64,000 nt of DNA from a virus (IMGVR_UViG_3300010396_000003:1-64000); one strand, 5' to 3'. Shown: positions 1-64,000, counted from the stretch's first letter. Translations and numbers: made by a program. The notes: generated by a model not told the origin, from the sequence alone.

Positions 1-49
1 CCGTTTAAATCTTTAAGAGCTCCGTCCAACGTCATTGACCAGATCGGTG

Positions 50-406
50 TCAAGAGCACCTTCGCTTTGTCGTAAACATTTTTGAGAATAGCTTTCTCGT
101 TGTCGCCCTGTAGAGCGATTGCCTGTTTCCGGTAAACCAATCAAGGTACGCTCGCGCTAAATCCCCGTCATTTGCGTAGTCACTTGGATTTGGTGCATTA
201 CGCAAAGCGTCTTCCAATGGATTTACGTTGTTAAATTTAATACCTTTCGCGCCACATTCTCCGCAAACTGGCTTCCAATCACGTACAAATGAATTCACGT
301 TGTCTTCGTTTTCATGCCCATTGGGGCATGTCCATTTCATGACCTGTGACATGTCTTTATCCTTTCGAAGCCTCCAATTGAAGGATTTATCCCTTTGGTG
401 CCGCAA
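50..406 (-). CDS. hypothetical Cys-rich protein (CxxGHx...CGECG zinc-ribbon-like)
   Basis: 118-aa ORF with paired Cys/His motifs (CPNGHEN...VCGECG). No family recognised. Confidence 0.35.
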   Translation of the reverse strand: MRHQRDKSFNWRLRKDKDMSQVMKWTCPNGHENEDNVNSFVRDWKPVCGECGAKGIKFNNVNPLEDALRNAPNPSDYANDGDLARAYLDWFTGNRQSLYRATTRKLFSKMFTTKRRCS

Positions 407-1058
407 GATAATTTTTCAAAGCAAGAATAAGTGACGCAACCTGCGCCTCAGAAAGATAAGCGCAATGGTAATCGAACTCGCTACCGATTTGAAGCAACAT
501 TACACCGTCGCCCAATGATTCATCTGCCGCGCTCACGTTTATGCGTGTGGCTTCGGTCGTAGCGACCGAGGCAAAGAAGTCTTGTCGTGTTATTTTTGCA
601 TAGCCAATCTGTTTCGCAGCCAGTCTGGCCGCTCTATTAAACTGCGCCGTTGTACATTTCGAGAAGTCGAGACCGTTTAATGACATGCGTTCTTGAATGG
701 TTTCGGCGGCAGAAATATCGACATTAAGCAATTCTGAAATTTGTTCCGTGGCGCGATTCACGCTACCCTCCGCAAGCAATTTGTGGCACAAGTTACCGAT
801 CGTTGTCTCAAACCGCTGATGTTTGCAGCGATTGGCGCGTTGTGATTGACGTACAATGTTTTTATTCTCCACTTCCTCGGCGCGCTCCAAATGACGAAGG
901 ATGCGGTTGGCACCATTCTTGGCAGTCATTGGTTGCGCACCGGATAGCTTCATCGCTAATTCAAATCCAGCATTTAAGCGACCATCAGAGATGGAGTTTC
1001 CGTCAAGATCCATCGAGTTAAAAGTATCCGCAAGAACTTTGTGATGAATATTAAACAT
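387..1058 (-). CDS. hypothetical protein
   Basis: 223-aa ORF on the same strand as its neighbours; no recognisable motif. Confidence 0.35.
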   Translation of the reverse strand: MFNIHHKVLADTFNSMDLDGNSISDGRLNAGFELAMKLSGAQPMTAKNGANRILRHLERAEEVENKNIVRQSQRANRCKHQRFETTIGNLCHKLLAEGSVNRATEQISELLNVDISAAETIQERMSLNGLDFSKCTTAQFNRAARLAAKQIGYAKITRQDFFASVATTEATRINVSAADESLGDGVMLLQIGSEFDYHCAYLSEAQVASLILALKNYLAAPKG

Positions 1059-1197
1059 TTATTCCGCCTCCCTAATGTCTACTGCACCGAGAGGAATGTT
1101 ATTGTCGTCGCACCAACGAACAGCAAGATCAAACCCATCAAAGATCAGTGGTGCGGAAATATTGTTTCCATCTATATCAAAGACGGCATAAAACATA

Positions 1198-1695
1198 TTA
1201 ATCACGCGCCCTCCCTTCTAAAATCTTTACCGGATTGCTGTCCGGTCGAGCATGACCGCGCATCACGCGAACCCATGCTGCATTGATTTCTTGGCGGTGA
1301 CGCCAGGGAGATTGAAGGAAACCGGTCGCCACGGATAGCATGACCTGTTTGCGATTGCCGAGTACTCCATATCGCCGGCGCCATTCTTCGATTTGCGAGT
1401 CGCCAAGGATGCCTACCACATTCGCTGCTTTTGCTAAATGCTCTGCGAGTCGAATACCAGCATAAATCGCCAGCCGTGTCGCTGCATCCATCTCAGCACG
1501 CGGCAACATATCACGGAATTGCGCAGGTGTAGCATCCTGCTGTTCGAAGGACCAATGGTCATCGCGCTTAGGAATAAAGACGGGAACATGATCGGTTTGC
1601 CGACTATAAATCGAGCGTGATTTCGAAGACCGCGGAGATGCGGTACCGCGCGCACGGCGTGTTTCCCATGCTTTCAAGGCAGCGGCAGATGACAT
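1198..1695 (-). CDS. hypothetical protein
   Basis: 165-aa ORF sitting between other minus-strand genes. Confidence 0.3.
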   Translation of the reverse strand: MSSAAALKAWETRRARGTASPRSSKSRSIYSRQTDHVPVFIPKRDDHWSFEQQDATPAQFRDMLPRAEMDAATRLAIYAGIRLAEHLAKAANVVGILGDSQIEEWRRRYGVLGNRKQVMLSVATGFLQSPWRHRQEINAAWVRVMRGHARPDSNPVKILEGRARD

Positions 1696-1697
1696 CG

Positions 1698-2024
1698 TTA
1701 GGCTACTCGCTTTCTGGCGGACCCGCGATGCCTGCCATCCATTTCCGCCCGGAATTTTGCGAAGACCAGTTTTGCGTGGTGTGACTTGTGGCAGGTTTCA
1801 TGAGCCAACGTGCGGTTCACCGGACGATTGTCCGAGTGATTGTTGTTTTTGTGATGGATGGTGATATCCACCGGAATCGGCGGACAGGTTGCGTTACCAA
1901 AATCAACCTTTGCGTCGTAGAGCAAAGGCTTACCACAGAAAAAGCACTTTTCACTCTCAAGGAAATGCCAAAGCAGCTCTCTACTCTTGCCCAGTTCACG
2001 GCGAATTGCTTTCGACATCGCCAT
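1698..2024 (-). CDS. HNH endonuclease
   Basis: Cys pair CFFCG followed by ITIHHKNNNHSDNRPVNRTLAHETCHKSHH, a classic HNH His/Asn/His arrangement with the zinc Cys pairs. Confidence 0.6.
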   Translation of the reverse strand: MAMSKAIRRELGKSRELLWHFLESEKCFFCGKPLLYDAKVDFGNATCPPIPVDITIHHKNNNHSDNRPVNRTLAHETCHKSHHAKLVFAKFRAEMDGRHRGSARKRVA

Positions 2025-2207
2025 ATCGAACCATCTCCTCTCTAAACGGTCTAAGTAACTGCTTACTTTTTTACGGTCTTACGTATTATAAACTTACTGT
2101 TTAACTTTTTCAAGGTCTAAGTAAGGCGAAGGTAAGGCGAAGTTCTGTATTGAAACTACGTATGTAATGGAATAACTTGTCTAGTTACGTCTAATTGCGG
2201 ACAACCG

Positions 2208-2915
2208 TCAGGAAGGAACACCCTCTAATATTTTAGTTTGTGCCGTGAGAGCCGCTTCCTTTTCTTTCTTCCAGAATTCTACGATTGCAGGAACTGCCTC
2301 GGGACGGGTAAAGCCGGGGTGCGGCCAAAACTCTACTTCGGTATTCATTACCAAGATGCGGAAGTCGTTCGCAAAAAGTTCGGAAATTGAAGCATGCCAG
2401 GTTCCGGGACCATAATACTTTGGAGGATTGAATCCGCGAAGCTTGCAGTAATCGCCATATACTGTTTTCTCTGCTTCTTCGTTTCCATCCTTTTCTTTGC
2501 GGACGGATTTTGCGATGTATTGTTTAACTACATGTCCATATTCATGAGCAACTAAATAGCGGGTCATTGCCGGATGTGGCGGGATTCGTTTCCCTTGCAA
2601 GACGATATAGGGCATCCATGGATATTCCCGGTCTTTCGATTCAACTTTATAGTTATATTCGAATCCAGTGTGACCATTCGTGCGAGACTCATTTTCTCTA
2701 TGCAACACACAGATGGTTACGTCTCTATCGATTGGAAATGTAGCAACACATCGGTCAGATTCTACCCGGACAACGTCCAGGTTATGTGCATAGCACGGAG
2801 TGGGATCAACAACTTCGCTATGTCCGTAGCTTCCTACTGGCAATCTGAAATAGGGTTTACCGTCGAACGGCCAAATCAAATCTTCGGAGCAATGTTCGGT
2901 TATCTTAATCTTCAT
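2208..2915 (-). CDS. putative zinc metallopeptidase (HExxH)
   Basis: VAHEYGHVV HExxH motif in a 235-aa protein. Family (ImmA/SprT-like or other) not resolvable by eye. Confidence 0.45.
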   Translation of the reverse strand: MKIKITEHCSEDLIWPFDGKPYFRLPVGSYGHSEVVDPTPCYAHNLDVVRVESDRCVATFPIDRDVTICVLHRENESRTNGHTGFEYNYKVESKDREYPWMPYIVLQGKRIPPHPAMTRYLVAHEYGHVVKQYIAKSVRKEKDGNEEAEKTVYGDYCKLRGFNPPKYYGPGTWHASISELFANDFRILVMNTEVEFWPHPGFTRPEAVPAIVEFWKKEKEAALTAQTKILEGVPS

Positions 2916-3502
2916 TATTCATTTCTCGCGGATTGTACTGATATTTCTGCTTCAGATTCGAGGGCGGCAACGTGTTCCTGCACCTGGTCGAAACGATTAA
3001 ATGGAATTCCAATAAGGATCCAGATTTTTTTTGGTGGCGGCATTGTATCAATCGTATCCATTCGTTTGTCGCTAGTAGGATCGGCTAACAGTTCCGCGAG
3101 CTCGTCTGGATTCCAGAACTCCGTTAGATCAAGTTCAGAATCTTTAAGAGATTCAACATCCCAGGTTAGATCAACCTCGTTTGTCCTATTGTCGGCTATC
3201 GCCAGTCTCTTTGCGCGCTTGTCATTTGCATTTAAATCTGTGCGCTTTACGGCAACAAGCTCATCACCCTGTGTTTCGACAACAATAACTTTTTTATATC
3301 CCTGCGATTTTGCTGCATCGAGAGTCTTGTTTCCGCCGAGCGCCACCTGATTCTGATCAACAACAATCGATCTGCCGGCACCAAGCTCTCGAATCGACTT
3401 TTCGAGCATGGTTCGGCCGCGCTTATTACCCTTATTGGTATTCTTCTGGTCAGGCTTTATGTCACCGATCGGAATAACGGTCACTTTTGGCGTGTCGCTC
3501 AT
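2915..3502 (-). CDS. ParB-like nuclease domain protein
   Basis: N-terminal IPIGDIKPD...EKSIRELGAGRSIVVD...ALGGNKTLDAA resembles the ParB/Srx N-terminal domain. ATGA overlap with the upstream gene. Confidence 0.45.
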   Translation of the reverse strand: MSDTPKVTVIPIGDIKPDQKNTNKGNKRGRTMLEKSIRELGAGRSIVVDQNQVALGGNKTLDAAKSQGYKKVIVVETQGDELVAVKRTDLNANDKRAKRLAIADNRTNEVDLTWDVESLKDSELDLTEFWNPDELAELLADPTSDKRMDTIDTMPPPKKIWILIGIPFNRFDQVQEHVAALESEAEISVQSARNE

Positions 3503-3504
3503 TT

Positions 3505-3759
3505 TTACCTCGGCGCTCGATCAATACTTGAATCTTCTTCTCGCCGTTGTTTTGCTGTAGCGGTTCGGTAATCTTCACGGACGCATCGAATCGTTTTTGC
3601 GGATACACCAAATCGTTTGGCTACAACCGCGGTAGAAAGACCATCAACAAGAAGAAGTTTGATAATTTTTTCTCGGTCAATAGCGTCTAACCGAAAATTG
3701 GGGAGTTTGCGCCAGTCTTTATTCCAAGATTCCTTCTCTTGGACCGTTGCTTTAGTCAT
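3505..3759 (-). CDS. small HTH DNA-binding protein (terminase-small/resolvase-type HTH)
   Basis: 84 aa; LSTAVVAKRFGVSAKTIRCV is a helix-turn-helix. Confidence 0.4.
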   Translation of the reverse strand: MTKATVQEKESWNKDWRKLPNFRLDAIDREKIIKLLLVDGLSTAVVAKRFGVSAKTIRCVREDYRTATAKQRREEDSSIDRAPR

Positions 3760-3910
3760 GTCATAAAAAGGTATGGGGAAGTTTTTGAATTGTCAACAGA
3801 TAACTATTTCTGCCTTAAAGGTTTAACCTTGCGCTCATAATGGCTCGGTTTTGTTATAAATATTCTGCCGGTGAGACCAAACTGTTCGGAGATATTTCAA
3901 GGTGGGTATT

Positions 3911-4243
3911 TTATTCGTTACTTATAGAAACCAATATATCCCCGTGACAGGATTGATGTGGAAAACACCAACATCCCAATACTTTACCGCGGAGCTCTTT
4001 CTTGGCGTCGGCTCTAAATTTTCCCTGTTCTGGGCGCATAATCCACTCACGATATTTCTCAATTACTTGTTCTCGCGTGCCATCTGTTCCAATCTTAAAT
4101 TGATTACCCCACTTCGAGGGACGACCGATATAGATATCAAACTTCTCTTGCTTGCAATGAACAACCCGCGGAGCGCCAATGCGGCGCAATTCCGCTTTCT
4201 GTAAGAGGCGTTTCTCACGTTCATCCACAAATAGGGTTGTCAT
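3911..4243 (-). CDS. DUF4326 family protein
   Basis: GNQF...VLGCWCFPHQSCHGDILV matches the DUF4326 signature (CWC.P..CH.D.L). Paralog at 54282-54602. Confidence 0.55.
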   Translation of the reverse strand: MTTLFVDEREKRLLQKAELRRIGAPRVVHCKQEKFDIYIGRPSKWGNQFKIGTDGTREQVIEKYREWIMRPEQGKFRADAKKELRGKVLGCWCFPHQSCHGDILVSISNE

Positions 4244-4418
4244 GTCGATTTCCTGTGAGCATGTTCTTTTGCCGCTTGAGCTAATCGCTCAGGATCGAAA
4301 TCGAATCCTGTGACCACTACAGACGTTTGTGTGGCAAACATCACAGATGACCTCAATCCATACGCGACCAGTAACCATACCGGCTCCGTCACTTTGACAC
4401 CATAGGCGTAGGTTCGTA

Positions 4419-4952
4419 TTAATCATCGCCCTCCTCCCAGATAATATCTTCCTCGCAGATGCCGAGGCGATAATTAAATTTGCGCCACCAGCAAAACTTC
4501 CCATCCGGCCAGAAACCCCAATGTCGCCGGCGCGGCCCTTTTAGGATTAAGTTCCAGCTTGGCTTTTTCAGATCACGGATAATAACGCGATGGCGCCACT
4601 CTGCGGGCCGGAGCAGGATCGAGCCTGGCTTATGTTGGAGGATGCCAACATCGGTTTGTTCATCATAGCCACCTTTTAGGATTATGCTAACAAAATCCCA
4701 TGGGTGACAATGAAGGGCCAAATCATAATCGCTGCGGCAGAATTTATGTAGATAGACTCCACCGATTGGCGTAGAGAAAATAATATACCGGATAAGTAAG
4801 GGATCGCTATCGGGACCGACAATGCGCTTATGCAGGAATTTGAATCGACCGATTTTCATCGCGCTCTCTAATAATTTTTGCGTATTGCTCTGGCACTTCC
4901 CATGAAAATATTCCCTGCCTTCCACGAAGTGGAATCGGCTCAGATAATTCAA
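4419..4952 (-). CDS. hypothetical protein (possible cupin-like HxH protein)
   Basis: 177-aa ORF containing LHCHPWDF. Start probably at a later Met because it overlaps the upstream gene by about 125 nt. Confidence 0.3.
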   Translation of the reverse strand: MNYLSRFHFVEGREYFHGKCQSNTQKLLESAMKIGRFKFLHKRIVGPDSDPLLIRYIIFSTPIGGVYLHKFCRSDYDLALHCHPWDFVSIILKGGYDEQTDVGILQHKPGSILLRPAEWRHRVIIRDLKKPSWNLILKGPRRRHWGFWPDGKFCWWRKFNYRLGICEEDIIWEEGDD

Positions 4953-5286
4953 TTAAATTATCAGGATCGGTCAGCCAAGCATAACGTCCATCAGCATAGT
5001 TCCCCCAATGTTCTTCCCGCTCAGAAATCGAGCTCCGCACTTCCTCGGTTCGTCTACAACTAATTAATTTAGAGATACAAACGACCGCACCATACGGCAT
5101 TGGGCGCGGAAGCCAAATATCTGAATCGATTACCGCCGCATCTTCTCGCGTAATCCGGCGCTTTGCTGCATGAATAGCGATATAACCACGAACCATCGTG
5201 GACCAATGACGTGTTTCGTTCACTTTAATCTTGAGGGACATTGCGGTTGCCCATGGCTGCCACAATGAAATACACGGTATCTTCAA
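4828..5286 (-). CDS. ASCH/PUA-like domain protein
   Basis: N-terminal ISLWQPWATAM...GYIAIHAAK resembles ASCH domain proteins. Confidence 0.4.
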   Translation of the reverse strand: MKIPCISLWQPWATAMSLKIKVNETRHWSTMVRGYIAIHAAKRRITREDAAVIDSDIWLPRPMPYGAVVCISKLISCRRTEEVRSSISEREEHWGNYADGRYAWLTDPDNLIELSEPIPLRGRQGIFSWEVPEQYAKIIRERDENRSIQIPA

Positions 5287-5708
5287 AATGGCTCGCTATC
5301 TTCCGCGATGAAAACTCGGATATCCACGCCTGGATTCTTCCGGTATCTCTTTGTAATCGTTGCAACTGCAATCTGCGCATCGTCTCTATAGCAAATTCCA
5401 GTTAAGGCGTCGCCGATCGACCTAACCAGTTTGTCGTAATCAGGCTTTGTGTCTTTATATGGATTAGTTTTCCGATTACTCTTGGGGCGCTGAAAATAAA
5501 AATCGCATTCAAGGATTACAGGGCCGGAATCAACCATTTCAGCTCCAGCTTTTTGCATGGCTTCTTGCGCCATCCAAGCGACTTCTTGCCGCCACGGCTT
5601 TAATCTATTACTGACGTCAAGCATGATTGGCTTTCCGGTTCTATAGTTGAGCATTACTTTTTTCGATCCCTGCGGAACTGGAATCCCAAGAACAGAAAAT
5701 GCAATCAT
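5283..5708 (-). CDS. rusA: RusA-family Holliday junction resolvase
   Basis: LGIPVPQGSKK N-terminal motif and PDYDKLVRSIGDALTGICYRDDAQI catalytic region typical of RusA; 141 aa. Confidence 0.8.
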   Translation of the reverse strand: MIAFSVLGIPVPQGSKKVMLNYRTGKPIMLDVSNRLKPWRQEVAWMAQEAMQKAGAEMVDSGPVILECDFYFQRPKSNRKTNPYKDTKPDYDKLVRSIGDALTGICYRDDAQIAVATITKRYRKNPGVDIRVFIAEDSEPF

Positions 5709-6028
5709 TGCAATATGCCGATACTGCGCGAGTACTCCATGTATTTAAGAACTCTTTCCTTCTTTATGTTAATGCGCCTGTGAATGTCGTCATCATCATC
5801 CATGAAATGATGAATTTCGTTGAGCATCGACATGATGCCGAGAACGTCGCAGAACTCACCATATAAACGCTGGAGATTGTCGAGTGGCTGCGCCTGCTGC
5901 TTTAAATCCGCTTCTCTTGCCGCGTCTTGTATTTCACGCGGACCAAAGATCTGCGCCTTGATAGCGCGTTGCCCAAGCTCACAACATTCCTCTACTAGCT
6001 TGGAAAAAAGATATTCATCTGTTTTCAT
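5705..6028 (-). CDS. MazG-like nucleotide pyrophosphohydrolase domain protein
   Basis: LVEECCELGQRAIKA resembles the MazG EExGE helix. 107 aa. Confidence 0.35.
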   Translation of the reverse strand: MKTDEYLFSKLVEECCELGQRAIKAQIFGPREIQDAAREADLKQQAQPLDNLQRLYGEFCDVLGIMSMLNEIHHFMDDDDDIHRRINIKKERVLKYMEYSRSIGILQ

Positions 6029-6427
6029 TTAGTTCTTCTTTCGCGGATCGAAACCAGGCGGCATCGTGTTTCTAATAACCATGGGCGACAGCGCAACGGG
6101 AACCAAACGTCGACATTCTGTGCAAAAAAACGCAAATGCCGTTCGGCCGTCAGGAAACTTTATTTCCTCAAAAAATACGTCAACCGGGTCGGCGCTGCAA
6201 TCCTGATGTGGACAACGCGCTTTTGGTTGTGGTTTTGGGTTCTGTGAGTGCGGAATAACCTCATCGTCCGGAGTTGTTACTACCGCCCCGGACGGAAACG
6301 GAACCACATTCTCGGCCGGTGTTTCGGCATGAAACGGGTCATTACATTCCTGCATCTTACCTTCTGTATCTATTAATTTCGGCAATCCCCTCATGCCAGC
6401 ACACTGAGGACAGCGAGTCTCTGTCAT
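6029..6427 (-). CDS. hypothetical Cys-rich protein
   Basis: 132 aa with CPQC...CPHQDC...CTEC motifs. Confidence 0.35.
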   Translation of the reverse strand: MTETRCPQCAGMRGLPKLIDTEGKMQECNDPFHAETPAENVVPFPSGAVVTTPDDEVIPHSQNPKPQPKARCPHQDCSADPVDVFFEEIKFPDGRTAFAFFCTECRRLVPVALSPMVIRNTMPPGFDPRKKN

Positions 6428-6435
6428 TCGATCTC

Positions 6436-8226
6436 CTAAAATAGCGTATCGGAAAGTTTAATTTGACCTTGCCCTACAACTTCTACCACCTTACGCGCGA
6501 CCAAACGGCTTATATATGCGTCACGCGAAGAACGTTTGTATCCGGTTTCTTCATCCAAACCTTCGCGGTCGACCGGAGAATTGCCGTATCGAAGCAAACA
6601 TTCTAATATTTTCTTTTCACCAAGTGGCAGTTTTCTTAGCCAATAATCACGCAGGTCTTCACCTGATGGTAGTGGTTCGTAGTCAGAACCGAGGGCGTCA
6701 ACGCCTTCCTGGGTTGGCAGGATAAGTGAACCATTTAAGCGTACATAGGATTTTGTAATCAAACGGCTCACATAAGCATCCCGACTGGAACGTTTATAAC
6801 CGGTAAGCACCGAAAGCTGATCGCGATCCACACCGTCCGGATATTGGGCAGCGGCTATTAGAATGGCTCGCTCACCGACCGGAATATCGCCATTACCATT
6901 AGACGTGGATGGCCGTAAGGCTATATGCGGTCGCTTTGGCTCTGGCGTGACCGTAAAAGGCTCATTTCGCCTTACTTCGACGTTTACCTCCATATCCGAC
7001 AGAAGTGGCTTTATTTTGGCTATTAGGCGGTCTGCCTCGCGTTTAAAGCGTTCCAACTCCTCAGATCGCTTCCGAAAGCTGTTTTCAGCCATTATCGATA
7101 TCCTTTTGGCTGTTTCTTCCAGGGCGCGCTTGATTTCGTCGGGTTGAATCGGCGAGTTATCGAAACCAACGGCATTGATCTTAACAAGGACTTTCACAAC
7201 ATCCTCCAGTAATTTTTCAAAGCTGGAGATTTGTTTTTTGAGTTTTAGGGTATCGCCAGAAGACGTAGCCGCTACGGGTATGTGGCGAATCTGTTGTTTA
7301 AGATCCGCAATTTCACGGCGCAATTCCTTTTCTGTTCTCGCCTTTTCCTCTGCTGTTTTTGGAAGGTCTGCCAATTTCGGCAAAAGAGCCTTAATCTCGT
7401 CCGGCGCCGGCGGAGGCTCAATCGCATATTTCATGGCTTCCTGTCCGTGCGGCGTTGTGATCTCGCCAATTTTTACCAGAATACGCTCGCGCGATATCGC
7501 GCGCCCGAGAGCAAAGAAGTTTCCAGGATCGAGCAACTGGATCTCTTTGTAAAATTCAGCCATTTCATCCTTAGGAACACTCAACTCATCTGCCGCGCGT
7601 TTCCGGTTAATCGTCTCAAATGTGGGACCGATAAGACGATTTAAGAGCATGCTGCTGGCATCTTTACTGAGTGACGCTAAGCGTTGCGTGGCAAAACAGG
7701 GAACGAGCATGCGCTTGCGGCCGCGCGTACAAAGCGCAGTCATGGAATCGATGGCTATCGAATCGCCCTTACCTTTTTCGGGGCAAAACATATGTGCTTC
7801 GTCTACGATAACTAAACACGGCTTCCAGAGACTTTTGGGCGTTTCAACTAATCCCTCGAGAAACAACTTCACCCATTCATGGCGCAGGGATGGTTTAAGT
7901 TCCGAGATATCGCAGATACAAGACGCATGGAGTTCACGCAGGCGCAGTGCGAGCAATGCAGCGGACCGCGGATGGATTTCTGTCTCGCCACCTTTGCCTG
8001 CGGTAGCAAGAACAAAGTCAAACTTCTCCCGCATCGGGGCGAATTCACCCTCAGGATCAATCACGATAATGCGGATTTTATCGAACGCCTGTTCGATGAT
8101 CCGTTTAAGCAAAACCGTCTTACCGCCGCCAGAATCTGCTGTAACCAACAAGCGCGTGGCGAGCAACGTTGTAATGTCGATCGCCACGTTCTTGTGGTTG
8201 TGCTTACCTATAACAATTTGACTCAT
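6436..8226 (-). CDS. HerA/FtsK-like P-loop ATPase with C-terminal tandem winged-helix repeats
   Basis: Walker A TADSGGGKTVLLKR and Walker B LVIVDEAHMF with the IIVIDPEGEF motif of DUF87/HerA-like ATPases. Central coiled coil. Two C-terminal about 65-aa repeats, each TGYKRSSRDAY(V/I)SRL, with a matching intragenic DNA repeat. Confidence 0.55.
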   Translation of the reverse strand: MSQIVIGKHNHKNVAIDITTLLATRLLVTADSGGGKTVLLKRIIEQAFDKIRIIVIDPEGEFAPMREKFDFVLATAGKGGETEIHPRSAALLALRLRELHASCICDISELKPSLRHEWVKLFLEGLVETPKSLWKPCLVIVDEAHMFCPEKGKGDSIAIDSMTALCTRGRKRMLVPCFATQRLASLSKDASSMLLNRLIGPTFETINRKRAADELSVPKDEMAEFYKEIQLLDPGNFFALGRAISRERILVKIGEITTPHGQEAMKYAIEPPPAPDEIKALLPKLADLPKTAEEKARTEKELRREIADLKQQIRHIPVAATSSGDTLKLKKQISSFEKLLEDVVKVLVKINAVGFDNSPIQPDEIKRALEETAKRISIMAENSFRKRSEELERFKREADRLIAKIKPLLSDMEVNVEVRRNEPFTVTPEPKRPHIALRPSTSNGNGDIPVGERAILIAAAQYPDGVDRDQLSVLTGYKRSSRDAYVSRLITKSYVRLNGSLILPTQEGVDALGSDYEPLPSGEDLRDYWLRKLPLGEKKILECLLRYGNSPVDREGLDEETGYKRSSRDAYISRLVARKVVEVVGQGQIKLSDTLF

Positions 8227-8231
8227 GTGAG

Positions 8232-9110
8232 TTAGCTAATAATGTTGACATCCACCCGATCGGAAAGCCACGCCTTGATGGCAGCGGCAGCGCCAATCTT
8301 CCAGCGCCCACCATCACCTTCAAAAAGCGCGAGTTGAATATTGTTATTAGGTGTCGTTTTGGCGCGAAAAACAAAGTCAGAAACAGGCTGATCGATTTCC
8401 GCGAATGTGCGATATGGGGCTAGGCTGACCATCGGCTTAAGGATCGTTTCTTCCTTAAGTGAAATACCCTTGGTTACAGCTACGCGTTGCGTAAAACCAT
8501 CGTCTTCATGCTTAGTGACAGCTTCCGCGCTGATCTTTGACGCAATCTGGAGAACATAATCCAAGTCACGTTTAAACGATCCGTCATCGTTCTCGATCTT
8601 AACGCGTTGGAAACCCTGTTGTGCGGCAATGATAAAACTTTCCGGATCCATCCATGTTCCGAAATTGAATGACCTGCACTCAGGATATTTGGCGCGAATA
8701 AGCACGCGGCGGCGTGCGAATTCGTCCGTCATGATATTAATAAACGCAACTTCGAATGGATTGACAATTTGAACCACAAAAGATTCGCTTTCTTCATTAA
8801 GGGAATCTGCGCTGGCTTCAAAAAAGTCAACCAATCCTTGTAACGTTGAGCAAGTCACTTCTGACGGCGAAGGATTCTTGATTAAATGCAATTCGCGGTC
8901 AAAGTAGGTCAAACCGTCGATCTCGAATTGATTTGGCTTTGTCTGACCCTGAATGTACTTCAGAAATTCCGTAAGCATCGTTTCCTCACTGAGTTTGTTG
9001 GGATATGGACTTCTCTGATCCAAATAGGTTTTCTTGGCGCGGATCGTGCGCAAAGGCTTTAATAACCGCCCCCTGACGCGACAGATACATACTGCCGGCG
9101 ACCGGTTCAA
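8232..9110 (-). CDS. hypothetical protein
   Basis: 292-aa ORF. True start likely Met45 (about 8978), giving a 4-8 nt overlap with the upstream ORF instead of 125 nt. Confidence 0.4.
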   Translation of the reverse strand: MNRSPAVCICRVRGRLLKPLRTIRAKKTYLDQRSPYPNKLSEETMLTEFLKYIQGQTKPNQFEIDGLTYFDRELHLIKNPSPSEVTCSTLQGLVDFFEASADSLNEESESFVVQIVNPFEVAFINIMTDEFARRRVLIRAKYPECRSFNFGTWMDPESFIIAAQQGFQRVKIENDDGSFKRDLDYVLQIASKISAEAVTKHEDDGFTQRVAVTKGISLKEETILKPMVSLAPYRTFAEIDQPVSDFVFRAKTTPNNNIQLALFEGDGGRWKIGAAAAIKAWLSDRVDVNIIS

Positions 9111-9342
9111 TGGATGGAATCTTTGATTTTGTGGTTAGCGTGATAATGGCACCGGACCGATCAGGAAACGGATTGAACTCAAATTCAAGGGTCAGTGTCC
9201 GCTTCTTTTCTGCATCCGTATTGGGATCATTAATGCTCTTTAAAACCTGCAGAAGTTCGTGCTGAAAACGTTCTTCAACCGAACCGCCACAGATATTATT
9301 GAGACTAAGTGTTTCCTTGTAATCCAGACTTACTTCGCCCAT
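8986..9342 (-). CDS. hypothetical protein
   Basis: 118-aa ORF continuing the minus-strand operon. Confidence 0.35.
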   Translation of the reverse strand: MGEVSLDYKETLSLNNICGGSVEERFQHELLQVLKSINDPNTDAEKKRTLTLEFEFNPFPDRSGAIITLTTKSKIPSIEPVAGSMYLSRQGAVIKAFAHDPRQENLFGSEKSISQQTQ

Positions 9343-9517
9343 CTTTTCCCTCCTCGTTTTTACAATTTTTACATTCCAGATTTTCGTTGATAAAAGGAGT
9401 TGTGCTCACGCTGAAACCCATTACAGCACCCAAGTTGACTAACTGCTTAGCGTGTTTAACACAAGCTATCGTGTCGTTCCCTGGCCAGTGGACTACGTAC
9501 ATCGTTTCGCCGCTCAT
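9305..9517 (-). CDS. hypothetical small protein
   Basis: 70-aa ORF with CKNCKNEEG. Confidence 0.25.
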   Translation of the reverse strand: MSGETMYVVHWPGNDTIACVKHAKQLVNLGAVMGFSVSTTPFINENLECKNCKNEEGKDGRSKSGLQGNT

Positions 9518-10248
9518 TTCCTTTTTGTCCTAACCGACTCTTTTGATTTCGGATGGACTTCGATTCCACCAACAATCGATACAGCATCCTTTCCGAGCCT
9601 ATCTACAATCGGTTTGATCTTTTTTTCGTCCGGTGAGAGAAACTCCTTCTTTACAAGTTTTGGATTAGTGATTACAAAGATCCAGCTTCTGCGCAGCGAT
9701 ATGCCAGCCTGCTTTGGAACAGAGCTCTGAACCATTATTGGAGGCGGCGGTGCAGATGCGGCTTGTTCAAGGACGATATCGGCCGCTTCATGCTCGCCGG
9801 CTGCGGCCAATTCGGCAGCCTCTGTCATGGCTTGCGCTTCCTGCGCTTCTTTGGCGAGCCGTTGTTCTTCATCACGGCGTTCCTGATCTTCCTTTTCGCA
9901 TTTCTGACGCCAAGCCTCTCGGCGCTCCTGTAGAAGGAGGTCGGCCTGTTCGTAAGGGCGCAACAGAATTGAACGTATTCCGGTGAGGAACTTGTGAACC
10001 TTATTGGCCGCTTCGATCGGTTCATCTATGCCGCGCTTTACCTCATTCTTCCTAGTGGCAATGATAGTCATGAGTGAACCACTCGCCTCATAATCATCAT
10101 TTGAATTGATCTGTAAATCCTTCGCTTGTGCGAGCGCAACCAGCGATTCAGATAGCGACTTTTGGATCTTCCCGGCGTCATACGTCGGCGCCATTGGCGG
10201 CGCTTCTGGTATAGCGACCAAATCTTTCTGTTCTGTATCTGTAGTCAT
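9514..10248 (-). CDS. hypothetical acidic coiled-coil protein
   Basis: 244 aa with a Glu/Arg/Ala-rich helical segment. Immediately upstream of the SPFH gene and translationally coupled to it. Confidence 0.4.
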   Translation of the reverse strand: MTTDTEQKDLVAIPEAPPMAPTYDAGKIQKSLSESLVALAQAKDLQINSNDDYEASGSLMTIIATRKNEVKRGIDEPIEAANKVHKFLTGIRSILLRPYEQADLLLQERREAWRQKCEKEDQERRDEEQRLAKEAQEAQAMTEAAELAAAGEHEAADIVLEQAASAPPPPIMVQSSVPKQAGISLRRSWIFVITNPKLVKKEFLSPDEKKIKPIVDRLGKDAVSIVGGIEVHPKSKESVRTKRK

Positions 10249-11207
10249 TAACGTCCCTGTCCGGCGGTCATTGTCTTGTCTGGTTCTATAGTTTGGGTGG
10301 CGACAACATTACCAACTGTAATTGCGTTACGAATTTCCGACAGGAACCCTTGTATCGCATTCGGAGAATGCGGCAAAAGAATGGTGTTGCTGTGATTGCT
10401 GCCGGCAATTTTTGCCAGAGTGTCAAAGTATTGTGTCAATACAACCATTGCCACCGCATCTTGCGGGTCAGAGTGGGTGGCATTAGCAAGATCCTCTACC
10501 GACTTGCGCAAACCCTCGATAATCGCTTGGCGTTCTCCAGCGATACCTTCACCCTGTAGAATTTTCGACTGTTTCTCCGCTTCTGCTTCCGCTACTAATT
10601 TGATCCGGTTTGCTTCACCTTGAGCCTTTGCAGCTTGCTGGCTCCGCTGCGCCGCCTGAACGGCATTCATTGCTTCCTTAACATCAACACTTGGAATTAC
10701 GTCTTTTATGAGCGTCTTGACGACCTCGTAGCCATAGTTTTCCATTTGATCGTTCAACGCCTTCGTAATATCGCCTCCCACTTGCGACTGTTGAGAATAG
10801 ACTTCATCGAGGTTCAGCGACGGCAAATGTCCAAGAATCGTGTTGTATGCAAGCGACGCCATTTGCTTTGTTGGTTCGGATATGTTGTAAAAAGCCTCCA
10901 TTGCTTTGGCCGGAAGAATCTTGTACTGAATGGACAGCGGCATTGAGATAAAAGTACCATCCTTCGTTTTTGCCTCAACGTTTGTATCGAACTGTTGAAC
11001 CTTAAGACTTAACCTGGCAACAACTTTATCAGTGAATGGATTTTTGAAGTTTAGTCCGGATGTGGCTACACACTTGAACTTTCCGAAGCGCTGGACAATT
11101 GCCGCACTCGCCTGCTCAACAGTAAAGAAACTATTGAATGCGACAATCAAAACAAAGATGCAAAGGATAGCCAATCCGAATAAACCGAAAATTCCAGTAG
11201 CGCTCAT
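10248..11207 (-). CDS. SPFH/band-7 (stomatin/prohibitin/HflKC-like) membrane protein
   Basis: N-terminal TM helix, SPFH core (IVQRFGKF...) and a C-terminal AQGEANRIKLVAEAEAEKQSKILQGEGIAGERQAI coiled coil typical of band-7 proteins. Confidence 0.75.
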   Translation of the reverse strand: MSATGIFGLFGLAILCIFVLIVAFNSFFTVEQASAAIVQRFGKFKCVATSGLNFKNPFTDKVVARLSLKVQQFDTNVEAKTKDGTFISMPLSIQYKILPAKAMEAFYNISEPTKQMASLAYNTILGHLPSLNLDEVYSQQSQVGGDITKALNDQMENYGYEVVKTLIKDVIPSVDVKEAMNAVQAAQRSQQAAKAQGEANRIKLVAEAEAEKQSKILQGEGIAGERQAIIEGLRKSVEDLANATHSDPQDAVAMVVLTQYFDTLAKIAGSNHSNTILLPHSPNAIQGFLSEIRNAITVGNVVATQTIEPDKTMTAGQGR

Positions 11208-11216
11208 ATCTTCTCC

Positions 11217-11858
11217 TTAGAGTCCTTTAAGGCTCATACTGTGATTCATTTTCCAGGTTGTGATGTGTAAAGCAGACCCAAAGACACTATAATCATGTTT
11301 GTCTTCAAAATCTTTTTTCTTGTATGTTCCATTGTCCAAAAGCTGGACGGCAACTCGCCGGCGCTTCATAAACCTACTAATTGGCGATGTTTCTCGGCCA
11401 TCAAATTCAGGCAATCCAAGCGCATATCCGGCAAGTTGGATCGCAACCCACGGCTGAATAATGACCGTTGTCTTGATATCGATGATGGCTTCATCGTTGT
11501 TGAAAAATCCTTCGCGGTCGATCCGCATGCCGTAATGCATTCCGTTGTACGTCGCAAAATGTTGACATTCGATGCGACGCGGCTTAAAGCCAGTATCTTC
11601 ACGAAACTTAATCCATCCCTCGAGTCGCCACTTGGCATCATCTGGAACCGAATCAAAATCAAGCGTACCTTCATCGTAATAATGCGTTGCCAGATGAACC
11701 GAATGCCCAAATCGCGACTTCTTTTCGAGAATGTCTTCACGAATACCATCGTAAGAAACGAGTCCAGAGTGATCAAGGCACCTAGTAACCGCCGGTATCT
11801 CAATTGATCCCCGATAGTAACGATGCGTCGCTTCATCAAATGAAAATCTTTCCGTCAA
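11217..11858 (-). CDS. PD-(D/E)XK nuclease (YqaJ/Cas4/RecB-like exonuclease)
   Basis: MRIDREGFFNNDEAIIDIKTT carries the D...E/D-x-K core. Confidence 0.45.
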   Translation of the reverse strand: MTERFSFDEATHRYYRGSIEIPAVTRCLDHSGLVSYDGIREDILEKKSRFGHSVHLATHYYDEGTLDFDSVPDDAKWRLEGWIKFREDTGFKPRRIECQHFATYNGMHYGMRIDREGFFNNDEAIIDIKTTVIIQPWVAIQLAGYALGLPEFDGRETSPISRFMKRRRVAVQLLDNGTYKKKDFEDKHDYSVFGSALHITTWKMNHSMSLKGL

Positions 11859-12466
11859 GCAGCAACCTTTGTCTCGTTAGCTGTAGCCAAAAATGACTTT
11901 TCGTCGGTTTCGAGTGCCAACTTCTGAGCAATCGCCCAGTCTTCTGCCGGCAAACTGTAGGTGTGCGGCGGGTGAATACAGAAATAGGATTCGATGTTTC
12001 GTGTTGATCGATTCAAACGCTCGACTCGCGCACCCGGCCGAACGCGGTAGAGCCGGTCGCCAACCTGTAATTCAAATGCATTGTCCTTTTCGAATTGCTT
12101 GTTCTGTTCCTCGGTTAGCAACGAACAGAGCAAAGACCGCGCGCGCTTTCGCGCTTCTTCGCGCTTCTTTTCCTCTTCCGCAATCTTCTGTTTTTCTTCC
12201 GGCGTCAATTCACGCGGTACTTTTAAATTGTATGTGCCGGACGCAAATACCCACTGCTCCAGATAGGATTGATAAGAAACGTTTGTCATAACCGTTATGG
12301 TTGCGGCCGTTCCTGTCTGGATATATTGAATGTAGGGATCGTAGGTGTAATTCCCCGTCGTGTAGTTACCCATCTGGTAAAGCATCCCAAATTGATTCAC
12401 GGAACTCATTGTGGCGGCCACCCCTCCGGATCGGACGGGACATACATTTCTTTTGCGACAACGCAT
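11855..12466 (-). CDS. hypothetical protein
   Basis: 203-aa ORF with a coiled-coil patch (EEKQKIAEEEKKREEARKRA). Confidence 0.35.
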   Translation of the reverse strand: MRCRKRNVCPVRSGGVAATMSSVNQFGMLYQMGNYTTGNYTYDPYIQYIQTGTAATITVMTNVSYQSYLEQWVFASGTYNLKVPRELTPEEKQKIAEEEKKREEARKRARSLLCSLLTEEQNKQFEKDNAFELQVGDRLYRVRPGARVERLNRSTRNIESYFCIHPPHTYSLPAEDWAIAQKLALETDEKSFLATANETKVAA

Positions 12467-12765
12467 TTGTGCCCGCTTTGACTTCCTTCGACATAAGCGT
12501 TGCGGAAATAGACACGCCGTCGCTTCGCTGAGCCGGATTCTTTTGGGTCAATGTAAATATGAAATCCTGCCCTATAGCCACCAATAATTCCGGTGTTTAC
12601 ATGACCACCTTTCGCGGTTATCCACTGATCAAGCGGAACCAATTTGGAATCATTTAAGCACATGACCGCGAATTCCGGCTTTGATTTCGAACCGGCAAAC
12701 TCCTTCCAACCGGTTTCGATTAAAGAGACCGGATCGAGCTTACTGTAATTCTTATCTAGGCACAT
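12406..12765 (-). CDS. hypothetical protein
   Basis: 119-aa ORF between recombination genes. Confidence 0.3.
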   Translation of the reverse strand: MCLDKNYSKLDPVSLIETGWKEFAGSKSKPEFAVMCLNDSKLVPLDQWITAKGGHVNTGIIGGYRAGFHIYIDPKESGSAKRRRVYFRNAYVEGSQSGHKCVVAKEMYVPSDPEGWPPQ

Positions 12766-12768
12766 TTT

Positions 12769-12993
12769 TCATCCACCAACCATTGCCGGTATTGCCAGAA
12801 TTCTTTCGGCATCGGGATCAAACGAATCAATTTGCTCACCTTGGTTACCCTTATTATTGACGCGGAAGGTGGCGTAGCCCTTAGACCGAAATTCATTAAA
12901 CCGCTTACGCGCCGCTTCTACTTGCGACATATCGCCCTTGTCCCACTGGAGGCGTGAATCACCAGTTTGATCGAGTATCGCTAGCGTTCCCAT
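12769..12993 (-). CDS. hypothetical protein
   Basis: 74-aa ORF. Confidence 0.3.
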   Translation of the reverse strand: MGTLAILDQTGDSRLQWDKGDMSQVEAARKRFNEFRSKGYATFRVNNKGNQGEQIDSFDPDAERILAIPAMVGG

Positions 12994-13013
12994 TTATTCG
13001 TTCTCCCTTCGGG

Positions 13014-14129
13014 TTACTGCCGTCCACCCGATTGAATTTCACTAAGGATGGATGCCAATTGAGATTTTTTGAGATCCTTCGGTTCGGAAACCTTGTGGTT
13101 TTGTTTGAGGTATTTTGTTACCTCATCCTTCTTCCAGCCGGCAGCAAATGATCTGTCCCAAAAATCCTTAATATCGGCTGGCAGAAGATATGGATCCTTG
13201 TCGCCGGTCAAAGTCTGTTCCTGGACCTGGGTCTGTACCTGTGGCTGTATTTCCGGTTCTTTTTGTGGCTGAATATTGATCGTTTCCGGTTCAACTTGGG
13301 TCTGTGCTTGTTGTTCCTCTTTATGTTCCGGAACCCGATCAGTCACGCGGCGTACTTCGGTAGGCACGGCTTGATGAATCGCGTCATTACCTTCGATATC
13401 GTCTCGTTCTTCGTAACGAGAAACAATTTCGGAGAGCTGTTGGAGTTTGCGACTCTTTGCAGGAAGGCGCTTTGCCAATTTGCGGATTGCGGATATCGTC
13501 CAGCCGCTTTCCCAAAAGGTTGTCCACTTATCGCTATTTGGTTGTTTTGAGCAGTTACGGCGCCGACCAATTTCCTCGAAATCAAGGTATTCATAATCGA
13601 TCGTTCCATCCATGAATTCAATTAGCGCGTATGCTCCGATTGCCGTTGGGCGCTTGCGCTCACCGTTGCCTGGCTGGTGATACAGAATTTTGCGGGGTGC
13701 AAGGTGGCGCTGAAAAGTATCGCTCTGATAGACAACTTCTGCCGTAAAGAGTTTAACGTCGCCGGTCTCATATGCTTTTTGGACGTAATACTTATAGGAT
13801 GGTTGAAACTGCGCCTGGGTGCCGTACTTGATAAGCCAGCCCATTCCAAGCGATGGATGTAGTGGGCAATCCGCCTCGGCGGCTTCAAATGCTGCAAGTA
13901 GGACACTGTTGGGATCGCAATCCGCCAGACTGCTTCCCGGTTTGCTGTTGGCAACCGATTTCTGGATAGCGGTCGTCAAACCAATCACAAATCGATTGGC
14001 CGCTTCCTCTTTAACCTCGCCTTCGCGCCGGGGGATACGATCCAAAAACTTTTCCTTCTGTCCGCCGATAAACTCGATCATGGTCTTGACTGGTTTGACG
14101 ATAGATTGTTGCTGTGCGGGAGCGGTCAT
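13014..14129 (-). CDS. RecT-like single-strand annealing protein
   Basis: CDPNSVLLAAFEAAEADCPLHPSLGMGWLIKYG...QFQPSYKYYVQKAYETG resembles the RecT core. Low-complexity Q/E/P-rich C-terminus. Confidence 0.5.
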   Translation of the reverse strand: MTAPAQQQSIVKPVKTMIEFIGGQKEKFLDRIPRREGEVKEEAANRFVIGLTTAIQKSVANSKPGSSLADCDPNSVLLAAFEAAEADCPLHPSLGMGWLIKYGTQAQFQPSYKYYVQKAYETGDVKLFTAEVVYQSDTFQRHLAPRKILYHQPGNGERKRPTAIGAYALIEFMDGTIDYEYLDFEEIGRRRNCSKQPNSDKWTTFWESGWTISAIRKLAKRLPAKSRKLQQLSEIVSRYEERDDIEGNDAIHQAVPTEVRRVTDRVPEHKEEQQAQTQVEPETINIQPQKEPEIQPQVQTQVQEQTLTGDKDPYLLPADIKDFWDRSFAAGWKKDEVTKYLKQNHKVSEPKDLKKSQLASILSEIQSGGRQ

Positions 14130-14509
14130 ATTTTCCTCTTTCTTAATTGTCTTTCTATAATCCTCGCTAAATGTGATGACAATGATCTGGACGCCTTCTT
14201 CGCATCTCTGATCAACAAGAGTCTTATACTTTCCGGAATATAAACAGATATTCCTTCACGTATCCTCGATGGTATTGGTTCGGAATGGCGTTTAATGTAG
14301 GAGCGAATAGTCTGAGAGTCTTTAAACCATTCTCCATGTACGTTCAGTGCCTTAAATTTACGATGAAATCTAGCTTCATCATCTCTAGAACCGGGTACAA
14401 CACCAAGGAGCTTAGTTTGAAGATTTTCGGCTCGTGCCACGGGATTTGTTGAGAACCCGATTTTAATTAGGTTTCCGCGCTCCGAAAAATAGACCCACGA
14501 TTTCTTCAT
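14126..14509 (-). CDS. T5orf172/MUG113 (GIY-YIG-like) domain protein
   Basis: VYFSERGNLIKIGFSTNPVARAENLQ...GEWF matches the T5orf172 pattern. Confidence 0.45.
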   Translation of the reverse strand: MKKSWVYFSERGNLIKIGFSTNPVARAENLQTKLLGVVPGSRDDEARFHRKFKALNVHGEWFKDSQTIRSYIKRHSEPIPSRIREGISVYIPESIRLLLIRDAKKASRSLSSHLARIIERQLRKRKI

Positions 14510-14667
14510 TTTTTCGACAATCCAACCCTAATTAATCGCTCAGCCACCTTGGAATTCGACCGCTCCTCTTTCCTGGCTATGGATTCGATTGCTTCCAGCA
14601 ATTCCACGGGAATGTAGATAGAAAAGGTTACAAATCTCGAACCCTTCTTCGCTTTTTCTTCTGCCAT
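14506..14667 (-). CDS. ribbon-helix-helix (CopG/Arc-like) transcriptional regulator
   Basis: 53-aa ORF, not in the supplied track (<60 aa): MAEEKAKKGSRFVTFSIYIPVELLEAIESIAKEERRSNSKVAERLIRVGLSKK. A beta-strand then two helices typical of RHH. Its stop overlaps the start of the T5orf172 gene (ATGA). Consensus sigma70 promoter just upstream. Confidence 0.45.
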   Translation of the reverse strand: MAEEKAKKGSRFVTFSIYIPVELLEAIESIARKEERSNSKVAERLIRVGLSKK

Positions 14668-14680
14668 GATTGATGGACGA

Positions 14681-14708
14681 AATATACAGGAACGCTTTTT
14701 TGTGTCAA
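14681..14708 (-). promoter_or_regulatory. sigma70-type promoter for the minus-strand RHH operon (TTGACA-16nt-TATATT), nearly leaderless
   Basis: Reverse complement of 14703-14708 is TTGACA, then a 16-nt spacer, then reverse complement of 14681-14686 is TATATT. The ATG of the RHH ORF lies about 13 nt after the -10. Confidence 0.5.
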
Positions 14709-14924
14709 TAGTAAAAATATATTTTTTCTATAGGCTGTGGAAACTACCAACTATTGAAGAAAAACCACCAAGCGGCTAAACCAATTCCGCTTATGCCGAC
14801 GATAATCAGCGCGACCGCAAGTAGAATTATGGCTAGAATACGCACATAGAGTTGAGTATGTATTCTCATTGCGTAGGAAGGTACATTAAGGCGAAGGAAA
14901 AGGGAATACTAATTATTCGCTGGA

Positions 14925-14980
14925 ACGTAGCGGCGTTTTATGTTATAATGGTACCGTAACTTGTAAATAAAGGAGTAACT
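14925..14980 (+). promoter_or_regulatory. extended -10 promoter (TGtTATAAT) and AGGAG RBS for plus-strand gene 14981-15352
   Basis: tatgTTATAATgg at about 14947-14956 and aaaggagtaactATG immediately before 14981. Confidence 0.5.
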
Positions 14981-15352
14981 ATGCGCTACGTTTCGTTGTT
15001 AGCTGTGCTCTTGATGTTGGGACCAATCGCTTCGGCAAAACCACACTGGTATTCCAGTAAAAGATTTTGGATTGCCCTTGGTATTCAGACTGCGGCAATG
15101 TCGGCAGATTACGCGGAATCACAGCATGCATTTCACCATGGCGCTATTGAGGCTGATCCGCTATTTGGTGAACGGCAGCCGAGCTTTGGAAGGATGTTTT
15201 CTATCGGATTGCCAATTGAAGTTGGCTATGCTTATGCGGATTACAAATTATCCGTTTCTAAACATAAGCTACTGCGTATTATTTCGCCGGCGCCAACTCT
15301 CTATCAGGTCGAAGAACATTCTTATTTGGCGGCAAAGGCAGCCAGTTATTGA
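14981..15352 (+). CDS. secreted hypothetical protein (signal peptide)
   Basis: Only plus-strand gene in the first 44 kb. N-terminal LLAVLLMLGPIASAKP signal peptide with its own promoter and RBS, so it looks like a moron-type accessory gene. Confidence 0.5.
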   Translation: MRYVSLLAVLLMLGPIASAKPHWYSSKRFWIALGIQTAAMSADYAESQHAFHHGAIEADPLFGERQPSFGRMFSIGLPIEVGYAYADYKLSVSKHKLLRIISPAPTLYQVEEHSYLAAKAASY

Positions 15353-15627
15353 TTCTGATATTTCTCAACGAAATCTCCGACCTGTGATAGGGCAATCGCT
15401 TTTGCTACCATAGCATCGATTGAATTTTGAAGTTCCTTCTCTGCATCCGCCTGCACAAAATTCAAGCTACTATAGCTAATCGACTTCTCCGCTTTATGAC
15501 CATTACACTCCGCCGTGATCTTCTGACTGTATTTTGTTATTGCCACTATCGTCAGCGTCACCCTGTAATCGTCTTTCGTGACAATCTTCTCTATTTTTTT
15601 AGTTTGATCCATATATCCAAACCTCAT
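15346..15627 (-). CDS. hypothetical protein
   Basis: 93-aa ORF at the 3' end of the tail operon. Confidence 0.3.
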   Translation of the reverse strand: MRFGYMDQTKKIEKIVTKDDYRVTLTIVAITKYSQKITAECNGHKAEKSISYSSLNFVQADAEKELQNSIDAMVAKAIALSQVGDFVEKYQNQ

Positions 15628-18600
15628 AAATATCCCATAAAGGAGGTGTATTGACAGAAAATTTTACTTGAACCAAGTTAAGTGGTTGGTTGGGACTCAG
15701 AGATATGGTATCGGTCTGTAATGGACGTGAGCCTCCAACAAAACTGTAAATTGTGGTCCATGTATTGCCACCATCGAGACTATATGAAACAGTTCCATCA
15801 CCACTGTTTGGTCTAACCTGAGAAAGTAGATTTAGCGTTAACGCATTCCACTTCTGCGTGAGAGGAGGAAAGCCGGCGTGAATCCAATTTCTAGGTCCAC
15901 CAACTGCAATTGTTGCGAATGTAGAAAAATTACCGTCAGCCCATGCGATTAATGTGCCAGACGGTCCCATGGGTTGCCAGGCCGTGCTTATTCCATCATC
16001 TTGCAGTAGAGTTGGGGAAATTAATATATTGTTTCCACTTTGCGCGCCTGTTCCGCCATCGGAATTTCCTACAGTTCCCTGCGATGATCCGGCCGTCGCT
16101 GTTCTGATACTACCGACAAAAAATCTCCATTGTCCGTCAATGGCATTTTCTTTGATCGTATCGTGCTGATAAATTACAGTGCCTCCCTGAGGAACTGTAA
16201 TTCCAAGTGGTGGAGGATCATCGAAAAACACATAGATCAAAGTATCGTAAGGTAATCCTGTTATCGATGCGCCGGAAAAGTTAAGATCAGCATAACCGCC
16301 AAGTCGCATTGTAAATGGCGCAATTACAATTGTTGCGCTCGATCCACCATCCACACTCGTGAGGGGATTGCTTAGTGGAATGTAACCGGTCCATGCCGGC
16401 GATGCTGTATTAAGAGCTCCGCTTTCAAGATCTACCGCACCTGGTCCACTACCGGCAAGAAAGACCGGGAAAATATTGACACTTCCCAGTTGTTGCGTCT
16501 GATTTCCAAAAGAATTGAACGAGAGCGCTTGTAGAAATATCGTGCTTCCGACAAGAGATGGATCGTATTGATATGCGATCGATGCTTCATCTAATCTGAG
16601 AAACGTATCGTTTGTAGAATGGCTGCTAGCCGACGTTCCCATTAAACCGCGATAAAGTGTTGTCAAATTATAATCGGGTCCGGTTGGTGGCGTTCCTGCT
16701 CCAGTAAGGGTAGCTGTTTCATACGAAAGAAATTCATAATTTCCGTTCGTTATTATTACAGATAACGTTACAGGGAAACTCTGGCTTGCTGCCGCGCTAG
16801 ATACACTTTCTAATGTCGAAAGTGGTGTATTCATGGATACAGAAAGTGTGTTAGTAGTATCGGGATTTGAGCCACCATAGGATGCTAGGTTAGCCGTTAA
16901 TAGTCCATGCCTTGCAGGTGTGCTTACTTGACCATTTGGGCTTTGTTGTGTAATTAAAGGATTATAAGATGTTGTCGACCAGGCGGCCGCCTGTGGATTT
17001 GTAACCGGTGTACTTGAAATTGTTCCTGAATAGTTGGCTGTAAACCCGGCGCTACTTGCTGAAGCCACAGTCACAGATGTCTGATCAAGGATCGTATTGG
17101 TATCAAAAAATGTAACAACATCTCCGATCACAACTGCATTAGAACCAGTATTCGTTCCTGTTACAGTAAGGGTTCCGCCGCCGGCAACAACGTTCGTAAT
17201 TAATACACAAGAATGAACACCGAGTGCCATATAAATTGTGCAACCACCCCAATTCGGTGTATTGCCACTTACAAAAAGATAAAGAATATTGCCAGCATAA
17301 AGATTGGCGCGCGAAGGAACTTCGACAATGATAAGATTTGTGTCGCCCGCTGATAATTGTCCAATACCGACCGGCATAGATGGAATAATCGGCTGTTTCG
17401 GATAAAGACTTGGATTCCCGGTTGCCCAAGGAAAATCTTCGGCAGTAATCGTTATTCCCTTTTCAGGATCATCAACCATCTTAATAATGCGAGCCGCAGT
17501 GTTAGATAGCCCGAGAATTGAATCATTTATTTCGATGATATCCATTGGATCAAGCCAGATAAAAGTGCTCGGAACTCGGAAGATATAAGTGTTGCGAATA
17601 TAAACATTACGCTGAACCCTCATGTTCGCGGCGAACTGAGCTGCTGGTAATGTGCAAATAAAATCATAAGATTTCGGAGGTTCTAATCTTAAGCCAAATT
17701 GCTCAATTGCCGCGTCGTCAGATTCCACACATACGTCGCTGTTGTAATTATTAGTACGAACATTCCATTCAACTTCGACACGGTTATAAGCATCTTGCCA
17801 TGCGGAACGACTAACCTTGATCGGCGCTTCGGTCTTATCCATTACATAGTCGGAATCTCCGAATGAATACACAGGTTGAGTCGGGGGTGTATATTGAACA
17901 CCATTGGCAATTGCTGTCGTCGTTCCAAAAGGCATACATTTCATTACGCCTTCAGACCAAAACACACCAACTTGCCCGGCTTCACAAATTTCTCCTATGA
18001 CTGAGGCGACCGATCTCTGACTCTCAAGGAAAAGGCTTATAAAGAAATTGTTTGCCACCCAAAAATCGTGCGCAATTCCTTGTAGGCTATTATCAATAAA
18101 TGCTCCTTCAAACCCGATACCAAAGTAAGGATTTGTCAGTAATTGTTGGATGCAATCTGATGGAGAAGCATCTACGATACCATTTCCAAATTGATAAGGT
18201 CCGGCAATTTCAAAACTGAAATTTGGAACTTCTGGAGTATATCCAAGATAGAGTCCATTACTTGCTACATATGAAAGTTGTGTATATCCGATAGCTTCGC
18301 CAGGGAAATTTGAGCTTAAATATGACCAGGGCGCCTGCCCTTGAGCGCCCTCAAAAAATGTGAGGTTTAGAGTGTTTGGAGCATTGTTATCAATATTTGG
18401 ATTCTTATAACCATATTGAATTGTTACTCCCTGTCCGGCGTCGCCAGGATTGAATAGATACTTTCCGCTATTTGGATTGTATTCTCCAATTGAAGGACTA
18501 CCACTGGTCGGCGTTAACGGCACTCCAGATGGATAATACGATACACCGAAATCAGCATAATAATAAGGTTGATTATCTACCGTTATTTGATATGGCGGCA

Positions 18601-19231
18601 AGAATGGAACAATCGAAACCTCTTCGTTTATATTATTATATCTATAATAAGAATATGTGATTGTTATCTCTGACCCTGTATCTGCTGAGTTGAATGTATA
18701 CGTTCCCGTAGTAGGGTCAATATGGTATTGTCCGGGTCCTGGAGATGTTGAGACACGACTAAATGGGACTCGCTGCGTTCCGGAATACGTAATGGATCCA
18801 GGCGAGCCATAATCATTAACGGTGACACTATATGGCGAAGATTTCCCAGTTCCCTGGTCTTGCGCGAAAAGAGCTGCTTGGGATACCGTATAATTGTAAG
18901 AAGGTCCGGTAACTGTATATGTTTCCGATACATTTTGAACGACGAACTTACCCGTACTATCCCAAACACTTAGAAGATTTATACATTGACCGTAGCAAAG
19001 AATGGCAATAATCGACGCAGAATATACGTATTGCGTTCCAGACTTTCCTAGGCCGGACCCACCTGGTTGACTTGCCTTCTTTGATGAAAAGGCGCCGTAC
19101 CATACGAGCGTGGAAGCTATTCGGCGCTGACCAATAAGGATAGGAATGGCTTTACCAAGGATTGCTTGGTTTGTGAAAATGTGGTTGTATCGCGTTGAAA
19201 CATATTGCTGTCTTTGTGTTAACAATCCCAT
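15599..19231 (-). CDS. tail host-specificity/central fibre protein (GTA gp15 / lambda J-like position)
   Basis: 1210-aa Ser/Thr/Gly/Asn-rich beta protein immediately after the NlpC/P60 tail peptidase, in the position of the host specificity protein in GTA-like tail modules. Confidence 0.55.
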   Translation of the reverse strand: MGLLTQRQQYVSTRYNHIFTNQAILGKAIPILIGQRRIASTLVWYGAFSSKKASQPGGSGLGKSGTQYVYSASIIAILCYGQCINLLSVWDSTGKFVVQNVSETYTVTGPSYNYTVSQAALFAQDQGTGKSSPYSVTVNDYGSPGSITYSGTQRVPFSRVSTSPGPGQYHIDPTTGTYTFNSADTGSEITITYSYYRYNNINEEVSIVPFLPPYQITVDNQPYYYADFGVSYYPSGVPLTPTSGSPSIGEYNPNSGKYLFNPGDAGQGVTIQYGYKNPNIDNNAPNTLNLTFFEGAQGQAPWSYLSSNFPGEAIGYTQLSYVASNGLYLGYTPEVPNFSFEIAGPYQFGNGIVDASPSDCIQQLLTNPYFGIGFEGAFIDNSLQGIAHDFWVANNFFISLFLESQRSVASVIGEICEAGQVGVFWSEGVMKCMPFGTTTAIANGVQYTPPTQPVYSFGDSDYVMDKTEAPIKVSRSAWQDAYNRVEVEWNVRTNNYNSDVCVESDDAAIEQFGLRLEPPKSYDFICTLPAAQFAANMRVQRNVYIRNTYIFRVPSTFIWLDPMDIIEINDSILGLSNTAARIIKMVDDPEKGITITAEDFPWATGNPSLYPKQPIIPSMPVGIGQLSAGDTNLIIVEVPSRANLYAGNILYLFVSGNTPNWGGCTIYMALGVHSCVLITNVVAGGGTLTVTGTNTGSNAVVIGDVVTFFDTNTILDQTSVTVASASSAGFTANYSGTISSTPVTNPQAAAWSTTSYNPLITQQSPNGQVSTPARHGLLTANLASYGGSNPDTTNTLSVSMNTPLSTLESVSSAAASQSFPVTLSVIITNGNYEFLSYETATLTGAGTPPTGPDYNLTTLYRGLMGTSASSHSTNDTFLRLDEASIAYQYDPSLVGSTIFLQALSFNSFGNQTQQLGSVNIFPVFLAGSGPGAVDLESGALNTASPAWTGYIPLSNPLTSVDGGSSATIVIAPFTMRLGGYADLNFSGASITGLPYDTLIYVFFDDPPPLGITVPQGGTVIYQHDTIKENAIDGQWRFFVGSIRTATAGSSQGTVGNSDGGTGAQSGNNILISPTLLQDDGISTAWQPMGPSGTLIAWADGNFSTFATIAVGGPRNWIHAGFPPLTQKWNALTLNLLSQVRPNSGDGTVSYSLDGGNTWTTIYSFVGGSRPLQTDTISLSPNQPLNLVQVKFSVNTPPLWDIYEVWIYGSN

Positions 19232-19232
19232 T

Positions 19233-19700
19233 TTAAATCCACCTGCGCAATCTAAAAAACCTGCGTTTTCTTCCCTTTAAAAATCCTTCATTGGTACCAT
19301 GCGATCCGGTAACGCCGATTCCTTTTACGGTATGAATAACAAAATTCGGCCAGTCTACAACGATTGCTCCGTGCGTATAACTCCAAGCTACTTTATAGAG
19401 AACGAAATCTGCGGCTTTAACATCTTCCTCTTTGATCTCATCTGTAAATCTCAACATCATTTCCAGATATTGTTTATCTTCGTACCCTTTGCGCAACCAT
19501 TGCTGTGGATCCCAATATGGAAGCTTAAAATCTTCCACATAACCAGCTTCCACCGACACTCCCTTCGGCAGACCGGCGCAATCACAACCAATTCCTTTTT
19601 TGTCTTCATGATCGTGATAGGGTGTTCCAATCCACGTTTTAGAAATTTCAACCAATGCGTTACGTTCAATTATTATACGATCTTCTTTGTTTATATTCAT
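19233..19700 (-). CDS. NlpC/P60 family tail-associated cell-wall peptidase
   Basis: GTPYHDHEDKKGIGCDCAGL (catalytic Cys) and a downstream SYTHGAIVV His motif; 155 aa. Confidence 0.75.
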   Translation of the reverse strand: MNINKEDRIIIERNALVEISKTWIGTPYHDHEDKKGIGCDCAGLPKGVSVEAGYVEDFKLPYWDPQQWLRKGYEDKQYLEMMLRFTDEIKEEDVKAADFVLYKVAWSYTHGAIVVDWPNFVIHTVKGIGVTGSHGTNEGFLKGRKRRFFRLRRWI

Positions 19701-20677
19701 TATAATGCTACCGTTGGATCGGGTACGAGTGGTTGACCACCGAAGTTTGTTTGATTATTAAAACCGTTAGTACACATATAAAGTGTCTTATTGCAGCCAG
19801 CATACATCGTAAAAGTATCTCCCGTCGCCACAGGAAATGGCATTGGAGCATTAAGTAAAATTTGAGTGTTGTTATTCAGGTTTTTAATGTAACCAAAAAG
19901 ACCCTTATTCTGCCCACTTGTAAAGACAACATAGCCCTGAGTGAAGGTGATAATTCCATTCCACCACGGTGCTGTGTCGGCACCGTTCGCAAGATTTATT
20001 TGAAGTGACGAGCTCCCTGACGCTACAGAATTAAATAATTGATAAGCAGCCCGATTTAACGTACAACCAGGACTAAATAATTGAAACCTGCAACTCGTTT
20101 GAATTAAGTTTGGAGGTGTAACCAGGTTCAGTTGGTATAACATATCTGCTACTTCAAATTCCGCATGATCACGTGCTAAATCGCCAATTTTAGTAACGGT
20201 CCCCAAAAAAGATGTGATAACGCCGCGATTCATTCCGATTGTATAATCCTCGCCAATTCCCCAGTAAAACGTGTAGACAGCTACCGTGGCCGCATCGAAG
20301 AGGCCAGAGGCGATAGTTTTCATAAGTGGAAATTCGGTTCCAGGATAAAATACAGTCGGCATCGCATTGGGATCGACACTGACTGTAAGAGACATCGTAT
20401 TTGCTTTAGGAGTATAGGAAGATTCATATTGAATCGCGCCCCTTTGCCATATTCCATATTTTGATGGGTAATATATTCCTGAAGCTGTCGAAAACCCAAA
20501 CGGGAATCCACCAAACGGACCAGAACCAAATCCAATGCCGGTCGTACTAACCGGGATCTGAGCAGTTGTCGCCGGTATAACCTCACCGTTGGCTAATACG
20601 ATAGCAAAGCAATCTGCTTTATTAACTGCCGTCGCGTTTTGTAACCATGTAATTAAAGAAGCTGGAAGATTCTTCAT
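19700..20677 (-). CDS. tail protein (DUF2163/BR0599-like position)
   Basis: 325-aa protein between the distal tail proteins and NlpC/P60, matching GTA-like tail synteny. Confidence 0.4.
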   Translation of the reverse strand: MKNLPASLITWLQNATAVNKADCFAIVLANGEVIPATTAQIPVSTTGIGFGSGPFGGFPFGFSTASGIYYPSKYGIWQRGAIQYESSYTPKANTMSLTVSVDPNAMPTVFYPGTEFPLMKTIASGLFDAATVAVYTFYWGIGEDYTIGMNRGVITSFLGTVTKIGDLARDHAEFEVADMLYQLNLVTPPNLIQTSCRFQLFSPGCTLNRAAYQLFNSVASGSSSLQINLANGADTAPWWNGIITFTQGYVVFTSGQNKGLFGYIKNLNNNTQILLNAPMPFPVATGDTFTMYAGCNKTLYMCTNGFNNQTNFGGQPLVPDPTVAL

Positions 20678-20684
20678 TTAAATC

Positions 20685-22232
20685 CTAATTAGCCAAAATA
20701 GGTAACACTTGTAAGGTGGAGGTGGTAAATCCCTGTGGGTCGTTTTTTAGAATTAGTGCGCCTGATGTTCCATTCGTCGAACAACGAAGAGTGAAGGTTA
20801 TATTAGCTCCAGCCGAATAAGTTACAGTGGAAAAACCTCCACCACCGCCGTTTTGGGTACCAACTGTGGTTGTACTCAAATTAGATGTGTGCGATAGTGC
20901 AAAATTATTAGTTCCGTCAGATACTGCGCAACTAACCTGTTGAAACGAAGCATTGTTAACTTCCACCGGCATCCAGTATCTAACATCAGCACGATATGGC
21001 CCCCCAGTGCCTGGAAATGTAACTCCGACACTAAGGATCGTTGTCGTACCGCTAATCGTCACGTTACTGGCAAGAGTTGCGGAGGCTAGTGTGGGTGTAT
21101 AACCAGCTCCTGTATTCGTCACTGTTTGATTGGGCCAAGTTCCTGTGACAGAAATTCCAGTTCCCGCTACCAAACCTGGGCTCGCTGTTCCCGTGCCACC
21201 GTTGGCTACGGATACGGGCGTCGACAATGCCACCGTTTGGTTTGGAAACGATCCTGAGACTCCGATACCAGTTCCCGCAACTAATGACGGAGACGCTGTG
21301 CCGGTTCCACCGTTTGCCACAGAAACTGGCGTAGAGAGTGCCACCGTTTGGTTTGGAAACGATCCGCTTAGCGATATTCCGGTTCCCGCCACCAAGGAAG
21401 GCGTCGCTGTGCCGGTTCCACCATTTGCCACAGAAACTGGCGTAGAGAGCGCCACCGTTTGGTTCGGAAACAATCCTGAGACCACGATTCCCGTTCCACC
21501 AACCAAACTTGGAGACGCTGTGCCCGTGCCGCCATTCGCCACGGATACAGGAGTAGATAAAGAAACGGTCTGATTTGGAAACGATCCGCTTACGCCGATT
21601 CCAGTGCCAGCCACCAGAGCCGGAGATGCTGTTCCGGTCCCACCGTAAGCAACGGCAAGAGGTGAAGAAAGAGTTAGAGACGTAAAAGAAGGCGATGCGA
21701 CCACCGCAACCGTCTGCGTCGGCCACGATCCCGTTACGGAGATATTCGAACCGGCGACAATCCCGCCACTACTTCCGCCAGCAGTACCGCGAGAAAGCTC
21801 AATCCATATAGAACCCTTAAGAAGTAATTCAAGACTAAATGCCGTCGAGCAATTAAACGTGCCGTTAAGCGAAAGATTCGTGCCACTACTTAGAGTTGTA
21901 TTCGTGTCGCCACACAGAAAGTGGATTACTTGCCCTTGAAAGCCGCCCGTAAAATTCGTGATCGCCGTAGCACCTGTATTCGCTGTAACCCAATTTGAAT
22001 AATTTGCAACCGATGGCGTCGGCGAATTGACAGTCAGTGTAGAAAATCCGCCGATAAGCGTATCCAACAGATTGTTGAAGTTATATTGCAGACACGCTCC
22101 CCAATTCGTCGTCGCCTGGAGAACCGGAACTTCAAACCCTACGTTCGTGGAACTGGTACACGTCTGTTGTGCTGACGCGCGCCCCGCACCGAATAAGAGC
22201 GCTAAAATAAAAATGAACATAAATTTCTTCAT
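20685..22232 (-). CDS. tandem-repeat beta-rich protein with Sec signal peptide (tail fibre/adhesin-like)
   Basis: Start reassigned to MKKFMFIFILALLFGAGRASA (GAGGA RBS 7 nt upstream; the supplied ORF extends to 22316). Five copies of a 37-aa repeat ALSTPVSVANGGTGTASPSLVAGTGIGVSGSFPNQTV. Confidence 0.5.
   Translation of the reverse strand: MKKFMFIFILALLFGAGRASAQQTCTSSTNVGFEVPVLQATTNWGACLQYNFNNLLDTLIGGFSTLTVNSPTPSVANYSNWVTANTGATAITNFTGGFQGQVIHFLCGDTNTTLSSGTNLSLNGTFNCSTAFSLELLLKGSIWIELSRGTAGGSSGGIVAGSNISVTGSWPTQTVAVVASPSFTSLTLSSPLAVAYGGTGTASPALVAGTGIGVSGSFPNQTVSLSTPVSVANGGTGTASPSLVGGTGIVVSGLFPNQTVALSTPVSVANGGTGTATPSLVAGTGISLSGSFPNQTVALSTPVSVANGGTGTASPSLVAGTGIGVSGSFPNQTVALSTPVSVANGGTGTASPGLVAGTGISVTGTWPNQTVTNTGAGYTPTLASATLASNVTISGTTTILSVGVTFPGTGGPYRADVRYWMPVEVNNASFQQVSCAVSDGTNNFALSHTSNLSTTTVGTQNGGGGGFSTVTYSAGANITFTLRCSTNGTSGALILKNDPQGFTTSTLQVLPILAN
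21130..21705 (-). repeat. five tandem 111-nt direct repeats inside gene 20685-22232
   Basis: Visible as near-identical DNA blocks. They generate the spurious alternate-frame ORFs 21064-21726 and 21130-21573. Confidence 0.7.
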
Positions 22233-22240
22233 TATTATCC

Positions 22241-23383
22241 TCATAGCAGAATAGACCTGAAAGTAACCTTGGAAATACTCCATAACTGATAAAGGGATTG
22301 TTCGGTTCCGTCCCAAGAATCAGTATTAAACCTGCAACGCTGATAGAACGTAAAATCAGCGGTGATTGGTTGTGCTGCCGGTGGCGCCCCGGCAAAAGTT
22401 ATAAGACCGTTAGGAAAAGATTGATCTGTCGTCGTCTGATTATAACCACTAGGGGAAGACCAACGTTCTAATTGCGCGCCCCAAGATTGAACGGTGACAG
22501 CCGAAGAAGCAGGTGGCTGTCTAATCATTCCAGTCATAATAGAATTTGGGAAACTATCTGTTGTCATTGTCACACTAAACCGCGACCATATACCAGAAAG
22601 ATTACATACGACTACGGATGATTGCGCAAATAAATCCCCTATCTGTATTTCAACGTTTGCTGTTCCGGATGCCACTCGAAGCCAAATTGAAAACGTATAC
22701 GTGGTATTCGATTCACTTGAAGTTGATTGGTAAATATAAGATGTCTGTGAACCACTTGTAGAAGGAAAAGAAATTGTAGCTGCGGTTGTAGTTCCATTTG
22801 GAGCTACGGCCGCATTATTTGTAACAACCGGATTAGAAGATGAACCTGTATTTCCAAGAATCCATACAGCAGGATTATCAAAAACTTCCGAATAAAGAAA
22901 AAGATTTTCTACTCCAAGATTCCATTGTTGTCCGGATGTTTGCGGCGCTTGGGGTATCGAGATACCGTTAATATAAACATTTGATGGGAATCCAAACTGA
23001 ATTAAATCTTGCATCCCATAACTGGTATTACGGACAAGTTGAAATTGACGATTTGAGCCGTCGCCGTAACCCAGAAGCTGACCGATACAACTTGAATCGT
23101 AAGGATCCTGGTATAGCCAGCTATTTGCCGCTCCTTGCATTTTTCCAAAAAATCCGACCAACTTCTGTATCGCCGAACTCGTTTGTGATGCCGTCCAATC
23201 GCCTTTAGCGTAAGGAATATCGACTTCATACATCCAAATCGGGAATTGCATTAGAGCAATACGGACTTCACCGCGCTCGTCGGATGGTGTTTGAACGAGC
23301 GATTTATAGACAGGATATTTTTTCACGGGAAAGGCAAGTGCCCAATTCCCTGGATCCTGTGAAGGGAAGATTATATTGCTCAT
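22241..23383 (-). CDS. distal tail protein (Dit/gp12-like position)
   Basis: 380-aa protein immediately after the tape measure gene (ATGA overlap). Confidence 0.4.
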   Translation of the reverse strand: MSNIIFPSQDPGNWALAFPVKKYPVYKSLVQTPSDERGEVRIALMQFPIWMYEVDIPYAKGDWTASQTSSAIQKLVGFFGKMQGAANSWLYQDPYDSSCIGQLLGYGDGSNRQFQLVRNTSYGMQDLIQFGFPSNVYINGISIPQAPQTSGQQWNLGVENLFLYSEVFDNPAVWILGNTGSSSNPVVTNNAAVAPNGTTTAATISFPSTSGSQTSYIYQSTSSESNTTYTFSIWLRVASGTANVEIQIGDLFAQSSVVVCNLSGIWSRFSVTMTTDSFPNSIMTGMIRQPPASSAVTVQSWGAQLERWSSPSGYNQTTTDQSFPNGLITFAGAPPAAQPITADFTFYQRCRFNTDSWDGTEQSLYQLWSISKVTFRSILL

Positions 23384-26289
23384 GCTGCGTTCCTCTTTCT
23401 CATTTCTGTCATAACCAAGGAAGTCACCAGTTCTCCATGTTCCCTTAAAGCATCTTGCATGCCGCGCGTAGAAATCGCATTAACAGTGGGTGCGTAGTGA
23501 ATATTGACCGATGGACCACCGTTTCCATTTGTTGCTGCCGTTTGAATAAAATTAGCCACCTTAGGCGGTAAAACCATTTCACCAGCGTGAACAACGGCCG
23601 GCACAGCGTTTCCACTAACTCCCGGAACAATTCCCCCTTTATCGAAAGCGAGGGCTGCGGCAAAGACGATCGGTGCCACAATCAAGTCCAGTGGGAATGG
23701 AACGGAAGTCATTGCCTTGGCGGCGGCAGTTCTAGCTGCACTAAATTTCATTTCCACATCGTCTGCTAAAGATTGGGCCTTTTGTTGTTTACTGAGCGTG
23801 GTAGAAATTACATATTTCTTGATCTCGGCTCCGATCCATGCTTCAGCCATCTTCATAACGGAAGTTATGAAAGAAGTGGCAAGAGACGTCCAAGCCTGTT
23901 GCATCGTGCGGGCAAAAGACTGTCCATGTTCAAGCATTTTTATAAAGCCAGAATTAAAACTATCTACGCCCTGGGTAAGGGCATCTTTCATGGCATCCTG
24001 AATACCCTTCCAACTAATAATCATATCCTTTGAATTTCGGTCCATCTGGACTGCTAGTTTTTCCAAATCTAGCCTTAGACTTGTTATTGTCGCCTGATAC
24101 TTCTTAACGTCGGCTTCATCCTGCTCACCCAAGAATGGCTTGTTCTCAATTGCCTGCATCTTTGAGGTCAGATCCTGAATTGTTTGAGAGATCTGCGCCA
24201 TCGCCTCTTGCGTTTTTTCCATGCGGTCATACTCGGCAAATGGACCCTTACCTCGATCTCCAGAACGGGAGATAGCCATAGCCTGTGCTTCTTGTCGCTT
24301 CGCTTCGGCAATATTATTGTCAGTTTGCTGTTTGGCATCGCGATCTTGGATCGCCATGCGTTCACGCTCACCACGCATAAATACAGCGTCGATTTCCTTC
24401 GAGGCTTTTTCTGATTGTGCAGCCAGATCAGCATAATATTTCTGCCAATTAGTTCCCATCGAAGGATGTTCGTGATTCATCTTTTCAATGGCATTACGAT
24501 AAAATGTCGTTAAGCGTTCTGTGCTGTTCTTGTACTGATCTGCCGCACCTTTTGTCGTATAGGCTTCCGCTACCTTCGGCTCTTGTCCCAACTCAATGCG
24601 CATTGCCTGGATACCTAGGGTGGTTTGGCTAATCATATCCAGTGCTGGCTGAAACTTTGCGCGTACTTGATCCGGAGTCCAACCGCCGGACAGAACATTA
24701 CCAGGTCCGGGTGCTAATATTTTTGTTTGTCTAGCAATCTCGTCATCATAATTTTTCTTTTGTGCAGACGCCACATTACCGAGATCCTTTAACTTCTGAT
24801 TAGCTACTTCTCTCGCCGATGTGACTGCTTTTTGATCAGCATCAAGTTGTTGCTTTGAAACATTTTGCTCCTTATCCAAAATCTGCTGTGCTTCTGCTTC
24901 TCGAAACTTATTCATTGCTTCGAGTGCGTCTTGAACCGGTCCTTTGAGAGCAGTAGTAAATTGATTTGTATTTGCTGCACCGCTCCAAAATTGCTGCCAG
25001 TAACCGATATTCTTTTGTTCAAGAAGTTTTCCAAGTTCATCAATACTTTTGGCAATTTCATCATTCATCTGCATGATTTTGAGACGTGCCTCATCGGCAG
25101 CCTCGGCTGGACCATTCATGCTTGGAAGTTTATAGAGTTTGTCGGTTTCCTCTGCGAGTTTTGTTTCCTCTTCGTAAACTTGAGCCGTCTGTTTTACGGC
25201 ATTTTCTGCCCAGTTGCCATACTCATAGCTGAGTTGCTGTACGGCATCCTTCATCTTTGAAATTTTCTCGATAGCTTGGGCGATAATCTGAATAAAGGCA
25301 ACGATAGCAAATACGGCAAATGCGCTGGCAAGTATTGGCGCCAAGCTATCGGAGATAGCACCAAGGCGGGCAAAGGCAAAACCTAACTGTCCAACACCAG
25401 CTTCATAAGCAGCGATACGACCGCTGGAATAAGCAAATGCGCGTGTCAACGATCCGATCTTAGTTTCGGCGTCGGCAGCACCGGCCGCGGCTTCGGTTTC
25501 CTCCGCAATGCCAAGTTCACGCATGGCGATAGCTACGTCGTCGGCAGAAAATCCCTGATTTCTTAGTGCCGACGCGAGATCATTAGAAGCAATACCACTA
25601 TCCAGAAAACTTTTACCCATCCTTGAAGCATTGGTGGATAATTGCGCAGAAGCTGTAGTTGCCGCTTGATTTGCTGCTGTAACATCTCGCGTAGCCGTTG
25701 CATTTTTGGCTATGGCTATGCCAGATTGATAGAGCGCGGCTAATTCCTCATCGGTCACCGCTGCGTTTCGTGCTGTAGCGGCCGCGGCATCCGATGTTGC
25801 AGCCGCAGCAGCCGATTGAGCTGCCGTTTGAGCTTGGGCAGATTCAGCTACTTGGGCTTGCCCAGCTGCCGCTTCAGATAGCGAAGCCTTATATTCTGCC
25901 ATTGAGGCTGTTAACTGTTTTTGGATAAGTGCTTGAGCGGAAAGTTCTGCAGAATACTGTTTGACGAGCGATGCTCCGACCTCTTCGGCACCGCCAGCCT
26001 CAATAATCATCGACTCCGTTTCTTTAAGACCGGCGCTGACTTGGGCAAGAGCGGTTTTTAAGTTTAAAACTTCGGTTGCGTGCGCCTTTACCTGCGGAGA
26101 TGCAGATGTAAACGCACTAGCCGCAGATATAGCTCCGGCCGCCATATCTTTTGCCGAAGCATTATTTTTCATAAACGCTTCGGTCATACTGTTGATGCCG
26201 CCAGTGATTGATTTGGCGGCATCAACTAGTTTCCCGGTCTGCCCAGTATCAACCTCAATACCAATTCGAATTGGATTATTGCTGCTCAT
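23380..26289 (-). CDS. tail tape measure protein
   Basis: 969 aa, Ala/Gln/Glu-rich extended coiled coil with hydrophobic segments, preceded by two small chaperone-like ORFs and followed by distal tail genes. Confidence 0.7.
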   Translation of the reverse strand: MSSNNPIRIGIEVDTGQTGKLVDAAKSITGGINSMTEAFMKNNASAKDMAAGAISAASAFTSASPQVKAHATEVLNLKTALAQVSAGLKETESMIIEAGGAEEVGASLVKQYSAELSAQALIQKQLTASMAEYKASLSEAAAGQAQVAESAQAQTAAQSAAAAATSDAAAATARNAAVTDEELAALYQSGIAIAKNATATRDVTAANQAATTASAQLSTNASRMGKSFLDSGIASNDLASALRNQGFSADDVAIAMRELGIAEETEAAAGAADAETKIGSLTRAFAYSSGRIAAYEAGVGQLGFAFARLGAISDSLAPILASAFAVFAIVAFIQIIAQAIEKISKMKDAVQQLSYEYGNWAENAVKQTAQVYEEETKLAEETDKLYKLPSMNGPAEAADEARLKIMQMNDEIAKSIDELGKLLEQKNIGYWQQFWSGAANTNQFTTALKGPVQDALEAMNKFREAEAQQILDKEQNVSKQQLDADQKAVTSAREVANQKLKDLGNVASAQKKNYDDEIARQTKILAPGPGNVLSGGWTPDQVRAKFQPALDMISQTTLGIQAMRIELGQEPKVAEAYTTKGAADQYKNSTERLTTFYRNAIEKMNHEHPSMGTNWQKYYADLAAQSEKASKEIDAVFMRGERERMAIQDRDAKQQTDNNIAEAKRQEAQAMAISRSGDRGKGPFAEYDRMEKTQEAMAQISQTIQDLTSKMQAIENKPFLGEQDEADVKKYQATITSLRLDLEKLAVQMDRNSKDMIISWKGIQDAMKDALTQGVDSFNSGFIKMLEHGQSFARTMQQAWTSLATSFITSVMKMAEAWIGAEIKKYVISTTLSKQQKAQSLADDVEMKFSAARTAAAKAMTSVPFPLDLIVAPIVFAAALAFDKGGIVPGVSGNAVPAVVHAGEMVLPPKVANFIQTAATNGNGGPSVNIHYAPTVNAISTRGMQDALREHGELVTSLVMTEMRKRNAA

Positions 26290-26611
26290 TTACCTTTGTT
26301 GGATCCAATGCATTCTTCTTGGCGCGCTCAATTGCCGCCTGTACGTGTGGCGGCGCACAGTCGCGATGTTTTGATCTACCGCCAAATTCAGGCATTTGCG
26401 CCATCGGATGCTTGCCCATGTTCATTTGAAGTTTTTCGTTTGTTTTTCTTTCTTCCATACGTTCCGCCTTTCTTTCTGGTCCTGAATATCCACAAAATCC
26501 TCGGAGCAAAAGGTGCTGTGGTGGAAACTCCATCCAGTATTCCAGTAGTTCTATAACGACCGGAAAGTCTTCTCGTCCTACTTGCTCCGATGTCCAGTGA
26601 AGCTCTGTCAT
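26276..26611 (-). CDS. putative tail assembly chaperone (GT-like position)
   Basis: 111-aa ORF directly upstream of the TMP. Confidence 0.3.
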   Translation of the reverse strand: MTELHWTSEQVGREDFPVVIELLEYWMEFPPQHLLLRGFCGYSGPERKAERMEERKTNEKLQMNMGKHPMAQMPEFGGRSKHRDCAPPHVQAAIERAKKNALDPTKVNEQQ

Positions 26612-26625
26612 AAGGCGACAGCGAA

Positions 26626-26994
26626 CTAATTTAAAGTCGAATTCGCCGTCGCCTGATCTTCCCCCGGCTTGCTCGGAAATCCGCTCATTTCCATAAAATC
26701 GGTAAATAATTTTTGGATGAAAACCATGTCGAGCTCTTTAGTAAGCTTTTCTGGCGTCCATTCTTCTTTGCCAATAGCTTTATTGAGCGATAAGCACACA
26801 TAACGGAACGTGCGCGCCGCCCACTCTTCGTTGCCTGGTGCAGGCTCACGACCCACCATTTCTTTGCTCTCTTTAATAAATTCTTCGGCTTGATCAAAAG
26901 AAAGAGGAGAGATATTCAACGTACAACCATCCATCGTTACAGAACGAATTCTTGGCATAGGTGACCTTTGATTGGATTTTGACGCCGGCATCAC
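26626..26994 (-). CDS. putative tail assembly chaperone (G-like position)
   Basis: 122-aa acidic ORF upstream of the TMP. No frameshift slippery site verified. Confidence 0.3.
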   Translation of the reverse strand: MMPASKSNQRSPMPRIRSVTMDGCTLNISPLSFDQAEEFIKESKEMVGREPAPGNEEWAARTFRYVCLSLNKAIGKEEWTPEKLTKELDMVFIQKLFTDFMEMSGFPSKPGEDQATANSTLN

Positions 26995-27118
26995 TGTGGT
27001 GCCGCACTACTGAAGAAACTGAGGATTTTGGCGGGCACTCGATACGGCGATTGAGTGCCCGCGCTAAGGGAGAAGCCAGAAAATGGCTGAGCCTAAACTA
27101 GACGAATGCTTTCTACTG

Positions 27119-27343
27119 TCAAGTAGTTTCTGTATGCGCTTCCGGACTCATACCCTTCGGAAAAAGAATGGCTCCATCCACATGACGATGAGGAGGAAAC
27201 TCGTCTATCAGCATTTCGAGCTTATCGATAAAACGAACAACCTTGGTATAAAATTTCAAGGCTGCGAAACCGAATCCCAGGATCGTCAGAAGATTGCCTA
27301 GGGTAATGGTTCCGTCCCATTTGAACCACGCTGGATTAACCAT
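27119..27343 (-). CDS. small membrane protein
   Basis: 74 aa with one TM segment (LGNLLTILGFGFAALKFY). Confidence 0.3.
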   Translation of the reverse strand: MVNPAWFKWDGTITLGNLLTILGFGFAALKFYTKVVRFIDKLEMLIDEFPPHRHVDGAILFPKGMSPEAHTETT

Positions 27344-27363
27344 TTTTCTGACCCTTACGTTAA

Positions 27364-28131
27364 TTAGTCTTCGTAGAATTCTCCGATGTAGCCAGCAGAA
27401 TTTGCGAACGCCTGACCTTCCAAATCGGAGATTTCATAATCCGCGCGCTTCAAGGGAGCCGTAAGCTTTCCACACTTGCAAGCATAGAGATCGAGATAGT
27501 TCGGAATGCCCGCGGTCAATTCCTGGTACGGCTGCGAAAGCACCATTTCGAACGTTGGACCCCAGCCCTGAACGTGGTTCTGAACGACGAGAACGCGGCC
27601 GCTGGCAATGCCATAGCGATAGGAAATCAACACGCTCTGGTTATTGTCGCCAACGTTGAACCCATAGACACCGGCAGATACGTTGTACTGCCCCGCGGAC
27701 GGAGGACCTGTTACCTTCTGGAAGTTCTGGAGGGTCGAGCCGTAGGTCACACCCATATCTTGGGTGAATGTCGCTGAGTGTGTAACCGTGTAAGACACGG
27801 AGTTGAGCGTTGTTTGTTCCTGAACCTGAGGAACGCCCGAACCTGGTCCGCCCGAGTTGTGCGAACCGGTTGAAATGTTGTCGCCGAAATAGATGTTGTT
27901 CCAAACGTCAATCGAAAAGCGTCCGTAGCCGGCTTTCCAGGTGATCTTCTTATCGGAAATAGCCGTGTCGTCCGGGAACTGGTTCTGACCGCGCAATTCC
28001 TTAATCGTCGCGTCAATCGTGATATCCACGTCCTGCAACGTCGCAAACCATTCTGGCGTTCCCGTATATACGCCGCCAGAGAAACCCACAGGGAGGGCAA
28101 AAAGCTGCCCTGAACCAAACATTATGCGCAT
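27364..28131 (-). CDS. major tail protein candidate
   Basis: 255-aa beta-rich protein in the conserved slot between head-tail joining genes and the chaperone/TMP genes. Confidence 0.4.
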   Translation of the reverse strand: MRIMFGSGQLFALPVGFSGGVYTGTPEWFATLQDVDITIDATIKELRGQNQFPDDTAISDKKITWKAGYGRFSIDVWNNIYFGDNISTGSHNSGGPGSGVPQVQEQTTLNSVSYTVTHSATFTQDMGVTYGSTLQNFQKVTGPPSAGQYNVSAGVYGFNVGDNNQSVLISYRYGIASGRVLVVQNHVQGWGPTFEMVLSQPYQELTAGIPNYLDLYACKCGKLTAPLKRADYEISDLEGQAFANSAGYIGEFYED

Positions 28132-28339
28132 GCCGATACCTCCAAAAGCATCAAAACGACGTTACGAACCAAAACGAACCAATGCTAGGGAAATTTTGTC
28201 CAGATTCCTACCAGCCTGCCATCTCGCCCGTGACTACATGCCCTAGCTCTGCGCTTAAGGGCGGGTCTAGGAAGTATCAGCTTCCGTTAGGAGGGGCGCC
28301 GATCCCGGGACAAGACCAAGCACCCGTTGCTGGAAGAAA

Positions 28340-28825
28340 TTAAACGCCAGTTTCTACGGCAATCCTCCATGCCACCACGATGTTTTCGTCATCAATCTCA
28401 CGTCCCCACTCAGAACCGCCCTCGAGACTTACTTTGGTTACGAGGCCACCTAGGGTTTGCGCCTGGCCTCTTTGTAGAATTTGCCCATTAATCGTGCTTT
28501 GTAATACCACGTCGATCGCGTCGGCAACATAATTGATGGTTGTTTCGGCGGTAGTATTGTCCTGCTGTTCCGATGCGAGATCCGCACGTAGATATAGCCA
28601 GAGGTTATAGTGGATTATGTATTTTGTCAGACCCAGTGCGCTCTGTGAAAATTCTTCCGTTGCAGGACCGCCCTTAAATAGGCATAGCCATGGAATTTGA
28701 GCGGTTGGAACTTCGGTCCATATCTTTGGAACTCTAGTTATCGTGTTACAGAGCTGAGCCAATTGCGGGTTATTGGTCAACAATTGAAAGAGCGCAGTAG
28801 AAATCTGTTCTCGGGATACGTTCAT
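28340..28825 (-). CDS. tail completion/terminator-like protein
   Basis: 161-aa ORF; call is by position only. Confidence 0.3.
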   Translation of the reverse strand: MNVSREQISTALFQLLTNNPQLAQLCNTITRVPKIWTEVPTAQIPWLCLFKGGPATEEFSQSALGLTKYIIHYNLWLYLRADLASEQQDNTTAETTINYVADAIDVVLQSTINGQILQRGQAQTLGGLVTKVSLEGGSEWGREIDDENIVVAWRIAVETGV

Positions 28826-29307
28826 TCTTGGATCACCTTGTTGACGCTAGCTTCCAATTCAGTCTTTATCTTCGGGAAATTCTCTTCTTCGGATGGCGAC
28901 ATAAATGGTCGCTTAATTACTGGAGGGTGATGAACCATTTGCGCGTACACGAGCTTTCCGTCAACGAGAAATTGCAGAGCTCTCTTCTTCACAGGAACAA
29001 CATCAAATGCGCGCGTACCGCCGTATTCATGGTAACGACCATAGAATGAGTTGTTGGTTCCCGCGGCTGTCACCGTGCCTATAATTTTTGGTCCGGCAAC
29101 CTCTATTGGTAATGGACGCACGCTGTTTTTTAGATTACTGGTTTGTGTTTTTAAGACCTGCCCGGAAAGCTTTTCCTCGCGTACATATGTCGCGAGTTGT
29201 CCCATTAAACCTTCAAGTTTTGTGAAGATAACTGATACGATACGCGGTCCCTTATTACGCATCGTTTCAATGAATTGAGGATTAGATTTAAACGTAATCG
29301 TAATCAT
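28822..29307 (-). CDS. head-tail joining protein candidate
   Basis: 161-aa ORF overlapping its neighbours by 4 nt. Confidence 0.3.
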   Translation of the reverse strand: MITITFKSNPQFIETMRNKGPRIVSVIFTKLEGLMGQLATYVREEKLSGQVLKTQTSNLKNSVRPLPIEVAGPKIIGTVTAAGTNNSFYGRYHEYGGTRAFDVVPVKKRALQFLVDGKLVYAQMVHHPPVIKRPFMSPSEEENFPKIKTELEASVNKVIQE

Positions 29308-29984
29308 TAAAGTGTTCGAGCATACGATTCAACGACGGTTTGGACTTCCGGCGGTATAGACCAGTTCTGGTAACGCGTCGATCCGGCGCCGCCTGACATG
29401 GAACGCGTAGCTTCATCCTGATACTTTCTGCGTTTGTAATTCTGCAACACTACAACATTCGCTGCCGTTTGAATGTCGAGCGGCGTTACGTCATAGCCAG
29501 CAGAATATTGCACATTGATATTTTGAACGCCGCGCCAGAATCTGAGCCCGGATCCTAAAGCTGAAAATGGACCGGAAGGCCAACCCCAGGTTCCGTACGT
29601 TCCCCATCCAGTTAAACTTGAACGCAGAGAAATGCTTTTTCCGGTGCCGTCGACTACCCATCCCTGTACGGCATATCCGCTGGATTGTTGCACGGCAATT
29701 CCGTTGATATTAACGGCGGTAACCGATCGGATCGGCCGGTTATTTAGAAATAGACGGTAAGTTCCTTTGCCGTCATACGTTTCATTGAAGTCGCAGATTG
29801 AATTAAATGGCGATTGCGTGAGGTCTCCGTTTTGATCACCATAACCAGTGAGCCATAGAAACATGGAACCCCACGCGGTTATGCATTGCTGGATTACGTC
29901 ATCATCGTTAATACTGGACGCAGATATTCCGGCCCAATTCTTAAAAATCGCAATCGACGTAAGGTCCAGCTTTGAAACTGTCAT
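29307..29984 (-). CDS. head-tail connector/neck protein candidate
   Basis: 225-aa ORF; call is by position only. Confidence 0.3.
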   Translation of the reverse strand: MTVSKLDLTSIAIFKNWAGISASSINDDDVIQQCITAWGSMFLWLTGYGDQNGDLTQSPFNSICDFNETYDGKGTYRLFLNNRPIRSVTAVNINGIAVQQSSGYAVQGWVVDGTGKSISLRSSLTGWGTYGTWGWPSGPFSALGSGLRFWRGVQNINVQYSAGYDVTPLDIQTAANVVVLQNYKRRKYQDEATRSMSGGAGSTRYQNWSIPPEVQTVVESYARTL

Positions 29985-30811
29985 TAGTAAACGTCTCCCG
30001 CCAACACGGCAGATGCAGGCATGTCACCAATGTATTCATACGTTCCCATGTGGGTCGTCCGCATGAACGGCATTAGATATGCCTTATAACCCATCGCGCA
30101 ACAGTCATGAATAAACCAATAATCTTCCGAGTCGTATTCACGCGTTTCTGGATTAATACCGCACTTAAAGAAATCCCAAATTGGACCTGGCAGAGAATTC
30201 GGATCACACCGAGGCTCATACCAGCGATCACTATAAACTTCTTTAAACTTCAAGAAGACCTCTCGCTTCACCATTAAAATACCGGTTCCTAAATGACGAA
30301 CCTGTTCCGGTTTCGCAAGATCAGCAATCGCAGTTTTTCCAGGAAGATAATTGACAACAAAACTGCCACCAATTCGCTTCAATTCTTCTGCGCTATATTC
30401 ACGGCTTCCGGGACGGCGGATAGCGCGCTGAATTCGATCCCACCTAATTTCCTTTCTGACGCAGGGAGCTCCGATGATATCGAGATCGGATTCAAGCATT
30501 GCAATAATATCCTCGGGCTCAAAACCAATATCGGCGTCGATGAATATAGCGTGGGTATATGGTTTTTTTTGACTGTCGAATCCCTGTTTCAAATAAGCAT
30601 CAGCCAGACGATTACGAGCCCGCGAAATCAACGATTCGTTGTATATACTCTGATAGCCCATTTCAATTGGGGGTTCACCGAGAGAACGCATTTTCTCGGA
30701 AAGATCGCGGATCAAATTGGTCAAACGAACAAAAGAATTGTGGTAATTGGAAGTAAGATTTCCCCCATACATCGGGGTTAAAACACAAAGCGATTTACCT
30801 TTAATTGACAA
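29984..30811 (-). CDS. GT-A fold glycosyltransferase (DxD)
   Basis: CVLTPMYGG N-terminus and HAIFIDADIGFEPEDIIAML DxD region typical of GT2-like enzymes. Confidence 0.45.
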   Translation of the reverse strand: MSIKGKSLCVLTPMYGGNLTSNYHNSFVRLTNLIRDLSEKMRSLGEPPIEMGYQSIYNESLISRARNRLADAYLKQGFDSQKKPYTHAIFIDADIGFEPEDIIAMLESDLDIIGAPCVRKEIRWDRIQRAIRRPGSREYSAEELKRIGGSFVVNYLPGKTAIADLAKPEQVRHLGTGILMVKREVFLKFKEVYSDRWYEPRCDPNSLPGPIWDFFKCGINPETREYDSEDYWFIHDCCAMGYKAYLMPFMRTTHMGTYEYIGDMPASAVLAGDVY

Positions 30812-31205
30812 TTGGGAGCCTCGAAAGGTCTTTTATCAAAAAATTCGAACCAATGCTAAGACATTCATGTATTATTCTCTTATGGAACCAAAAACCGTTG
30901 TAGCCCACAATGCACAGCTAACCGGGTCGTTTACGGAATTTCCGAATACAACAATCAAACAATCCGCAGGTTGGAAGGAACTGTCTTACGAAGATATGGA
31001 GAGTGCCGTTGAATACTTTGAACTTCGTGGATGGATTTCCAAAGATCAGGCTGGCATAATTCGTTCTCGTATAGCCAGGAAGCTGTAGGGAAATTGTCTC
31101 CTAAAGTCGCCTGGAAAAAGGTCTAAACCGTGAGCCACCAAAAATTCTGCACCGACTGCAATAAGTGGGTTGTTTTGAAGACAATCCAATCCTGGTCAAT
31201 TCACA

Positions 31206-31727
31206 TTACGAAGTCTTCCCATTTGCGAGCGGTAAAGATACGCTTGGGTCTAGTAAAATCAAGGAAGGAAAGTTCTTCCAAACCTCAGAAATACCGCCAT
31301 CCTTAAATTGCATTCTCATTTCGTCTGTTGGGTTTGCCGGTAATTCCTCAAGATAGAAGTGTGGATTATCTTTTATGTGACACCACTTCGCACCTTCGGC
31401 AAGTCCGCACGATGGCGCCGTGGCAAGAAGTTTCTGCCAAGCCGGATGGCTTAAATTCCAGTCCGGCTGACCCGGCATAATATCTTCCGGAACAAGGTCG
31501 ACAGCATACCCAAAGTTGTGCGCCGAATAACCTCCCGGCGTGTTTGTTACGATCTCTCCCGGTTTCGTTCTTCCTTGAGCATAGAGATTGTCTTCCTGAG
31601 CCCAGGTTCTCATTCCTGCGGTTACTTGGAGCGATAGACTAGGAAGCAATTGATCAAGTTGTATGATGCGTCGCGCAAGTTCTGGATGTATTTCTTTAAG
31701 TCTAGCCTGGGATGTTGCTGTAAACAT
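31206..31727 (-). CDS. peptidase M15 family endolysin (L-Ala-D-Glu / D-Ala-D-Ala peptidase-like)
   Basis: VTAGMRT...GGYSAHNFGYAVDLVP matches the SxHxxGxAxD zinc-binding signature of M15 peptidases. Confidence 0.7.
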   Translation of the reverse strand: MFTATSQARLKEIHPELARRIIQLDQLLPSLSLQVTAGMRTWAQEDNLYAQGRTKPGEIVTNTPGGYSAHNFGYAVDLVPEDIMPGQPDWNLSHPAWQKLLATAPSCGLAEGAKWCHIKDNPHFYLEELPANPTDEMRMQFKDGGISEVWKNFPSLILLDPSVSLPLANGKTS

Positions 31728-32134
31728 TATCGAGACCCCGCACGAACATTATTCGGAATTACATAGATACCGTCGTTCAAGGCGACCGGAATGGTCCATA
31801 TCCAAATGATATGACGGTATGATTTATCGGGGGCGTAATGCCATAAAAGGTGGTTTAGCGTTACAGTTCCCATTGTGTATCCTGCGGCCGTACCCCATAC
31901 TCCGATCGTATTCGGATGTTGACCGATGAAGGGTGCCGTTTCTATACAAGATGGACAATTTATTTCTGCAAAACGCGTACTCGCTGCATCGGCAGAAAAC
32001 GCGGCTGCAAGGATCACATCGGATGCGAGTAATTCTTTATGGGAATTAATATAATGCCACGCTTTTCCAAGCGGATTAGCGGTTGCCGCGCCACAAAATA
32101 TCGATAGACAGATTAATAGAATTAACGTCTTCAT
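31727..32134 (-). CDS. secreted hypothetical protein
   Basis: Signal peptide MKTLILLICLSIFCGAATA. Overlaps the endolysin start (ATGA). Confidence 0.4.
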   Translation of the reverse strand: MKTLILLICLSIFCGAATANPLGKAWHYINSHKELLASDVILAAAFSADAASTRFAEINCPSCIETAPFIGQHPNTIGVWGTAAGYTMGTVTLNHLLWHYAPDKSYRHIIWIWTIPVALNDGIYVIPNNVRAGSR

Positions 32135-32223
32135 TATTCCTCCCCAAAAAAATAAGAGCGCCTTTCCCAGGCGCTCTTATTTAGTGAAAAATTTCGCACA
32201 ACCACCGGATCCACCACGGCCAA

Positions 32224-32631
32224 TTACTGCACGGTGGCGGTTGGATTGGTGGGGGTGTTGGGGTTGGAGGGAAAGCTAGACGGGATCGCCACCGTCGCTA
32301 CGTTGCTTGGTCCACTCGTATTACCAATCGAGTCGACAGTATAAACAACATAGCTGTAGGTGGTGCTTACTGATAGTCCAGCAGCCGGATCGAGGAAGCT
32401 TGTTCCCAATACAAGTGAAGAATTCGCTTTCGTCCAAGTGCCAGAGCTCGTCACACACGTTCCCGTACAACGATAAACATTGTAGCCAGCAATAGGATTA
32501 ACATCCGAACCCTGAGAGGCCGCAGTCCATGATGCCAAAACACCATGTTGTGATGCTCCAGGTGCCTGTGCCATCGCCGGCACAGCGGAGACAATCAAAA
32601 ACAACAAAATAGGAAATAATTTCTTAACCAT
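32224..32631 (-). CDS. secreted fibronectin-III-like domain protein
   Basis: Start reassigned to MVKKLFPILLFLIVSAVPAMA (AGGAG RBS). GYNVYRCTG...TYSYVVYTVDSIGNTSGPS is FN3-like. Confidence 0.4.
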   Translation of the reverse strand: MVKKLFPILLFLIVSAVPAMAQAPGASQHGVLASWTAASQGSDVNPIAGYNVYRCTGTCVTSSGTWTKANSSLVLGTSFLDPAAGLSVSTTYSYVVYTVDSIGNTSGPSNVATVAIPSSFPSNPNTPTNPTATVQ

Positions 32632-32714
32632 CGTTTTCTCCTTTTTATTCAAGAGCCGGATCGTTCCCAGCGCTCCGGCTCCCGATTCGTGCGACCCTTC
32701 ATTGACACACGAAA

Positions 32715-32909
32715 TCAATGAGTTTCGTGATGAACAACCGCTTTTAGATCCATTTTGGGATGACGAAGTGGTTGTGTGATTGTTTGCACCGGCTTGTGAA
32801 ATATATGTTGCACGCCATGCTTAATCCCAACGACACCAGCATGTGCACCATAAATTAATAAACCGGCGAGTGCTATTCCGAGAATTACTTGTGGATCTGC
32901 GCTTTCCAT
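32715..32909 (-). CDS. small membrane protein (holin candidate)
   Basis: 64 aa with a TM helix (ILGIALAGLLIYGAHAGVVGI) and a charged His-rich tail. Confidence 0.3.
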   Translation of the reverse strand: MESADPQVILGIALAGLLIYGAHAGVVGIKHGVQHIFHKPVQTITQPLRHPKMDLKAVVHHETH

Positions 32910-32911
32910 GT

Positions 32912-33655
32912 TTATGCCGCCTTTAGAGCTTGAAGATCAGCCTGTAGGGTTTGGAGATCGAATCCGAAAATTGGGGTCTTCTGTGCTGCTGTCAACCAGT
33001 CTTGGGTAATAATTGCGTAAGCTTCATCAACATATGTCTTCCAAAATTCCCAAGACATTTGCTGGCGCTTTGCCCAAGTAATACATGTACAACCAAGAGA
33101 ACCATAACCAAGAACACAGACACAGTGACCACCGACGATATTTTTATCACTCGTATTGTTCCAGGCTTGTCCTGAGCTGAATTCATTCATCGCAGTCTCT
33201 GTAACGTTAAATCCAATGTCGAGACCGCCAAAGATTGTGATCGCTTGTTTAATTGCTGTTATATTTGAGGTGTCGATCTGAGCCCAGCCCAAAATCTTGC
33301 GATTGGCAATACCGGTAGTGCGCCAGTACTCAAGAACATCCGTAATAACGCAGCCATTGTCGTTCATACCGGTTTGCGGGTCATATCCACTAACAGCGGA
33401 ATAACCACGAATGATGTCCTGAAGGCTCGGAATATATAGACCGTAAGTACGCGAGCTCCATTCCATTTCAAGATGTCCAGGACTGGCGAATGTACAATCC
33501 CCGATTTTGTCATTGCCCATCATTGTCCAGTCGGAGATGTTGTATTCGTAGGCAAATGCCCGCGGCGGATCCGCTAACTTTACGTACTTCGATAAATCAA
33601 GCGTTAGCGGATGTTCTTTGCGCGGCAATTTGCCAAGCTTAAGGCTATTCATCAT
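32912..33655 (-). CDS. papain-like (C1-type) cysteine peptidase
   Basis: KIGDCTFAS (Cys nucleophile context) and GGHCVCVLGYG (His context, compare HAVxxVGYG in papain). Confidence 0.45.
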   Translation of the reverse strand: MMNSLKLGKLPRKEHPLTLDLSKYVKLADPPRAFAYEYNISDWTMMGNDKIGDCTFASPGHLEMEWSSRTYGLYIPSLQDIIRGYSAVSGYDPQTGMNDNGCVITDVLEYWRTTGIANRKILGWAQIDTSNITAIKQAITIFGGLDIGFNVTETAMNEFSSGQAWNNTSDKNIVGGHCVCVLGYGSLGCTCITWAKRQQMSWEFWKTYVDEAYAIITQDWLTAAQKTPIFGFDLQTLQADLQALKAA

Positions 33656-33660
33656 TCACC

Positions 33661-34281
33661 TTAGTAAGATCCGAAATGTAGTGTCCGGTACAACATTGAA
33701 TGCACGTGGATTTTATGTTTTGCCGTGTACGAATCCACCGCTTGGTTACCAGTTTTAACAGTCAACTGTGAATTATACGAACTCACGAAGGTCTTAAGTG
33801 GCAATGGAACCGTGCTCGATGCTAGAGATTCCCTCATGGTCACGGCTTGTCTGCAGTTCGGGATAACAGCTAGCACAGCTGTAACCGTGCCGGCAACAAG
33901 GGCGGACAGTGTAATGATTTTTGCCTGTGTCGCTTGATCTGAAATCTGCGCAAGAGACATAACCTGCGCTTCATCCGACGCGTAGGTATTGATTGCTGCC
34001 TGTAACTGTGAGCATGCGGTTGGAGCAGCACTAGCGGAAGCAGCAGCAAAGTCTGCCGCTAAAACCTTGATAGTTTCCGCGTCAGTATTGATTTTTGATG
34101 CGAGCGCAACGTTAATCGGCTGGCCCTTCGCAATGGCGATGATATTCAGGATGTTGATTAATGCTGGTGCGGCTGCAACCAAGATATTATCAACGGTGGT
34201 CACCCAAGAAGCGGAACATCCGGAAATTACCATCACAAAACACAACGACAGAGCCATAAGTGATTTTGAAAATAGTTTCAT
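33661..34281 (-). CDS. lipoprotein
   Basis: Signal peptide with lipobox VISGC. Ala-rich mature protein. Confidence 0.45.
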   Translation of the reverse strand: MKLFSKSLMALSLCFVMVISGCSASWVTTVDNILVAAAPALINILNIIAIAKGQPINVALASKINTDAETIKVLAADFAAASASAAPTACSQLQAAINTYASDEAQVMSLAQISDQATQAKIITLSALVAGTVTAVLAVIPNCRQAVTMRESLASSTVPLPLKTFVSSYNSQLTVKTGNQAVDSYTAKHKIHVHSMLYRTLHFGSY

Positions 34282-34311
34282 GTTTTCTCCTATGTCAGAA
34301 GAACCTACGGA

Positions 34312-35547
34312 TTATTTCGCACCAATGCCAACAGTTTTTTCGACAACACCCATTGGATCGATAAGTACTTTATTTTCATAATTAAGAGTTTTGTATTCCA
34401 GCCACGCGGTCGCGATAACAATTACTGGACTTATTAAAACCTCGGCAAGTGAATGGGAATGTGGTGCCTGTGGATCGTGCGTCTTAACGGTATACCCCAT
34501 GCCCATTAGTAATTCTTTGAGTTTTAATCCTGGAGATTCTTCTGTTACTGGCGTGTTCGGCTTATAGCTTTGACCAAGAATTCCGATTGTACCGAAATTT
34601 CTGTAGTTACATTTGTTTTGGATTTCGGCTGCAATCGAATAAATTAATGCTTCATTTAGATCGTCGGTTGCTACAGAAAGCAACGGAGCTGTCAATCCTC
34701 GAGCCGTATACTGAAAAAGGCGATTGTCTCGCGGCAAACATGGACCTCCGTATGGCATTCCAAAACGCAAACAAGAACGCCCTACGCGTCGATCAGATCC
34801 GACCGCGTCCAAGACTACGTGTGGATTCGCGCCTAACTTCCTAGCAAGTGCCCCGACCTGGTTGGCAAAGCTAATTTTTGTCGTAAGGGCACAATTAACA
34901 GAGATCTTCGCCAGTTCAGCTTCGATCAATGTCATTACTTTGTATCCCTCTTGAACCTTGTAATTCATCCCACGCTCATATAATTCTGTTGTTAGATCCG
35001 CTGCTTTTTTGCTCGACACACCGAACAAACCGAAGTCTGGATATTGGAGATTATCGATAACACTTCCGAGAGCAATGAATTCAGGCTTATACACCAAGTG
35101 AAATGGAAGTTCCTGCATCGCTTCGCGCAATAATGGCAGAAAAACCTTCTCACAAGATCCAGGTGTGACCGTAGAATTGATGATAAAAACATAGTCAGAA
35201 ATACGGCGCGCATAGACCTCATGCGCAACAGATTTCATGGCTACAATTAGATATTCGTTGGAAAAACTGCCATCGGCAAGACTTGGTGTGAGGGTTATAA
35301 AGCAGCAAGCTTCTGTACCGCGGATAGCATCGAGGACTTGAGCTGTGGCGCGAAGGGTTCTGCCGTGCGTTTTCTTTATTAGACGTTCAAGACCCGGTTC
35401 TTGAACGGGAGCCCTACCGGTGTTAATTGCCAGTACTTTTGTTTCGTCAAGATCGAGGCCAACTACATTAACGTCATTTGCAGCAAATAACGCCGCAATG
35501 GGGCTACCCAACTTCCCCAAACCACATACACAAATGTTTTTGATCAC
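34312..35547 (-). CDS. UDP-glucose/GDP-mannose 6-dehydrogenase family (nucleotide-sugar dehydrogenase)
   Basis: N-terminal Rossmann ICVCGLGKLGSPIAALFA, catalytic GMPYGGPCLPRD (compare GGSCFPKD), 411 aa. Confidence 0.8.
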   Translation of the reverse strand: MIKNICVCGLGKLGSPIAALFAANDVNVVGLDLDETKVLAINTGRAPVQEPGLERLIKKTHGRTLRATAQVLDAIRGTEACCFITLTPSLADGSFSNEYLIVAMKSVAHEVYARRISDYVFIINSTVTPGSCEKVFLPLLREAMQELPFHLVYKPEFIALGSVIDNLQYPDFGLFGVSSKKAADLTTELYERGMNYKVQEGYKVMTLIEAELAKISVNCALTTKISFANQVGALARKLGANPHVVLDAVGSDRRVGRSCLRFGMPYGGPCLPRDNRLFQYTARGLTAPLLSVATDDLNEALIYSIAAEIQNKCNYRNFGTIGILGQSYKPNTPVTEESPGLKLKELLMGMGYTVKTHDPQAPHSHSLAEVLISPVIVIATAWLEYKTLNYENKVLIDPMGVVEKTVGIGAK

Positions 35548-35583
35548 GCACTACAGATACACAAAACGGTGAACCGATGATAA

Positions 35584-36315
35584 TTATTTTTTGTGGGGGC
35601 AATCTTCCCAGTGATAAGATTCGTTTCCAAGTGCCATGTCAATTAGATACCACGTTCCGTCTTTTGCTTTAGCAAAATCAATAGACCAATAATCTCCTAG
35701 TTCGGCGCCGGCTGCTTCAGCCAATGGCGTCAAAAAACTAATTTCTTCTTCCGGCTCATTGTTTAGAATAGCCAGTCGTTCTTTCCACGTTCCTTTGGTA
35801 CCTGGTTCGAATATCATCGGCTGCCCGTTAAAGACTTCTTCCGGCCAATAGGGATGATGACATTCAATTTTCCCGTTGCGGACAAAATAACGACGCTCGC
35901 GATTGATGGGCATTTCACCACGGAAGGCTTTAAATGAAATCTCGAGATCCAGGAATTCGCGGAATACAATTGCTTCATACGGCAAACCGAACAGACCTGC
36001 CAACTCATGGAATTCAAGAAGGGATACTAGGTTTTTGCTCAGTACATTCATATTGGGAACATAGCAAGTATTTTTCCACGAGTGTTTTTCTGACGACAAA
36101 TCGGTTCGAAGAAAAAGAGGGAAGCCAAATTTATCCGCCTCTTTCATGAGGTCACTAACAAGACCAGTAAAGTACGGACATTCATCCCCATCGAAAATCG
36201 GAAACACCTTCTCGCGATCTATCGGGATAATTTTCGTCCGCGGGACAGGAATGCCAAGCTTTGATACGCGCGGAAACCAATAGGTAAGGCTAGTTTTGTA
36301 TGGTTTAGAAGGCAT
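35584..36315 (-). CDS. ATP-grasp-like protein
   Basis: FPLFLRTD...EAIVFREFL...YWSIDFAKAKDGTWYLIDMALGNE resembles ATP-grasp motifs. Start set to the internal Met to limit overlap. Confidence 0.3.
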   Translation of the reverse strand: MPSKPYKTSLTYWFPRVSKLGIPVPRTKIIPIDREKVFPIFDGDECPYFTGLVSDLMKEADKFGFPLFLRTDLSSEKHSWKNTCYVPNMNVLSKNLVSLLEFHELAGLFGLPYEAIVFREFLDLEISFKAFRGEMPINRERRYFVRNGKIECHHPYWPEEVFNGQPMIFEPGTKGTWKERLAILNNEPEEEISFLTPLAEAAGAELGDYWSIDFAKAKDGTWYLIDMALGNESYHWEDCPHKK

Positions 36316-37141
36316 GTCCACACTGATTACAACGGCGCATGCCACCAGCCATCCCGAGGGCGCCACTACCGCATTTCGGACAAGCCTTCTTGGATATAGG
36401 GCCGGATGCATGCGCTATCACCGGTTGACCACTAAGCTGCACCGGTGAATGGTCTTTCGATGTGCGGAAGTAATAGAAATACATCGGTTCGTTGATATAA
36501 TGCTCCGATCGCACAACCTTCAATGTTCGAAGTTCATTCGCCCAACGCGCATCTTCGCCATGTCCGCCCGACATTTTTACTTTTAGCGCGAGCTCTGTCT
36601 TTATCGGATTTACATGGGATAGATCGCGATAGTATGCACTGTCGTCTTCTGACCACTTTGTATATTTCAGCGAATGGTAGGTTGGTTTCTGTTTATTTCC
36701 ATCGATAAATAACTGAATGTTGTAGCCGATGTAGTCGACTCCATCGAGTAACGGATAAATTTTAGAGAAATAATCATCGGCAACGATATCGTCATCATCG
36801 ATAAAAACACTATATTCACCCTTGGCTTGCTCGCGGAGTTGCTGACGGTTCGTACCGAGGTCCATTGATTCATCAAAAATACGGGTCAAGACTTCGACAT
36901 GATAATTTCCGTTACCGATTTGCTGTGTTAGAGAAGACATCAGTCGAGAGAGATATGGTGCGCGTGATGGTTGCGTAAGAATCATCACGGTAAGCTTTGG
37001 ACCGGTGATTTTCGGAGTTTCGATTGAATCCAAAGGCTTCGAGTCTTTCTTTACATCTTCCTCGGGTGTGGCGACTATGGGAGTTCCTTCGCGCACCACA
37101 ACATCAACCTTTGGAAGTGGATCTTTCTTTTTCTCGCTCAT
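36305..37141 (-). CDS. GT2-like glycosyltransferase with C-terminal zinc ribbon
   Basis: MILTQPSRAPYL and the acidic EYSVFIDDDDIVADD DxD stretch. C-terminal CPKCGSG...CNQCGH. Confidence 0.5.
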   Translation of the reverse strand: MSEKKKDPLPKVDVVVREGTPIVATPEEDVKKDSKPLDSIETPKITGPKLTVMILTQPSRAPYLSRLMSSLTQQIGNGNYHVEVLTRIFDESMDLGTNRQQLREQAKGEYSVFIDDDDIVADDYFSKIYPLLDGVDYIGYNIQLFIDGNKQKPTYHSLKYTKWSEDDSAYYRDLSHVNPIKTELALKVKMSGGHGEDARWANELRTLKVVRSEHYINEPMYFYYFRTSKDHSPVQLSGQPVIAHASGPISKKACPKCGSGALGMAGGMRRCNQCGHAF

Positions 37142-37818
37142 GTGTTCTCCATGACTGCTCGTAGTTTTTCGATTGCAGCCTCACGTTCCGGCCGCAATTT
37201 TTCATAAAGCAAATCGGGTCGATCTTTCATATGCCGATCAATGCGTTCCTGGTACGTTTGATCGCATTCCGATCTGCCAAACCAAAAGTGTAAATGATCG
37301 ACAATAATCGGCAAGCATTTTCTTCTATTTAATGCATTCGCGCAATCATTTAGAAATGTATCACCGTAATCGCTCGAAAACCAAGGCGCAATAAAGAAAC
37401 CAACAACGTCCGCCCAGCGTCTATGGACAAAACCGTGTGCGCCAAAATCTTTGTAATAGCCGCCGCTGTCGTATGGATGTGTAAACCAGATTTTATCTGA
37501 AGTTTGGGAGTAGAAATTCTCAACAATGATATCCCACCCATATGTTCGATAAACAACATCATCGTTTGACTGCTGCCATATATCTCCAGTGGCAATCTCA
37601 GCGCATTTATTCCAACAATCGCTCAACGTAATTCTCGGCCCAATAATCTTCTTAACTGCAAGTTGATCAGCCATAGCCGCACTTTCCGTATCATCGTTAT
37701 CGATGTATAGAATTATCTCAATTGGTTTCGATGAGGTAAGCCAAACCGATTCAATCATCCGTTGGAGGATTAGCGGTCGCTTACGCGTTGGCAGAAGTAC
37801 GCTGATCATATGCATCAT
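37138..37818 (-). CDS. glycosyltransferase (GT-A fold)
   Basis: ISVLLPTRKRPLIL and IILYIDNDD motifs. Confidence 0.45.
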   Translation of the reverse strand: MMHMISVLLPTRKRPLILQRMIESVWLTSSKPIEIILYIDNDDTESAAMADQLAVKKIIGPRITLSDCWNKCAEIATGDIWQQSNDDVVYRTYGWDIIVENFYSQTSDKIWFTHPYDSGGYYKDFGAHGFVHRRWADVVGFFIAPWFSSDYGDTFLNDCANALNRRKCLPIIVDHLHFWFGRSECDQTYQERIDRHMKDRPDLLYEKLRPEREAAIEKLRAVMENT

Positions 37819-38533
37819 TCTTCATAAAAAGATTGAAATCAAATTCACGGATAACGCTCCACTCCGGGAGCAAAGAAAGCAATTCGGGACGCTCTGCTTG
37901 CCCGTCATACAATGCCTTTTCTTCTGCTTCAATGAACAAATAACGTGCGTGACGCAATGCTTTCTGTCCGCCAGTTATCATTTGGTTCTCGGCACCCTGG
38001 ATATCCACCCACAATAAATCGATCCGCGGCAACGCATATGCATTAAATAGATAATCCAATGTAAAGCATGGGATACCACCGGGAATCGGCCGAAAATCAT
38101 ACCATGGATTTTTTTCAAGATGTCTGGTCGGCATTCGAACGGAACCGGATCCGCGCCCTTCTGGTGTGTAGCATGCCCAAAAATCGCAATTACCGTTACG
38201 ATCAGATATGGCGCCGTAGAGATGACGTCCAGGAATATGCCTGTCGGCTATTCTGCGGTAATTATCTGGATCCGCTTCAACGGTAACAATAATTGGACTT
38301 TTATCTCTGACCGCTTGAAACATCCACTCGGTGTCTTCTCCACAATATGCTCCCAATTCAACAATACAGGGCGCGACTGGACATGAATTTAAAACACTCA
38401 GAACCGCACGCTGTTCATCTGCACTCGCCATATCTACTCCGGTCTCTGAAATACGGCTACACCAACCAATGACGGAAACACTAAATGATGCCAATTCCTT
38501 TGAGATGCAAAACCGGGATACAAACCGGGACAT
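37781..38533 (-). CDS. FkbM-family methyltransferase
   Basis: IVELGAYCGEDTEWM...IVTVEADPDNYRRI resembles FkbM-domain MTases. Confidence 0.45.
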   Translation of the reverse strand: MSRFVSRFCISKELASFSVSVIGWCSRISETGVDMASADEQRAVLSVLNSCPVAPCIVELGAYCGEDTEWMFQAVRDKSPIIVTVEADPDNYRRIADRHIPGRHLYGAISDRNGNCDFWACYTPEGRGSGSVRMPTRHLEKNPWYDFRPIPGGIPCFTLDYLFNAYALPRIDLLWVDIQGAENQMITGGQKALRHARYLFIEAEEKALYDGQAERPELLSLLPEWSVIREFDFNLFMKNDAYDQRTSANA

Positions 38534-38973
38534 TCTTTACAGGCATCATGAAAGGCGACAATTCCCAGCGGTGTGATGTTATTTTCGTTAAGACTAAGCA
38601 ATTCTGATAGACGCACATCCTGAGTTCCGGAATCGATATGTGCAAAATCAATCTGCCTGAATTGTGAAATTAGCTCTTTCCCTTCGCAATGATGGACCGT
38701 TACCGGCAAATACGATAAGCGTTGACGCCCAGCGGAAATCTTCGTTGCATCAATATCGCAGGTGTGGAGATGTCCATACCCATTGTCGGCTAAAGCTTTG
38801 CCGATCCATTCGGCAGAATCGCCAATATAGAGACCTGTTTCGATACAAACATCTGGCTTCATAATGCGCACGAGTGCATATAAAAGAGCACCAACCTCGA
38901 GCTCTACCCCCATCCATAAACGTTTAACGTAGCGGTCAAACGCTCGCGGGCACTCTGGTAATTTTTGATACAT
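38434..38973 (-). CDS. class I SAM-dependent methyltransferase (CmcI/O-MT-like)
   Basis: VCIETGLYIGDSAEWIGKAL glycine-rich SAM motif and a downstream acidic DIDAT. Confidence 0.45.
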   Translation of the reverse strand: MYQKLPECPRAFDRYVKRLWMGVELEVGALLYALVRIMKPDVCIETGLYIGDSAEWIGKALADNGYGHLHTCDIDATKISAGRQRLSYLPVTVHHCEGKELISQFRQIDFAHIDSGTQDVRLSELLSLNENNITPLGIVAFHDACKECPGLYPGFASQRNWHHLVFPSLVGVAVFQRPE

Positions 38974-39964
38974 CCTTGTTTTCTCCGGCAGAAAGGAGCT
39001 CAGTAAACATTTGTTCCAGGGTGAATTTCTTTCTAACTTTCCACATACCGGCTTCCGCTATTTTTTCTCGCTCATCGTCGTGTTCAAGGTAATATCGAAT
39101 TTGCGCGATATTGTCCGGCATCATTCCCATGTCGTAATAAGAAATCTCTTTACCGTTCTCAAAAAGGCTTAGATTATTTTTGGCTGGTGCTGGAAATTTT
39201 GGATACATCACAAAAGTTCCAGATGCCATAACCTCAAAAACCTTTTCAACGATCAGGCGCGACATTGGCGGCAAACAAAAGAAGATTTTCAATTGACGAT
39301 AGTTTTCCGCAAGCAGCTTCATACTTTCTTCGGAGCGGATCCCGCCGATATCTTGGACCACGGCTTGTCCGACATTGAAATTTAAATCGTTGCCGGCGCC
39401 GCGCGCTAGATTCTCAAGGTATGCTCTACGGGTTGGATAAAGAGTTCCGATAAAACCGATCTCATATCTTTTATCTTTCAAATAGCCGAAGCGCGGGTTA
39501 AACATTTCCGTATCTACTGCAAACGGCATCCATTTTCCGCCAAAACGTTCTGCGTCTTGTACGGCCGGAAAATAGAAATAATTTGCCCAGGTTCGTAGTT
39601 CCATCCAGCGATCGGGAAGTCCAAGATCCGTGCGGCAAAAAGATTCATCGAATTTTGCAACAATGGGAACTTTGATCTTACTCCAGTTTTCAAAACCATA
39701 AACGATATCGAGCCATGGCTGCGTATACTCGTGATACATGCTTAAAATCACGTCGCATTCATTTAATTGCTCAATCGTCGGAGCAAGTTTTCGGAGTTTT
39801 TCTACCTGTAGGATGCTTGGTTGATTGTGGTGGGAGACATTACCTGGGAAAGTAAAATGCAGAACTTCATGTCCCATTCTTTTTAGGACATTGAAATAAC
39901 CACCTACCGCATTCCACCCGCCAAGAACATTGTACGGATGAAGCAAACCAACTTTTTTAGGCAT
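38936..39964 (-). CDS. GT-B glycosyltransferase (CgeB/GT1-like)
   Basis: C-terminal EKVFEVMASGTFVMYP resembles the GT1 E..EA.A.G.P motif. Confidence 0.35.
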   Translation of the reverse strand: MPKKVGLLHPYNVLGGWNAVGGYFNVLKRMGHEVLHFTFPGNVSHHNQPSILQVEKLRKLAPTIEQLNECDVILSMYHEYTQPWLDIVYGFENWSKIKVPIVAKFDESFCRTDLGLPDRWMELRTWANYFYFPAVQDAERFGGKWMPFAVDTEMFNPRFGYLKDKRYEIGFIGTLYPTRRAYLENLARGAGNDLNFNVGQAVVQDIGGIRSEESMKLLAENYRQLKIFFCLPPMSRLIVEKVFEVMASGTFVMYPKFPAPAKNNLSLFENGKEISYYDMGMMPDNIAQIRYYLEHDDEREKIAEAGMWKVRKKFTLEQMFTELLSAGENKDVSKITRVPASV

Positions 39965-39982
39965 GCGCGGATTGTATCATGG

Positions 39983-40393
39983 TTAGTGGCCAGTATATGA
40001 TTGAAAACTCGGCAAGGTTTCCGAATTCCACGTTGGACCAGCACCCGACATTTGCAGACTTCCATTCACCGTGACGTTATTTCCGCCTGCCCACTTGCCG
40101 GTTACGCGGAAAGAGTCGTAAAGACTCGACACGGCAATGGTTCTGTTGCTCGTGTTGGCTGTGCTGGAATAGGTGTCCAGCAATACCGGTGATCCTGCCT
40201 GGGCGCCGTAATCATTTGCTGCATTCGTGGCAGGCGAAGAAATTCCTTCAACGGTGATCGTCATGGAAGACGGCGCGCCGTTAATTGTGTAGCCGACAAT
40301 GAGGTTGCCGGATGCCTGATAAACGGCATTCGGCAGATTCAGTTGGAATCCCGATGCGTCCAAAATGAAATTAATGTTGTTTGTCTCGCTCAT
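39983..40393 (-). CDS. hypothetical beta-rich protein (capsid decoration candidate)
   Basis: 136 aa, Ser/Thr/Asn/Gly-rich, adjacent to the capsid gene. Confidence 0.3.
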   Translation of the reverse strand: MSETNNINFILDASGFQLNLPNAVYQASGNLIVGYTINGAPSSMTITVEGISSPATNAANDYGAQAGSPVLLDTYSSTANTSNRTIAVSSLYDSFRVTGKWAGGNNVTVNGSLQMSGAGPTWNSETLPSFQSYTGH

Positions 40394-40467
40394 ATAACAG
40401 GCGCGTTGTGGTCCAATGCGCGCCCCTGGTCATTTAGAGCACCGTTATTTTTAGCGGTGCACCACGC

Positions 40468-40689
40468 TTAGACGCCCTCTGCTGAACCACCATCGATCGT
40501 GTTCGGGTACGGAGCATTCCCGTAAATATAAGCCTGATAGGCTGTAACCGCCTTTTGGGCGGATATTTGTGCTTTCTGGGCGGAAATCAAAGCTGCTTGT
40601 GCTGCGGCCAATGCTGTATTTGCCGCGGCCAAATTCGCATTTAAAGTGGCTAGCTGTGTCACTTGATTCGAATTGGGAGTATGAGCCAT
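40468..40689 (-). CDS. small Ala-rich protein
   Basis: 73-aa ORF. Confidence 0.25.
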   Translation of the reverse strand: MAHTPNSNQVTQLATLNANLAAANTALAAAQAALISAQKAQISAQKAVTAYQAYIYGNAPYPNTIDGGSAEGV

Positions 40690-40752
40690 TTTTTTTACTC
40701 CTGAAAAAAAGGGCGGCTCAATGTCGAGCCGCCCGGAATTTTCCCGTTTCTC

Positions 40753-42711
40753 TTACCGAGCGTACTGTGCCTCGGCTTTTGCGAGAACGCGATCGAAGAC
40801 CTTACGGAATGCCTTCTTAAGGATCGAGCTCTTTGCAATAACCTTCGCTGCCTTCTCTCCAAAGGTGCGGTAGGCTCCAACAAGAACCTTACCCATACCG
40901 CTGCGCTGTTCATAGTCAAGCAACCAGCGACGGCAGAGATTGACGCGCGGACCGGTGAAGAAATCTTCTCCGAATACCACGGCTGCGATATAGCACGGTG
41001 CCACGAATGATCCGATACCCGTACGGATTGCGGAAACCCAAGGCATATAGTGTGCAAGAACTTCCTGCACATACGTACCAAAGGTCCACTGACGGGTCAC
41101 AACTGGCCACTCAATAGAGTAGTAGTCGCGTTGCACGAGGAATGTACGGACGGCCGGTACACGGCTGTGCGGATATGGATTCGTGTTGATGTCATAAAGC
41201 ATGGTTCCCTGCGGGAACATTGGGTGGAGGCGGATCGGAATTGCGGTTCCACCTGCAGGGTTAATGCTGTACTTGGACTTGTAAGCTCCTACGATGAATC
41301 CGCCAGTTAGTCCGCCGCCGATTTGCTCTGCGCGATCAACTGGGAAGATGAAGGAGTTGGTTCCGCTCGATGAATACATTACAGCCGAATCAAGCGCTTG
41401 ACGAACATCAGCCGACACCCAAATTGCGTCTGGCTGAGCTTGATAGTTGGTCCAGAGGAACTGTAGGTCAGTTTCGATTTGCGAAACCTGGCCGTTTCCT
41501 ACCGGAGTGAACGAACCGCCTCCCATGTCTGTCCAAGAACCGTTTTGGAAGGAATATGTTCCGAGACCATCGAAATCGGTTGGCTGGTAGCTGTTGTCGG
41601 TGCTGAGACCAGCAGCATTTGCAAGCTGTGTTCCGGTTGCAGCAGCGGTGATTTGGTACCACGGCCATGCGGTAATCGCTCCGAGTTTTAGGTTGCCAGT
41701 TGCGGAAGCTACGTTCACACCCCAATACCACGCATAAGCGACCGCACCCTTCATTGCTGCGATCGAAACGTTCACACTTCCAAATGACGCGTTCGGAGTT
41801 GTGGCTACAGCCGAGATGTTGGAGATCTGACTCAAACCGCAAGCTACGTTCGTTGTACTTCCATCAGCGTTGGTACGAACATAGTTCGGTGTCAAACCAT
41901 TTGCTACGGTAGGAGGTGCAGCATAACCAGCCTGACCACCCGGGTTGGTTCCCATTGCGGTAAGCGCAACAACCGCAACATACACGTTTGTTCCGCTTCC
42001 TAGACCGGTACCAGCAACTGCGGTTGCGGTTGGTGTTGTTGCCTGGCCCAACTGGAAGCCGAGATTACCGGTTGCAGTTCCGGAGTTGCCCCACAGGGTA
42101 AGCATTTCTTCCTGGAGGCGCAGACGAGCGAGGTTACGGAAATGCTCGTCCGCGATGTTATCGGTATAACCTTCACCTGCCCACTCAGAGGTGAAGGTCA
42201 ATCCACCTTCCATACCGAGCTCTTTATACGTAGCCAGGTAGTCGATTTCGTTTGGCGTGGCCTCTGCGTTACGCTGCCCTTCTTGCACGCCAGCATAAAC
42301 GTAGGTGGAGTTCGGGTTGCGCGTCGCCTTCCAGTGCGCAGCCGTACCTACGCCGGCATTCACCTTTCCCTGACGTCCGATCATCTGAATAAACGGTGTC
42401 AATAATGGGAAAATAAAATATGCCGGACCGCGGAGATCGAAGAAGTTAAAGCCGGTCTGTGTCGACACACCAGCCTTAATTAGTTCGCGACCAACCTGCT
42501 TAATGAGCGGGTTGTCGAGGAAGCTGCTGCCGCCCCACTTACTGAGGTCGACTTTTCCGCCGCCACCACTCTTGTGGTACGGAGAAGTCATAGGCAATGC
42601 TTCTTCCATTAACGCCTTTATTTGTGGATTGGCATAGACCTTCGCCATGATCTTATTGGACTCGTCTATGCACTTCTTGTAATACCCCTGCGGGATGCTT
42701 GCCTTGATCAT
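40753..42711 (-). CDS. major capsid protein candidate (large, with insertion)
   Basis: 652-aa protein directly downstream of the protease and scaffold genes. Call is by synteny only. Confidence 0.45.
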   Translation of the reverse strand: MIKASIPQGYYKKCIDESNKIMAKVYANPQIKALMEEALPMTSPYHKSGGGGKVDLSKWGGSSFLDNPLIKQVGRELIKAGVSTQTGFNFFDLRGPAYFIFPLLTPFIQMIGRQGKVNAGVGTAAHWKATRNPNSTYVYAGVQEGQRNAEATPNEIDYLATYKELGMEGGLTFTSEWAGEGYTDNIADEHFRNLARLRLQEEMLTLWGNSGTATGNLGFQLGQATTPTATAVAGTGLGSGTNVYVAVVALTAMGTNPGGQAGYAAPPTVANGLTPNYVRTNADGSTTNVACGLSQISNISAVATTPNASFGSVNVSIAAMKGAVAYAWYWGVNVASATGNLKLGAITAWPWYQITAAATGTQLANAAGLSTDNSYQPTDFDGLGTYSFQNGSWTDMGGGSFTPVGNGQVSQIETDLQFLWTNYQAQPDAIWVSADVRQALDSAVMYSSSGTNSFIFPVDRAEQIGGGLTGGFIVGAYKSKYSINPAGGTAIPIRLHPMFPQGTMLYDINTNPYPHSRVPAVRTFLVQRDYYSIEWPVVTRQWTFGTYVQEVLAHYMPWVSAIRTGIGSFVAPCYIAAVVFGEDFFTGPRVNLCRRWLLDYEQRSGMGKVLVGAYRTFGEKAAKVIAKSSILKKAFRKVFDRVLAKAEAQYAR

Positions 42712-42763
42712 TGCCTGTTCCTCCTAAACTCCTTCAATCAATTTCAGTTCGCCGACAGCTAAA

Positions 42764-43639
42764 TTATTCGCCACCATCAAGCGAAGAAATTAGGTGTGAA
42801 AACTGTGGTGCAACAGCCGCTTTTTCGGCCGATGTTACCGGTGCGGGTGCGCCAGTACGCGGTACCGCGTGAATACCAAATGCTTGCTGTGGTGCGTCCT
42901 TAGTGATAACGCCGCTAATATTGTCCGGAACAATCTTCTTACCAAGAACCTCGCCGACACGCATTAGAACGATCTGTTCGATAACTTCTCCAACCTTGGG
43001 ATCGTTATTAAGTGAAAGCAGTGCCTTTTCTACAAATGCGTCCGTAACAACCTTAAGACGCTCTTCAAGCGGCAATGCTGTTGCATTCGAAATGACTTTT
43101 GCAGCAGCATCGGCCGTCGGACCGGCGCCAGCGGCAATCGCAGCCGCAGCAGCGGAAGCTGCTGGAGATGCCGGAGCTTCGGCGTTCACATATTTCTTCA
43201 CAAATTCTTCCTCGGTAATACCCATTGCTGCCGCGCACTTCTTGATTTCATCAGCGTTCATGTTTTTCACCTTCTTATCGGCCTTAGCCGGCGTTGCGGC
43301 AGCGGCAGCAGTTGGTGCCGAAGTCGCTGTTTTACTCAAATCGACTACCTCTTCCGCCTTCATACACTCAGCCATATCGGAATACTTTTGTGCTGCGGCT
43401 TTATGCATATCGGAAAGGTCGTTATGCATGTCGGCATCAGCCTTATGCAAAACAGCCTTTTTGGCATGAAAAGTCTTTTCTTCGTGCGTATCATCAAGCG
43501 CTTCAGCGGTCGCCTTATGAAGATCGTGATGATCCATGTGAGACTTGTGGAGCATCGCGTGTTTTTCGCCCATGGCAACATGTTGCGCTTCGATACCCTT
43601 GTAGAACGAATAAGACTTTTCAAGAATCTTCTCAGCCAT
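42764..43639 (-). CDS. scaffolding protein candidate
   Basis: 291 aa, helical, His/Lys/Ala-rich with an Ala-rich linker, located between protease and capsid. Confidence 0.4.
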   Translation of the reverse strand: MAEKILEKSYSFYKGIEAQHVAMGEKHAMLHKSHMDHHDLHKATAEALDDTHEEKTFHAKKAVLHKADADMHNDLSDMHKAAAQKYSDMAECMKAEEVVDLSKTATSAPTAAAAATPAKADKKVKNMNADEIKKCAAAMGITEEEFVKKYVNAEAPASPAASAAAAAIAAGAGPTADAAAKVISNATALPLEERLKVVTDAFVEKALLSLNNDPKVGEVIEQIVLMRVGEVLGKKIVPDNISGVITKDAPQQAFGIHAVPRTGAPAPVTSAEKAAVAPQFSHLISSLDGGE

Positions 43640-43651
43640 CTCTCCTCCTAC

Positions 43652-44887
43652 TTATGCAACGGCGCGGTGCGCCTGAACCTCTTCAGAAATTTCCTTCGTT
43701 TCTTCATCAACCATTTCAAGTAACGTTCCGATCAAACTCTCGACGTTTTCAGCAAGCATTGCCGGCTGTTTTGAATCTGCGTCTCCCTCCCACTCTTGTT
43801 CCATGCAAATACAGTGAAAGAGGCAAACGATGTCCTGGATTGCAAATGCCATCCTGGAGACTTCCATCATTCCTTTGTTTAATTGACCAAGACTCAAATC
43901 AAGATCGAGAATGCGGCGGCTAACAATCTTGTCCAGACGCTGATTGATATAGCGACGAACCGCCTTGCGCATAATCGTAAATGTTGCCGCCAGCTTCTCT
44001 TTCTCTTCAGAAACATCGATTCCATGTTTCTTGGCAGCAGCCACGATCCGGGCATGCACCCTCGCACGCTCTCCCGAAGGTATTCCTTGCGTCTGATTGA
44101 AACGCGCAAGAGCATTGCGAATATGGGATTTTGTTTTTGCATCACTCGAAAATTTAATAGGCAATTTCCATGTTTCGGTCTTATCCGGATCTCCAACATA
44201 AGCAAATGCAGATGAAGGAAGATCCTCGCCGGCAACACGCTTTGTCTTGCCTTTCACAACATGAATACTTGCCGCCTTCAAAAGTTCAACTTCCTGCTCG
44301 AGCGCAGTAATGCGATCAGCTTGAATAACCGGCGCTTCGGTCTTCGAAAATTTGCGAATTTCTACCGCGCCATCGGTCTTGATATAGGCAAAATGGGCGC
44401 TTGCCAAACATGGATTATCGACTAACGAAACCTCGGAAGGATTCGCAACATAACGCATACAGCCCTTATAGACTGGGTCTGGCGTCATATCGCCAACCTT
44501 ACGGCCGCCCTGGCTGAATCCGGTATAAACGCCCTCATTGACTTTCTTCCATGCGTCGTCATCTACAACCTTAAAACCCATGAAAATTTCTTTTTGATCA
44601 TCGCGGAATTCGTATCCGATACCCTTGCCGACCGCTACGAGTTGGTGCATTTCGCGCAAATTACCGACAGATTTTCCATCTGTGGCTTTCTGCATTTCAT
44701 CGATCCAGGCGCGATAATAAGGTTTTGATTCTTCGTACGCGCAAACTTCATTGTCTTTGTCTGGCTGCTCAGCCGTAACAATGCCCCATACTTCGCGCTT
44801 TTGACTGTCTACCTTGGCGAAGGGGATGAATTTTGAAAACTTATCCATATCAATAGGGACACTAAGGACGTAAACGAACCGATGCAA
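43652..44887 (-). CDS. prohead protease (HK97 S78-like)
   Basis: KREVWGIVTAEQPDKDNEVCAYEESKPYYRAWIDEMQKATDGKSVGNLREMHQ fits the prohead protease N-domain pattern. Long helical C-terminal extension. Confidence 0.45.
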   Translation of the reverse strand: MHRFVYVLSVPIDMDKFSKFIPFAKVDSQKREVWGIVTAEQPDKDNEVCAYEESKPYYRAWIDEMQKATDGKSVGNLREMHQLVAVGKGIGYEFRDDQKEIFMGFKVVDDDAWKKVNEGVYTGFSQGGRKVGDMTPDPVYKGCMRYVANPSEVSLVDNPCLASAHFAYIKTDGAVEIRKFSKTEAPVIQADRITALEQEVELLKAASIHVVKGKTKRVAGEDLPSSAFAYVGDPDKTETWKLPIKFSSDAKTKSHIRNALARFNQTQGIPSGERARVHARIVAAAKKHGIDVSEEKEKLAATFTIMRKAVRRYINQRLDKIVSRRILDLDLSLGQLNKGMMEVSRMAFAIQDIVCLFHCICMEQEWEGDADSKQPAMLAENVESLIGTLLEMVDEETKEISEEVQAHRAVA

Positions 44888-44934
44888 ATGTTTTTTTTAA
44901 TAAGTAAGCAGGAGGGTATTTCTAATGTAGGAAG

Positions 44935-45023
44935 TGGAGGAGCCGAAGGGATTCGAACCCTTAATACCTTACGGTATCGTCTGTTTTCAAAACAGGTGCC
45001 TTGACCATTTCAGCCACGGCTCC
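44935..45023 (-). tRNA. tRNA-Ser(TGA)
   Basis: Hand-folded: acceptor GGAGCCG/CGGCTCC, anticodon loop TTTGAAA, long variable arm, T-loop TTCGAAT, encoded CCA. Confidence 0.65.
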
Positions 45024-45025
45024 CC

Positions 45026-45115
45026 TGGAGGATGACGGCGGAATCGAACCACTAACCGATCTCTCGGTTACCCCACGCTTCGAACGTAGTTGGCGACCAT
45101 TCGCCGGCGCCATCC
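45026..45115 (-). tRNA. tRNA-Ser(CGA)
   Basis: Acceptor GGATGGC/GTCATCC (one GU), anticodon loop TTCGAAG, long variable arm, CCA. Confidence 0.6.
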
Positions 45116-45119
45116 GATA

Positions 45120-45206
45120 TGGCGGAACGTCCGAGACTCGAACTCGGGACACCTTGCGGTGTTCCTGCTTTCCAAGCAGGTGCAGTAGCCACTGTGCCAA
45201 CGTTCC
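45120..45206 (-). tRNA. tRNA-Ser(GGA)
   Basis: Acceptor GGAACGT/ACGTTCC, anticodon loop TTGGAAA, long variable arm, T-arm CCGAGTTCGAGTCTCGG. Confidence 0.65.
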
Positions 45207-45216
45207 GTTATTTTTT

Positions 45217-45302
45217 TGGCGGGGATGGTGAGAATCGAACTCACGACACCTTGCGGTGTTCTATCTTAGCAGGATAGTGCCGTACCACTGGGCCACATCC
45301 CC
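45217..45302 (-). tRNA. tRNA-Ser(GCT)
   Basis: Acceptor GGGGATG/CATCCCC, anticodon loop CTGCTAA, long variable arm. Confidence 0.65.
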
Positions 45303-45346
45303 GAACTTGAGCTAGAACTACTTGACGAATCTTCTGACATTTCGTT

Positions 45347-45565
45347 CTACCCCTTCGTAAGATGGTGCCGATGGCACTCGCGACAGAAATAAATTCGAAG
45401 TTTAGCGCGCAATCCGATCATCGCTTTACGCGCGCGATCCCGGCTTGGATAAGATATTTTGCCGGATTTTTCGCAAACAGGGAATGGTAGCTCTCGATGA
45501 TATTCAAAAGAAACTTCCTCAAGAACGCCCTCGATTACTTCCATAGCAACGCGATAATACCACAA
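45347..45565 (-). CDS. hypothetical small zinc-ribbon protein
   Basis: 72-aa ORF with CEKSG...CRECHRHH inside the tRNA array. Confidence 0.25.
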   Translation of the reverse strand: MWYYRVAMEVIEGVLEEVSFEYHRELPFPVCEKSGKISYPSRDRARKAMIGLRAKLRIYFCRECHRHHLTKG

Positions 45566-45601
45566 ATTACGGCGATAATTACATTGATTACCAGATAGAA
45601 A

Positions 45602-45675
45602 TGGTCCCTATCCGGGGAGTTGAACCCCGCTTGCCGGCTTTTCAGACCGGAGTCTTGCCGCTAGACGAAATAGGG
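45602..45675 (-). tRNA. tRNA-Phe(GAA)
   Basis: Acceptor CCCTATT/GATAGGG (C1-G72), anticodon stem CCGGT/GCCGG, loop CTGAAAA, discriminator A, CCA. Confidence 0.6.
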
Positions 45676-45680
45676 ATTAA

Positions 45681-45754
45681 TGGTAGAGATGCCGGGAATT
45701 GAACCCGGTGCTCGGCTTCCCGAAAGCCGCGATCGACCGTCCATCTACATCTCT
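45681..45754 (-). tRNA. tRNA-Pro(CGG)
   Basis: Acceptor AGAGATG/CATCTCT, anticodon loop TTCGGGA, T-arm CCGGGTTCAATTCCCGG. Confidence 0.6.
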
Positions 45755-45755
45755 A

Positions 45756-45832
45756 TGGTGGCAGAGGCGGGATTCGAACCCGCAGTTCCTTGCTCCCAAA
45801 GCAAGTGGGATAAGCCGTTACCCTACTCCGCC
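45756..45832 (-). tRNA. tRNA-Pro(TGG)
   Basis: Acceptor GGCGGAG/CTCTGCC, anticodon loop TTTGGGA, T-arm GCGGGTTCGAATCCCGC. Confidence 0.65.
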
Positions 45833-46151
45833 AAACTTTGCTTCCACAATTTCATTTTCTGTCGCGGATCGTTTCGCGGTGCAGCTCGAGCCCGCGCGTC
45901 AACTACCTGGTGCAGTGCCAGCGGAAAGATCAATTGTTCAATCTTCGCCGGAATCTTCTCGATCAAGAATTCGTAAAACCACTTCTGCCACATCTTCGGA
46001 TTATGGCGATCATCAAAAACTTGTGGAGTACTCGGCATCGACCAGCAACCAAAACAGTTCATATCTGGTCCACCAGTCGCCAAGTATGTAAGGTTTTGAA
46101 ATGCTGTTATTCCACCGATCGTCGCTATATACACGCTTTCCTCAAAAAAAA

Positions 46152-46226
46152 TGGAGCCGATGGTCACGCTCGAAGTGACAGAGGACGGGTACAAGCCGTC
46201 TGCTTTTCCTCTTAAGCTACATCGGC
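46152..46226 (-). tRNA. tRNA-Thr(TGT)
   Basis: Acceptor GCCGATG/CATCGGC, D-stem GCTT/AAGC, anticodon stem GACGG/CCGTC, loop CTTGTAC, T-arm GTCACTTCGAGCGTGAC. Confidence 0.65.
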
Positions 46227-46372
46227 AATATTTTTACAAAGACGAATCTTTTTACTTCCGTCTTCCAATATGACATGCACGCATTCTTTGCAGTTATTGA
46301 CGTGCTGTCTTTGAGCATCGCTAAGTTCGCTCATACGGTACATTTTTTCAGTAAATGGTATTTCCATAAACT

Positions 46373-46446
46373 TGGAGCGGTTGACGAGAATCGAACTCGC
46401 GCTAAGACGTTGGCAACGTCCTGGACTACCACTATCCGACAACCGC
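46373..46446 (-). tRNA. tRNA-Gly(GCC)
   Basis: Acceptor GCGGTTG/CAACCGC, anticodon loop TTGCCAA, T-arm CGAGTTCGATTCTCG. Confidence 0.65.
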
Positions 46447-46501
46447 AAAAGAGTCGGCATTCGAATGACGCGCTTTCAACGCTACCGACTCTTCAAAGAA
46501 C

Positions 46502-46575
46502 TGGAGCGGGCGACGAGACTTGAACTCGTTTAGTCAGCTTGGAAGGCTGATGCACATCCTATATGCCACACCCGC
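46502..46575 (-). tRNA. tRNA-Gly(TCC)
   Basis: Acceptor GCGGGTG/CGCCCGC, anticodon stem TCAGC/GCTGA, loop CTTCCAA. Confidence 0.65.
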
Positions 46576-46595
46576 AAGAAGGCTATAATAGCCTA

Positions 46596-46934
46596 ATGCC
46601 AATTAAAAATAAAGTCTTACGGTTGGCTAATCAGCGTCGTTATAAAAAGGAAGTGTGGTACCCAGCCAACCGTAAACGACATATCACAACCGTTGTCAAA
46701 AGAAAAAATCAAATACTACGTTACATACGAGACATAAAAAGGAAATCAAAATGTTCTCGCTGTTCGGAAAGCGACCCGCGCTGCTTAGATTTTCATCATC
46801 TAAATAAAAATAAGACAATCTCTTTAAGCCAAGCTGCTGCGAATGGATGGTCTATATGTAGGATAGATAACGAAGTTGCGAAGTGCGAAGTTCTATGCTC
46901 CAACTGTCATCGCAAACTCCACACAAAATGGTAG
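46596..46934 (+). CDS. HNH homing endonuclease-like protein
   Basis: CSRCSESDPRCLDFHHLN...CSNCHRKLH is an HNH motif. Start taken at MPIKNKV to avoid the upstream tRNA. Plus strand inside the minus-strand tRNA array. Confidence 0.5.
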   Translation: MPIKNKVLRLANQRRYKKEVWYPANRKRHITTVVKRKNQILRYIRDIKRKSKCSRCSESDPRCLDFHHLNKNKTISLSQAAANGWSICRIDNEVAKCEVLCSNCHRKLHTKW

Positions 46935-47004
46935 CGGGGGATGGGATCGCACCATCCTAGCCCGGTTTATGAGACCGGTCAGTTCTCTAGAACTGTACCC
47001 CGCG
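46929..47004 (-). tRNA. tRNA-Met/Ile2-type (CAT), atypical C1:U72
   Basis: Anticodon stem CCGGT/ACCGG, loop CTCATAA, T-arm GATGGTGCGATCCCATC. The first acceptor pair is a C-U mismatch and the T-loop has G55. Confidence 0.5.
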
Positions 47005-47011
47005 TCAGACC

Positions 47012-47085
47012 TGGAGCCGCTTGGTGGAATCGGACCGCCGTTTGCTGCTTACCATGCAGCCGTTCTGCCACTGAACTAAAGCGAC
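47012..47085 (-). tRNA. tRNA-Thr(GGT)
   Basis: D-stem GTTC/GAAC, anticodon stem GCTGC/GCAGC, loop ATGGTAA. Confidence 0.6.
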
Positions 47086-47111
47086 CACGAAACTTCATCT
47101 TATCACAAAAT

Positions 47112-47185
47112 TGGTAGGGCGGAGCGGAATCGAACCGCCGTCTTACGATAGAGAGTCGTAGGTCCTGCCATTGAACGACCGCCCC
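47112..47185 (-). tRNA. tRNA-Glu(CTC)-like
   Basis: Acceptor GGGGCGG/CCGCCCT, anticodon stem TACGA/TCGTA, loop CTCTCTA (position 37 is T, which is unusual), T-arm GGCGGTTCGATTCCGCT. Confidence 0.45.
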
Positions 47186-47370
47186 ACTTATTTTTTCCTC
47201 GGCAATAAATCGATTGTCGGAAATTCGTACCAGAGTGCGCGCCGCTTTTCCATTAGCTTATCAAGTTTAGTACTGAGCTCTTTTTCTCCCGCACTAAGCA
47301 CAATATATTCCTCAGTCAGCTTATACATCTCTTCCTGGGCAATTGCCTGATGATCCATTTTGACCTCAAT

Positions 47371-47444
47371 TCTGGAGCCGAGTGAGAGAATCGAACTCTC
47401 GTCTGCGGATTACGAAGCCGCCGTTCTGCCACTGAACTAACCCG
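47371..47444 (-). tRNA. tRNA-Thr(CGT)
   Basis: D-arm GTTCAGTGGCAGAAC, anticodon loop TTCGTAA, T-arm GAGAGTTCGATTCTCTC. Confidence 0.6.
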
Positions 47445-47667
47445 ACTAAATATCTGATGCCTCGCGCGTATGACGATAGTCGCGCGAGCGTTCCGCAACA
47501 TAACTTGAATCCAATTCTTGACCAACGCTATCGACGCGCCAACCATCAACACCGAGAATTCTAATATACTTTCCGACAACCGCATGCTTTGACGGGATCC
47601 ACGCTGTCTGATGCATCGATCCTCGAGATAATTCACATTGAGTATGAGTCATTCATCACCAAAAAAA

Positions 47668-47745
47668 TGGGGCGTCATGTCGGTTTCGATCCGACACTCC
47701 GGGTTCCACAGACCCGTGTGCAAAGCCACTACACCAATGACGCCA
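47668..47745 (-). tRNA. tRNA-His(GTG) with encoded G-1
   Basis: Extra 5' G before acceptor GCGTCAT, anticodon stem CGGGT/ACCCG, loop CTGTGGA, discriminator C. Confidence 0.7.
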
Positions 47746-47884
47746 TCGAAATCTGAAGGCTGGCTGTTTCGTTGCTCGGCGCCAGCCTTCGTTCATGCAC
47801 GCAACCCGAGGCATTATTGGGACAGTTGGTTGCCTCTTCCGCGCTAAGCGGTCTCAACGGGACGACCGAAGGCTACGCGCAATA

Positions 47885-47958
47885 TGGTTCGGGAGGAACG
47901 AGTCGAACGTTCGTCTGCTGAGTCAAAGTCAGCTATGCTGCCTTTACACCACTCCCGA
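47885..47958 (-). tRNA. tRNA-Gln(TTG)
   Basis: Acceptor TCGGGAG/CTCCCGA (U1-A72), anticodon stem GCTGA/TCAGC, loop CTTTGAC. Confidence 0.65.
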
Positions 47959-47963
47959 TCAAA

Positions 47964-48037
47964 TGGTTCCCGGGGGACGAGTCGAACGTCCGTTTCCGCT
48001 TTCAGAGAGCAGCGTCCTGCCTCTAGACGACCCGGGA
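47964..48037 (-). tRNA. tRNA-Gln(CTG)
   Basis: Acceptor TCCCGGG/CCCGGGA, anticodon loop CTCTGAA, T-arm GGACGTTCGACTCGTCC. Confidence 0.6.
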
Positions 48038-48042
48038 TCCGT

Positions 48043-48078
48043 ATGCAAAATTAAACAAATTTGTTTAATTTTGCATAT
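48043..48078. repeat. perfect 36-bp palindrome (tatgcaaaattaaacaaa/tttgtttaattttgcata)
   Basis: Exact inverted repeat between two tRNA genes; candidate protein-binding site or hairpin. Confidence 0.6.
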
Positions 48079-48082
48079 AAAC

Positions 48083-48156
48083 TGGTAGCCCGTGGTCGAA
48101 TCGAACGGCCGTAGTCGGTGTGTAGGACCGATGCTCTACCCCTGAGCTAACGGGCT
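48083..48156 (-). tRNA. tRNA-Val(TAC)
   Basis: D-arm GCTCAGGGGTAGAGC, anticodon stem TCGGT/ACCGA, loop CCTACAC. One C-A mismatch in the T-stem. Confidence 0.6.
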
Positions 48157-48162
48157 TCAAAC

Positions 48163-48246
48163 TGGTGCGTCAGGGGAGATTCGAACTCCCATGTCTTTCG
48201 ACGGAAGGGTTTGAGCCTTCTGCGTATACCGTTCCACCACTGACGC
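48163..48246 (-). tRNA. tRNA-Leu(CAA)
   Basis: Acceptor GCGTCAG/CTGACGC, anticodon stem GAAGG/CCTTC, loop CTCAAAC, long variable arm, T-arm GGGAGTTCGAATCTCCC. Confidence 0.65.
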
Positions 48247-48725
48247 TAATCCTTTTTCTTCGTAAAACTGATCAACTGCAAGTTTACACCAATTGCCGGT
48301 TCCGAAGGTGTTTCATAGTTCGGCGCTACCTGATCAGCATGCAAATAGCCCGTAACCAAGGCCGGCGGTGCACATGTTTCATTTCCATTCGGAGACGTTG
48401 GAATACAGCCCATCACAAAGAATGTTGTCGTCGTCCATGGCGGAGCGACCGTGAATGTAACTCCGAAATTTAGATTTGAATTCCTAACGGCCGGACTATT
48501 AATCCTGCCAGCAAACAGATAGGAATTACCGTCACTCTCTTTCACGCATCCGGTTGGAGAATAAAGAGAGGTACAAAGAACTCCAACTAGAAAATGATCC
48601 GCGGTATTACCTGGCTTCGAATAGTCGTAATTCCAAGAAAGAACAACAGTGCTCTGCGACGTGTTCTGAGCTCGCACACATGTCGCTATCAAAGCCAAGA
48701 AGATTACTTTGAGTAAGACTCGCAT
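48246..48725 (-). CDS. secreted hypothetical protein
   Basis: 159 aa with signal peptide MRVLLKVIFLALIATCVRA, Cys-containing and beta-rich, embedded in the tRNA array. Confidence 0.4.
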   Translation of the reverse strand: MRVLLKVIFLALIATCVRAQNTSQSTVVLSWNYDYSKPGNTADHFLVGVLCTSLYSPTGCVKESDGNSYLFAGRINSPAVRNSNLNFGVTFTVAPPWTTTTFFVMGCIPTSPNGNETCAPPALVTGYLHADQVAPNYETPSEPAIGVNLQLISFTKKKD

Positions 48726-48737
48726 GTTGCCTCAATA

Positions 48738-48830
48738 TGGTGGTCGTCCTGAGAATCGAACTCAGCCGTTGCGCTAATCTGGCGCTTTCGCGGGATTATA
48801 AAGCCCGCCCGCTCTCCAAAGCTGACGACC
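48738..48830 (-). tRNA. atypical 93-nt tRNA-like gene (anticodon unresolved, possibly TAT)
   Basis: Clean acceptor GGTCGTC/GACGACC, discriminator A, CCA and T-arm CTGAGTTCGATTCTCAG. The 5' half does not fold into a standard D/anticodon arrangement; candidate loop CTTTATAAT. Confidence 0.35.
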
Positions 48831-49003
48831 TAAACACGTTTGATATTTTGTGGAAAGTGTTTTTCCATAAGTCCAGACATTTCTTTCTCTGTACCGTATG
48901 GATAATCAGCCCACAATCCACGCTTACCGTCTCCATCTGGATCACACCAGCGGCAACCATTAACAGGCTTGCGCGGATCACCGTTACACCATATGTGATG
49001 TCC

Positions 49004-49081
49004 ATTCATAAATTGGCGGTCCGTACCGGATTTGAACCGGTGTTCTTTTCCGTGACAGGGAAACGGGGACTCCAGACTCCC
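49004..49081 (-). tRNA. tRNA-Asp(GTC)
   Basis: D-arm GGGGAGTCTGGAGTCCCC, anticodon stem TTTCC/GGAAA, loop CTGTCAC, discriminator G. Confidence 0.65.
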
Positions 49082-49113
49082 CTAACGGACCTTATATTTT
49101 AGCCCCGCAAGTA

Positions 49114-49187
49114 GAACAAACTTTGGTAGGGATAAGGGGAATCGAACCCCTGTTCTGTCCTTGAAAGGGACTTATCCTGCCACTAGA
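49114..49187 (-). tRNA. tRNA-Glu(TTC)
   Basis: Acceptor GGGGATA/TATCCCT, anticodon loop CTTTCAA, T-arm AGGGGTTCGATTCCCCT. Confidence 0.6.
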
Positions 49188-49194
49188 CGATATC

Positions 49195-49278
49195 CCCATA
49201 AATTTGGTGCGCGGAGGGAGATTCGAACTCCCACGCCCGAAAGCACCTGGTTCTAAGCCAGGCAAGTCTACCGTTCCA
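49195..49278 (-). tRNA. tRNA-Leu(TAG)
   Basis: Acceptor GCGCGGA/TCCGCGC, anticodon stem CCTGG/CCAGG, loop CTTAGAA, long variable arm. Confidence 0.65.
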
Positions 49279-49562
49279 TCATCCGCGCTAAAAATTAACT
49301 TTAATCTTTTTCTTCTTTCGAATCACGCCATTTCTTCCGTCGACGGCATAATCAATTGTGATCGTCCGCGGCCGGCCAACCTTGCGCGTCCTCGATGCAA
49401 ATATATATTTGCCCAAGTTCTCATCGCAGGCATATTCGACATTATTAGGATTCTCTTTAACGCGTCGCAACGGCAGCGCACATAATCCATAACCAAATGT
49501 TACACCATAATCCCTAATACAACTTCTGCTAACGCGAAACGATGTCATTACTCTCCAATCTG

Positions 49563-49637
49563 GTAGTCCACGGCAGAGTCGAACTGCCTTCTCGACGTTC
49601 GGATCGTCGGATCCTGTCCGTTGAACGAGTGGACCTC
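49563..49637 (-). tRNA. tRNA-Arg(CCG)
   Basis: Anticodon stem CGACG/CGTCG, loop ATCCGAA, T-arm GGCAGTTCGACTCTGCC. Confidence 0.6.
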
Positions 49638-49857
49638 AAACCGCAAATAGTTTCTGCCGCACGCGATACCCTGTTCCGCCATCATTACCATTAAGTTCGA
49701 CCATTTCGATGAATGGGCACTCGTCCAGTTCCGTAATTTCGCAGCATAGACCGTGATATTTGCGGAAGACACGCACCGCATCAGTCGAGCACGTCGCCTC
49801 TACGCACGTTACGCCTAAACCATGATCTCCTTCCCATTCCACTACCCACATGCTCAA
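49636..49857 (-). CDS. hypothetical small protein
   Basis: 73-aa ORF between tRNA genes. Confidence 0.25.
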   Translation of the reverse strand: MSMWVVEWEGDHGLGVTCVEATCSTDAVRVFRKYHGLCCEITELDECPFIEMVELNGNDGGTGYRVRQKLFAV

Positions 49858-49980
49858 TGCTTCCTCCTAATCTCCCGCACGAAATACAATGCTACGCAGC
49901 CGATTAGAATCGCCACGCATCCTACCGCGAAAGCTGCGGCGCCAAGCATGAATCCCAGTATATAACTCACGATTGTCATT

Positions 49981-50055
49981 TGGCAGCTCCACGGAGAATC
50001 GAACTCCGATCTTCTTGTTAGGACCAAGACATCCTTTCCATTGAACGATGGAGCC
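49981..50055 (-). tRNA. tRNA-Arg(CCT)
   Basis: Acceptor GGCTCCA/TGGAGCT, anticodon stem TCTTG/CAAGA, loop GTCCTAA. Confidence 0.6.
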
Positions 50056-50737
50056 AAAAAAAATTGGCGGAGTTATAAGCAGTGGGGTTTATGGCCGCCT
50101 GATATCGCAGGATCGACTACATGCCCGGCGTTTGGATCCTCCGGCGAGCTCGGCTTTTCGTCCGGCGGCTGTCCCTTGGTAATCAGGTCTTTAGTCCCTG
50201 TTCTGCCCACGTCCTCACGGATAGCGGCATCCGCCACAACGAACGGCGTTCTATAATTCACGTTGATGCAAAAAGGAGTTATAAACTCCCGCAACGCGAA
50301 CACGCCGCCCAAGAGCCGTCTGGAAACCGCAGTTTATTCCGGCTGGCTACGAGAGAATTGACCACCAGATTCTTCACATCCGGTGTCGTACCGTCAATTC
50401 AACCAACCCAAGCTGCACGGCTCTATCTCAATACTGACCGAACGTTTAACGCCAACGCCCGCGACTTCACTCGTAATGCGCTGGGCCACTCTCACGAGTT
50501 AAGCTTCCCTATCCCAGCCTTAGTGTGTGATTTCCACACATTCGGGGTCGTGACTTTAGAGTTTCTGTCGCTTCTACGCTAAACCGTCCAACCCTCGCGG
50601 GATTACATGGAATTTTGGCGTAGCCATCCTAGATCGACTTTTTGATTTAAGCTGCCTTTGCTCTGTGGCACCGGAGCCAATCACGGCTAGTCGTCCAACC
50701 GTTGATGTGCGCTTTTCTCGGTCAAGCTTCAAGAAAA
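50056..50737. other. about 680-nt GC-rich noncoding tract within the tRNA array (candidate structured RNA)
   Basis: No protein-like ORF (the 153-aa ORF 50121-50582 is Arg-rich and of low complexity). Higher GC than the flanks, no tRNA fold found, and bounded by tRNA-Arg genes. Confidence 0.3.
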
Positions 50738-50814
50738 TGGTAGGGCGTGAAAGAGTCGAACTTTCGTGTCTGGTTTCGTAGACCAGCCCCTCTATTCCGC
50801 TAGGGTAACGCCCC
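50738..50814 (-). tRNA. tRNA-Arg(ACG)
   Basis: Acceptor GGGGCGT/ACGCCCT, D-stem CCCT/AGGG, anticodon stem CTGGT/ACCAG, loop CTACGAA. Confidence 0.65.
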
Positions 50815-50847
50815 ATTAAAATTGAACGCCACTAATATATATCAATT

Positions 50848-50925
50848 TTGGTGCGGCTGGTGAGATTTGAACTCACAAAAATACGAGTCTGAGTCGTACG
50901 CGTATGCCGGACTCCGCCACAGCCG
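50848..50925 (-). tRNA. atypical tRNA with Leu anticodon CAG but short variable arm
   Basis: Acceptor GCGGCTG/CAGCCGC, discriminator A, anticodon stem TACGA/TCGTA, loop CTCAGAC, 5-nt variable region, enlarged D-arm GCGGAGTCCGGCATACGCG. Confidence 0.45.
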
Positions 50926-51114
50926 CTAAGCTTTTTCTAATATATCTTGTATCGGATTAAAACAATCCGGCCGATCATACATAATGTATCGCCAAGTGTT
51001 TTTCGGCGCAAATATAGAAGCAGATCCATCACTAAAATAGCGGTCTTTGATTGTGTAAATCAAAGTATCACCTTTAATACGGACCTTCTCGCCGATATTA
51101 AATTTTGGCTTCAA
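50926..51114 (-). CDS. hypothetical small protein
   Basis: 62-aa ORF immediately downstream of a tRNA. Confidence 0.25.
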   Translation of the reverse strand: MKPKFNIGEKVRIKGDTLIYTIKDRYFSDGSASIFAPKNTWRYIMYDRPDCFNPIQDILEKA

Positions 51115-51125
51115 GTTTAGCCTTG

Positions 51126-51212
51126 GTTAAAAAAATGGTGGATGGTGAAGGACTCGAACCTTCGTAGCTCCAAGGAGCGCCTGGGTTACAGTCAGGTAGA
51201 ATTGCCGCTATC
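51126..51212 (-). tRNA. tRNA-Tyr(GTA)
   Basis: Acceptor GGATGGT/ACCATCC, anticodon loop CTGTAAC, long variable arm GCTCCTTGGAGC, T-arm GAAGGTTCGAGTCCTTC. Confidence 0.6.
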
Positions 51213-51327
51213 TCAACCATCCGAAAATTATCGTGATAGTGACCCCATATTGCGCTTTCGCGCGGCGGGAGTTTGCTGGTCACCCTGGACCCGAAGGCAC
51301 CCACTCCCGAGGTATATATCACGAACT

Positions 51328-51414
51328 TGGTGCGCGAGAGAGGATTCGAACCTCCACGCCGTAAATTGGCACAACGCCCTCAACGTTGCGTGTCTGCCTT
51401 TCCACCACTCGCGC
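51328..51414 (-). tRNA. tRNA-Leu(GAG)
   Basis: Acceptor GCGCGAG/CTCGCGC, anticodon stem CAACG/CGTTG, loop TTGAGGG, long variable arm. Confidence 0.65.
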
Positions 51415-51419
51415 AAATC

Positions 51420-51493
51420 TGGTACCGGCGTCTAGAATCGAACTAGCGTCACACGATTATCGGTCGTGGGCTCTGCCACTGAGCTACGCCGGC
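51420..51493 (-). tRNA. tRNA-Ile(GAT)
   Basis: D-arm GCTCAGTGGCAGAGC, anticodon stem CACGA/TCGTG, loop CCGATAA. Confidence 0.6.
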
Positions 51494-51501
51494 ACAAAAA
51501 T

Positions 51502-51576
51502 TGGAGGTGAGGGTGAGAATTGAACTCACGAATAAAGGTTTTGCAGACCTTCGCCTTACCACTTGGCTACCCCACC
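51502..51576 (-). tRNA. tRNA-Cys(GCA)
   Basis: Acceptor GGTGGGG/CCTCACC, anticodon stem AAGGT/ACCTT, loop CTGCAAA. Confidence 0.65.
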
Positions 51577-51577
51577 A

Positions 51578-51653
51578 TGGTAGCTCCGGCGTGAATCGAA
51601 CACGCTTGTACTCGTTTAGAAGACGAGTGCCTATTCCTGTCGGCCACGGAGCC
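51578..51653 (-). tRNA. tRNA-Arg(TCT)
   Basis: Acceptor GGCTCCG/CGGAGCT, anticodon stem CTCGT/ACGAG, loop CTTCTAA. Confidence 0.6.
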
Positions 51654-51656
51654 AAA

Positions 51657-51681
51657 CCGCGTCACGCCGTACAGGCGTGAC
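51657..51681. terminator. 10-bp perfect hairpin gcgtcacgcc-gtaca-ggcgtgacgc (possible bidirectional terminator)
   Basis: Perfect stem with a 5-nt loop. TTTAGAG follows on the plus strand and GGTTTGG on the minus strand. Confidence 0.45.
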
Positions 51682-51898
51682 GCTTTAGAGCATTCTTACT
51701 GTGAAATTGGATCTCACATGCCTTGCAAAATGCGCGAGACATGCGAGCCAACTTTAAACGTTCAGAGTGAGCGAAAATACCAGCGTAGTTACCGAATCGG
51801 CTATGAGATGCCTTATGGACTCCCTTGCCGACCTTACGCCCTTTCCTTCCGCCATCGTGACCCATCTTTGACCTCCTCTAGTACTTACCTAGGGAAAG

Positions 51899-52603
51899 TC
51901 ATCGGCGGTCTCCTTGTTCTTGTTCATGTTTTCTCCGAAACCAATCACGAATCTGGACTAATTCTTTTTTATTACACTTAAACTTAAAATGTTTTGTCTC
52001 AGTCCTGAATCGGGTTTTTGGAACCACATCGTCATTTTCAATTACCCATTCAGTGTACTGCACTTTAGTGGTCTCGCTCCAGGTGCGAAACCAATATTTT
52101 GATTTACGCCGATTTTCGATTAGCTCCCAATTAGATCCGTCCGAAAGAGGAATTCTGGTTATCTCGTCTTTCACACGATCTCTGTGTCGCCAAGGGCGCC
52201 GGCACCGATCGGAAGTCTTTTGCAGAATTCCGGCTTCATCGCGAAAGAAATCAGGAGTGGTCTGATGGCGTACCGCTCCTAAGCCTTCGGCATGAACGTA
52301 ATATGCGAGATGCCCCAATAGGTGCGCGCCAATCATCGAGCGCTTGTCATTCACCCGACAAATCTCGGAATAGACGTCATCCCATTTCCGGCCTACTTGA
52401 CCATCAAGGAACCGATACAACGGTGAGAGTTTGTCTCCCTGCGACTTCCGATCAAAGCCTCGATGCTTTGGATGCATCGAAACGTGAGACGGTGAATTCT
52501 CGAAATCGTTGCGGCTTTCTTGCTGAAATAGTTTAACTTCGCCTTTTTCAAAACCGCCGTGTCGGCCGGTTTCGATGATTACTTCTTTCATATCGGAACG
52601 CAT
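51899..52603 (-). CDS. hypothetical protein
   Basis: Start reassigned to MRSDMKEVII (GGAGGA RBS) because the longer ORF would overlap tRNA-Asn; basic and aromatic-rich, about 234 aa. Confidence 0.4.
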   Translation of the reverse strand: MRSDMKEVIIETGRHGGFEKGEVKLFQQESRNDFENSPSHVSMHPKHRGFDRKSQGDKLSPLYRFLDGQVGRKWDDVYSEICRVNDKRSMIGAHLLGHLAYYVHAEGLGAVRHQTTPDFFRDEAGILQKTSDRCRRPWRHRDRVKDEITRIPLSDGSNWELIENRRKSKYWFRTWSETTKVQYTEWVIENDDVVPKTRFRTETKHFKFKCNKKELVQIRDWFRRKHEQEQGDRR

Positions 52604-52689
52604 GTTTGTGGATCCTCCGCCACTACATACTTCTGCATTCCATGGTTCACCTCCTAATGAAGATCGTACCCAAAATGGGTACATAAAAA

Positions 52690-52766
52690 TGGCTGGCACC
52701 CCCGGACTCGAACCGGGACCGTTCTCCTTAACAGGGAGACGTCCTACCGAATTGGACCAGATGCCA
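52690..52766 (-). tRNA. tRNA-Asn(GTT)
   Basis: Acceptor TGGCATC/GGTGCCA, D-arm GTCCAATTCGGTAGGAC, anticodon stem TCTCC/GGAGA, loop CTGTTAA. Confidence 0.65.
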
Positions 52767-52868
52767 TCATATATAAGTTTTTAGATAATCGGCTTGATTA
52801 CCGTTTGGCGCTTGCCGATTTTTTCCATGGCGCTATTAAGCGCCGACCACACAACTCTTCTCATAATT

Positions 52869-52945
52869 TGGTGCGGGACGCGAGGCTTGAACTCGCAAAA
52901 CCCAGGGTTTAAACCTGGTACGTATGCCGATTCCGTCAGTCCCGC
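52869..52945 (-). tRNA. atypical tRNA with Leu anticodon TAA but short variable arm
   Basis: Acceptor GCGGGAC/GTCCCGC, discriminator A, anticodon stem CCAGG/CCTGG, loop TTTAAAC, 5-nt variable region. D-arm ACGGAATCGGCATACGT is similar to that of the CAG tRNA at 50848. Confidence 0.45.
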
Positions 52946-53065
52946 AAATCTGACCGGCAATTTATCTAATTCGATTAAGGAAATCATCGAGGCGCAGATA
53001 TCGCGTCTCTATATGGAGGGAACAGCGTTCGTTGTATCGTAAGAACTTCATCGTTAACCCTTAAT

Positions 53066-53108
53066 AAGAAGGGCGGTATTAGGTAGTGAGCCTGCCCGCC
53101 CTTCACCT
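53066..53108 (-). terminator. rho-independent terminator candidate downstream of gene 53176-53439
   Basis: Minus-strand reading: GAAGGGCGG-loop-CCGCCCTTC followed by TTATTAAGGG. Confidence 0.4.
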
Positions 53109-53175
53109 ACCGCTTTAATCTACCATTTGGGTCAAGAACAACGCAGCACGAAGAATAGCGCTGTTTTATTTTTTG

Positions 53176-53439
53176 TCAAGTGGAAGAAAAAATAAATTCG
53201 TGCGGCTCGAGAATTTTTAGATGATCCAATTGTATTGGAATTTCGGCCGCAGCAAACGTATACGAATTAGTGTTATCGTTAAAAGCCTCACGGAGCATAT
53301 CCCAAAGATCAGAGCCAACCCATAATCGCTTAGGATCCCGCGGTCCTGTTACTGGATCAGAATAACGTTGCCTAAAATCCTGGAGTTCTCTGGAAACTTC
53401 CGTGTAGGGCCAACTATCTACGTGTCGGATTTGCTCCAT
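53176..53439 (-). CDS. hypothetical protein
   Basis: 87-aa acidic ORF. Confidence 0.3.
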   Translation of the reverse strand: MEQIRHVDSWPYTEVSRELQDFRQRYSDPVTGPRDPKRLWVGSDLWDMLREAFNDNTNSYTFAAAEIPIQLDHLKILEPHEFIFSST

Positions 53440-53483
53440 AATGGTGGGAGTTTATAAAAGAGGCGGGAGAGATAAAAGCATTT

Positions 53484-53669
53484 TTACGCAGCCTTATTCT
53501 TTGCTCGATAGCGGGCTTGCGCCGCTCGATTCTTACACCTGTGTTCAAAGTATTGATGGGTGCGGGAAATCGGTTTAAAGGATCTTCCGCACCCACAGAT
53601 ACATTTACGCTTTTGCGAGCTCTGCTTCGAGAACTGCGAGCTCGTTGTCAAGGGCTGTGCGCTTTTCAT
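53484..53669 (-). CDS. small basic zinc-ribbon protein
   Basis: 61 aa with CICGCG...H..C and a KNRAAQARYRAKNKAA tail. Confidence 0.3.
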   Translation of the reverse strand: MKSAQPLTTSSQFSKQSSQKRKCICGCGRSFKPISRTHQYFEHRCKNRAAQARYRAKNKAA

Positions 53670-53907
53670 CCGGTGTCTTCAAGGTTTCACGACGAGCCTT
53701 GACTGCCTTAATACGAGCAGCCAGACGGTCGCGGTTCTTTGCCTTGATCTCCCTGCGAATTGACTGAGCATTCTCAGCGATCCACTCCGGAAGTTCAACG
53801 CCCAGTTCCTTGGCCTCATTTTCAAGCGCACGGGCATATGCAGACAGTTCTAGTAAATCATCAATGTCCATGCGATTAAGTGTTGCACTCTTGAGTTCGA
53901 TTAACAT
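53605..53907 (-). CDS. hypothetical coiled-coil protein
   Basis: Start reassigned to MLIELK (AAGGAAAGGAGG RBS); about 100 aa, helical. Confidence 0.35.
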   Translation of the reverse strand: MLIELKSATLNRMDIDDLLELSAYARALENEAKELGVELPEWIAENAQSIRREIKAKNRDRLAARIKAVKARRETLKTPDEKRTALDNELAVLEAELAKA

Positions 53908-53987
53908 GGGCGACCTTTCCTCCTTTCCTTTGGAATATCGTGGCGTCGGCATCTCAGGCCAGACTAATTTCCTTCTTTTTGCAGACT

Positions 53988-54263
53988 TTACTTTCTTACC
54001 TCACGCTGCTTTCGCGCATCCGCACTGTGTCGGTCAAGCAGTGCAGGCCTTCCCCATCGCAGGTAATAACTTAGCCAGCGAGTGAACCGCTTCCACGAAT
54101 TTGGAGGCTTATCGAGACCGCCGTCGCTCGGAGGCACAAGGCTGCGCGGCTCATCCGTGGTTCCTGTCCAGTAATGGTGACGCGCAGGTGCGCCGATCAT
54201 GTGCCTAATTCCGGGAGAATAACCGCCTCCCTTAAACATCGGCCCTCTGACTGCATCGCTCAT
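53988..54263 (-). CDS. hypothetical protein
   Basis: 91-aa ORF preceded by the conserved leader AACCACAAGGGAGGCACGGA-ATG shared with the next gene. Confidence 0.35.
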   Translation of the reverse strand: MSDAVRGPMFKGGGYSPGIRHMIGAPARHHYWTGTTDEPRSLVPPSDGGLDKPPNSWKRFTRWLSYYLRWGRPALLDRHSADARKQREVRK

Positions 54264-54281
54264 TCCGTGCCTCCCTTGTGG

Positions 54282-54602
54282 TTAGCTGTTGGCAATTTCT
54301 AGCAGAACATCGGCGTGGCACGGCTGATCGAGTGGGCAAAAACAAGCCAAGTCTTTGCCGCGAAGTTCTGATCTGATCGCTTCTAACATCCCACTTTTGA
54401 TGTGTACGTACTCGCAGAAACATGCAATCGAATCCTCGATCGATCGGACGGCGAAGTAGCCCGTAATGCCTATTTGCACGCCCGGTCGCATTTTCTTTGT
54501 GATTACAAATGGGTTTCCGAATTTACCGGGCCGGGTGACGCAAACGGTATTCTCTGGCATTCGCCATCCCTTCGTGCGCTTGCGCTGAATCCGTTTCGGC
54601 AT
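54282..54602 (-). CDS. DUF4326 family protein (second paralog)
   Basis: GKFGNPF...DLACFCPLDQPCHADVLL, the same signature as 3911-4243. Confidence 0.55.
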   Translation of the reverse strand: MPKRIQRKRTKGWRMPENTVCVTRPGKFGNPFVITKKMRPGVQIGITGYFAVRSIEDSIACFCEYVHIKSGMLEAIRSELRGKDLACFCPLDQPCHADVLLEIANS

Positions 54603-54763
54603 TCCGTGCCTCCCTTGTGGTTAGGAAACGTGGCGTCGGCATCTCAGCCGAAGATTGCATTTGTCGCCTTCACCGCAGCGAGTGCCATACTATCGGCCTG
54701 CGGATCATCGTCTCGGCAGCAATCCATTGTTTTGATGCTCTGCGCATTGCGCCACGAAACTGT

Positions 54764-56251
54764 TTATATCGTTACCTTCGATAAAACACCATCATAGGCG
54801 CCACTTAATTTCAAAAGTGGTGCATCCATAATTTCATCGACAAGGCTGTAGCGGTTAGTCCGCATGGTCTGAACCAGGTTCGGCAATGCATAATAATCGA
54901 TCCTTGTACCACGAAGATCAAATACTTGCATGTCGATGCCTGCGTGACGCATGGAACTAATTAGCGTTTCATATCCGCCGTCACAATGATACAGGTAAAC
55001 AGGCAAATCCTTGCTGAACTTATCCGCATAAGCCTTGTGGACATCCGGAAAAAACGGCGGCGTGTTTTCTTGGGCATCGGAAACGATGGCAACTCCATCG
55101 ATATCGTGTCCGTTTTCAAGAATCCACTTCAAACCGCAGCCCACAGACGTTCCTCCATCGGCTTTAATATAGCGTGTCTTGGCTTTGATTGCGTCTAGGG
55201 ACATGCCCGTAACGTCAATCGCGTGCGGAGCCGTATCAAAGAACACCAAATACACCTTCCCCTTAACCATCTTGGCAAGAGTAGCTGACACTTCTACGGC
55301 AACGTTAATCGCTTGGCTCATCGATCCCGACTTATCTCCGAGAACAACCCAATTGCCATCAACGCCTGCATTCTGCAGTTTGCGCTCCTGAACGCCACGA
55401 AGTTTTTCCTTGAGTTCCTCGTCTTCGATTGCCTCTGCCGCAGTCGTAGCCTTAAGTAGGTTATCAGAGCTCTTGGCTGCGCGCGTCAATGCTTCCTCGA
55501 ACGCTCCGCGGAGTGCAGAATTCGCCTTTACTCCAAGACGCTCCAACATTTTCGTATTGTTGATAACCTCGTTGGCAGTCATCTGCTTCATCAGCGCAAG
55601 GACAAGATCCGGTTCCTTCGCCTTTTCACCGAGGGCACCGATTGCAATCAGGAACGGAATCTTGCGGGTCATAATCGTTCCCGCCGCTTCGAGTGGAGTC
55701 ATGTTCTTGAGGTTGGCAACAGCCTCAAACAATGAACCGCTCGGATATGGAGCCTTTTTCTTATCGAGTGTCCGTCCGTGCAGAAAGATATTAGCAAACT
55801 CAGCCGGCTTCACATGCACAAGGCTATAGAGAGACCGCATCGTTTCCCTGTGCTGCAATGCCATACGCTCGAAGCGCGGTGCGTTCGCCTCCGCCTTCTT
55901 TAGATATGCAGCAACCAGACGGGACATTGTTGACATACGTCCCGGCAACTTGACATCCATTGCAAAATGCAATGCCTTGAGAAGTTCACGCGGATTGAGT
56001 ATCGTCAAATGAGCCCATGAGTTTTCCGCGAGTTCGACAGGGAAGTCATTGGCCGACAAAGATACGATCGGCAATGCCACCTTCGCATCGCGGATCTGTC
56101 CCTTTGAACGATCCCAGGCAATCAGGTGCGCCAAGAATTCCGGTTCCTTCTTTGCCGCTTCTCGACCGAGAGGAACGTATTCTTTCAGTTCGCCGTGGGT
56201 CGAACGCGTCAATTCTGAAATAATTCTGTTCTTGGTCAATCCAGTTTCCAT
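54764..56251 (-). CDS. Ro60/Rsr-like TROVE + vWA protein candidate
   Basis: 495 aa. The C-terminal part has a von Willebrand A MIDAS (VVLGDKSGSMS ... DGGTSVG ... VSDAQEN) after a long helical-repeat N-terminal region, which is the Ro60 domain order. Two permuted tRNA-mimic (YrlA-like) RNA modules lie 1.7-2 kb upstream on the same strand. Confidence 0.45.
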   Translation of the reverse strand: METGLTKNRIISELTRSTHGELKEYVPLGREAAKKEPEFLAHLIAWDRSKGQIRDAKVALPIVSLSANDFPVELAENSWAHLTILNPRELLKALHFAMDVKLPGRMSTMSRLVAAYLKKAEANAPRFERMALQHRETMRSLYSLVHVKPAEFANIFLHGRTLDKKKAPYPSGSLFEAVANLKNMTPLEAAGTIMTRKIPFLIAIGALGEKAKEPDLVLALMKQMTANEVINNTKMLERLGVKANSALRGAFEEALTRAAKSSDNLLKATTAAEAIEDEELKEKLRGVQERKLQNAGVDGNWVVLGDKSGSMSQAINVAVEVSATLAKMVKGKVYLVFFDTAPHAIDVTGMSLDAIKAKTRYIKADGGTSVGCGLKWILENGHDIDGVAIVSDAQENTPPFFPDVHKAYADKFSKDLPVYLYHCDGGYETLISSMRHAGIDMQVFDLRGTRIDYYALPNLVQTMRTNRYSLVDEIMDAPLLKLSGAYDGVLSKVTI

Positions 56252-56263
56252 GTTCGACCTCCG

Positions 56264-56998
56264 TTAAGATAATTTCCGGTTCTTCAAATATTCTTCAATT
56301 ACCGCAAAATCAAGACCGCGCTTCTTACAGAATTCCTCTGGATCGCGGTTGCCTTTTTCCTTATTACAACGCTTGCACGCGGTCACGAAATTAAACTCAT
56401 TATTGTCGCCGCCTAGTTCGAGTGGGCGCCAATGGTCAATCGTTAATAGCGTCTTTCCCATCGGCACGGCGCAATATAGGCACTTGAATCCATCGGCTGC
56501 CCATATCTTCTGCTGGACGGCACCAGAAATGGCGTAGCGCAACTTCCGATGAAAAATCTTCGGAATCGTTGCGCCCTGTCCGTTTGGCTTCGGTCCAACA
56601 AGGATCTCGGGATCATCGGTGCGCTGAATAAAGTCTGACCATTCATCGACGGTCAATTCTTTGAAATTAATGTCGGTATCGTTGCAACAAATGTCCGGCA
56701 TCGTGTCGGGCAGAAACAAACACATCGCATCTGAATCGGAGCCAACAATAATCCCATTGATACGGACTAAGTTTCCGATATCACCATATAATGCCGGACG
56801 GCCGCTCAACTTCATCAAATAAAATCTGTCGTCGCTCTTTGGCATCAGAGAACCTTCCGAATTAACGCAGTAAATAAAAACATCGCAACAATCGCAGCCA
56901 TAAACCAAATAGCGGCCGTCAAGCGCACAACAATATAGGCATGTTCTATGAACCATATGGTAAAGATCATAAAGACCGCCAAGCCAGCAATGATCCAT
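56264..56998 (-). CDS. HNH endonuclease domain protein
   Basis: C-terminal CLYCAVPMGKTLLTIDHWRPLELGGDNNEFNFVTACKRCNKEKG is an HNH motif. N-terminal Cys-rich domain unknown; the true start may be an internal Met. Confidence 0.5.
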   Translation of the reverse strand: MDHCWLGGLYDLYHMVHRTCLYCCALDGRYLVYGCDCCDVFIYCVNSEGSLMPKSDDRFYLMKLSGRPALYGDIGNLVRINGIIVGSDSDAMCLFLPDTMPDICCNDTDINFKELTVDEWSDFIQRTDDPEILVGPKPNGQGATIPKIFHRKLRYAISGAVQQKIWAADGFKCLYCAVPMGKTLLTIDHWRPLELGGDNNEFNFVTACKRCNKEKGNRDPEEFCKKRGLDFAVIEEYLKNRKLS

Positions 56999-57100
56999 AC
57001 TTTCATAAATTTGGTGTCCGCCTTAGCAGACAGTAGTCGGTTAAATAATCAACAATTCCATAACCGTGATAACCCACAATCAACAACCAACAATCAACAG

Positions 57101-57117
57101 AATAGTTGCGATATAAT
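57101..57117. repeat. perfect palindrome TTGCGATATAATCGCAA containing a TATAAT box
   Basis: Exact 7-bp arms around ATA, inside a 260-nt CAA-rich noncoding tract. Confidence 0.5.
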
Positions 57118-57261
57118 CGCAATCACCTTGTCGGTGGAAGTTGAAGCGCGGTTATCGTACCGAATGGACGCTGCGCTTTTATCGAGTGCACAGTCCTCTA
57201 GACTACTCTCTCCCGCCTCGGCGGACATTGAATCGACGGCAAGGCAGCCTGTCGAAATTGT

Positions 57262-57588
57262 TTAGGAAACTTTTGATTTGGCTGGCACTAACTCGCCAAG
57301 CACATCGTCATCGCGCTCGTAGTTCTGGACGTTCACGCTTTGGTTTGTCGATTTAATCGCTTCGTCCAGAATTCGAATCTCACGTGCGACTTTGGTTATC
57401 GTATTGTCCAGAGCCACTACATCATAAAGAGGCTCGATAACCTGGTGCTTGTCGGCATTGGCACCATAATGGACGGTCTGCCGATGCGAATTTTCATTGC
57501 GAAGACTTACAAGTTCACCGTGGCGTGTCGTTAGGGTCTGCTTCCACGCTATTGCTGCCGAGATTGTGATTGGTCCCTTCATGATCAC
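57262..57588 (-). CDS. hypothetical protein
   Basis: 108-aa ORF. Confidence 0.3.
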   Translation of the reverse strand: MIMKGPITISAAIAWKQTLTTRHGELVSLRNENSHRQTVHYGANADKHQVIEPLYDVVALDNTITKVAREIRILDEAIKSTNQSVNVQNYERDDDVLGELVPAKSKVS

Positions 57589-57772
57589 CCTTTCTCAAAT
57601 CGTAGATTGCGAACGGCTCAAACTCACCGCAAATTCCGTAACCGATACCAACCTTTTGCGTGGTGTGTAGTTCAGGATCCGTCTCACCAAACTCTCCCGT
57701 TAGGGAAAATGCGAACCTCGCCACTCCGCACTTATTACAACTATAAACAATAACGAACGGAGGTTTGTTCAT
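57515..57772 (-). CDS. hypothetical small Cys-containing protein
   Basis: Start taken at MNKPPFVIVYSCNKCG, just downstream of tRNA-Ala. Overlaps the previous ORF, so one of the two may be wrong. Confidence 0.25.
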   Translation of the reverse strand: MNKPPFVIVYSCNKCGVARFAFSLTGEFGETDPELHTTQKVGIGYGICGEFEPFAIYDLRKGDHEGTNHNLGSNSVEADPNDTPR

Positions 57773-57776
57773 AAAA

Positions 57777-57850
57777 TGGTGGAGGAAAGGAGAATCGAAC
57801 TCCCTCTTACTGGGTGCAGACCAGTCGTCATTCCGGTAGACCATTCCCCC
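57777..57850 (-). tRNA. tRNA-Ala(TGC)
   Basis: Acceptor GGGGGAA/TTCCTCC with the G3-U70 wobble pair, anticodon stem ACTGG/CCAGT, loop TCTGCAC, T-arm GGGAGTTCGATTCTCCT. Confidence 0.6.
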
Positions 57851-57954
57851 ATAAATTTACTGGCGTCAAGTCGTTTTGCTTTCGGCTTAGCCGAACGATT
57901 AGCAGTCGTGTAAGCAAAACAGTGGACGCCAAAATCAACTGCCACAAAGAAAGA

Positions 57955-58100
57955 TTGACGCTAAGTCTTAGTGCTTTTTTTTACGCGCTCTACCACTGAG
58001 CTATAGGCTCCGTTTGGGAGCCTAGTTGGATTCGAACCAACGACCTCGGTCTCCATCAGGACATGTAAGCCCTAAAGTGAGCGTCAAGAAATATTGACGG
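57955..58100 (-). ncRNA. Y-RNA-like (YrlA-type) tRNA mimic, module 1
   Basis: Minus-strand order: T-arm GUUGGUUCGAAUCCAAC, then acceptor 3' strand UAGGCUC, then closing loop CCAAACG, then acceptor 5' strand GAGCCUA, then U8 A9 and a canonical D-arm GCUCAGUGGUAGAGC. No anticodon arm. The flanks UUGACGCU/AGCGUCAA can pair into a long bulged helix. Confidence 0.4.
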
Positions 58101-58140
58101 AAAGTCGAGAGAGGTAAAATTCATTGTTCCTCAAAAGGAA

Positions 58141-58165
58141 GTCCCCCATTGGCGGGGACTGTGGG
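58141..58165 (-). terminator. rho-independent terminator (GUCCCC-GCCAAU-GGGGGAC + UUCCUUUUG) after module 2
   Basis: Reverse complement of 58141-58165 forms a 6-7 bp GC stem followed by a U-rich tract. Confidence 0.5.
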
Positions 58166-58345
58166 TATGAGCCACAACATGTAACCTGCTCTACAGTGTC
58201 CGTCAAAACTGAATTGGCGCAAAATCTAGCACGGTTAACTTCGTGTCTTTGCCATTAGACTAGCCCCTCACAGTTGATGAGGGGCCTAGGATTCGAACCT
58301 AGAACTCGACCTTATGATGGTCGCGTGTATCGTACTAAGTGTGCG
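58166..58345 (-). ncRNA. Y-RNA-like (YrlA-type) tRNA mimic, module 2
   Basis: Same permuted layout as module 1: T-arm CUAGGUUCGAAUCCUAG, acceptor 3' GCCCCUC, loop AUCAACUGU, acceptor 5' GAGGGGC, then UA and D-arm GUCUAAUGGCAAAGAC. The flanks GGCGCA/UGCGCC pair. Confidence 0.4.
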
Positions 58346-58510
58346 CCAAACTTAATCCCGGAAATCGTTCTGCTTTGTCCTTTCGGACGCCGGATTTGAA
58401 CCGGTTCTTCACTTTAATGGAGTGATGCTGAACCAATCAGCACGTGTAAGCCGAACAGTGCCGGGAATAGGAGAATAAACGTTTACTTGGTTTCGTGTCA
58501 AGGACAATCT

Positions 58511-58831
58511 TTAAGAAGTTCCAGCAGTAACTCGCACATGGCAGCGATGAATAAATGGATACTGTACATCTAAAATAGCAACACGGCACTCGTAACGTTC
58601 TTTGAATAGTCGGATTATTTCTTGAAGGTTAGCCCAAGCAATCGATCCCGATTCTTTCTGCGCTTGTTGGAGAAGATCACCGGAAGGCATTAATCGAATA
58701 GTTGGATTATCCGGTATGAGCGTATAGGCATAAATTTCCGCTGTATCGCCGCCGTATCCGTTACACCCATGAAAGGCATCGCTCAGTTCAGACCATGCTC
58801 GTAATGCTTGACGGATAGTAATATCATTCAT
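58511..58831 (-). CDS. hypothetical protein
   Basis: 106-aa ORF. Confidence 0.3.
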   Translation of the reverse strand: MNDITIRQALRAWSELSDAFHGCNGYGGDTAEIYAYTLIPDNPTIRLMPSGDLLQQAQKESGSIAWANLQEIIRLFKERYECRVAILDVQYPFIHRCHVRVTAGTS

Positions 58832-59205
58832 TATTCGATCTTTCTACCATCAAACGATATAGCTCTCGCCTCTCCGCTTCCTTTAACCTCATATTCGATA
58901 GCGCATTCGTAGCCCGTATAAGAAAATGTGCGCAAGGTATCTCCGGCAAATCCTAGACTAGCTCCAATTTCATAATTGGATTCTTTTGATGAGTGTAAAT
59001 AAATAGTTATCCTTTTGGGCCAAGACTCCGGATGTTTTTGGATAATGTCCTGCGCGACATTAATCGCCCTCACTAGCGAAGAGTTGTCAATCGCGGCGGG
59101 AAACTGTGAATAAAAACTATTGTGCTGATTGGGACTAAATTTTTTTATGAGATTTTGCAACGTGTCGCGCTGAAACCTTTCTGTTAATTTTTCGGCGTAA
59201 CTCAC
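58831..59205 (-). CDS. hypothetical protein
   Basis: 124-aa ORF coupled to the ABC ATPase gene (ATGA overlap). Confidence 0.3.
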   Translation of the reverse strand: MSYAEKLTERFQRDTLQNLIKKFSPNQHNSFYSQFPAAIDNSSLVRAINVAQDIIQKHPESWPKRITIYLHSSKESNYEIGASLGFAGDTLRTFSYTGYECAIEYEVKGSGEARAISFDGRKIE

Positions 59206-60008
59206 AGCGTCCTAAACCTTTCTTTAATTTCTCGCGTAAAATCTGTGAAGCGCGGACTCGTAATAATGTTTTCATGCCAACAAAGATCACGGTCAATCAA
59301 ATCGTAGACCTCGACAATACGCGCACCCGGAATGATGCGGCCGGCAGCATCATGATCACGTCCCATAAGCCAAAGATGATCCGCAACGCTAGCGGCGGCG
59401 GTCACATCATGGGTCGTAAGGATAATTGTATTGAACTCGTTGAGATTTGCGATCTGCTGGATAAGCTTTCCAGTTTTTTCGAGCATAAGCATATCCAGCC
59501 CACTAAACGGTTCATCGAGTATCAGGAAATGATCCGAGCAAAGAACCTGCTGAATAATCGCAATGCGTTGGCGCTGTCCACCCGATAACTGAACAGGATA
59601 AAGATTAATCTTGTCCGCGAGCTCGAAAAGCTCCAGATACTTCATTACGCGTTCCTTGGCTCCATTGGGATCCTTGCGCTTAGCTGCAAGCACGAGATTT
59701 GACAGTATCGTTCGATGCCAGAATAGTGGATAGTCCTGTGCGACAACACCAACCATTCCCGGATGAACAGCCTTGCCGCCATCAAGATAGACCTGTCCGG
59801 ACGTTGGTTGGTTCAGTCCTGAGATAATTCGAAACATCTGCGTTTTGCCGATTCCGCTAGGACCGAGAAAGCCCACAACTTGTCCTCTGCCGTCAGTGCG
59901 AATGATTTCTTTGATTTCGGCGCATACGTTACGCAGAATCGGCTTGCCATCATAGGACAGGCAAACATTGTCGATTTTTAGAAGGGTCGGTCCGTAAGAG
60001 CAGTTCAC
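59202..60008 (-). CDS. ABC transporter ATP-binding protein (NitT/TauT SsuB-like)
   Basis: Walker A GPSGIGKT, Q-loop, signature LSGGQRQR, Walker B FLILDEPFSGLD, H-loop TTHD. Confidence 0.8.
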   Translation of the reverse strand: MNCSYGPTLLKIDNVCLSYDGKPILRNVCAEIKEIIRTDGRGQVVGFLGPSGIGKTQMFRIISGLNQPTSGQVYLDGGKAVHPGMVGVVAQDYPLFWHRTILSNLVLAAKRKDPNGAKERVMKYLELFELADKINLYPVQLSGGQRQRIAIIQQVLCSDHFLILDEPFSGLDMLMLEKTGKLIQQIANLNEFNTIILTTHDVTAAASVADHLWLMGRDHDAAGRIIPGARIVEVYDLIDRDLCWHENIITSPRFTDFTREIKERFRTL

Positions 60009-60223
60009 TTATTCTCCCTTAGCCATTCCAAAGCCCCGGCATAAATATCGGCATAGCCGCTTGCAAAGCCTTTATAGAGTTCATTGCGCGTCTTTTGCGG
60101 TAGCGAGTAGTAACAATCACCGCAAAATGATTGCCGTACTTTCTTTTTATTTCCGCAAGCAGCACATGTCGCGGAGAAAAGATCATCCCAAGCGATTTTG
60201 TCGGCCGATTTTGATAGCGGCAT
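60005..60223 (-). CDS. small Cys-rich protein
   Basis: 72 aa with CAACGNKKK...CGDCYY. Confidence 0.3.
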   Translation of the reverse strand: MPLSKSADKIAWDDLFSATCAACGNKKKVRQSFCGDCYYSLPQKTRNELYKGFASGYADIYAGALEWLRENK

Positions 60224-60514
60224 TTAGTTCACCGGCCAAATACAGGCATGACTCTTGCCATCATGTGTAAAGGTGCCGCTCCAGGTACTTTCCGGCTCGT
60301 ATGTTCCTAGATTTACTTCCGAAACAGGACTGAAATCATTGCCCTCAGAATCTTTTGCCACAACTATTTCGGTTTCCGGTGGCAGCTTTTCTAGTATTTC
60401 GATCAATTCTTTCACCGTCATTGCCGCTCCAACGTAAGGTCGGCATATGGACAGAAAATGCGGCGCATAACTCCGATTGCCCAATCCTGTCCCAAGCCAA
60501 CCAGAAGAATGCAA
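60224..60514 (-). CDS. hypothetical protein
   Basis: 96-aa ORF. Confidence 0.3.
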   Translation of the reverse strand: MHSSGWLGTGLGNRSYAPHFLSICRPYVGAAMTVKELIEILEKLPPETEIVVAKDSEGNDFSPVSEVNLGTYEPESTWSGTFTHDGKSHACIWPVN

Positions 60515-61206
60515 ATCTGGATGGCAAGGACTGCCGATAAGTGAAAATGCTTATTCTGGTCGAGTAATAGCGTTCCGATGCCTCCACCTTCGCGCGAGAT
60601 CCCCTCAACAAGACTCAACATCATCCAACCCATTGCTGCATTTTGTCGTAGGGCGTCGAATGTCTTGTCGACTTGCCCATAAACAACAACCTCAAGCGAC
60701 GTCCGCCACTCCTGCATTCCTAGCGTTCGCGCTAGATCGAATTGCTCTTTGGGAACGCTCGCAATCACATCCGCCATGCTCACGATGTAAAACACAGTTA
60801 CAGAGAACACCAAGAGATAGACTTTTAATTCGTGCCCGTCCGCAGCCATAAGTGTAAAAAAGAAACTCAGGCCGGCAAGAGACAGGAAGCGGAGTTTTCC
60901 GATGAAAGATACAATCGGACGAAAAAATGGCATCACCGAGGCGTAGGCGAGTCCAAGCGTGATGATCGTAGCCCAAAATAAGGCTTCAAGATTAAGCAAG
61001 AAACTTGTGATGAGCTCGGCGCCCAAGCCTTCGCTTTTCCAAAGATAAGCAAGGGAGCTAAGGACCTCACCTGGCTTTGGCAGGAAGACAAATGGCGATA
61101 AAAACCAAATAGCAAAAAAGATCGCCAATTGGACGCCGATCAACACGCGCATCGTGTTGTGTGAAATTACTTTATTAGGAGTGACTAGATCCAGCAGCTT
61201 TCGCAT
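60418..61206 (-). CDS. ABC transporter permease (binding-protein-dependent transport TM component)
   Basis: Six predicted TM segments and a conserved EAA-like loop region; 262 aa. Confidence 0.55.
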   Translation of the reverse strand: MRKLLDLVTPNKVISHNTMRVLIGVQLAIFFAIWFLSPFVFLPKPGEVLSSLAYLWKSEGLGAELITSFLLNLEALFWATIITLGLAYASVMPFFRPIVSFIGKLRFLSLAGLSFFFTLMAADGHELKVYLLVFSVTVFYIVSMADVIASVPKEQFDLARTLGMQEWRTSLEVVVYGQVDKTFDALRQNAAMGWMMLSLVEGISREGGGIGTLLLDQNKHFHLSAVLAIQICILLVGLGQDWAIGVMRRIFCPYADLTLERQ

Positions 61207-61492
61207 TCGTGTGTTCCAATTTGTCGATTTCGCCAGCTACGTGGTTGAGAACAGCTTTAAGTTCTGATGGCATGAAATTCGTTGTAAGTGGCGGATTGGC
61301 TGGAAGCGTAAAATTTCGCAAGTGGGCAGCCGCGGCATCGCGTCCACGTTCAAAACCACGTTGTTCGGCGGTCTTGATCGATTCTTTTAGACCCGTAGCA
61401 GCCTCTTTGATTCGGTCGGTAAATGGTTTGACTATTGCGTTATGGAAATCTTCGATTGCATTGTCCAACTTCTTGCCGTGTTCTTCAAACAT
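61175..61492 (-). CDS. hypothetical protein
   Basis: 105-aa helical ORF. Confidence 0.3.
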   Translation of the reverse strand: MFEEHGKKLDNAIEDFHNAIVKPFTDRIKEAATGLKESIKTAEQRGFERGRDAAAAHLRNFTLPANPPLTTNFMPSELKAVLNHVAGEIDKLEHTNAKAAGSSHS

Positions 61493-61670
61493 AGCATATC
61501 TCCTTTACGAGATTTAGAGAGGACATAACCAACATTGGAACACAGAAGTAGCTAATATCCTCTCCACCTAAAAGATAAATAACAAAACAGATGAGCATCA
61601 TACCGACGAAACGATACCAGAGTGGCGCTAGCGGTTCTCGATCTGTATGCTCATCCATTCAAAATTCTCC

Positions 61671-63461
61671 TTAACTTCCGCTGAGTGTGATTTCAACGCG
61701 CCGGTTCTGTGCACGGCCATCCGACGTATCGTTAGATGCAATTGGGTTATCGTCTCCGTGTCCGGCAACGCGAAAACGGCTACGCGGGAAGTTTGACGGC
61801 GCGGCTTTTTGCAGCCAATCCGCCACAGCCTCGGCACGGTTACCGGATAGCAGGTTATTCGTCTGTTGCGAACCGGTATTATCTGTGTATCCATCAATCT
61901 TTATAGCTAGGCCGGTAATCGCCAACGAATCCTTCAATTCTTGCATCGTGGCAATGCCGTCCGGAGTTAGTTGTGCACTACCGCTATCGAAATTGATGTG
62001 ATAGGCACGCTTTGAAACAATGGGACCATTAACGTCAGCAGAATAATTCTGAGTTGCAGCATCGCCCCCAGCGTTATTCATTATTGCTTCTGCCCCGGTC
62101 ACAAAAGACTTATCCTCAATATCCTTGACGTTGGGAATGGGCGTGTCTTTGAATAGCTGTGGATATTGCTGCATATCCACGTTCGCAAATACATTGTACG
62201 TGGAACGGAAATTGTCGTTTGTTCCAGGCATCAGGCCAAAAAGGATTTGTTCATCAGCCATGTTGTTTACCGCCGAACCACCAAGGCTTACACGTAAACC
62301 CTGGGAGTCTGTTTGTTGGACGCCCTTAAAATATTTGTACCAATACGCTTCGTCCTGATCATTGTAGAATTTCGCGGAAATGGCAGCAGCTTTATGCAAA
62401 CACTGATCGAAAGCATTAAGCTGGTCTCCAGCCTCAAGCGTTGCGGCAAGCATGCCCTCAATCTCTGAATGGTTCTTTGTGAAAAAAGCCTCTGGTCCAA
62501 GTATCACGGCTGGCATCTGTGAACTGTATTGTTTGGAACTTACAATCTTGACGAGACCGCCGCGCTGTGTGGCGATATTGACGTCTCCCGGCGTCCACGT
62601 TACAACTGCATTCACGCAAACGTGTTTCGTTTCCCCTGTCAGCTTTCCGTCTTTCACAACCTTGCGATCTTCGCAATAATTCGAGTTGTATTGTTCGGCA
62701 GCTTTCAAGTAATCGGGAGAATTAACCCAGTTGACGGCATCTGGATCATAAGTCTTTTCATCGGGGTTATTGGGAATGTTATTGTCGCCCTCCCACTTTA
62801 GCGCAATATTCCAATCTCCATCCCGAAGGACTCCAGCGACAAGAATTCCACGTGCGGCTTGTGGATTAGTCTTAATTTCAGGTGCGGCCATGAAAGCATC
62901 TTCGCCACGGCTATATCCGGTCGCTCCAATTACTTTGGCTTGCCATTCCTGACCAAGCTTCTTTAGTTGAGGATTGAGCCCGGCAAGGAACTGACCGCTT
63001 CCATCACCCATGATAATTACGAAGTTGGCTCCAGCTGAACACTGATTCGCGCCGTCATGCAATTCCTTCGCACAACTAATCAGATCCTGTTGCATTTGGC
63101 TCGTGTCGTCCTGTCGAAACAATTGCAAATTAACACCGTGCTTCTGCATCAGTGAATTCTCGGTGGTGGCTTGTCCGCCGTTTGCATAAATCAGGTTAGC
63201 TTGGGCATTCCATTCCCATACTTCGCCACGGACAAGCGTGGCTGGAACATTTGCCGGTGTATCACTTGGTAGTGGTTGCGGATCGACATTGGCAACCTGT
63301 GCGGTTTTTAGGTCAGGCAAAATTATTTTGGTCGGAACAAGCGCTTTCATAATCCCTGGTGTCGGGATCCAGCCGGCATTCATCGCACCACGCAATCCAA
63401 AGATGAAAGCAAGAACGAGAACAACAATTCCTGCAATTTTTGCTCCTGGTCTAACTGCCAT
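61671..63461 (-). CDS. membrane-anchored periplasmic protein with C-terminal OmpA-like peptidoglycan-binding domain (possible substrate-binding component)
   Basis: N-terminal TM anchor and a large periplasmic domain. C-terminal IDGYTDNTGSQQTNNLLSGNRAEAVADWL...GHGDDNPIASNDTSDGRAQNRRVEI is the OmpA_C signature. Confidence 0.55.
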   Translation of the reverse strand: MAVRPGAKIAGIVVLVLAFIFGLRGAMNAGWIPTPGIMKALVPTKIILPDLKTAQVANVDPQPLPSDTPANVPATLVRGEVWEWNAQANLIYANGGQATTENSLMQKHGVNLQLFRQDDTSQMQQDLISCAKELHDGANQCSAGANFVIIMGDGSGQFLAGLNPQLKKLGQEWQAKVIGATGYSRGEDAFMAAPEIKTNPQAARGILVAGVLRDGDWNIALKWEGDNNIPNNPDEKTYDPDAVNWVNSPDYLKAAEQYNSNYCEDRKVVKDGKLTGETKHVCVNAVVTWTPGDVNIATQRGGLVKIVSSKQYSSQMPAVILGPEAFFTKNHSEIEGMLAATLEAGDQLNAFDQCLHKAAAISAKFYNDQDEAYWYKYFKGVQQTDSQGLRVSLGGSAVNNMADEQILFGLMPGTNDNFRSTYNVFANVDMQQYPQLFKDTPIPNVKDIEDKSFVTGAEAIMNNAGGDAATQNYSADVNGPIVSKRAYHINFDSGSAQLTPDGIATMQELKDSLAITGLAIKIDGYTDNTGSQQTNNLLSGNRAEAVADWLQKAAPSNFPRSRFRVAGHGDDNPIASNDTSDGRAQNRRVEITLSGS

Positions 63462-63479
63462 ACTTAGCTCCTTTCGAAT

Positions 63480-63989
63480 TTACTTGAGTAGAGAATTGAA
63501 ATCGTCGGTTCCGGTCGCGGCCGCTTGTCGATTAATTGGGATTGCGGATGACTGCGCTCCTGCTGGTCCAAGCAAGAATGCGGTATCTTTATTCCCCGGA
63601 TTAAGAGCTTGTTGTTCATAGCGCGATAGAGCATCAAGAGCATCCGCTTCAATCGCACCATTCTTCACATCCATCTTATCCATGAAGGTTTCGGCAACGC
63701 GCTGGAAGTCATCGATCGCGCCAAGTTTTCTGCCGGCGTCTTCGGCGAGGAATTCCATTGTCTGGTTGAACATGTCGTCTTCTTGCGCATCACCGCTAAT
63801 TAAACGCTTAGCCTTCTGCAAGGCTCCATAAGCTGCGTTAACAGTCTTGTATTGGATTTCAGCTTGCTTCACCTGGTCTTCGGTGTCCTCGATTAAATAT
63901 TGGATGTGGACGTCCCACTTCGTTAGAAGGTCGTAAACCTTGCGCGTCTTATCAAGTAGATTTTGATAGCCATCGTTCGCTTGCTTCAA
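63480..63989 (-). CDS. hypothetical protein
   Basis: 169-aa helical ORF. The 5' end may continue beyond the window edge. Confidence 0.3.
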   Translation of the reverse strand: MKQANDGYQNLLDKTRKVYDLLTKWDVHIQYLIEDTEDQVKQAEIQYKTVNAAYGALQKAKRLISGDAQEDDMFNQTMEFLAEDAGRKLGAIDDFQRVAETFMDKMDVKNGAIEADALDALSRYEQQALNPGNKDTAFLLGPAGAQSSAIPINRQAAATGTDDFNSLLK

Positions 63990-64000
63990 TCTTGCTGCAT

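What the first reader, a model, noticed from the sequence alone, without database searches (positions are those of the whole stretch)
54764..58345. Ro60 (TROVE+vWA) candidate next to two circularly permuted tRNA-mimic RNAs: a possible phage-borne Ro/Y-RNA module
At 57986-58041 and 58245-58302 the minus strand encodes, in order, a canonical T-arm (GGUUCGAAUCC), an acceptor 3' strand, a 7-9 nt closing loop, the complementary acceptor 5' strand, and U8 with a perfect D-arm (GCUCAGUGGUAGAGC). There is no anticodon arm, and the flanking sequences can pair into a long bulged helix. That matches the published architecture of bacterial YrlA-type Y RNAs, in which a Ro-binding stem replaces the anticodon stem and the acceptor helix is closed by a loop. 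Module 2 ends in a clean intrinsic terminator. A 495-aa protein with a C-terminal vWA MIDAS (DKSGSMS...T...D) and an N-terminal helical-repeat region, the Ro60/Rsr domain order, is encoded 1.7 kb downstream on the same strand. It is flanked by HNH and DUF4326 genes and a 34-gene tRNA array. A Ro/Y-RNA RNA-surveillance module on a phage with a huge tRNA set could regulate tRNA or rRNA decay, or decoy host factors.
Basis: partly seen in the sequence, partly recalled or inferred. Interest (0 to 1): 0.85.

Follow-up and report, generated by a model that had tools for sequence, protein, structure and literature searches.

The report
Phage Ro60-like protein with five Y RNAs
A soil phage carries a very diverged copy of the RNA-surveillance protein Ro60 next to a row of five small tRNA-mimicking "Y RNAs"; this kind of module is already known in phages, but here it is a version that standard annotation misses.

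Summary
The two permuted tRNA-like elements are real. One (57956-58086, minus strand) matches Rfam YrlA over the full model (40.9 bits, E 2e-7). That is below Rfam's cut-off, but above the 32.5-bit score of the region upstream of mycobacteriophage Bxz1's Ro gene.

They are two of five tandem modules (58467-57861). All five share a covarying two-helix stem with conserved CACU / UACAYG / GAYUU motifs, and tRNA-Ala follows directly.

In 76 related viral contigs the same scaffold occurs 108 times on the protein's strand and once on the other, in arrays of up to six, mostly just upstream of the gene.

Ro60 with YrlA in phages was published in 2014 and 2025. This is therefore a new variant: a phage-restricted divergent Ro60 clade with a distinct scaffold motif and unusually modular cargo. 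Function is inferred, not shown.

The parts
58472..58501 (-). Sigma-70-like promoter candidate (TTGACA, 18-nt spacer, TATTCT), ending a few bases upstream of module E0.
   Evidence: Consensus scan. One site was found in the region against 1.9 expected from shuffles, so it is only a candidate. Its position at the head of the array is the sole argument for it.
58355..58467 (-). Y-RNA-like module E0. Scaffold: UUCCCGG-CACU-stem2-ACACG ... GAUUU-CCGGGAU. Cargo in natural tRNA order: D-like hairpin, hairpin with a 7-nt loop, T arm CCGG-UUCAAAU-CCGG, then a GUCC-GAAA-GGAC hairpin.
   Evidence: (z -4.5). Orthologous to L001 3998-4114, which ARAGORN calls a tRNA-like element.
58215..58348 (-). Scaffold UGGCGCA-CACU ... 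GAUUU-UGCGCCA. Cargo: hairpin with loop AUCAUAA, T arm, 7-bp looped acceptor, degenerate D arm.
   Evidence: (z -6.0; no shuffle folds as well). Partial Rfam tRNA match at 58286-58337 (22 bits).
58095..58205 (-). Y-RNA-like module E2. Scaffold UGACGGA-CACU ... GACUU-UCCGUCA. Cargo is a degenerate T-like arm (loop CUCAUAC), a G+C-rich acceptor-like hairpin AGUCCCC/GGGGACU, and a U-rich D-position hairpin. It contains the terminator-like site at 58160-58140.
   Evidence: z -4.3; own scaffold model: 43.8 bits, E 1.4e-11. Same CCCCC...GGGGG-UUC pattern as acceptor-like hairpins of related modules.
57956..58086 (-). Canonical YrlA type: scaffold, T arm, 7-bp looped acceptor, U8, perfect D arm.
   Evidence: Rfam RF02553 40.9 bits, E 2.2e-7, model 1-114. 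Covariation across 11 orthologues.
57861..57931 (-). Y-RNA-like module E4. Minimal 71-nt long hairpin (YrlB-like). Scaffold UGGCGUC-CACU-GUUUUGCUU-ACACG ... AAGCAAAAC-GACUU-GACGCCA, with two small apical hairpins.
   Evidence: z -4.8; own scaffold model: 55.2 bits, E 2.8e-15.
57781..57850 (-). tRNA-Ala(UGC), 10 nt downstream of E4. Probably on the same precursor as the array.
   Evidence: ARAGORN; Rfam tRNA 50.6 bits.
56264..56845 (-). HNH endonuclease, ending 12 nt upstream of the Ro60-like gene. Full-length homologues lie directly upstream of the Ro60-like gene in about 20 of the 76 related loci. Membership in the module is uncertain.
   Evidence: Pfam HNH/HNH_5, PHROG HNH families, synteny. 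Gene callers give a 193-aa product.
54764..56251 (-). Divergent Ro60 (TROVE + vWA) homologue, 495 aa. N-terminal helical-repeat domain, C-terminal vWA with invariant MIDAS residues D306, S308, S310, T368, D392.
53605..53907 (-). Conserved 100-aa three-helix protein (motif LKTPDEKR). It lies directly downstream of the Ro60-like gene in 67 of 76 related loci, often overlapping it. In this window it is separated from it by DUF4326 and a 91-aa ORF. Candidate partner of unknown function.
   Evidence: No Pfam, PHROG or fold match.
44935..52945 (-). Array of 33 tRNA genes downstream on the same strand. Context, not shown to be part of the module.
   Evidence: ARAGORN; Rfam.

Best explanation
This is a phage-encoded Ro60/Y-RNA ribonucleoprotein module.

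Shown here:
1. The 495-aa protein is a distant homologue of Ro60, with a ring-type helical-repeat domain and a vWA domain carrying an intact MIDAS site.
2. Between 1.6 and 2.2 kb upstream on the same strand lie five tandem RNA modules of 71-134 nt. In each, the 5' and 3' ends pair into two helices.
3. The two helices are separated by a conserved asymmetric internal loop (5' CACU / 3' GAYUU) and followed by an invariant UACAYG.
4. The interior of each module is variable cargo. E3 is a YrlA-type circularly permuted tRNA mimic. E0, E1 and E2 are variants of it. E4 has two small hairpins.
5. The scaffold covaries and is tied to this protein family across related phages.

Inferred:
1. The array and tRNA-Ala are transcribed as one precursor and cut into single modules by host tRNA-processing enzymes.
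2. The Ro60-like ring binds the conserved bulged stem on its outer face, as Xenopus Ro binds Y RNA.
3. The tRNA-like cargo acts as an adaptor that tethers the ring to host RNA enzymes, or regulates access to them. Polynucleotide phosphorylase is the precedent.
4. The phage would thereby re-tune decay or quality control of structured RNAs during infection.
5. E1 and E3 have 7-bp acceptor helices, so they are predicted RNase P substrates that could be opened and receive CCA, as reported for M. smegmatis YrlA.
For: Protein:
- Foldseek ranks 1-13 are all Ro60/TROVE chains, aligned over 500-560 columns.
- hhalign of the diverse profile A6 against five canonical phage Ro proteins gives 98.5% and E 2.4e-15.
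- The MIDAS residues are invariant.

RNA:
- YrlA model hit on E3. The YrlA-model hit just upstream of Bxz1's Ro gene scores lower, at 32.5 bits.
- On 35 unique scaffolds, 89.7% of cells are paired, 14 of 15 pairs carry double changes, and 0 of 500 shuffles reach the observed value. Slid controls pair at only 27-46%.
- RNAalifold on the YrlA-type modules gives 24 of 33 covarying pairs.

Linkage between RNA and protein:
- The strict scaffold pattern gives 44 hits on the gene's strand and 0 on the other. The relaxed pattern gives 108 against 1, with arrays of up to 6.
- Of 104 mapped modules, 96 lie upstream. The nearest lies a median 245 nt from the start codon, and 24-40 nt in ten loci.
- In a reverse scan of viral contigs, all 9 well-paired scaffold loci came from contigs that encode the protein. 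About 110 chance matches were unpaired.

Precedent:
- YrlA lies within 4 kb of Ro60, on the same strand, in 254 bacteria and 22 phages. M. smegmatis YrlA is cleaved by RNase P and gains CCA (PMC4201824).
- Phage phiLo Ro60 binds two Y-like RNAs and host PNPase (PMC12135203).
Against: - Pfam TROVE does not hit any member.
- A PDB sequence search finds no Ro60.
- The YrlA score is below Rfam's gathering threshold.
- The published GNCGAA(N)G motif is absent. The stem here carries different conserved motifs, so the mode of protein recognition cannot simply be transferred.
- All related loci come from one clade of related phages. Part of the RNA-protein co-occurrence is therefore shared descent rather than independent association.
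- No expression, binding or processing data exist.
- No PNPase or RNA-repair gene was seen among the window's larger ORFs.
- The scaffold was detected in only 37 of 77 loci with my pattern.
Confidence: 0.8

Rival explanations
1. Same parts, different purpose: a counter-defence decoy. The array would display tRNA mimics that soak up or report host tRNA-targeting nucleases, or other immune effectors. The Ro60-like ring would stabilise or recycle them. This replaces the idea of tethering an exoribonuclease for RNA decay.
For: - The cargo is a varied panel of tRNA look-alikes. In related loci it includes whole tRNA-shaped units with unusual anticodons.
- The module sits beside a 33-gene tRNA array.
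- In coliphage Bas63, a Ro60-fold protein located upstream of tRNA genes was reported to counter the Ppl defence system (PMC11482910).
Against: - The Bas63/Felix O1 protein belongs to another sequence family (DUF2828 + DUF7788). hhalign to this family gives only 19.8% probability, over the vWA region alone.
- No defence or anti-defence gene was identified next to the module.
- The idea is entirely untested here.
Confidence: 0.2
2. Quality control or chaperoning of the phage's own tRNAs. The scaffold would be a paired leader-trailer that marks tRNA-like precursors for inspection by the Ro60-like ring. Modules holding complete tRNAs would be matured into working tRNAs.
For: - 14 of 89 unique modules in related loci contain an ARAGORN-callable tRNA in natural order. 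Some score as good tRNAs in Rfam, for example L003 4482-4554 at 67.9 bits.
- Related loci also hold tRNA-ended RNAs with an encoded ACCA that carry the scaffold internally.
- Eukaryotic Ro60 binds misfolded small-RNA precursors (established knowledge; PMC4201824 introduction).
Against: - None of the window's 34 ordinary tRNAs sits in a scaffold.
- Window modules E2, E3 and E4 cannot yield a tRNA, because they lack an anticodon arm or any tRNA core.
- In most natural-order modules the 'acceptor' is only about 3 bp.
Confidence: 0.12
3. The RNA elements are independent of the protein. They would be decayed or rearranged tRNA genes, tandem-tRNA artefacts, or permuted tRNA genes, and the protein would be a generic helical-repeat + vWA protein with a non-RNA role.
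For: - The modules lie in a tRNA-rich region.
- Pfam sees only a weak vWA domain in the protein.
- Chen et al. warn that the T arm of one tRNA followed by the D arm of the next can mimic YrlA.
Against: - The acceptor strands of a single module pair with each other and covary at all 7 positions.
- No anticodon arm or second tRNA half flanks E3, and ARAGORN calls no tRNA or tmRNA there.
- The non-tRNA scaffold is conserved and covaries across 35-89 modules.
- The protein's only full-length fold matches are Ro60 proteins, and the profile-level homology is significant.
Confidence: 0.04

Closest known systems
Bacterial and phage YrlA-type Y RNAs with Rsr/Ro60 (Rfam RF02553; Chen et al. 2014, PMC4201824), for example mycobacteriophage Bxz1 gp220 and the YrlA-like element upstream of it.
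   Same: - A Ro60-fold protein with vWA/MIDAS.
- Y RNA genes on the same strand within 4 kb.
- The RNA ends form a bulged stem.
- The interior is a tRNA mimic ordered T arm, looped acceptor, D arm.
- An accompanying short hairpin-type Y RNA (YrlB-like, here E4).
- A 7-bp acceptor, as in the M. smegmatis YrlA that RNase P cleaves.
   Different: - The protein is not recognised by Pfam TROVE, and a single-sequence hhalign to gp220 is insignificant.
- The stem lacks GNCGAA(N)G and instead carries CACU / UACAYG / GAYUU. The Bxz1 element has none of these.
- There are five modules in tandem, where one or two is typical.
- The cargo is much more varied.
Thermus phage phiLo Ro60 with Yrl1/Yrl2 (PDB 9KOP, 9L5Y; PMC12135203).
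   Same: - A phage Ro60 with Y-like RNAs encoded upstream.
- The best Foldseek match of the model (E 8e-10).
- It provides the experimental precedent for a phage Ro60/Y RNA complex that engages host PNPase.
   Different: - phiLo Ro60 is annotated as a TROVE-domain protein, and its Y-like RNAs were identified by a CGAA motif.
- Sequence identity in the structural alignment is only 15-18%.
- phiLo has two RNAs, not five.
Felix O1 ORF86 / Bas63 gp130 family (DUF2828 + DUF7788). gp130 was reported to be Ro60-like in structure and to counter the Ppl defence (PMC11482910). I did not fetch Bas63 itself; I took Felix O1 ORF86 as its homologue only because it sits directly upstream of the tRNA block in a phage of the same genus.
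   Same: - A phage protein of about 470-500 aa with a C-terminal vWA-like domain.
- Encoded next to a block of tRNA genes.
- Not recognisable as TROVE by sequence.
   Different: - A different sequence family: hhalign gives 19.8% probability, over the vWA region only.
- The gene lies upstream of the tRNAs rather than downstream of a Y RNA array.
- No Y RNAs have been defined for it.

Membership tests
Ro60 / Rsr (TROVE) proteins | Sequence match to the TROVE domain model (Pfam PF05731). | tested here: not met
   No hit in the window protein, in 38 close family members or in 10 distant ones. The control, Bxz1 gp220, hits TROVE at E 9.4e-50.
Ro60 / Rsr (TROVE) proteins | Detectable homology to accepted Ro60 proteins across the helical-repeat and vWA regions. 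| tested here: met
   hhalign of A6 (38 diverse members) against A5 (5 annotated phage Ro proteins) gives probability 98.5% and E 2.4e-15 over 385 columns, query 46-457 against template 91-515. phrog_850 is hit at E 4.5e-8, and Bxz1 gp220 belongs to phrog_850 at 2.8e-140.
Ro60 / Rsr (TROVE) proteins | Fold: helical-repeat ring followed by a vWA domain. | tested here: met
Ro60 / Rsr (TROVE) proteins | MIDAS motif (DxSxS ... T ... D) in the vWA domain. | tested here: met
   D306, S308, S310, T368 and D392 are invariant in both alignments.
Ro60 / Rsr (TROVE) proteins | Binds Y RNA on the outer surface and single-stranded RNA in the central cavity. | not testable with these tools
   Needs gel-shift, immunoprecipitation or an experimental structure.
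YrlA (Rfam RF02553) | Covariance-model score at or above the gathering threshold of 69 bits. | tested here: not met
   E3 scores 40.9 bits (E 2.2e-7, full model 1-114) and is absent at gathering. The YrlA-model hit upstream of the Bxz1 Ro gene scores only 32.5 bits, so the threshold may also exclude an expected phage example.
YrlA (Rfam RF02553) | tRNA-like domain ordered T arm, looped acceptor stem, D arm, with a terminal stem in place of the anticodon stem. | tested here: met
   Read directly from the sequence. The RNAalifold consensus of 11 orthologues shows covariation in all 7 acceptor pairs and in the T arm and stems.
YrlA (Rfam RF02553) | Conserved GNCGAA(N0-1)G motif near the 5' end (the proposed Rsr contact). 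| tested here: not met
   E1-E4 start with GNCG, but CGAA is absent. Across the family the first stem varies freely, and the conserved elements are CACU, UACAYG and GAYUU.
YrlA (Rfam RF02553) | Encoded within 4 kb of the Ro60 gene, on the same strand. | tested here: met
   The window modules lie 1.6-2.2 kb upstream on the same strand. In related loci 96 of 104 mapped modules lie upstream, with the nearest at a median 245 nt.
Circularly permuted tRNA genes / two-piece tmRNA | All tRNA parts present so that a functional tRNA can be rebuilt, or a tag reading frame for tmRNA. | tested here: not met
   E3 has no anticodon arm. ARAGORN, which detects permuted tmRNA, reports nothing at 57861-58467.

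The most novel reading that the evidence does not exclude
A phage-restricted Ro60 clade may use one common protein-binding stem as a chassis to display an interchangeable panel of tRNA look-alikes. The panel includes:
- YrlA-type permuted mimics.
- Natural-order tRNA cores.
- Whole tRNA-shaped units with unusual anticodons.
- In relatives, the same fold opened at the acceptor end, with an encoded CCA.

Under this reading the array would work as a set of decoys or adaptors. Each would be aimed at a different host tRNA-binding enzyme or tRNA-targeting immune nuclease, with the conserved 100-aa protein as a third subunit.
Probability: 0.15. Interest if true: 0.85.

Novelty: new variant of a known kind. 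Interest (0 to 1): 0.55.

Why it matters
Ro60 and Y RNAs are conserved from bacteria to humans, yet what the tRNA-like domain of bacterial Y RNAs does is still unknown.

This locus belongs to a sizeable family that is close to phage-only:
- 352 clusters at E <= 1e-30 among 1.84 billion representative proteins.
- At least 76 viral contigs.
- Only 7 contigs from metagenome-assembled genomes, and no isolate genome, among 185,579 species representatives.

Current annotation labels the protein 'hypothetical' and leaves the RNAs unannotated.

The protein-binding stem is held constant while the cargo varies freely, so the family offers natural swap experiments on what the cargo is for. It also supplies an easily searched signature (CACU ... 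UACAYG ... GAYUU with paired flanks).

It shows that phage Ro60 systems are more widespread and more diverse than the 355 annotated, mostly actinophage records suggest.

Tried and rejected
- Megablast of 54000-59000 against GenBank phages found nothing. tblastn of the protein found only one uncultured 595-kb phage, at 27.8% identity.
- PDB sequence searches with the protein and with profile A1 found no Ro60, only a weak vWA match.
- hhalign of the narrow profile A1 against the single Bxz1 gp220 sequence gave 0.9% probability. Only a more diverse profile against a canonical alignment worked.
- My covariance model R1, built from the trimmed scaffold, finds only short-cargo modules (E4, E2), because long inserts exceed the model's window. 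I replaced it with explicit pattern-plus-pairing scans, using the opposite strand as control.
- The first reverse pattern scan was too strict. It returned 5 stretches, 3 of them unpaired chance matches.
- The Felix O1/Bas63 Ro60-like family was tested as a possible identity and rejected.
- The conserved 100-aa neighbour gave a confident three-helix model but no fold, Pfam or PHROG match.
- No RNA-repair or PNPase gene was found among 20 larger window ORFs.
- Readings as tandem tRNAs, a permuted tRNA gene or a tmRNA were rejected.
- The 'intrinsic terminator' was re-read as the acceptor-like hairpin of E2. It is followed by UU and a D-position hairpin, the same pattern as acceptor hairpins of related modules.

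Full report
**Setting.** The window is phage DNA. It encodes a terminase, tail proteins, a head protease and baseplate-type proteins. All large genes lie on the minus strand, and there are 34 tRNA genes. The identical protein and locus occur on a 152-kb assembly contig and in a JGI metagenome (sample 3300010373). No gene was called across the RNA region. No cultured phage is related at the DNA level.

**Observation.** On the minus strand, 57986-58041 reads as a T arm (GUUGG-UUCGAAU-CCAAC), a 7-bp acceptor helix closed by CAAAC, U8, and a perfect D arm. 58245-58302 has a T arm, a 7-9 bp looped acceptor and a degenerate D-like hairpin, plus an extra 5-bp hairpin with a 7-nt loop upstream of the T arm.

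At gathering thresholds Rfam reports only tRNAs. A sensitive scan of 57600-58700 gives YrlA (RF02553) at 57952-58087 over the whole model, at 40.9 bits and E 2.2e-7. For calibration, the region just upstream of the Ro gene of mycobacteriophage Bxz1 gives a YrlA-model hit of only 32.5 bits. Mycobacteriophages are a group for which YrlA-like RNAs were published. The Rfam cut-off of 69 bits may therefore also miss phage examples of this kind.

**Five modules, not two.** The flanks show that the two elements belong to a row of five units:

| Module | Coordinates (minus strand) |
|---|---|
| E0 | 58467-58355 |
| E1 | 58348-58215 |
| E2 | 58205-58095 |
| E3 | 58086-57956 |
| E4 | 57931-57861 |

- The spacers between units are 6, 9, 8 and 24 nt. 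tRNA-Ala follows E4 after 10 nt.
- Each unit has the same frame: a 7-8 bp terminal stem, CACU, a second stem of about 9 bp, ACAYG, the cargo, the return strand of the second stem, GAYUU, and the return strand of the first stem.
- The first-stem sequences differ between units but stay complementary: CCCGG/CCGGG, GGCGCA/UGCGCC, GACGGA/UCCGUC, GACGCU/AGCGUC, GGCGUC/GACGCC.
- A strict pattern search finds these five together. Elsewhere in the 128 kb of both strands it finds only six weaker (6 of 7 paired) chance hits.
- All five fold better than shuffles, with z from -4.0 to -6.0.
- A sigma-70-like site (TTGACA-18-TATTCT) sits just upstream of E0. It is only a candidate.

**The 'terminator'.** The hairpin at 58160-58140 lies inside E2. 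It is preceded by a 5-bp arm with a 7-nt loop in the T-arm position. It is followed by UU and a small hairpin in the D-arm position. Related modules show the same pattern (...CCCCC-loop-GGGGG-UUC...). I read it as the acceptor-mimic hairpin of a degenerate tRNA-like cargo. Some terminator activity cannot be excluded.

**The protein.**
- Pfam gives only a weak vWA_CoxE match. PDB sequence searches give no Ro60.
- About 1,000 homologues exist in metagenomes, and every one that carries a source name is labelled 'hypothetical protein'.
- An AlphaFold2 model built from 38 homologues (pLDDT 80.7) shows about 18 helices followed by an alpha/beta domain.
- Foldseek against the PDB returns Ro60/TROVE chains at ranks 1-13, aligned over 500-560 columns. 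These are phage phiLo Ro60, D. radiodurans Rsr, human Ro60 and Xenopus Ro60. Hits from rank 14 onward cover the vWA domain only.
- The narrow profile against Bxz1 gp220 alone was insignificant.
- A profile of 38 diverse members (A6, from the exhaustive search) was then compared with an alignment of five annotated phage Ro proteins: Bxz1, Myrna, FuzzBuster, Trina and Jay2Jay (A5). This gives 98.5% probability and E 2.4e-15 over 385 columns, covering the helical and vWA regions.
- The protein also hits phrog_850 (E 4.5e-8). That family contains gp220, which does carry Pfam TROVE and vWA_Ro60.
- MIDAS residues D306, S308, S310, T368 and D392 are invariant.
- Conclusion: this is a true but deeply diverged Ro60 homologue that Pfam TROVE never detects.

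**Link between RNA and protein.**
- 76 viral contigs encode homologues at 38-61% identity.
- A strict scaffold pattern gives 44 hits on the gene's strand and none on the other.
- A relaxed pattern that also requires second-stem pairing gives 108 against 1. It finds scaffolds in 37 of 77 sequences, in arrays of up to six.
- 96 of 104 mapped modules lie upstream of the gene. The nearest is a median 245 nt away, and only 24-40 nt in ten loci. The 1.6-kb gap in this window reflects tRNA-Ala, a small ORF and an HNH gene lying in between.
- On 35 unique trimmed scaffolds, 89.7% of cells pair, 14 of 15 pairs show double changes, and no shuffle of 500 reaches this value. Slid registers give 27-46%.
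- First-stem pairing was a selection criterion of my search. Second-stem pairing was not, and it still pairs at 79-91% with many compensatory changes.
- RNAalifold on 11 YrlA-type modules independently recovers both stems, the T arm, the looped 7-bp acceptor (all seven pairs covary) and the D arm.
- In a reverse test, an exact-motif scan of viral contigs returned about 120 stretches. The nine with well-paired stems all came from contigs that encode the protein.
- Caveat: these phages are related to each other, so co-occurrence is partly shared ancestry.

**Cargo diversity** (related loci, 89 unique modules).

| Cargo type | Modules |
|---|---|
| Clear YrlA type (T arm before D arm) | 9 |
| T arm with a divergent D arm | 23 |
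| tRNA-shaped unit in natural order that ARAGORN calls | 14 |
| Natural-order cores without a call | 6 |
| Short, with no tRNA feature | 22 |

The remaining 15 modules are 14 that fit no class and one with a D arm only.

- In the ARAGORN-called units the invariant UACAUG supplies the 5' acceptor strand. Their anticodons include UUA, AAU, AUC and UAU.
- Several relatives also carry RNAs whose ends are a tRNA acceptor stem with an encoded ACCA. In these the scaffold is closed by a loop where the D arm would be, which is the same fold opened at a different place.
- The window has none of this last type. Its own set runs E0 (natural-order core with a GAAA hairpin), E1 and E3 (permuted), E2 (degenerate) and E4 (minimal).

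**Comparison with what is known.**
- Ro60 with YrlA-type Y RNAs was described in 254 bacteria and 22 phages. There the RNAs lie within 4 kb of the gene on the same strand, and M. smegmatis YrlA is cut by RNase P and receives CCA (PMC4201824).
- Phage phiLo Ro60 binds two upstream Y-like RNAs and host PNPase (PMC12135203).
- Canonical 'Ro-like RNA binding protein' genes are annotated in 355 phage records.
- The kind is therefore known. Four things are new here: the divergent protein clade, the different conserved stem motifs, the array size, and the modular cargo. The published GNCGAA(N)G motif is not conserved in this family, and the Bxz1 element lacks CACU, UACAYG and GAYUU.
- A third Ro60-fold family exists in Felix O1-type phages (DUF2828 + DUF7788). 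One member, Bas63 gp130, counters the Ppl defence (PMC11482910). I did not fetch Bas63; I used Felix O1 ORF86 as its stand-in because of its position upstream of the tRNA block. That family is not this family.
- The clade is close to phage-only. Just 7 contigs from metagenome-assembled genomes, mostly Acidobacteriota, carry it among 185,579 species representatives.

**Mechanism.**
- Shown: the fold and homology of the protein, the RNA secondary structures, and their genomic coupling.
- Inferred: co-transcription and processing of the array; binding of the conserved bulged stem by the ring; and the cargo acting as an adaptor to host RNA enzymes such as PNPase, or as a decoy.
- I put 0.8 on 'Ro60/Y RNA ribonucleoprotein module'. 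I put roughly 0.35-0.4 on the specific exoribonuclease-adaptor role, with counter-defence decoy and tRNA quality control as live alternatives.

**Verdict.** This is a correct and well-spotted finding. It is a new variant of a known system rather than a new kind. Interest is moderate (0.55). The value lies in the family-level pattern rather than in this one locus.

Noticed in passing
window 53605-53907 (minus): A 100-aa three-helix protein with an invariant LKTPDEKR motif. It lies directly downstream of the Ro60-like gene, often overlapping it, in 67 of 76 related loci. It has no Pfam, PHROG or fold match. It may be a third component of the module.
   Followed up: partly
window 54282-54602 and 53988-54263 (minus): A DUF4326 gene and a 91-aa ORF lie between the Ro60-like gene and its usual 100-aa neighbour. 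Neither has a homologue in any of the 76 related loci, so they look like a local insertion.
   Followed up: partly
L004 3542-3656; L007 3845-3960; also L003 ~4585-4700, L016 ~4000-4130, L019 ~2850-2980, L029 ~495-620: tRNA-ended RNAs. They have an acceptor stem (often with an encoded ACCA), an anticodon-like arm and a T arm. Where the D arm should be, they carry the CGACUU-hairpin-UACUG...UACAUG scaffold closed by a loop. This is the Y RNA fold opened at the acceptor instead of at the protein-binding stem. Rfam calls two of them tRNAs with a long insert.
   Followed up: partly
L012 2828-2902, L065 7448-7523 and 6807-6878, L017 4180-4255, L073 (module 4423-4537), L010 4470-4543: tRNA-shaped cargos inside scaffolds carry unusual anticodons: UUA (reads the UAA stop codon), AUC, AAU, AAA and UAU. 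L003 1358-1432 is a free-standing tRNA with anticodon CUA.
   Followed up: no
window 56264-56845 (minus): HNH endonuclease gene ending 12 nt before the Ro60-like start codon. Full-length homologues lie directly upstream of the Ro60-like gene in about 20 related loci. It is unclear whether this is functional coupling or a homing-type insertion.
   Followed up: partly
L212 243-451 (Rhodococcus phage Trina, NC_042040 84277-84485): A 209-nt pseudo 'tRNA-OTHER' feature is annotated immediately upstream of a canonical phage Ro gene. It is probably an unrecognised Y RNA.
   Followed up: no
window 59202-61206 and 61671-63461 (minus): Unusual cargo for a phage: an ABC-transporter ATPase with an adjacent multi-pass membrane protein, and a 596-aa protein with a C-terminal OmpA domain.
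   Followed up: no
window 34312-39964 (minus): A sugar-modification cluster: UDP-glucose dehydrogenase, three glycosyltransferases, an FkbM-type methyltransferase and an ATP-grasp (R2K) protein.
   Followed up: no
window 10248-11207 (minus): An SPFH/Band-7 protein encoded among the structural genes. A Band-7-like lipoprotein also sits next to the Ro gene of Rhodococcus phage Trina (L212 2242-2766).
   Followed up: no
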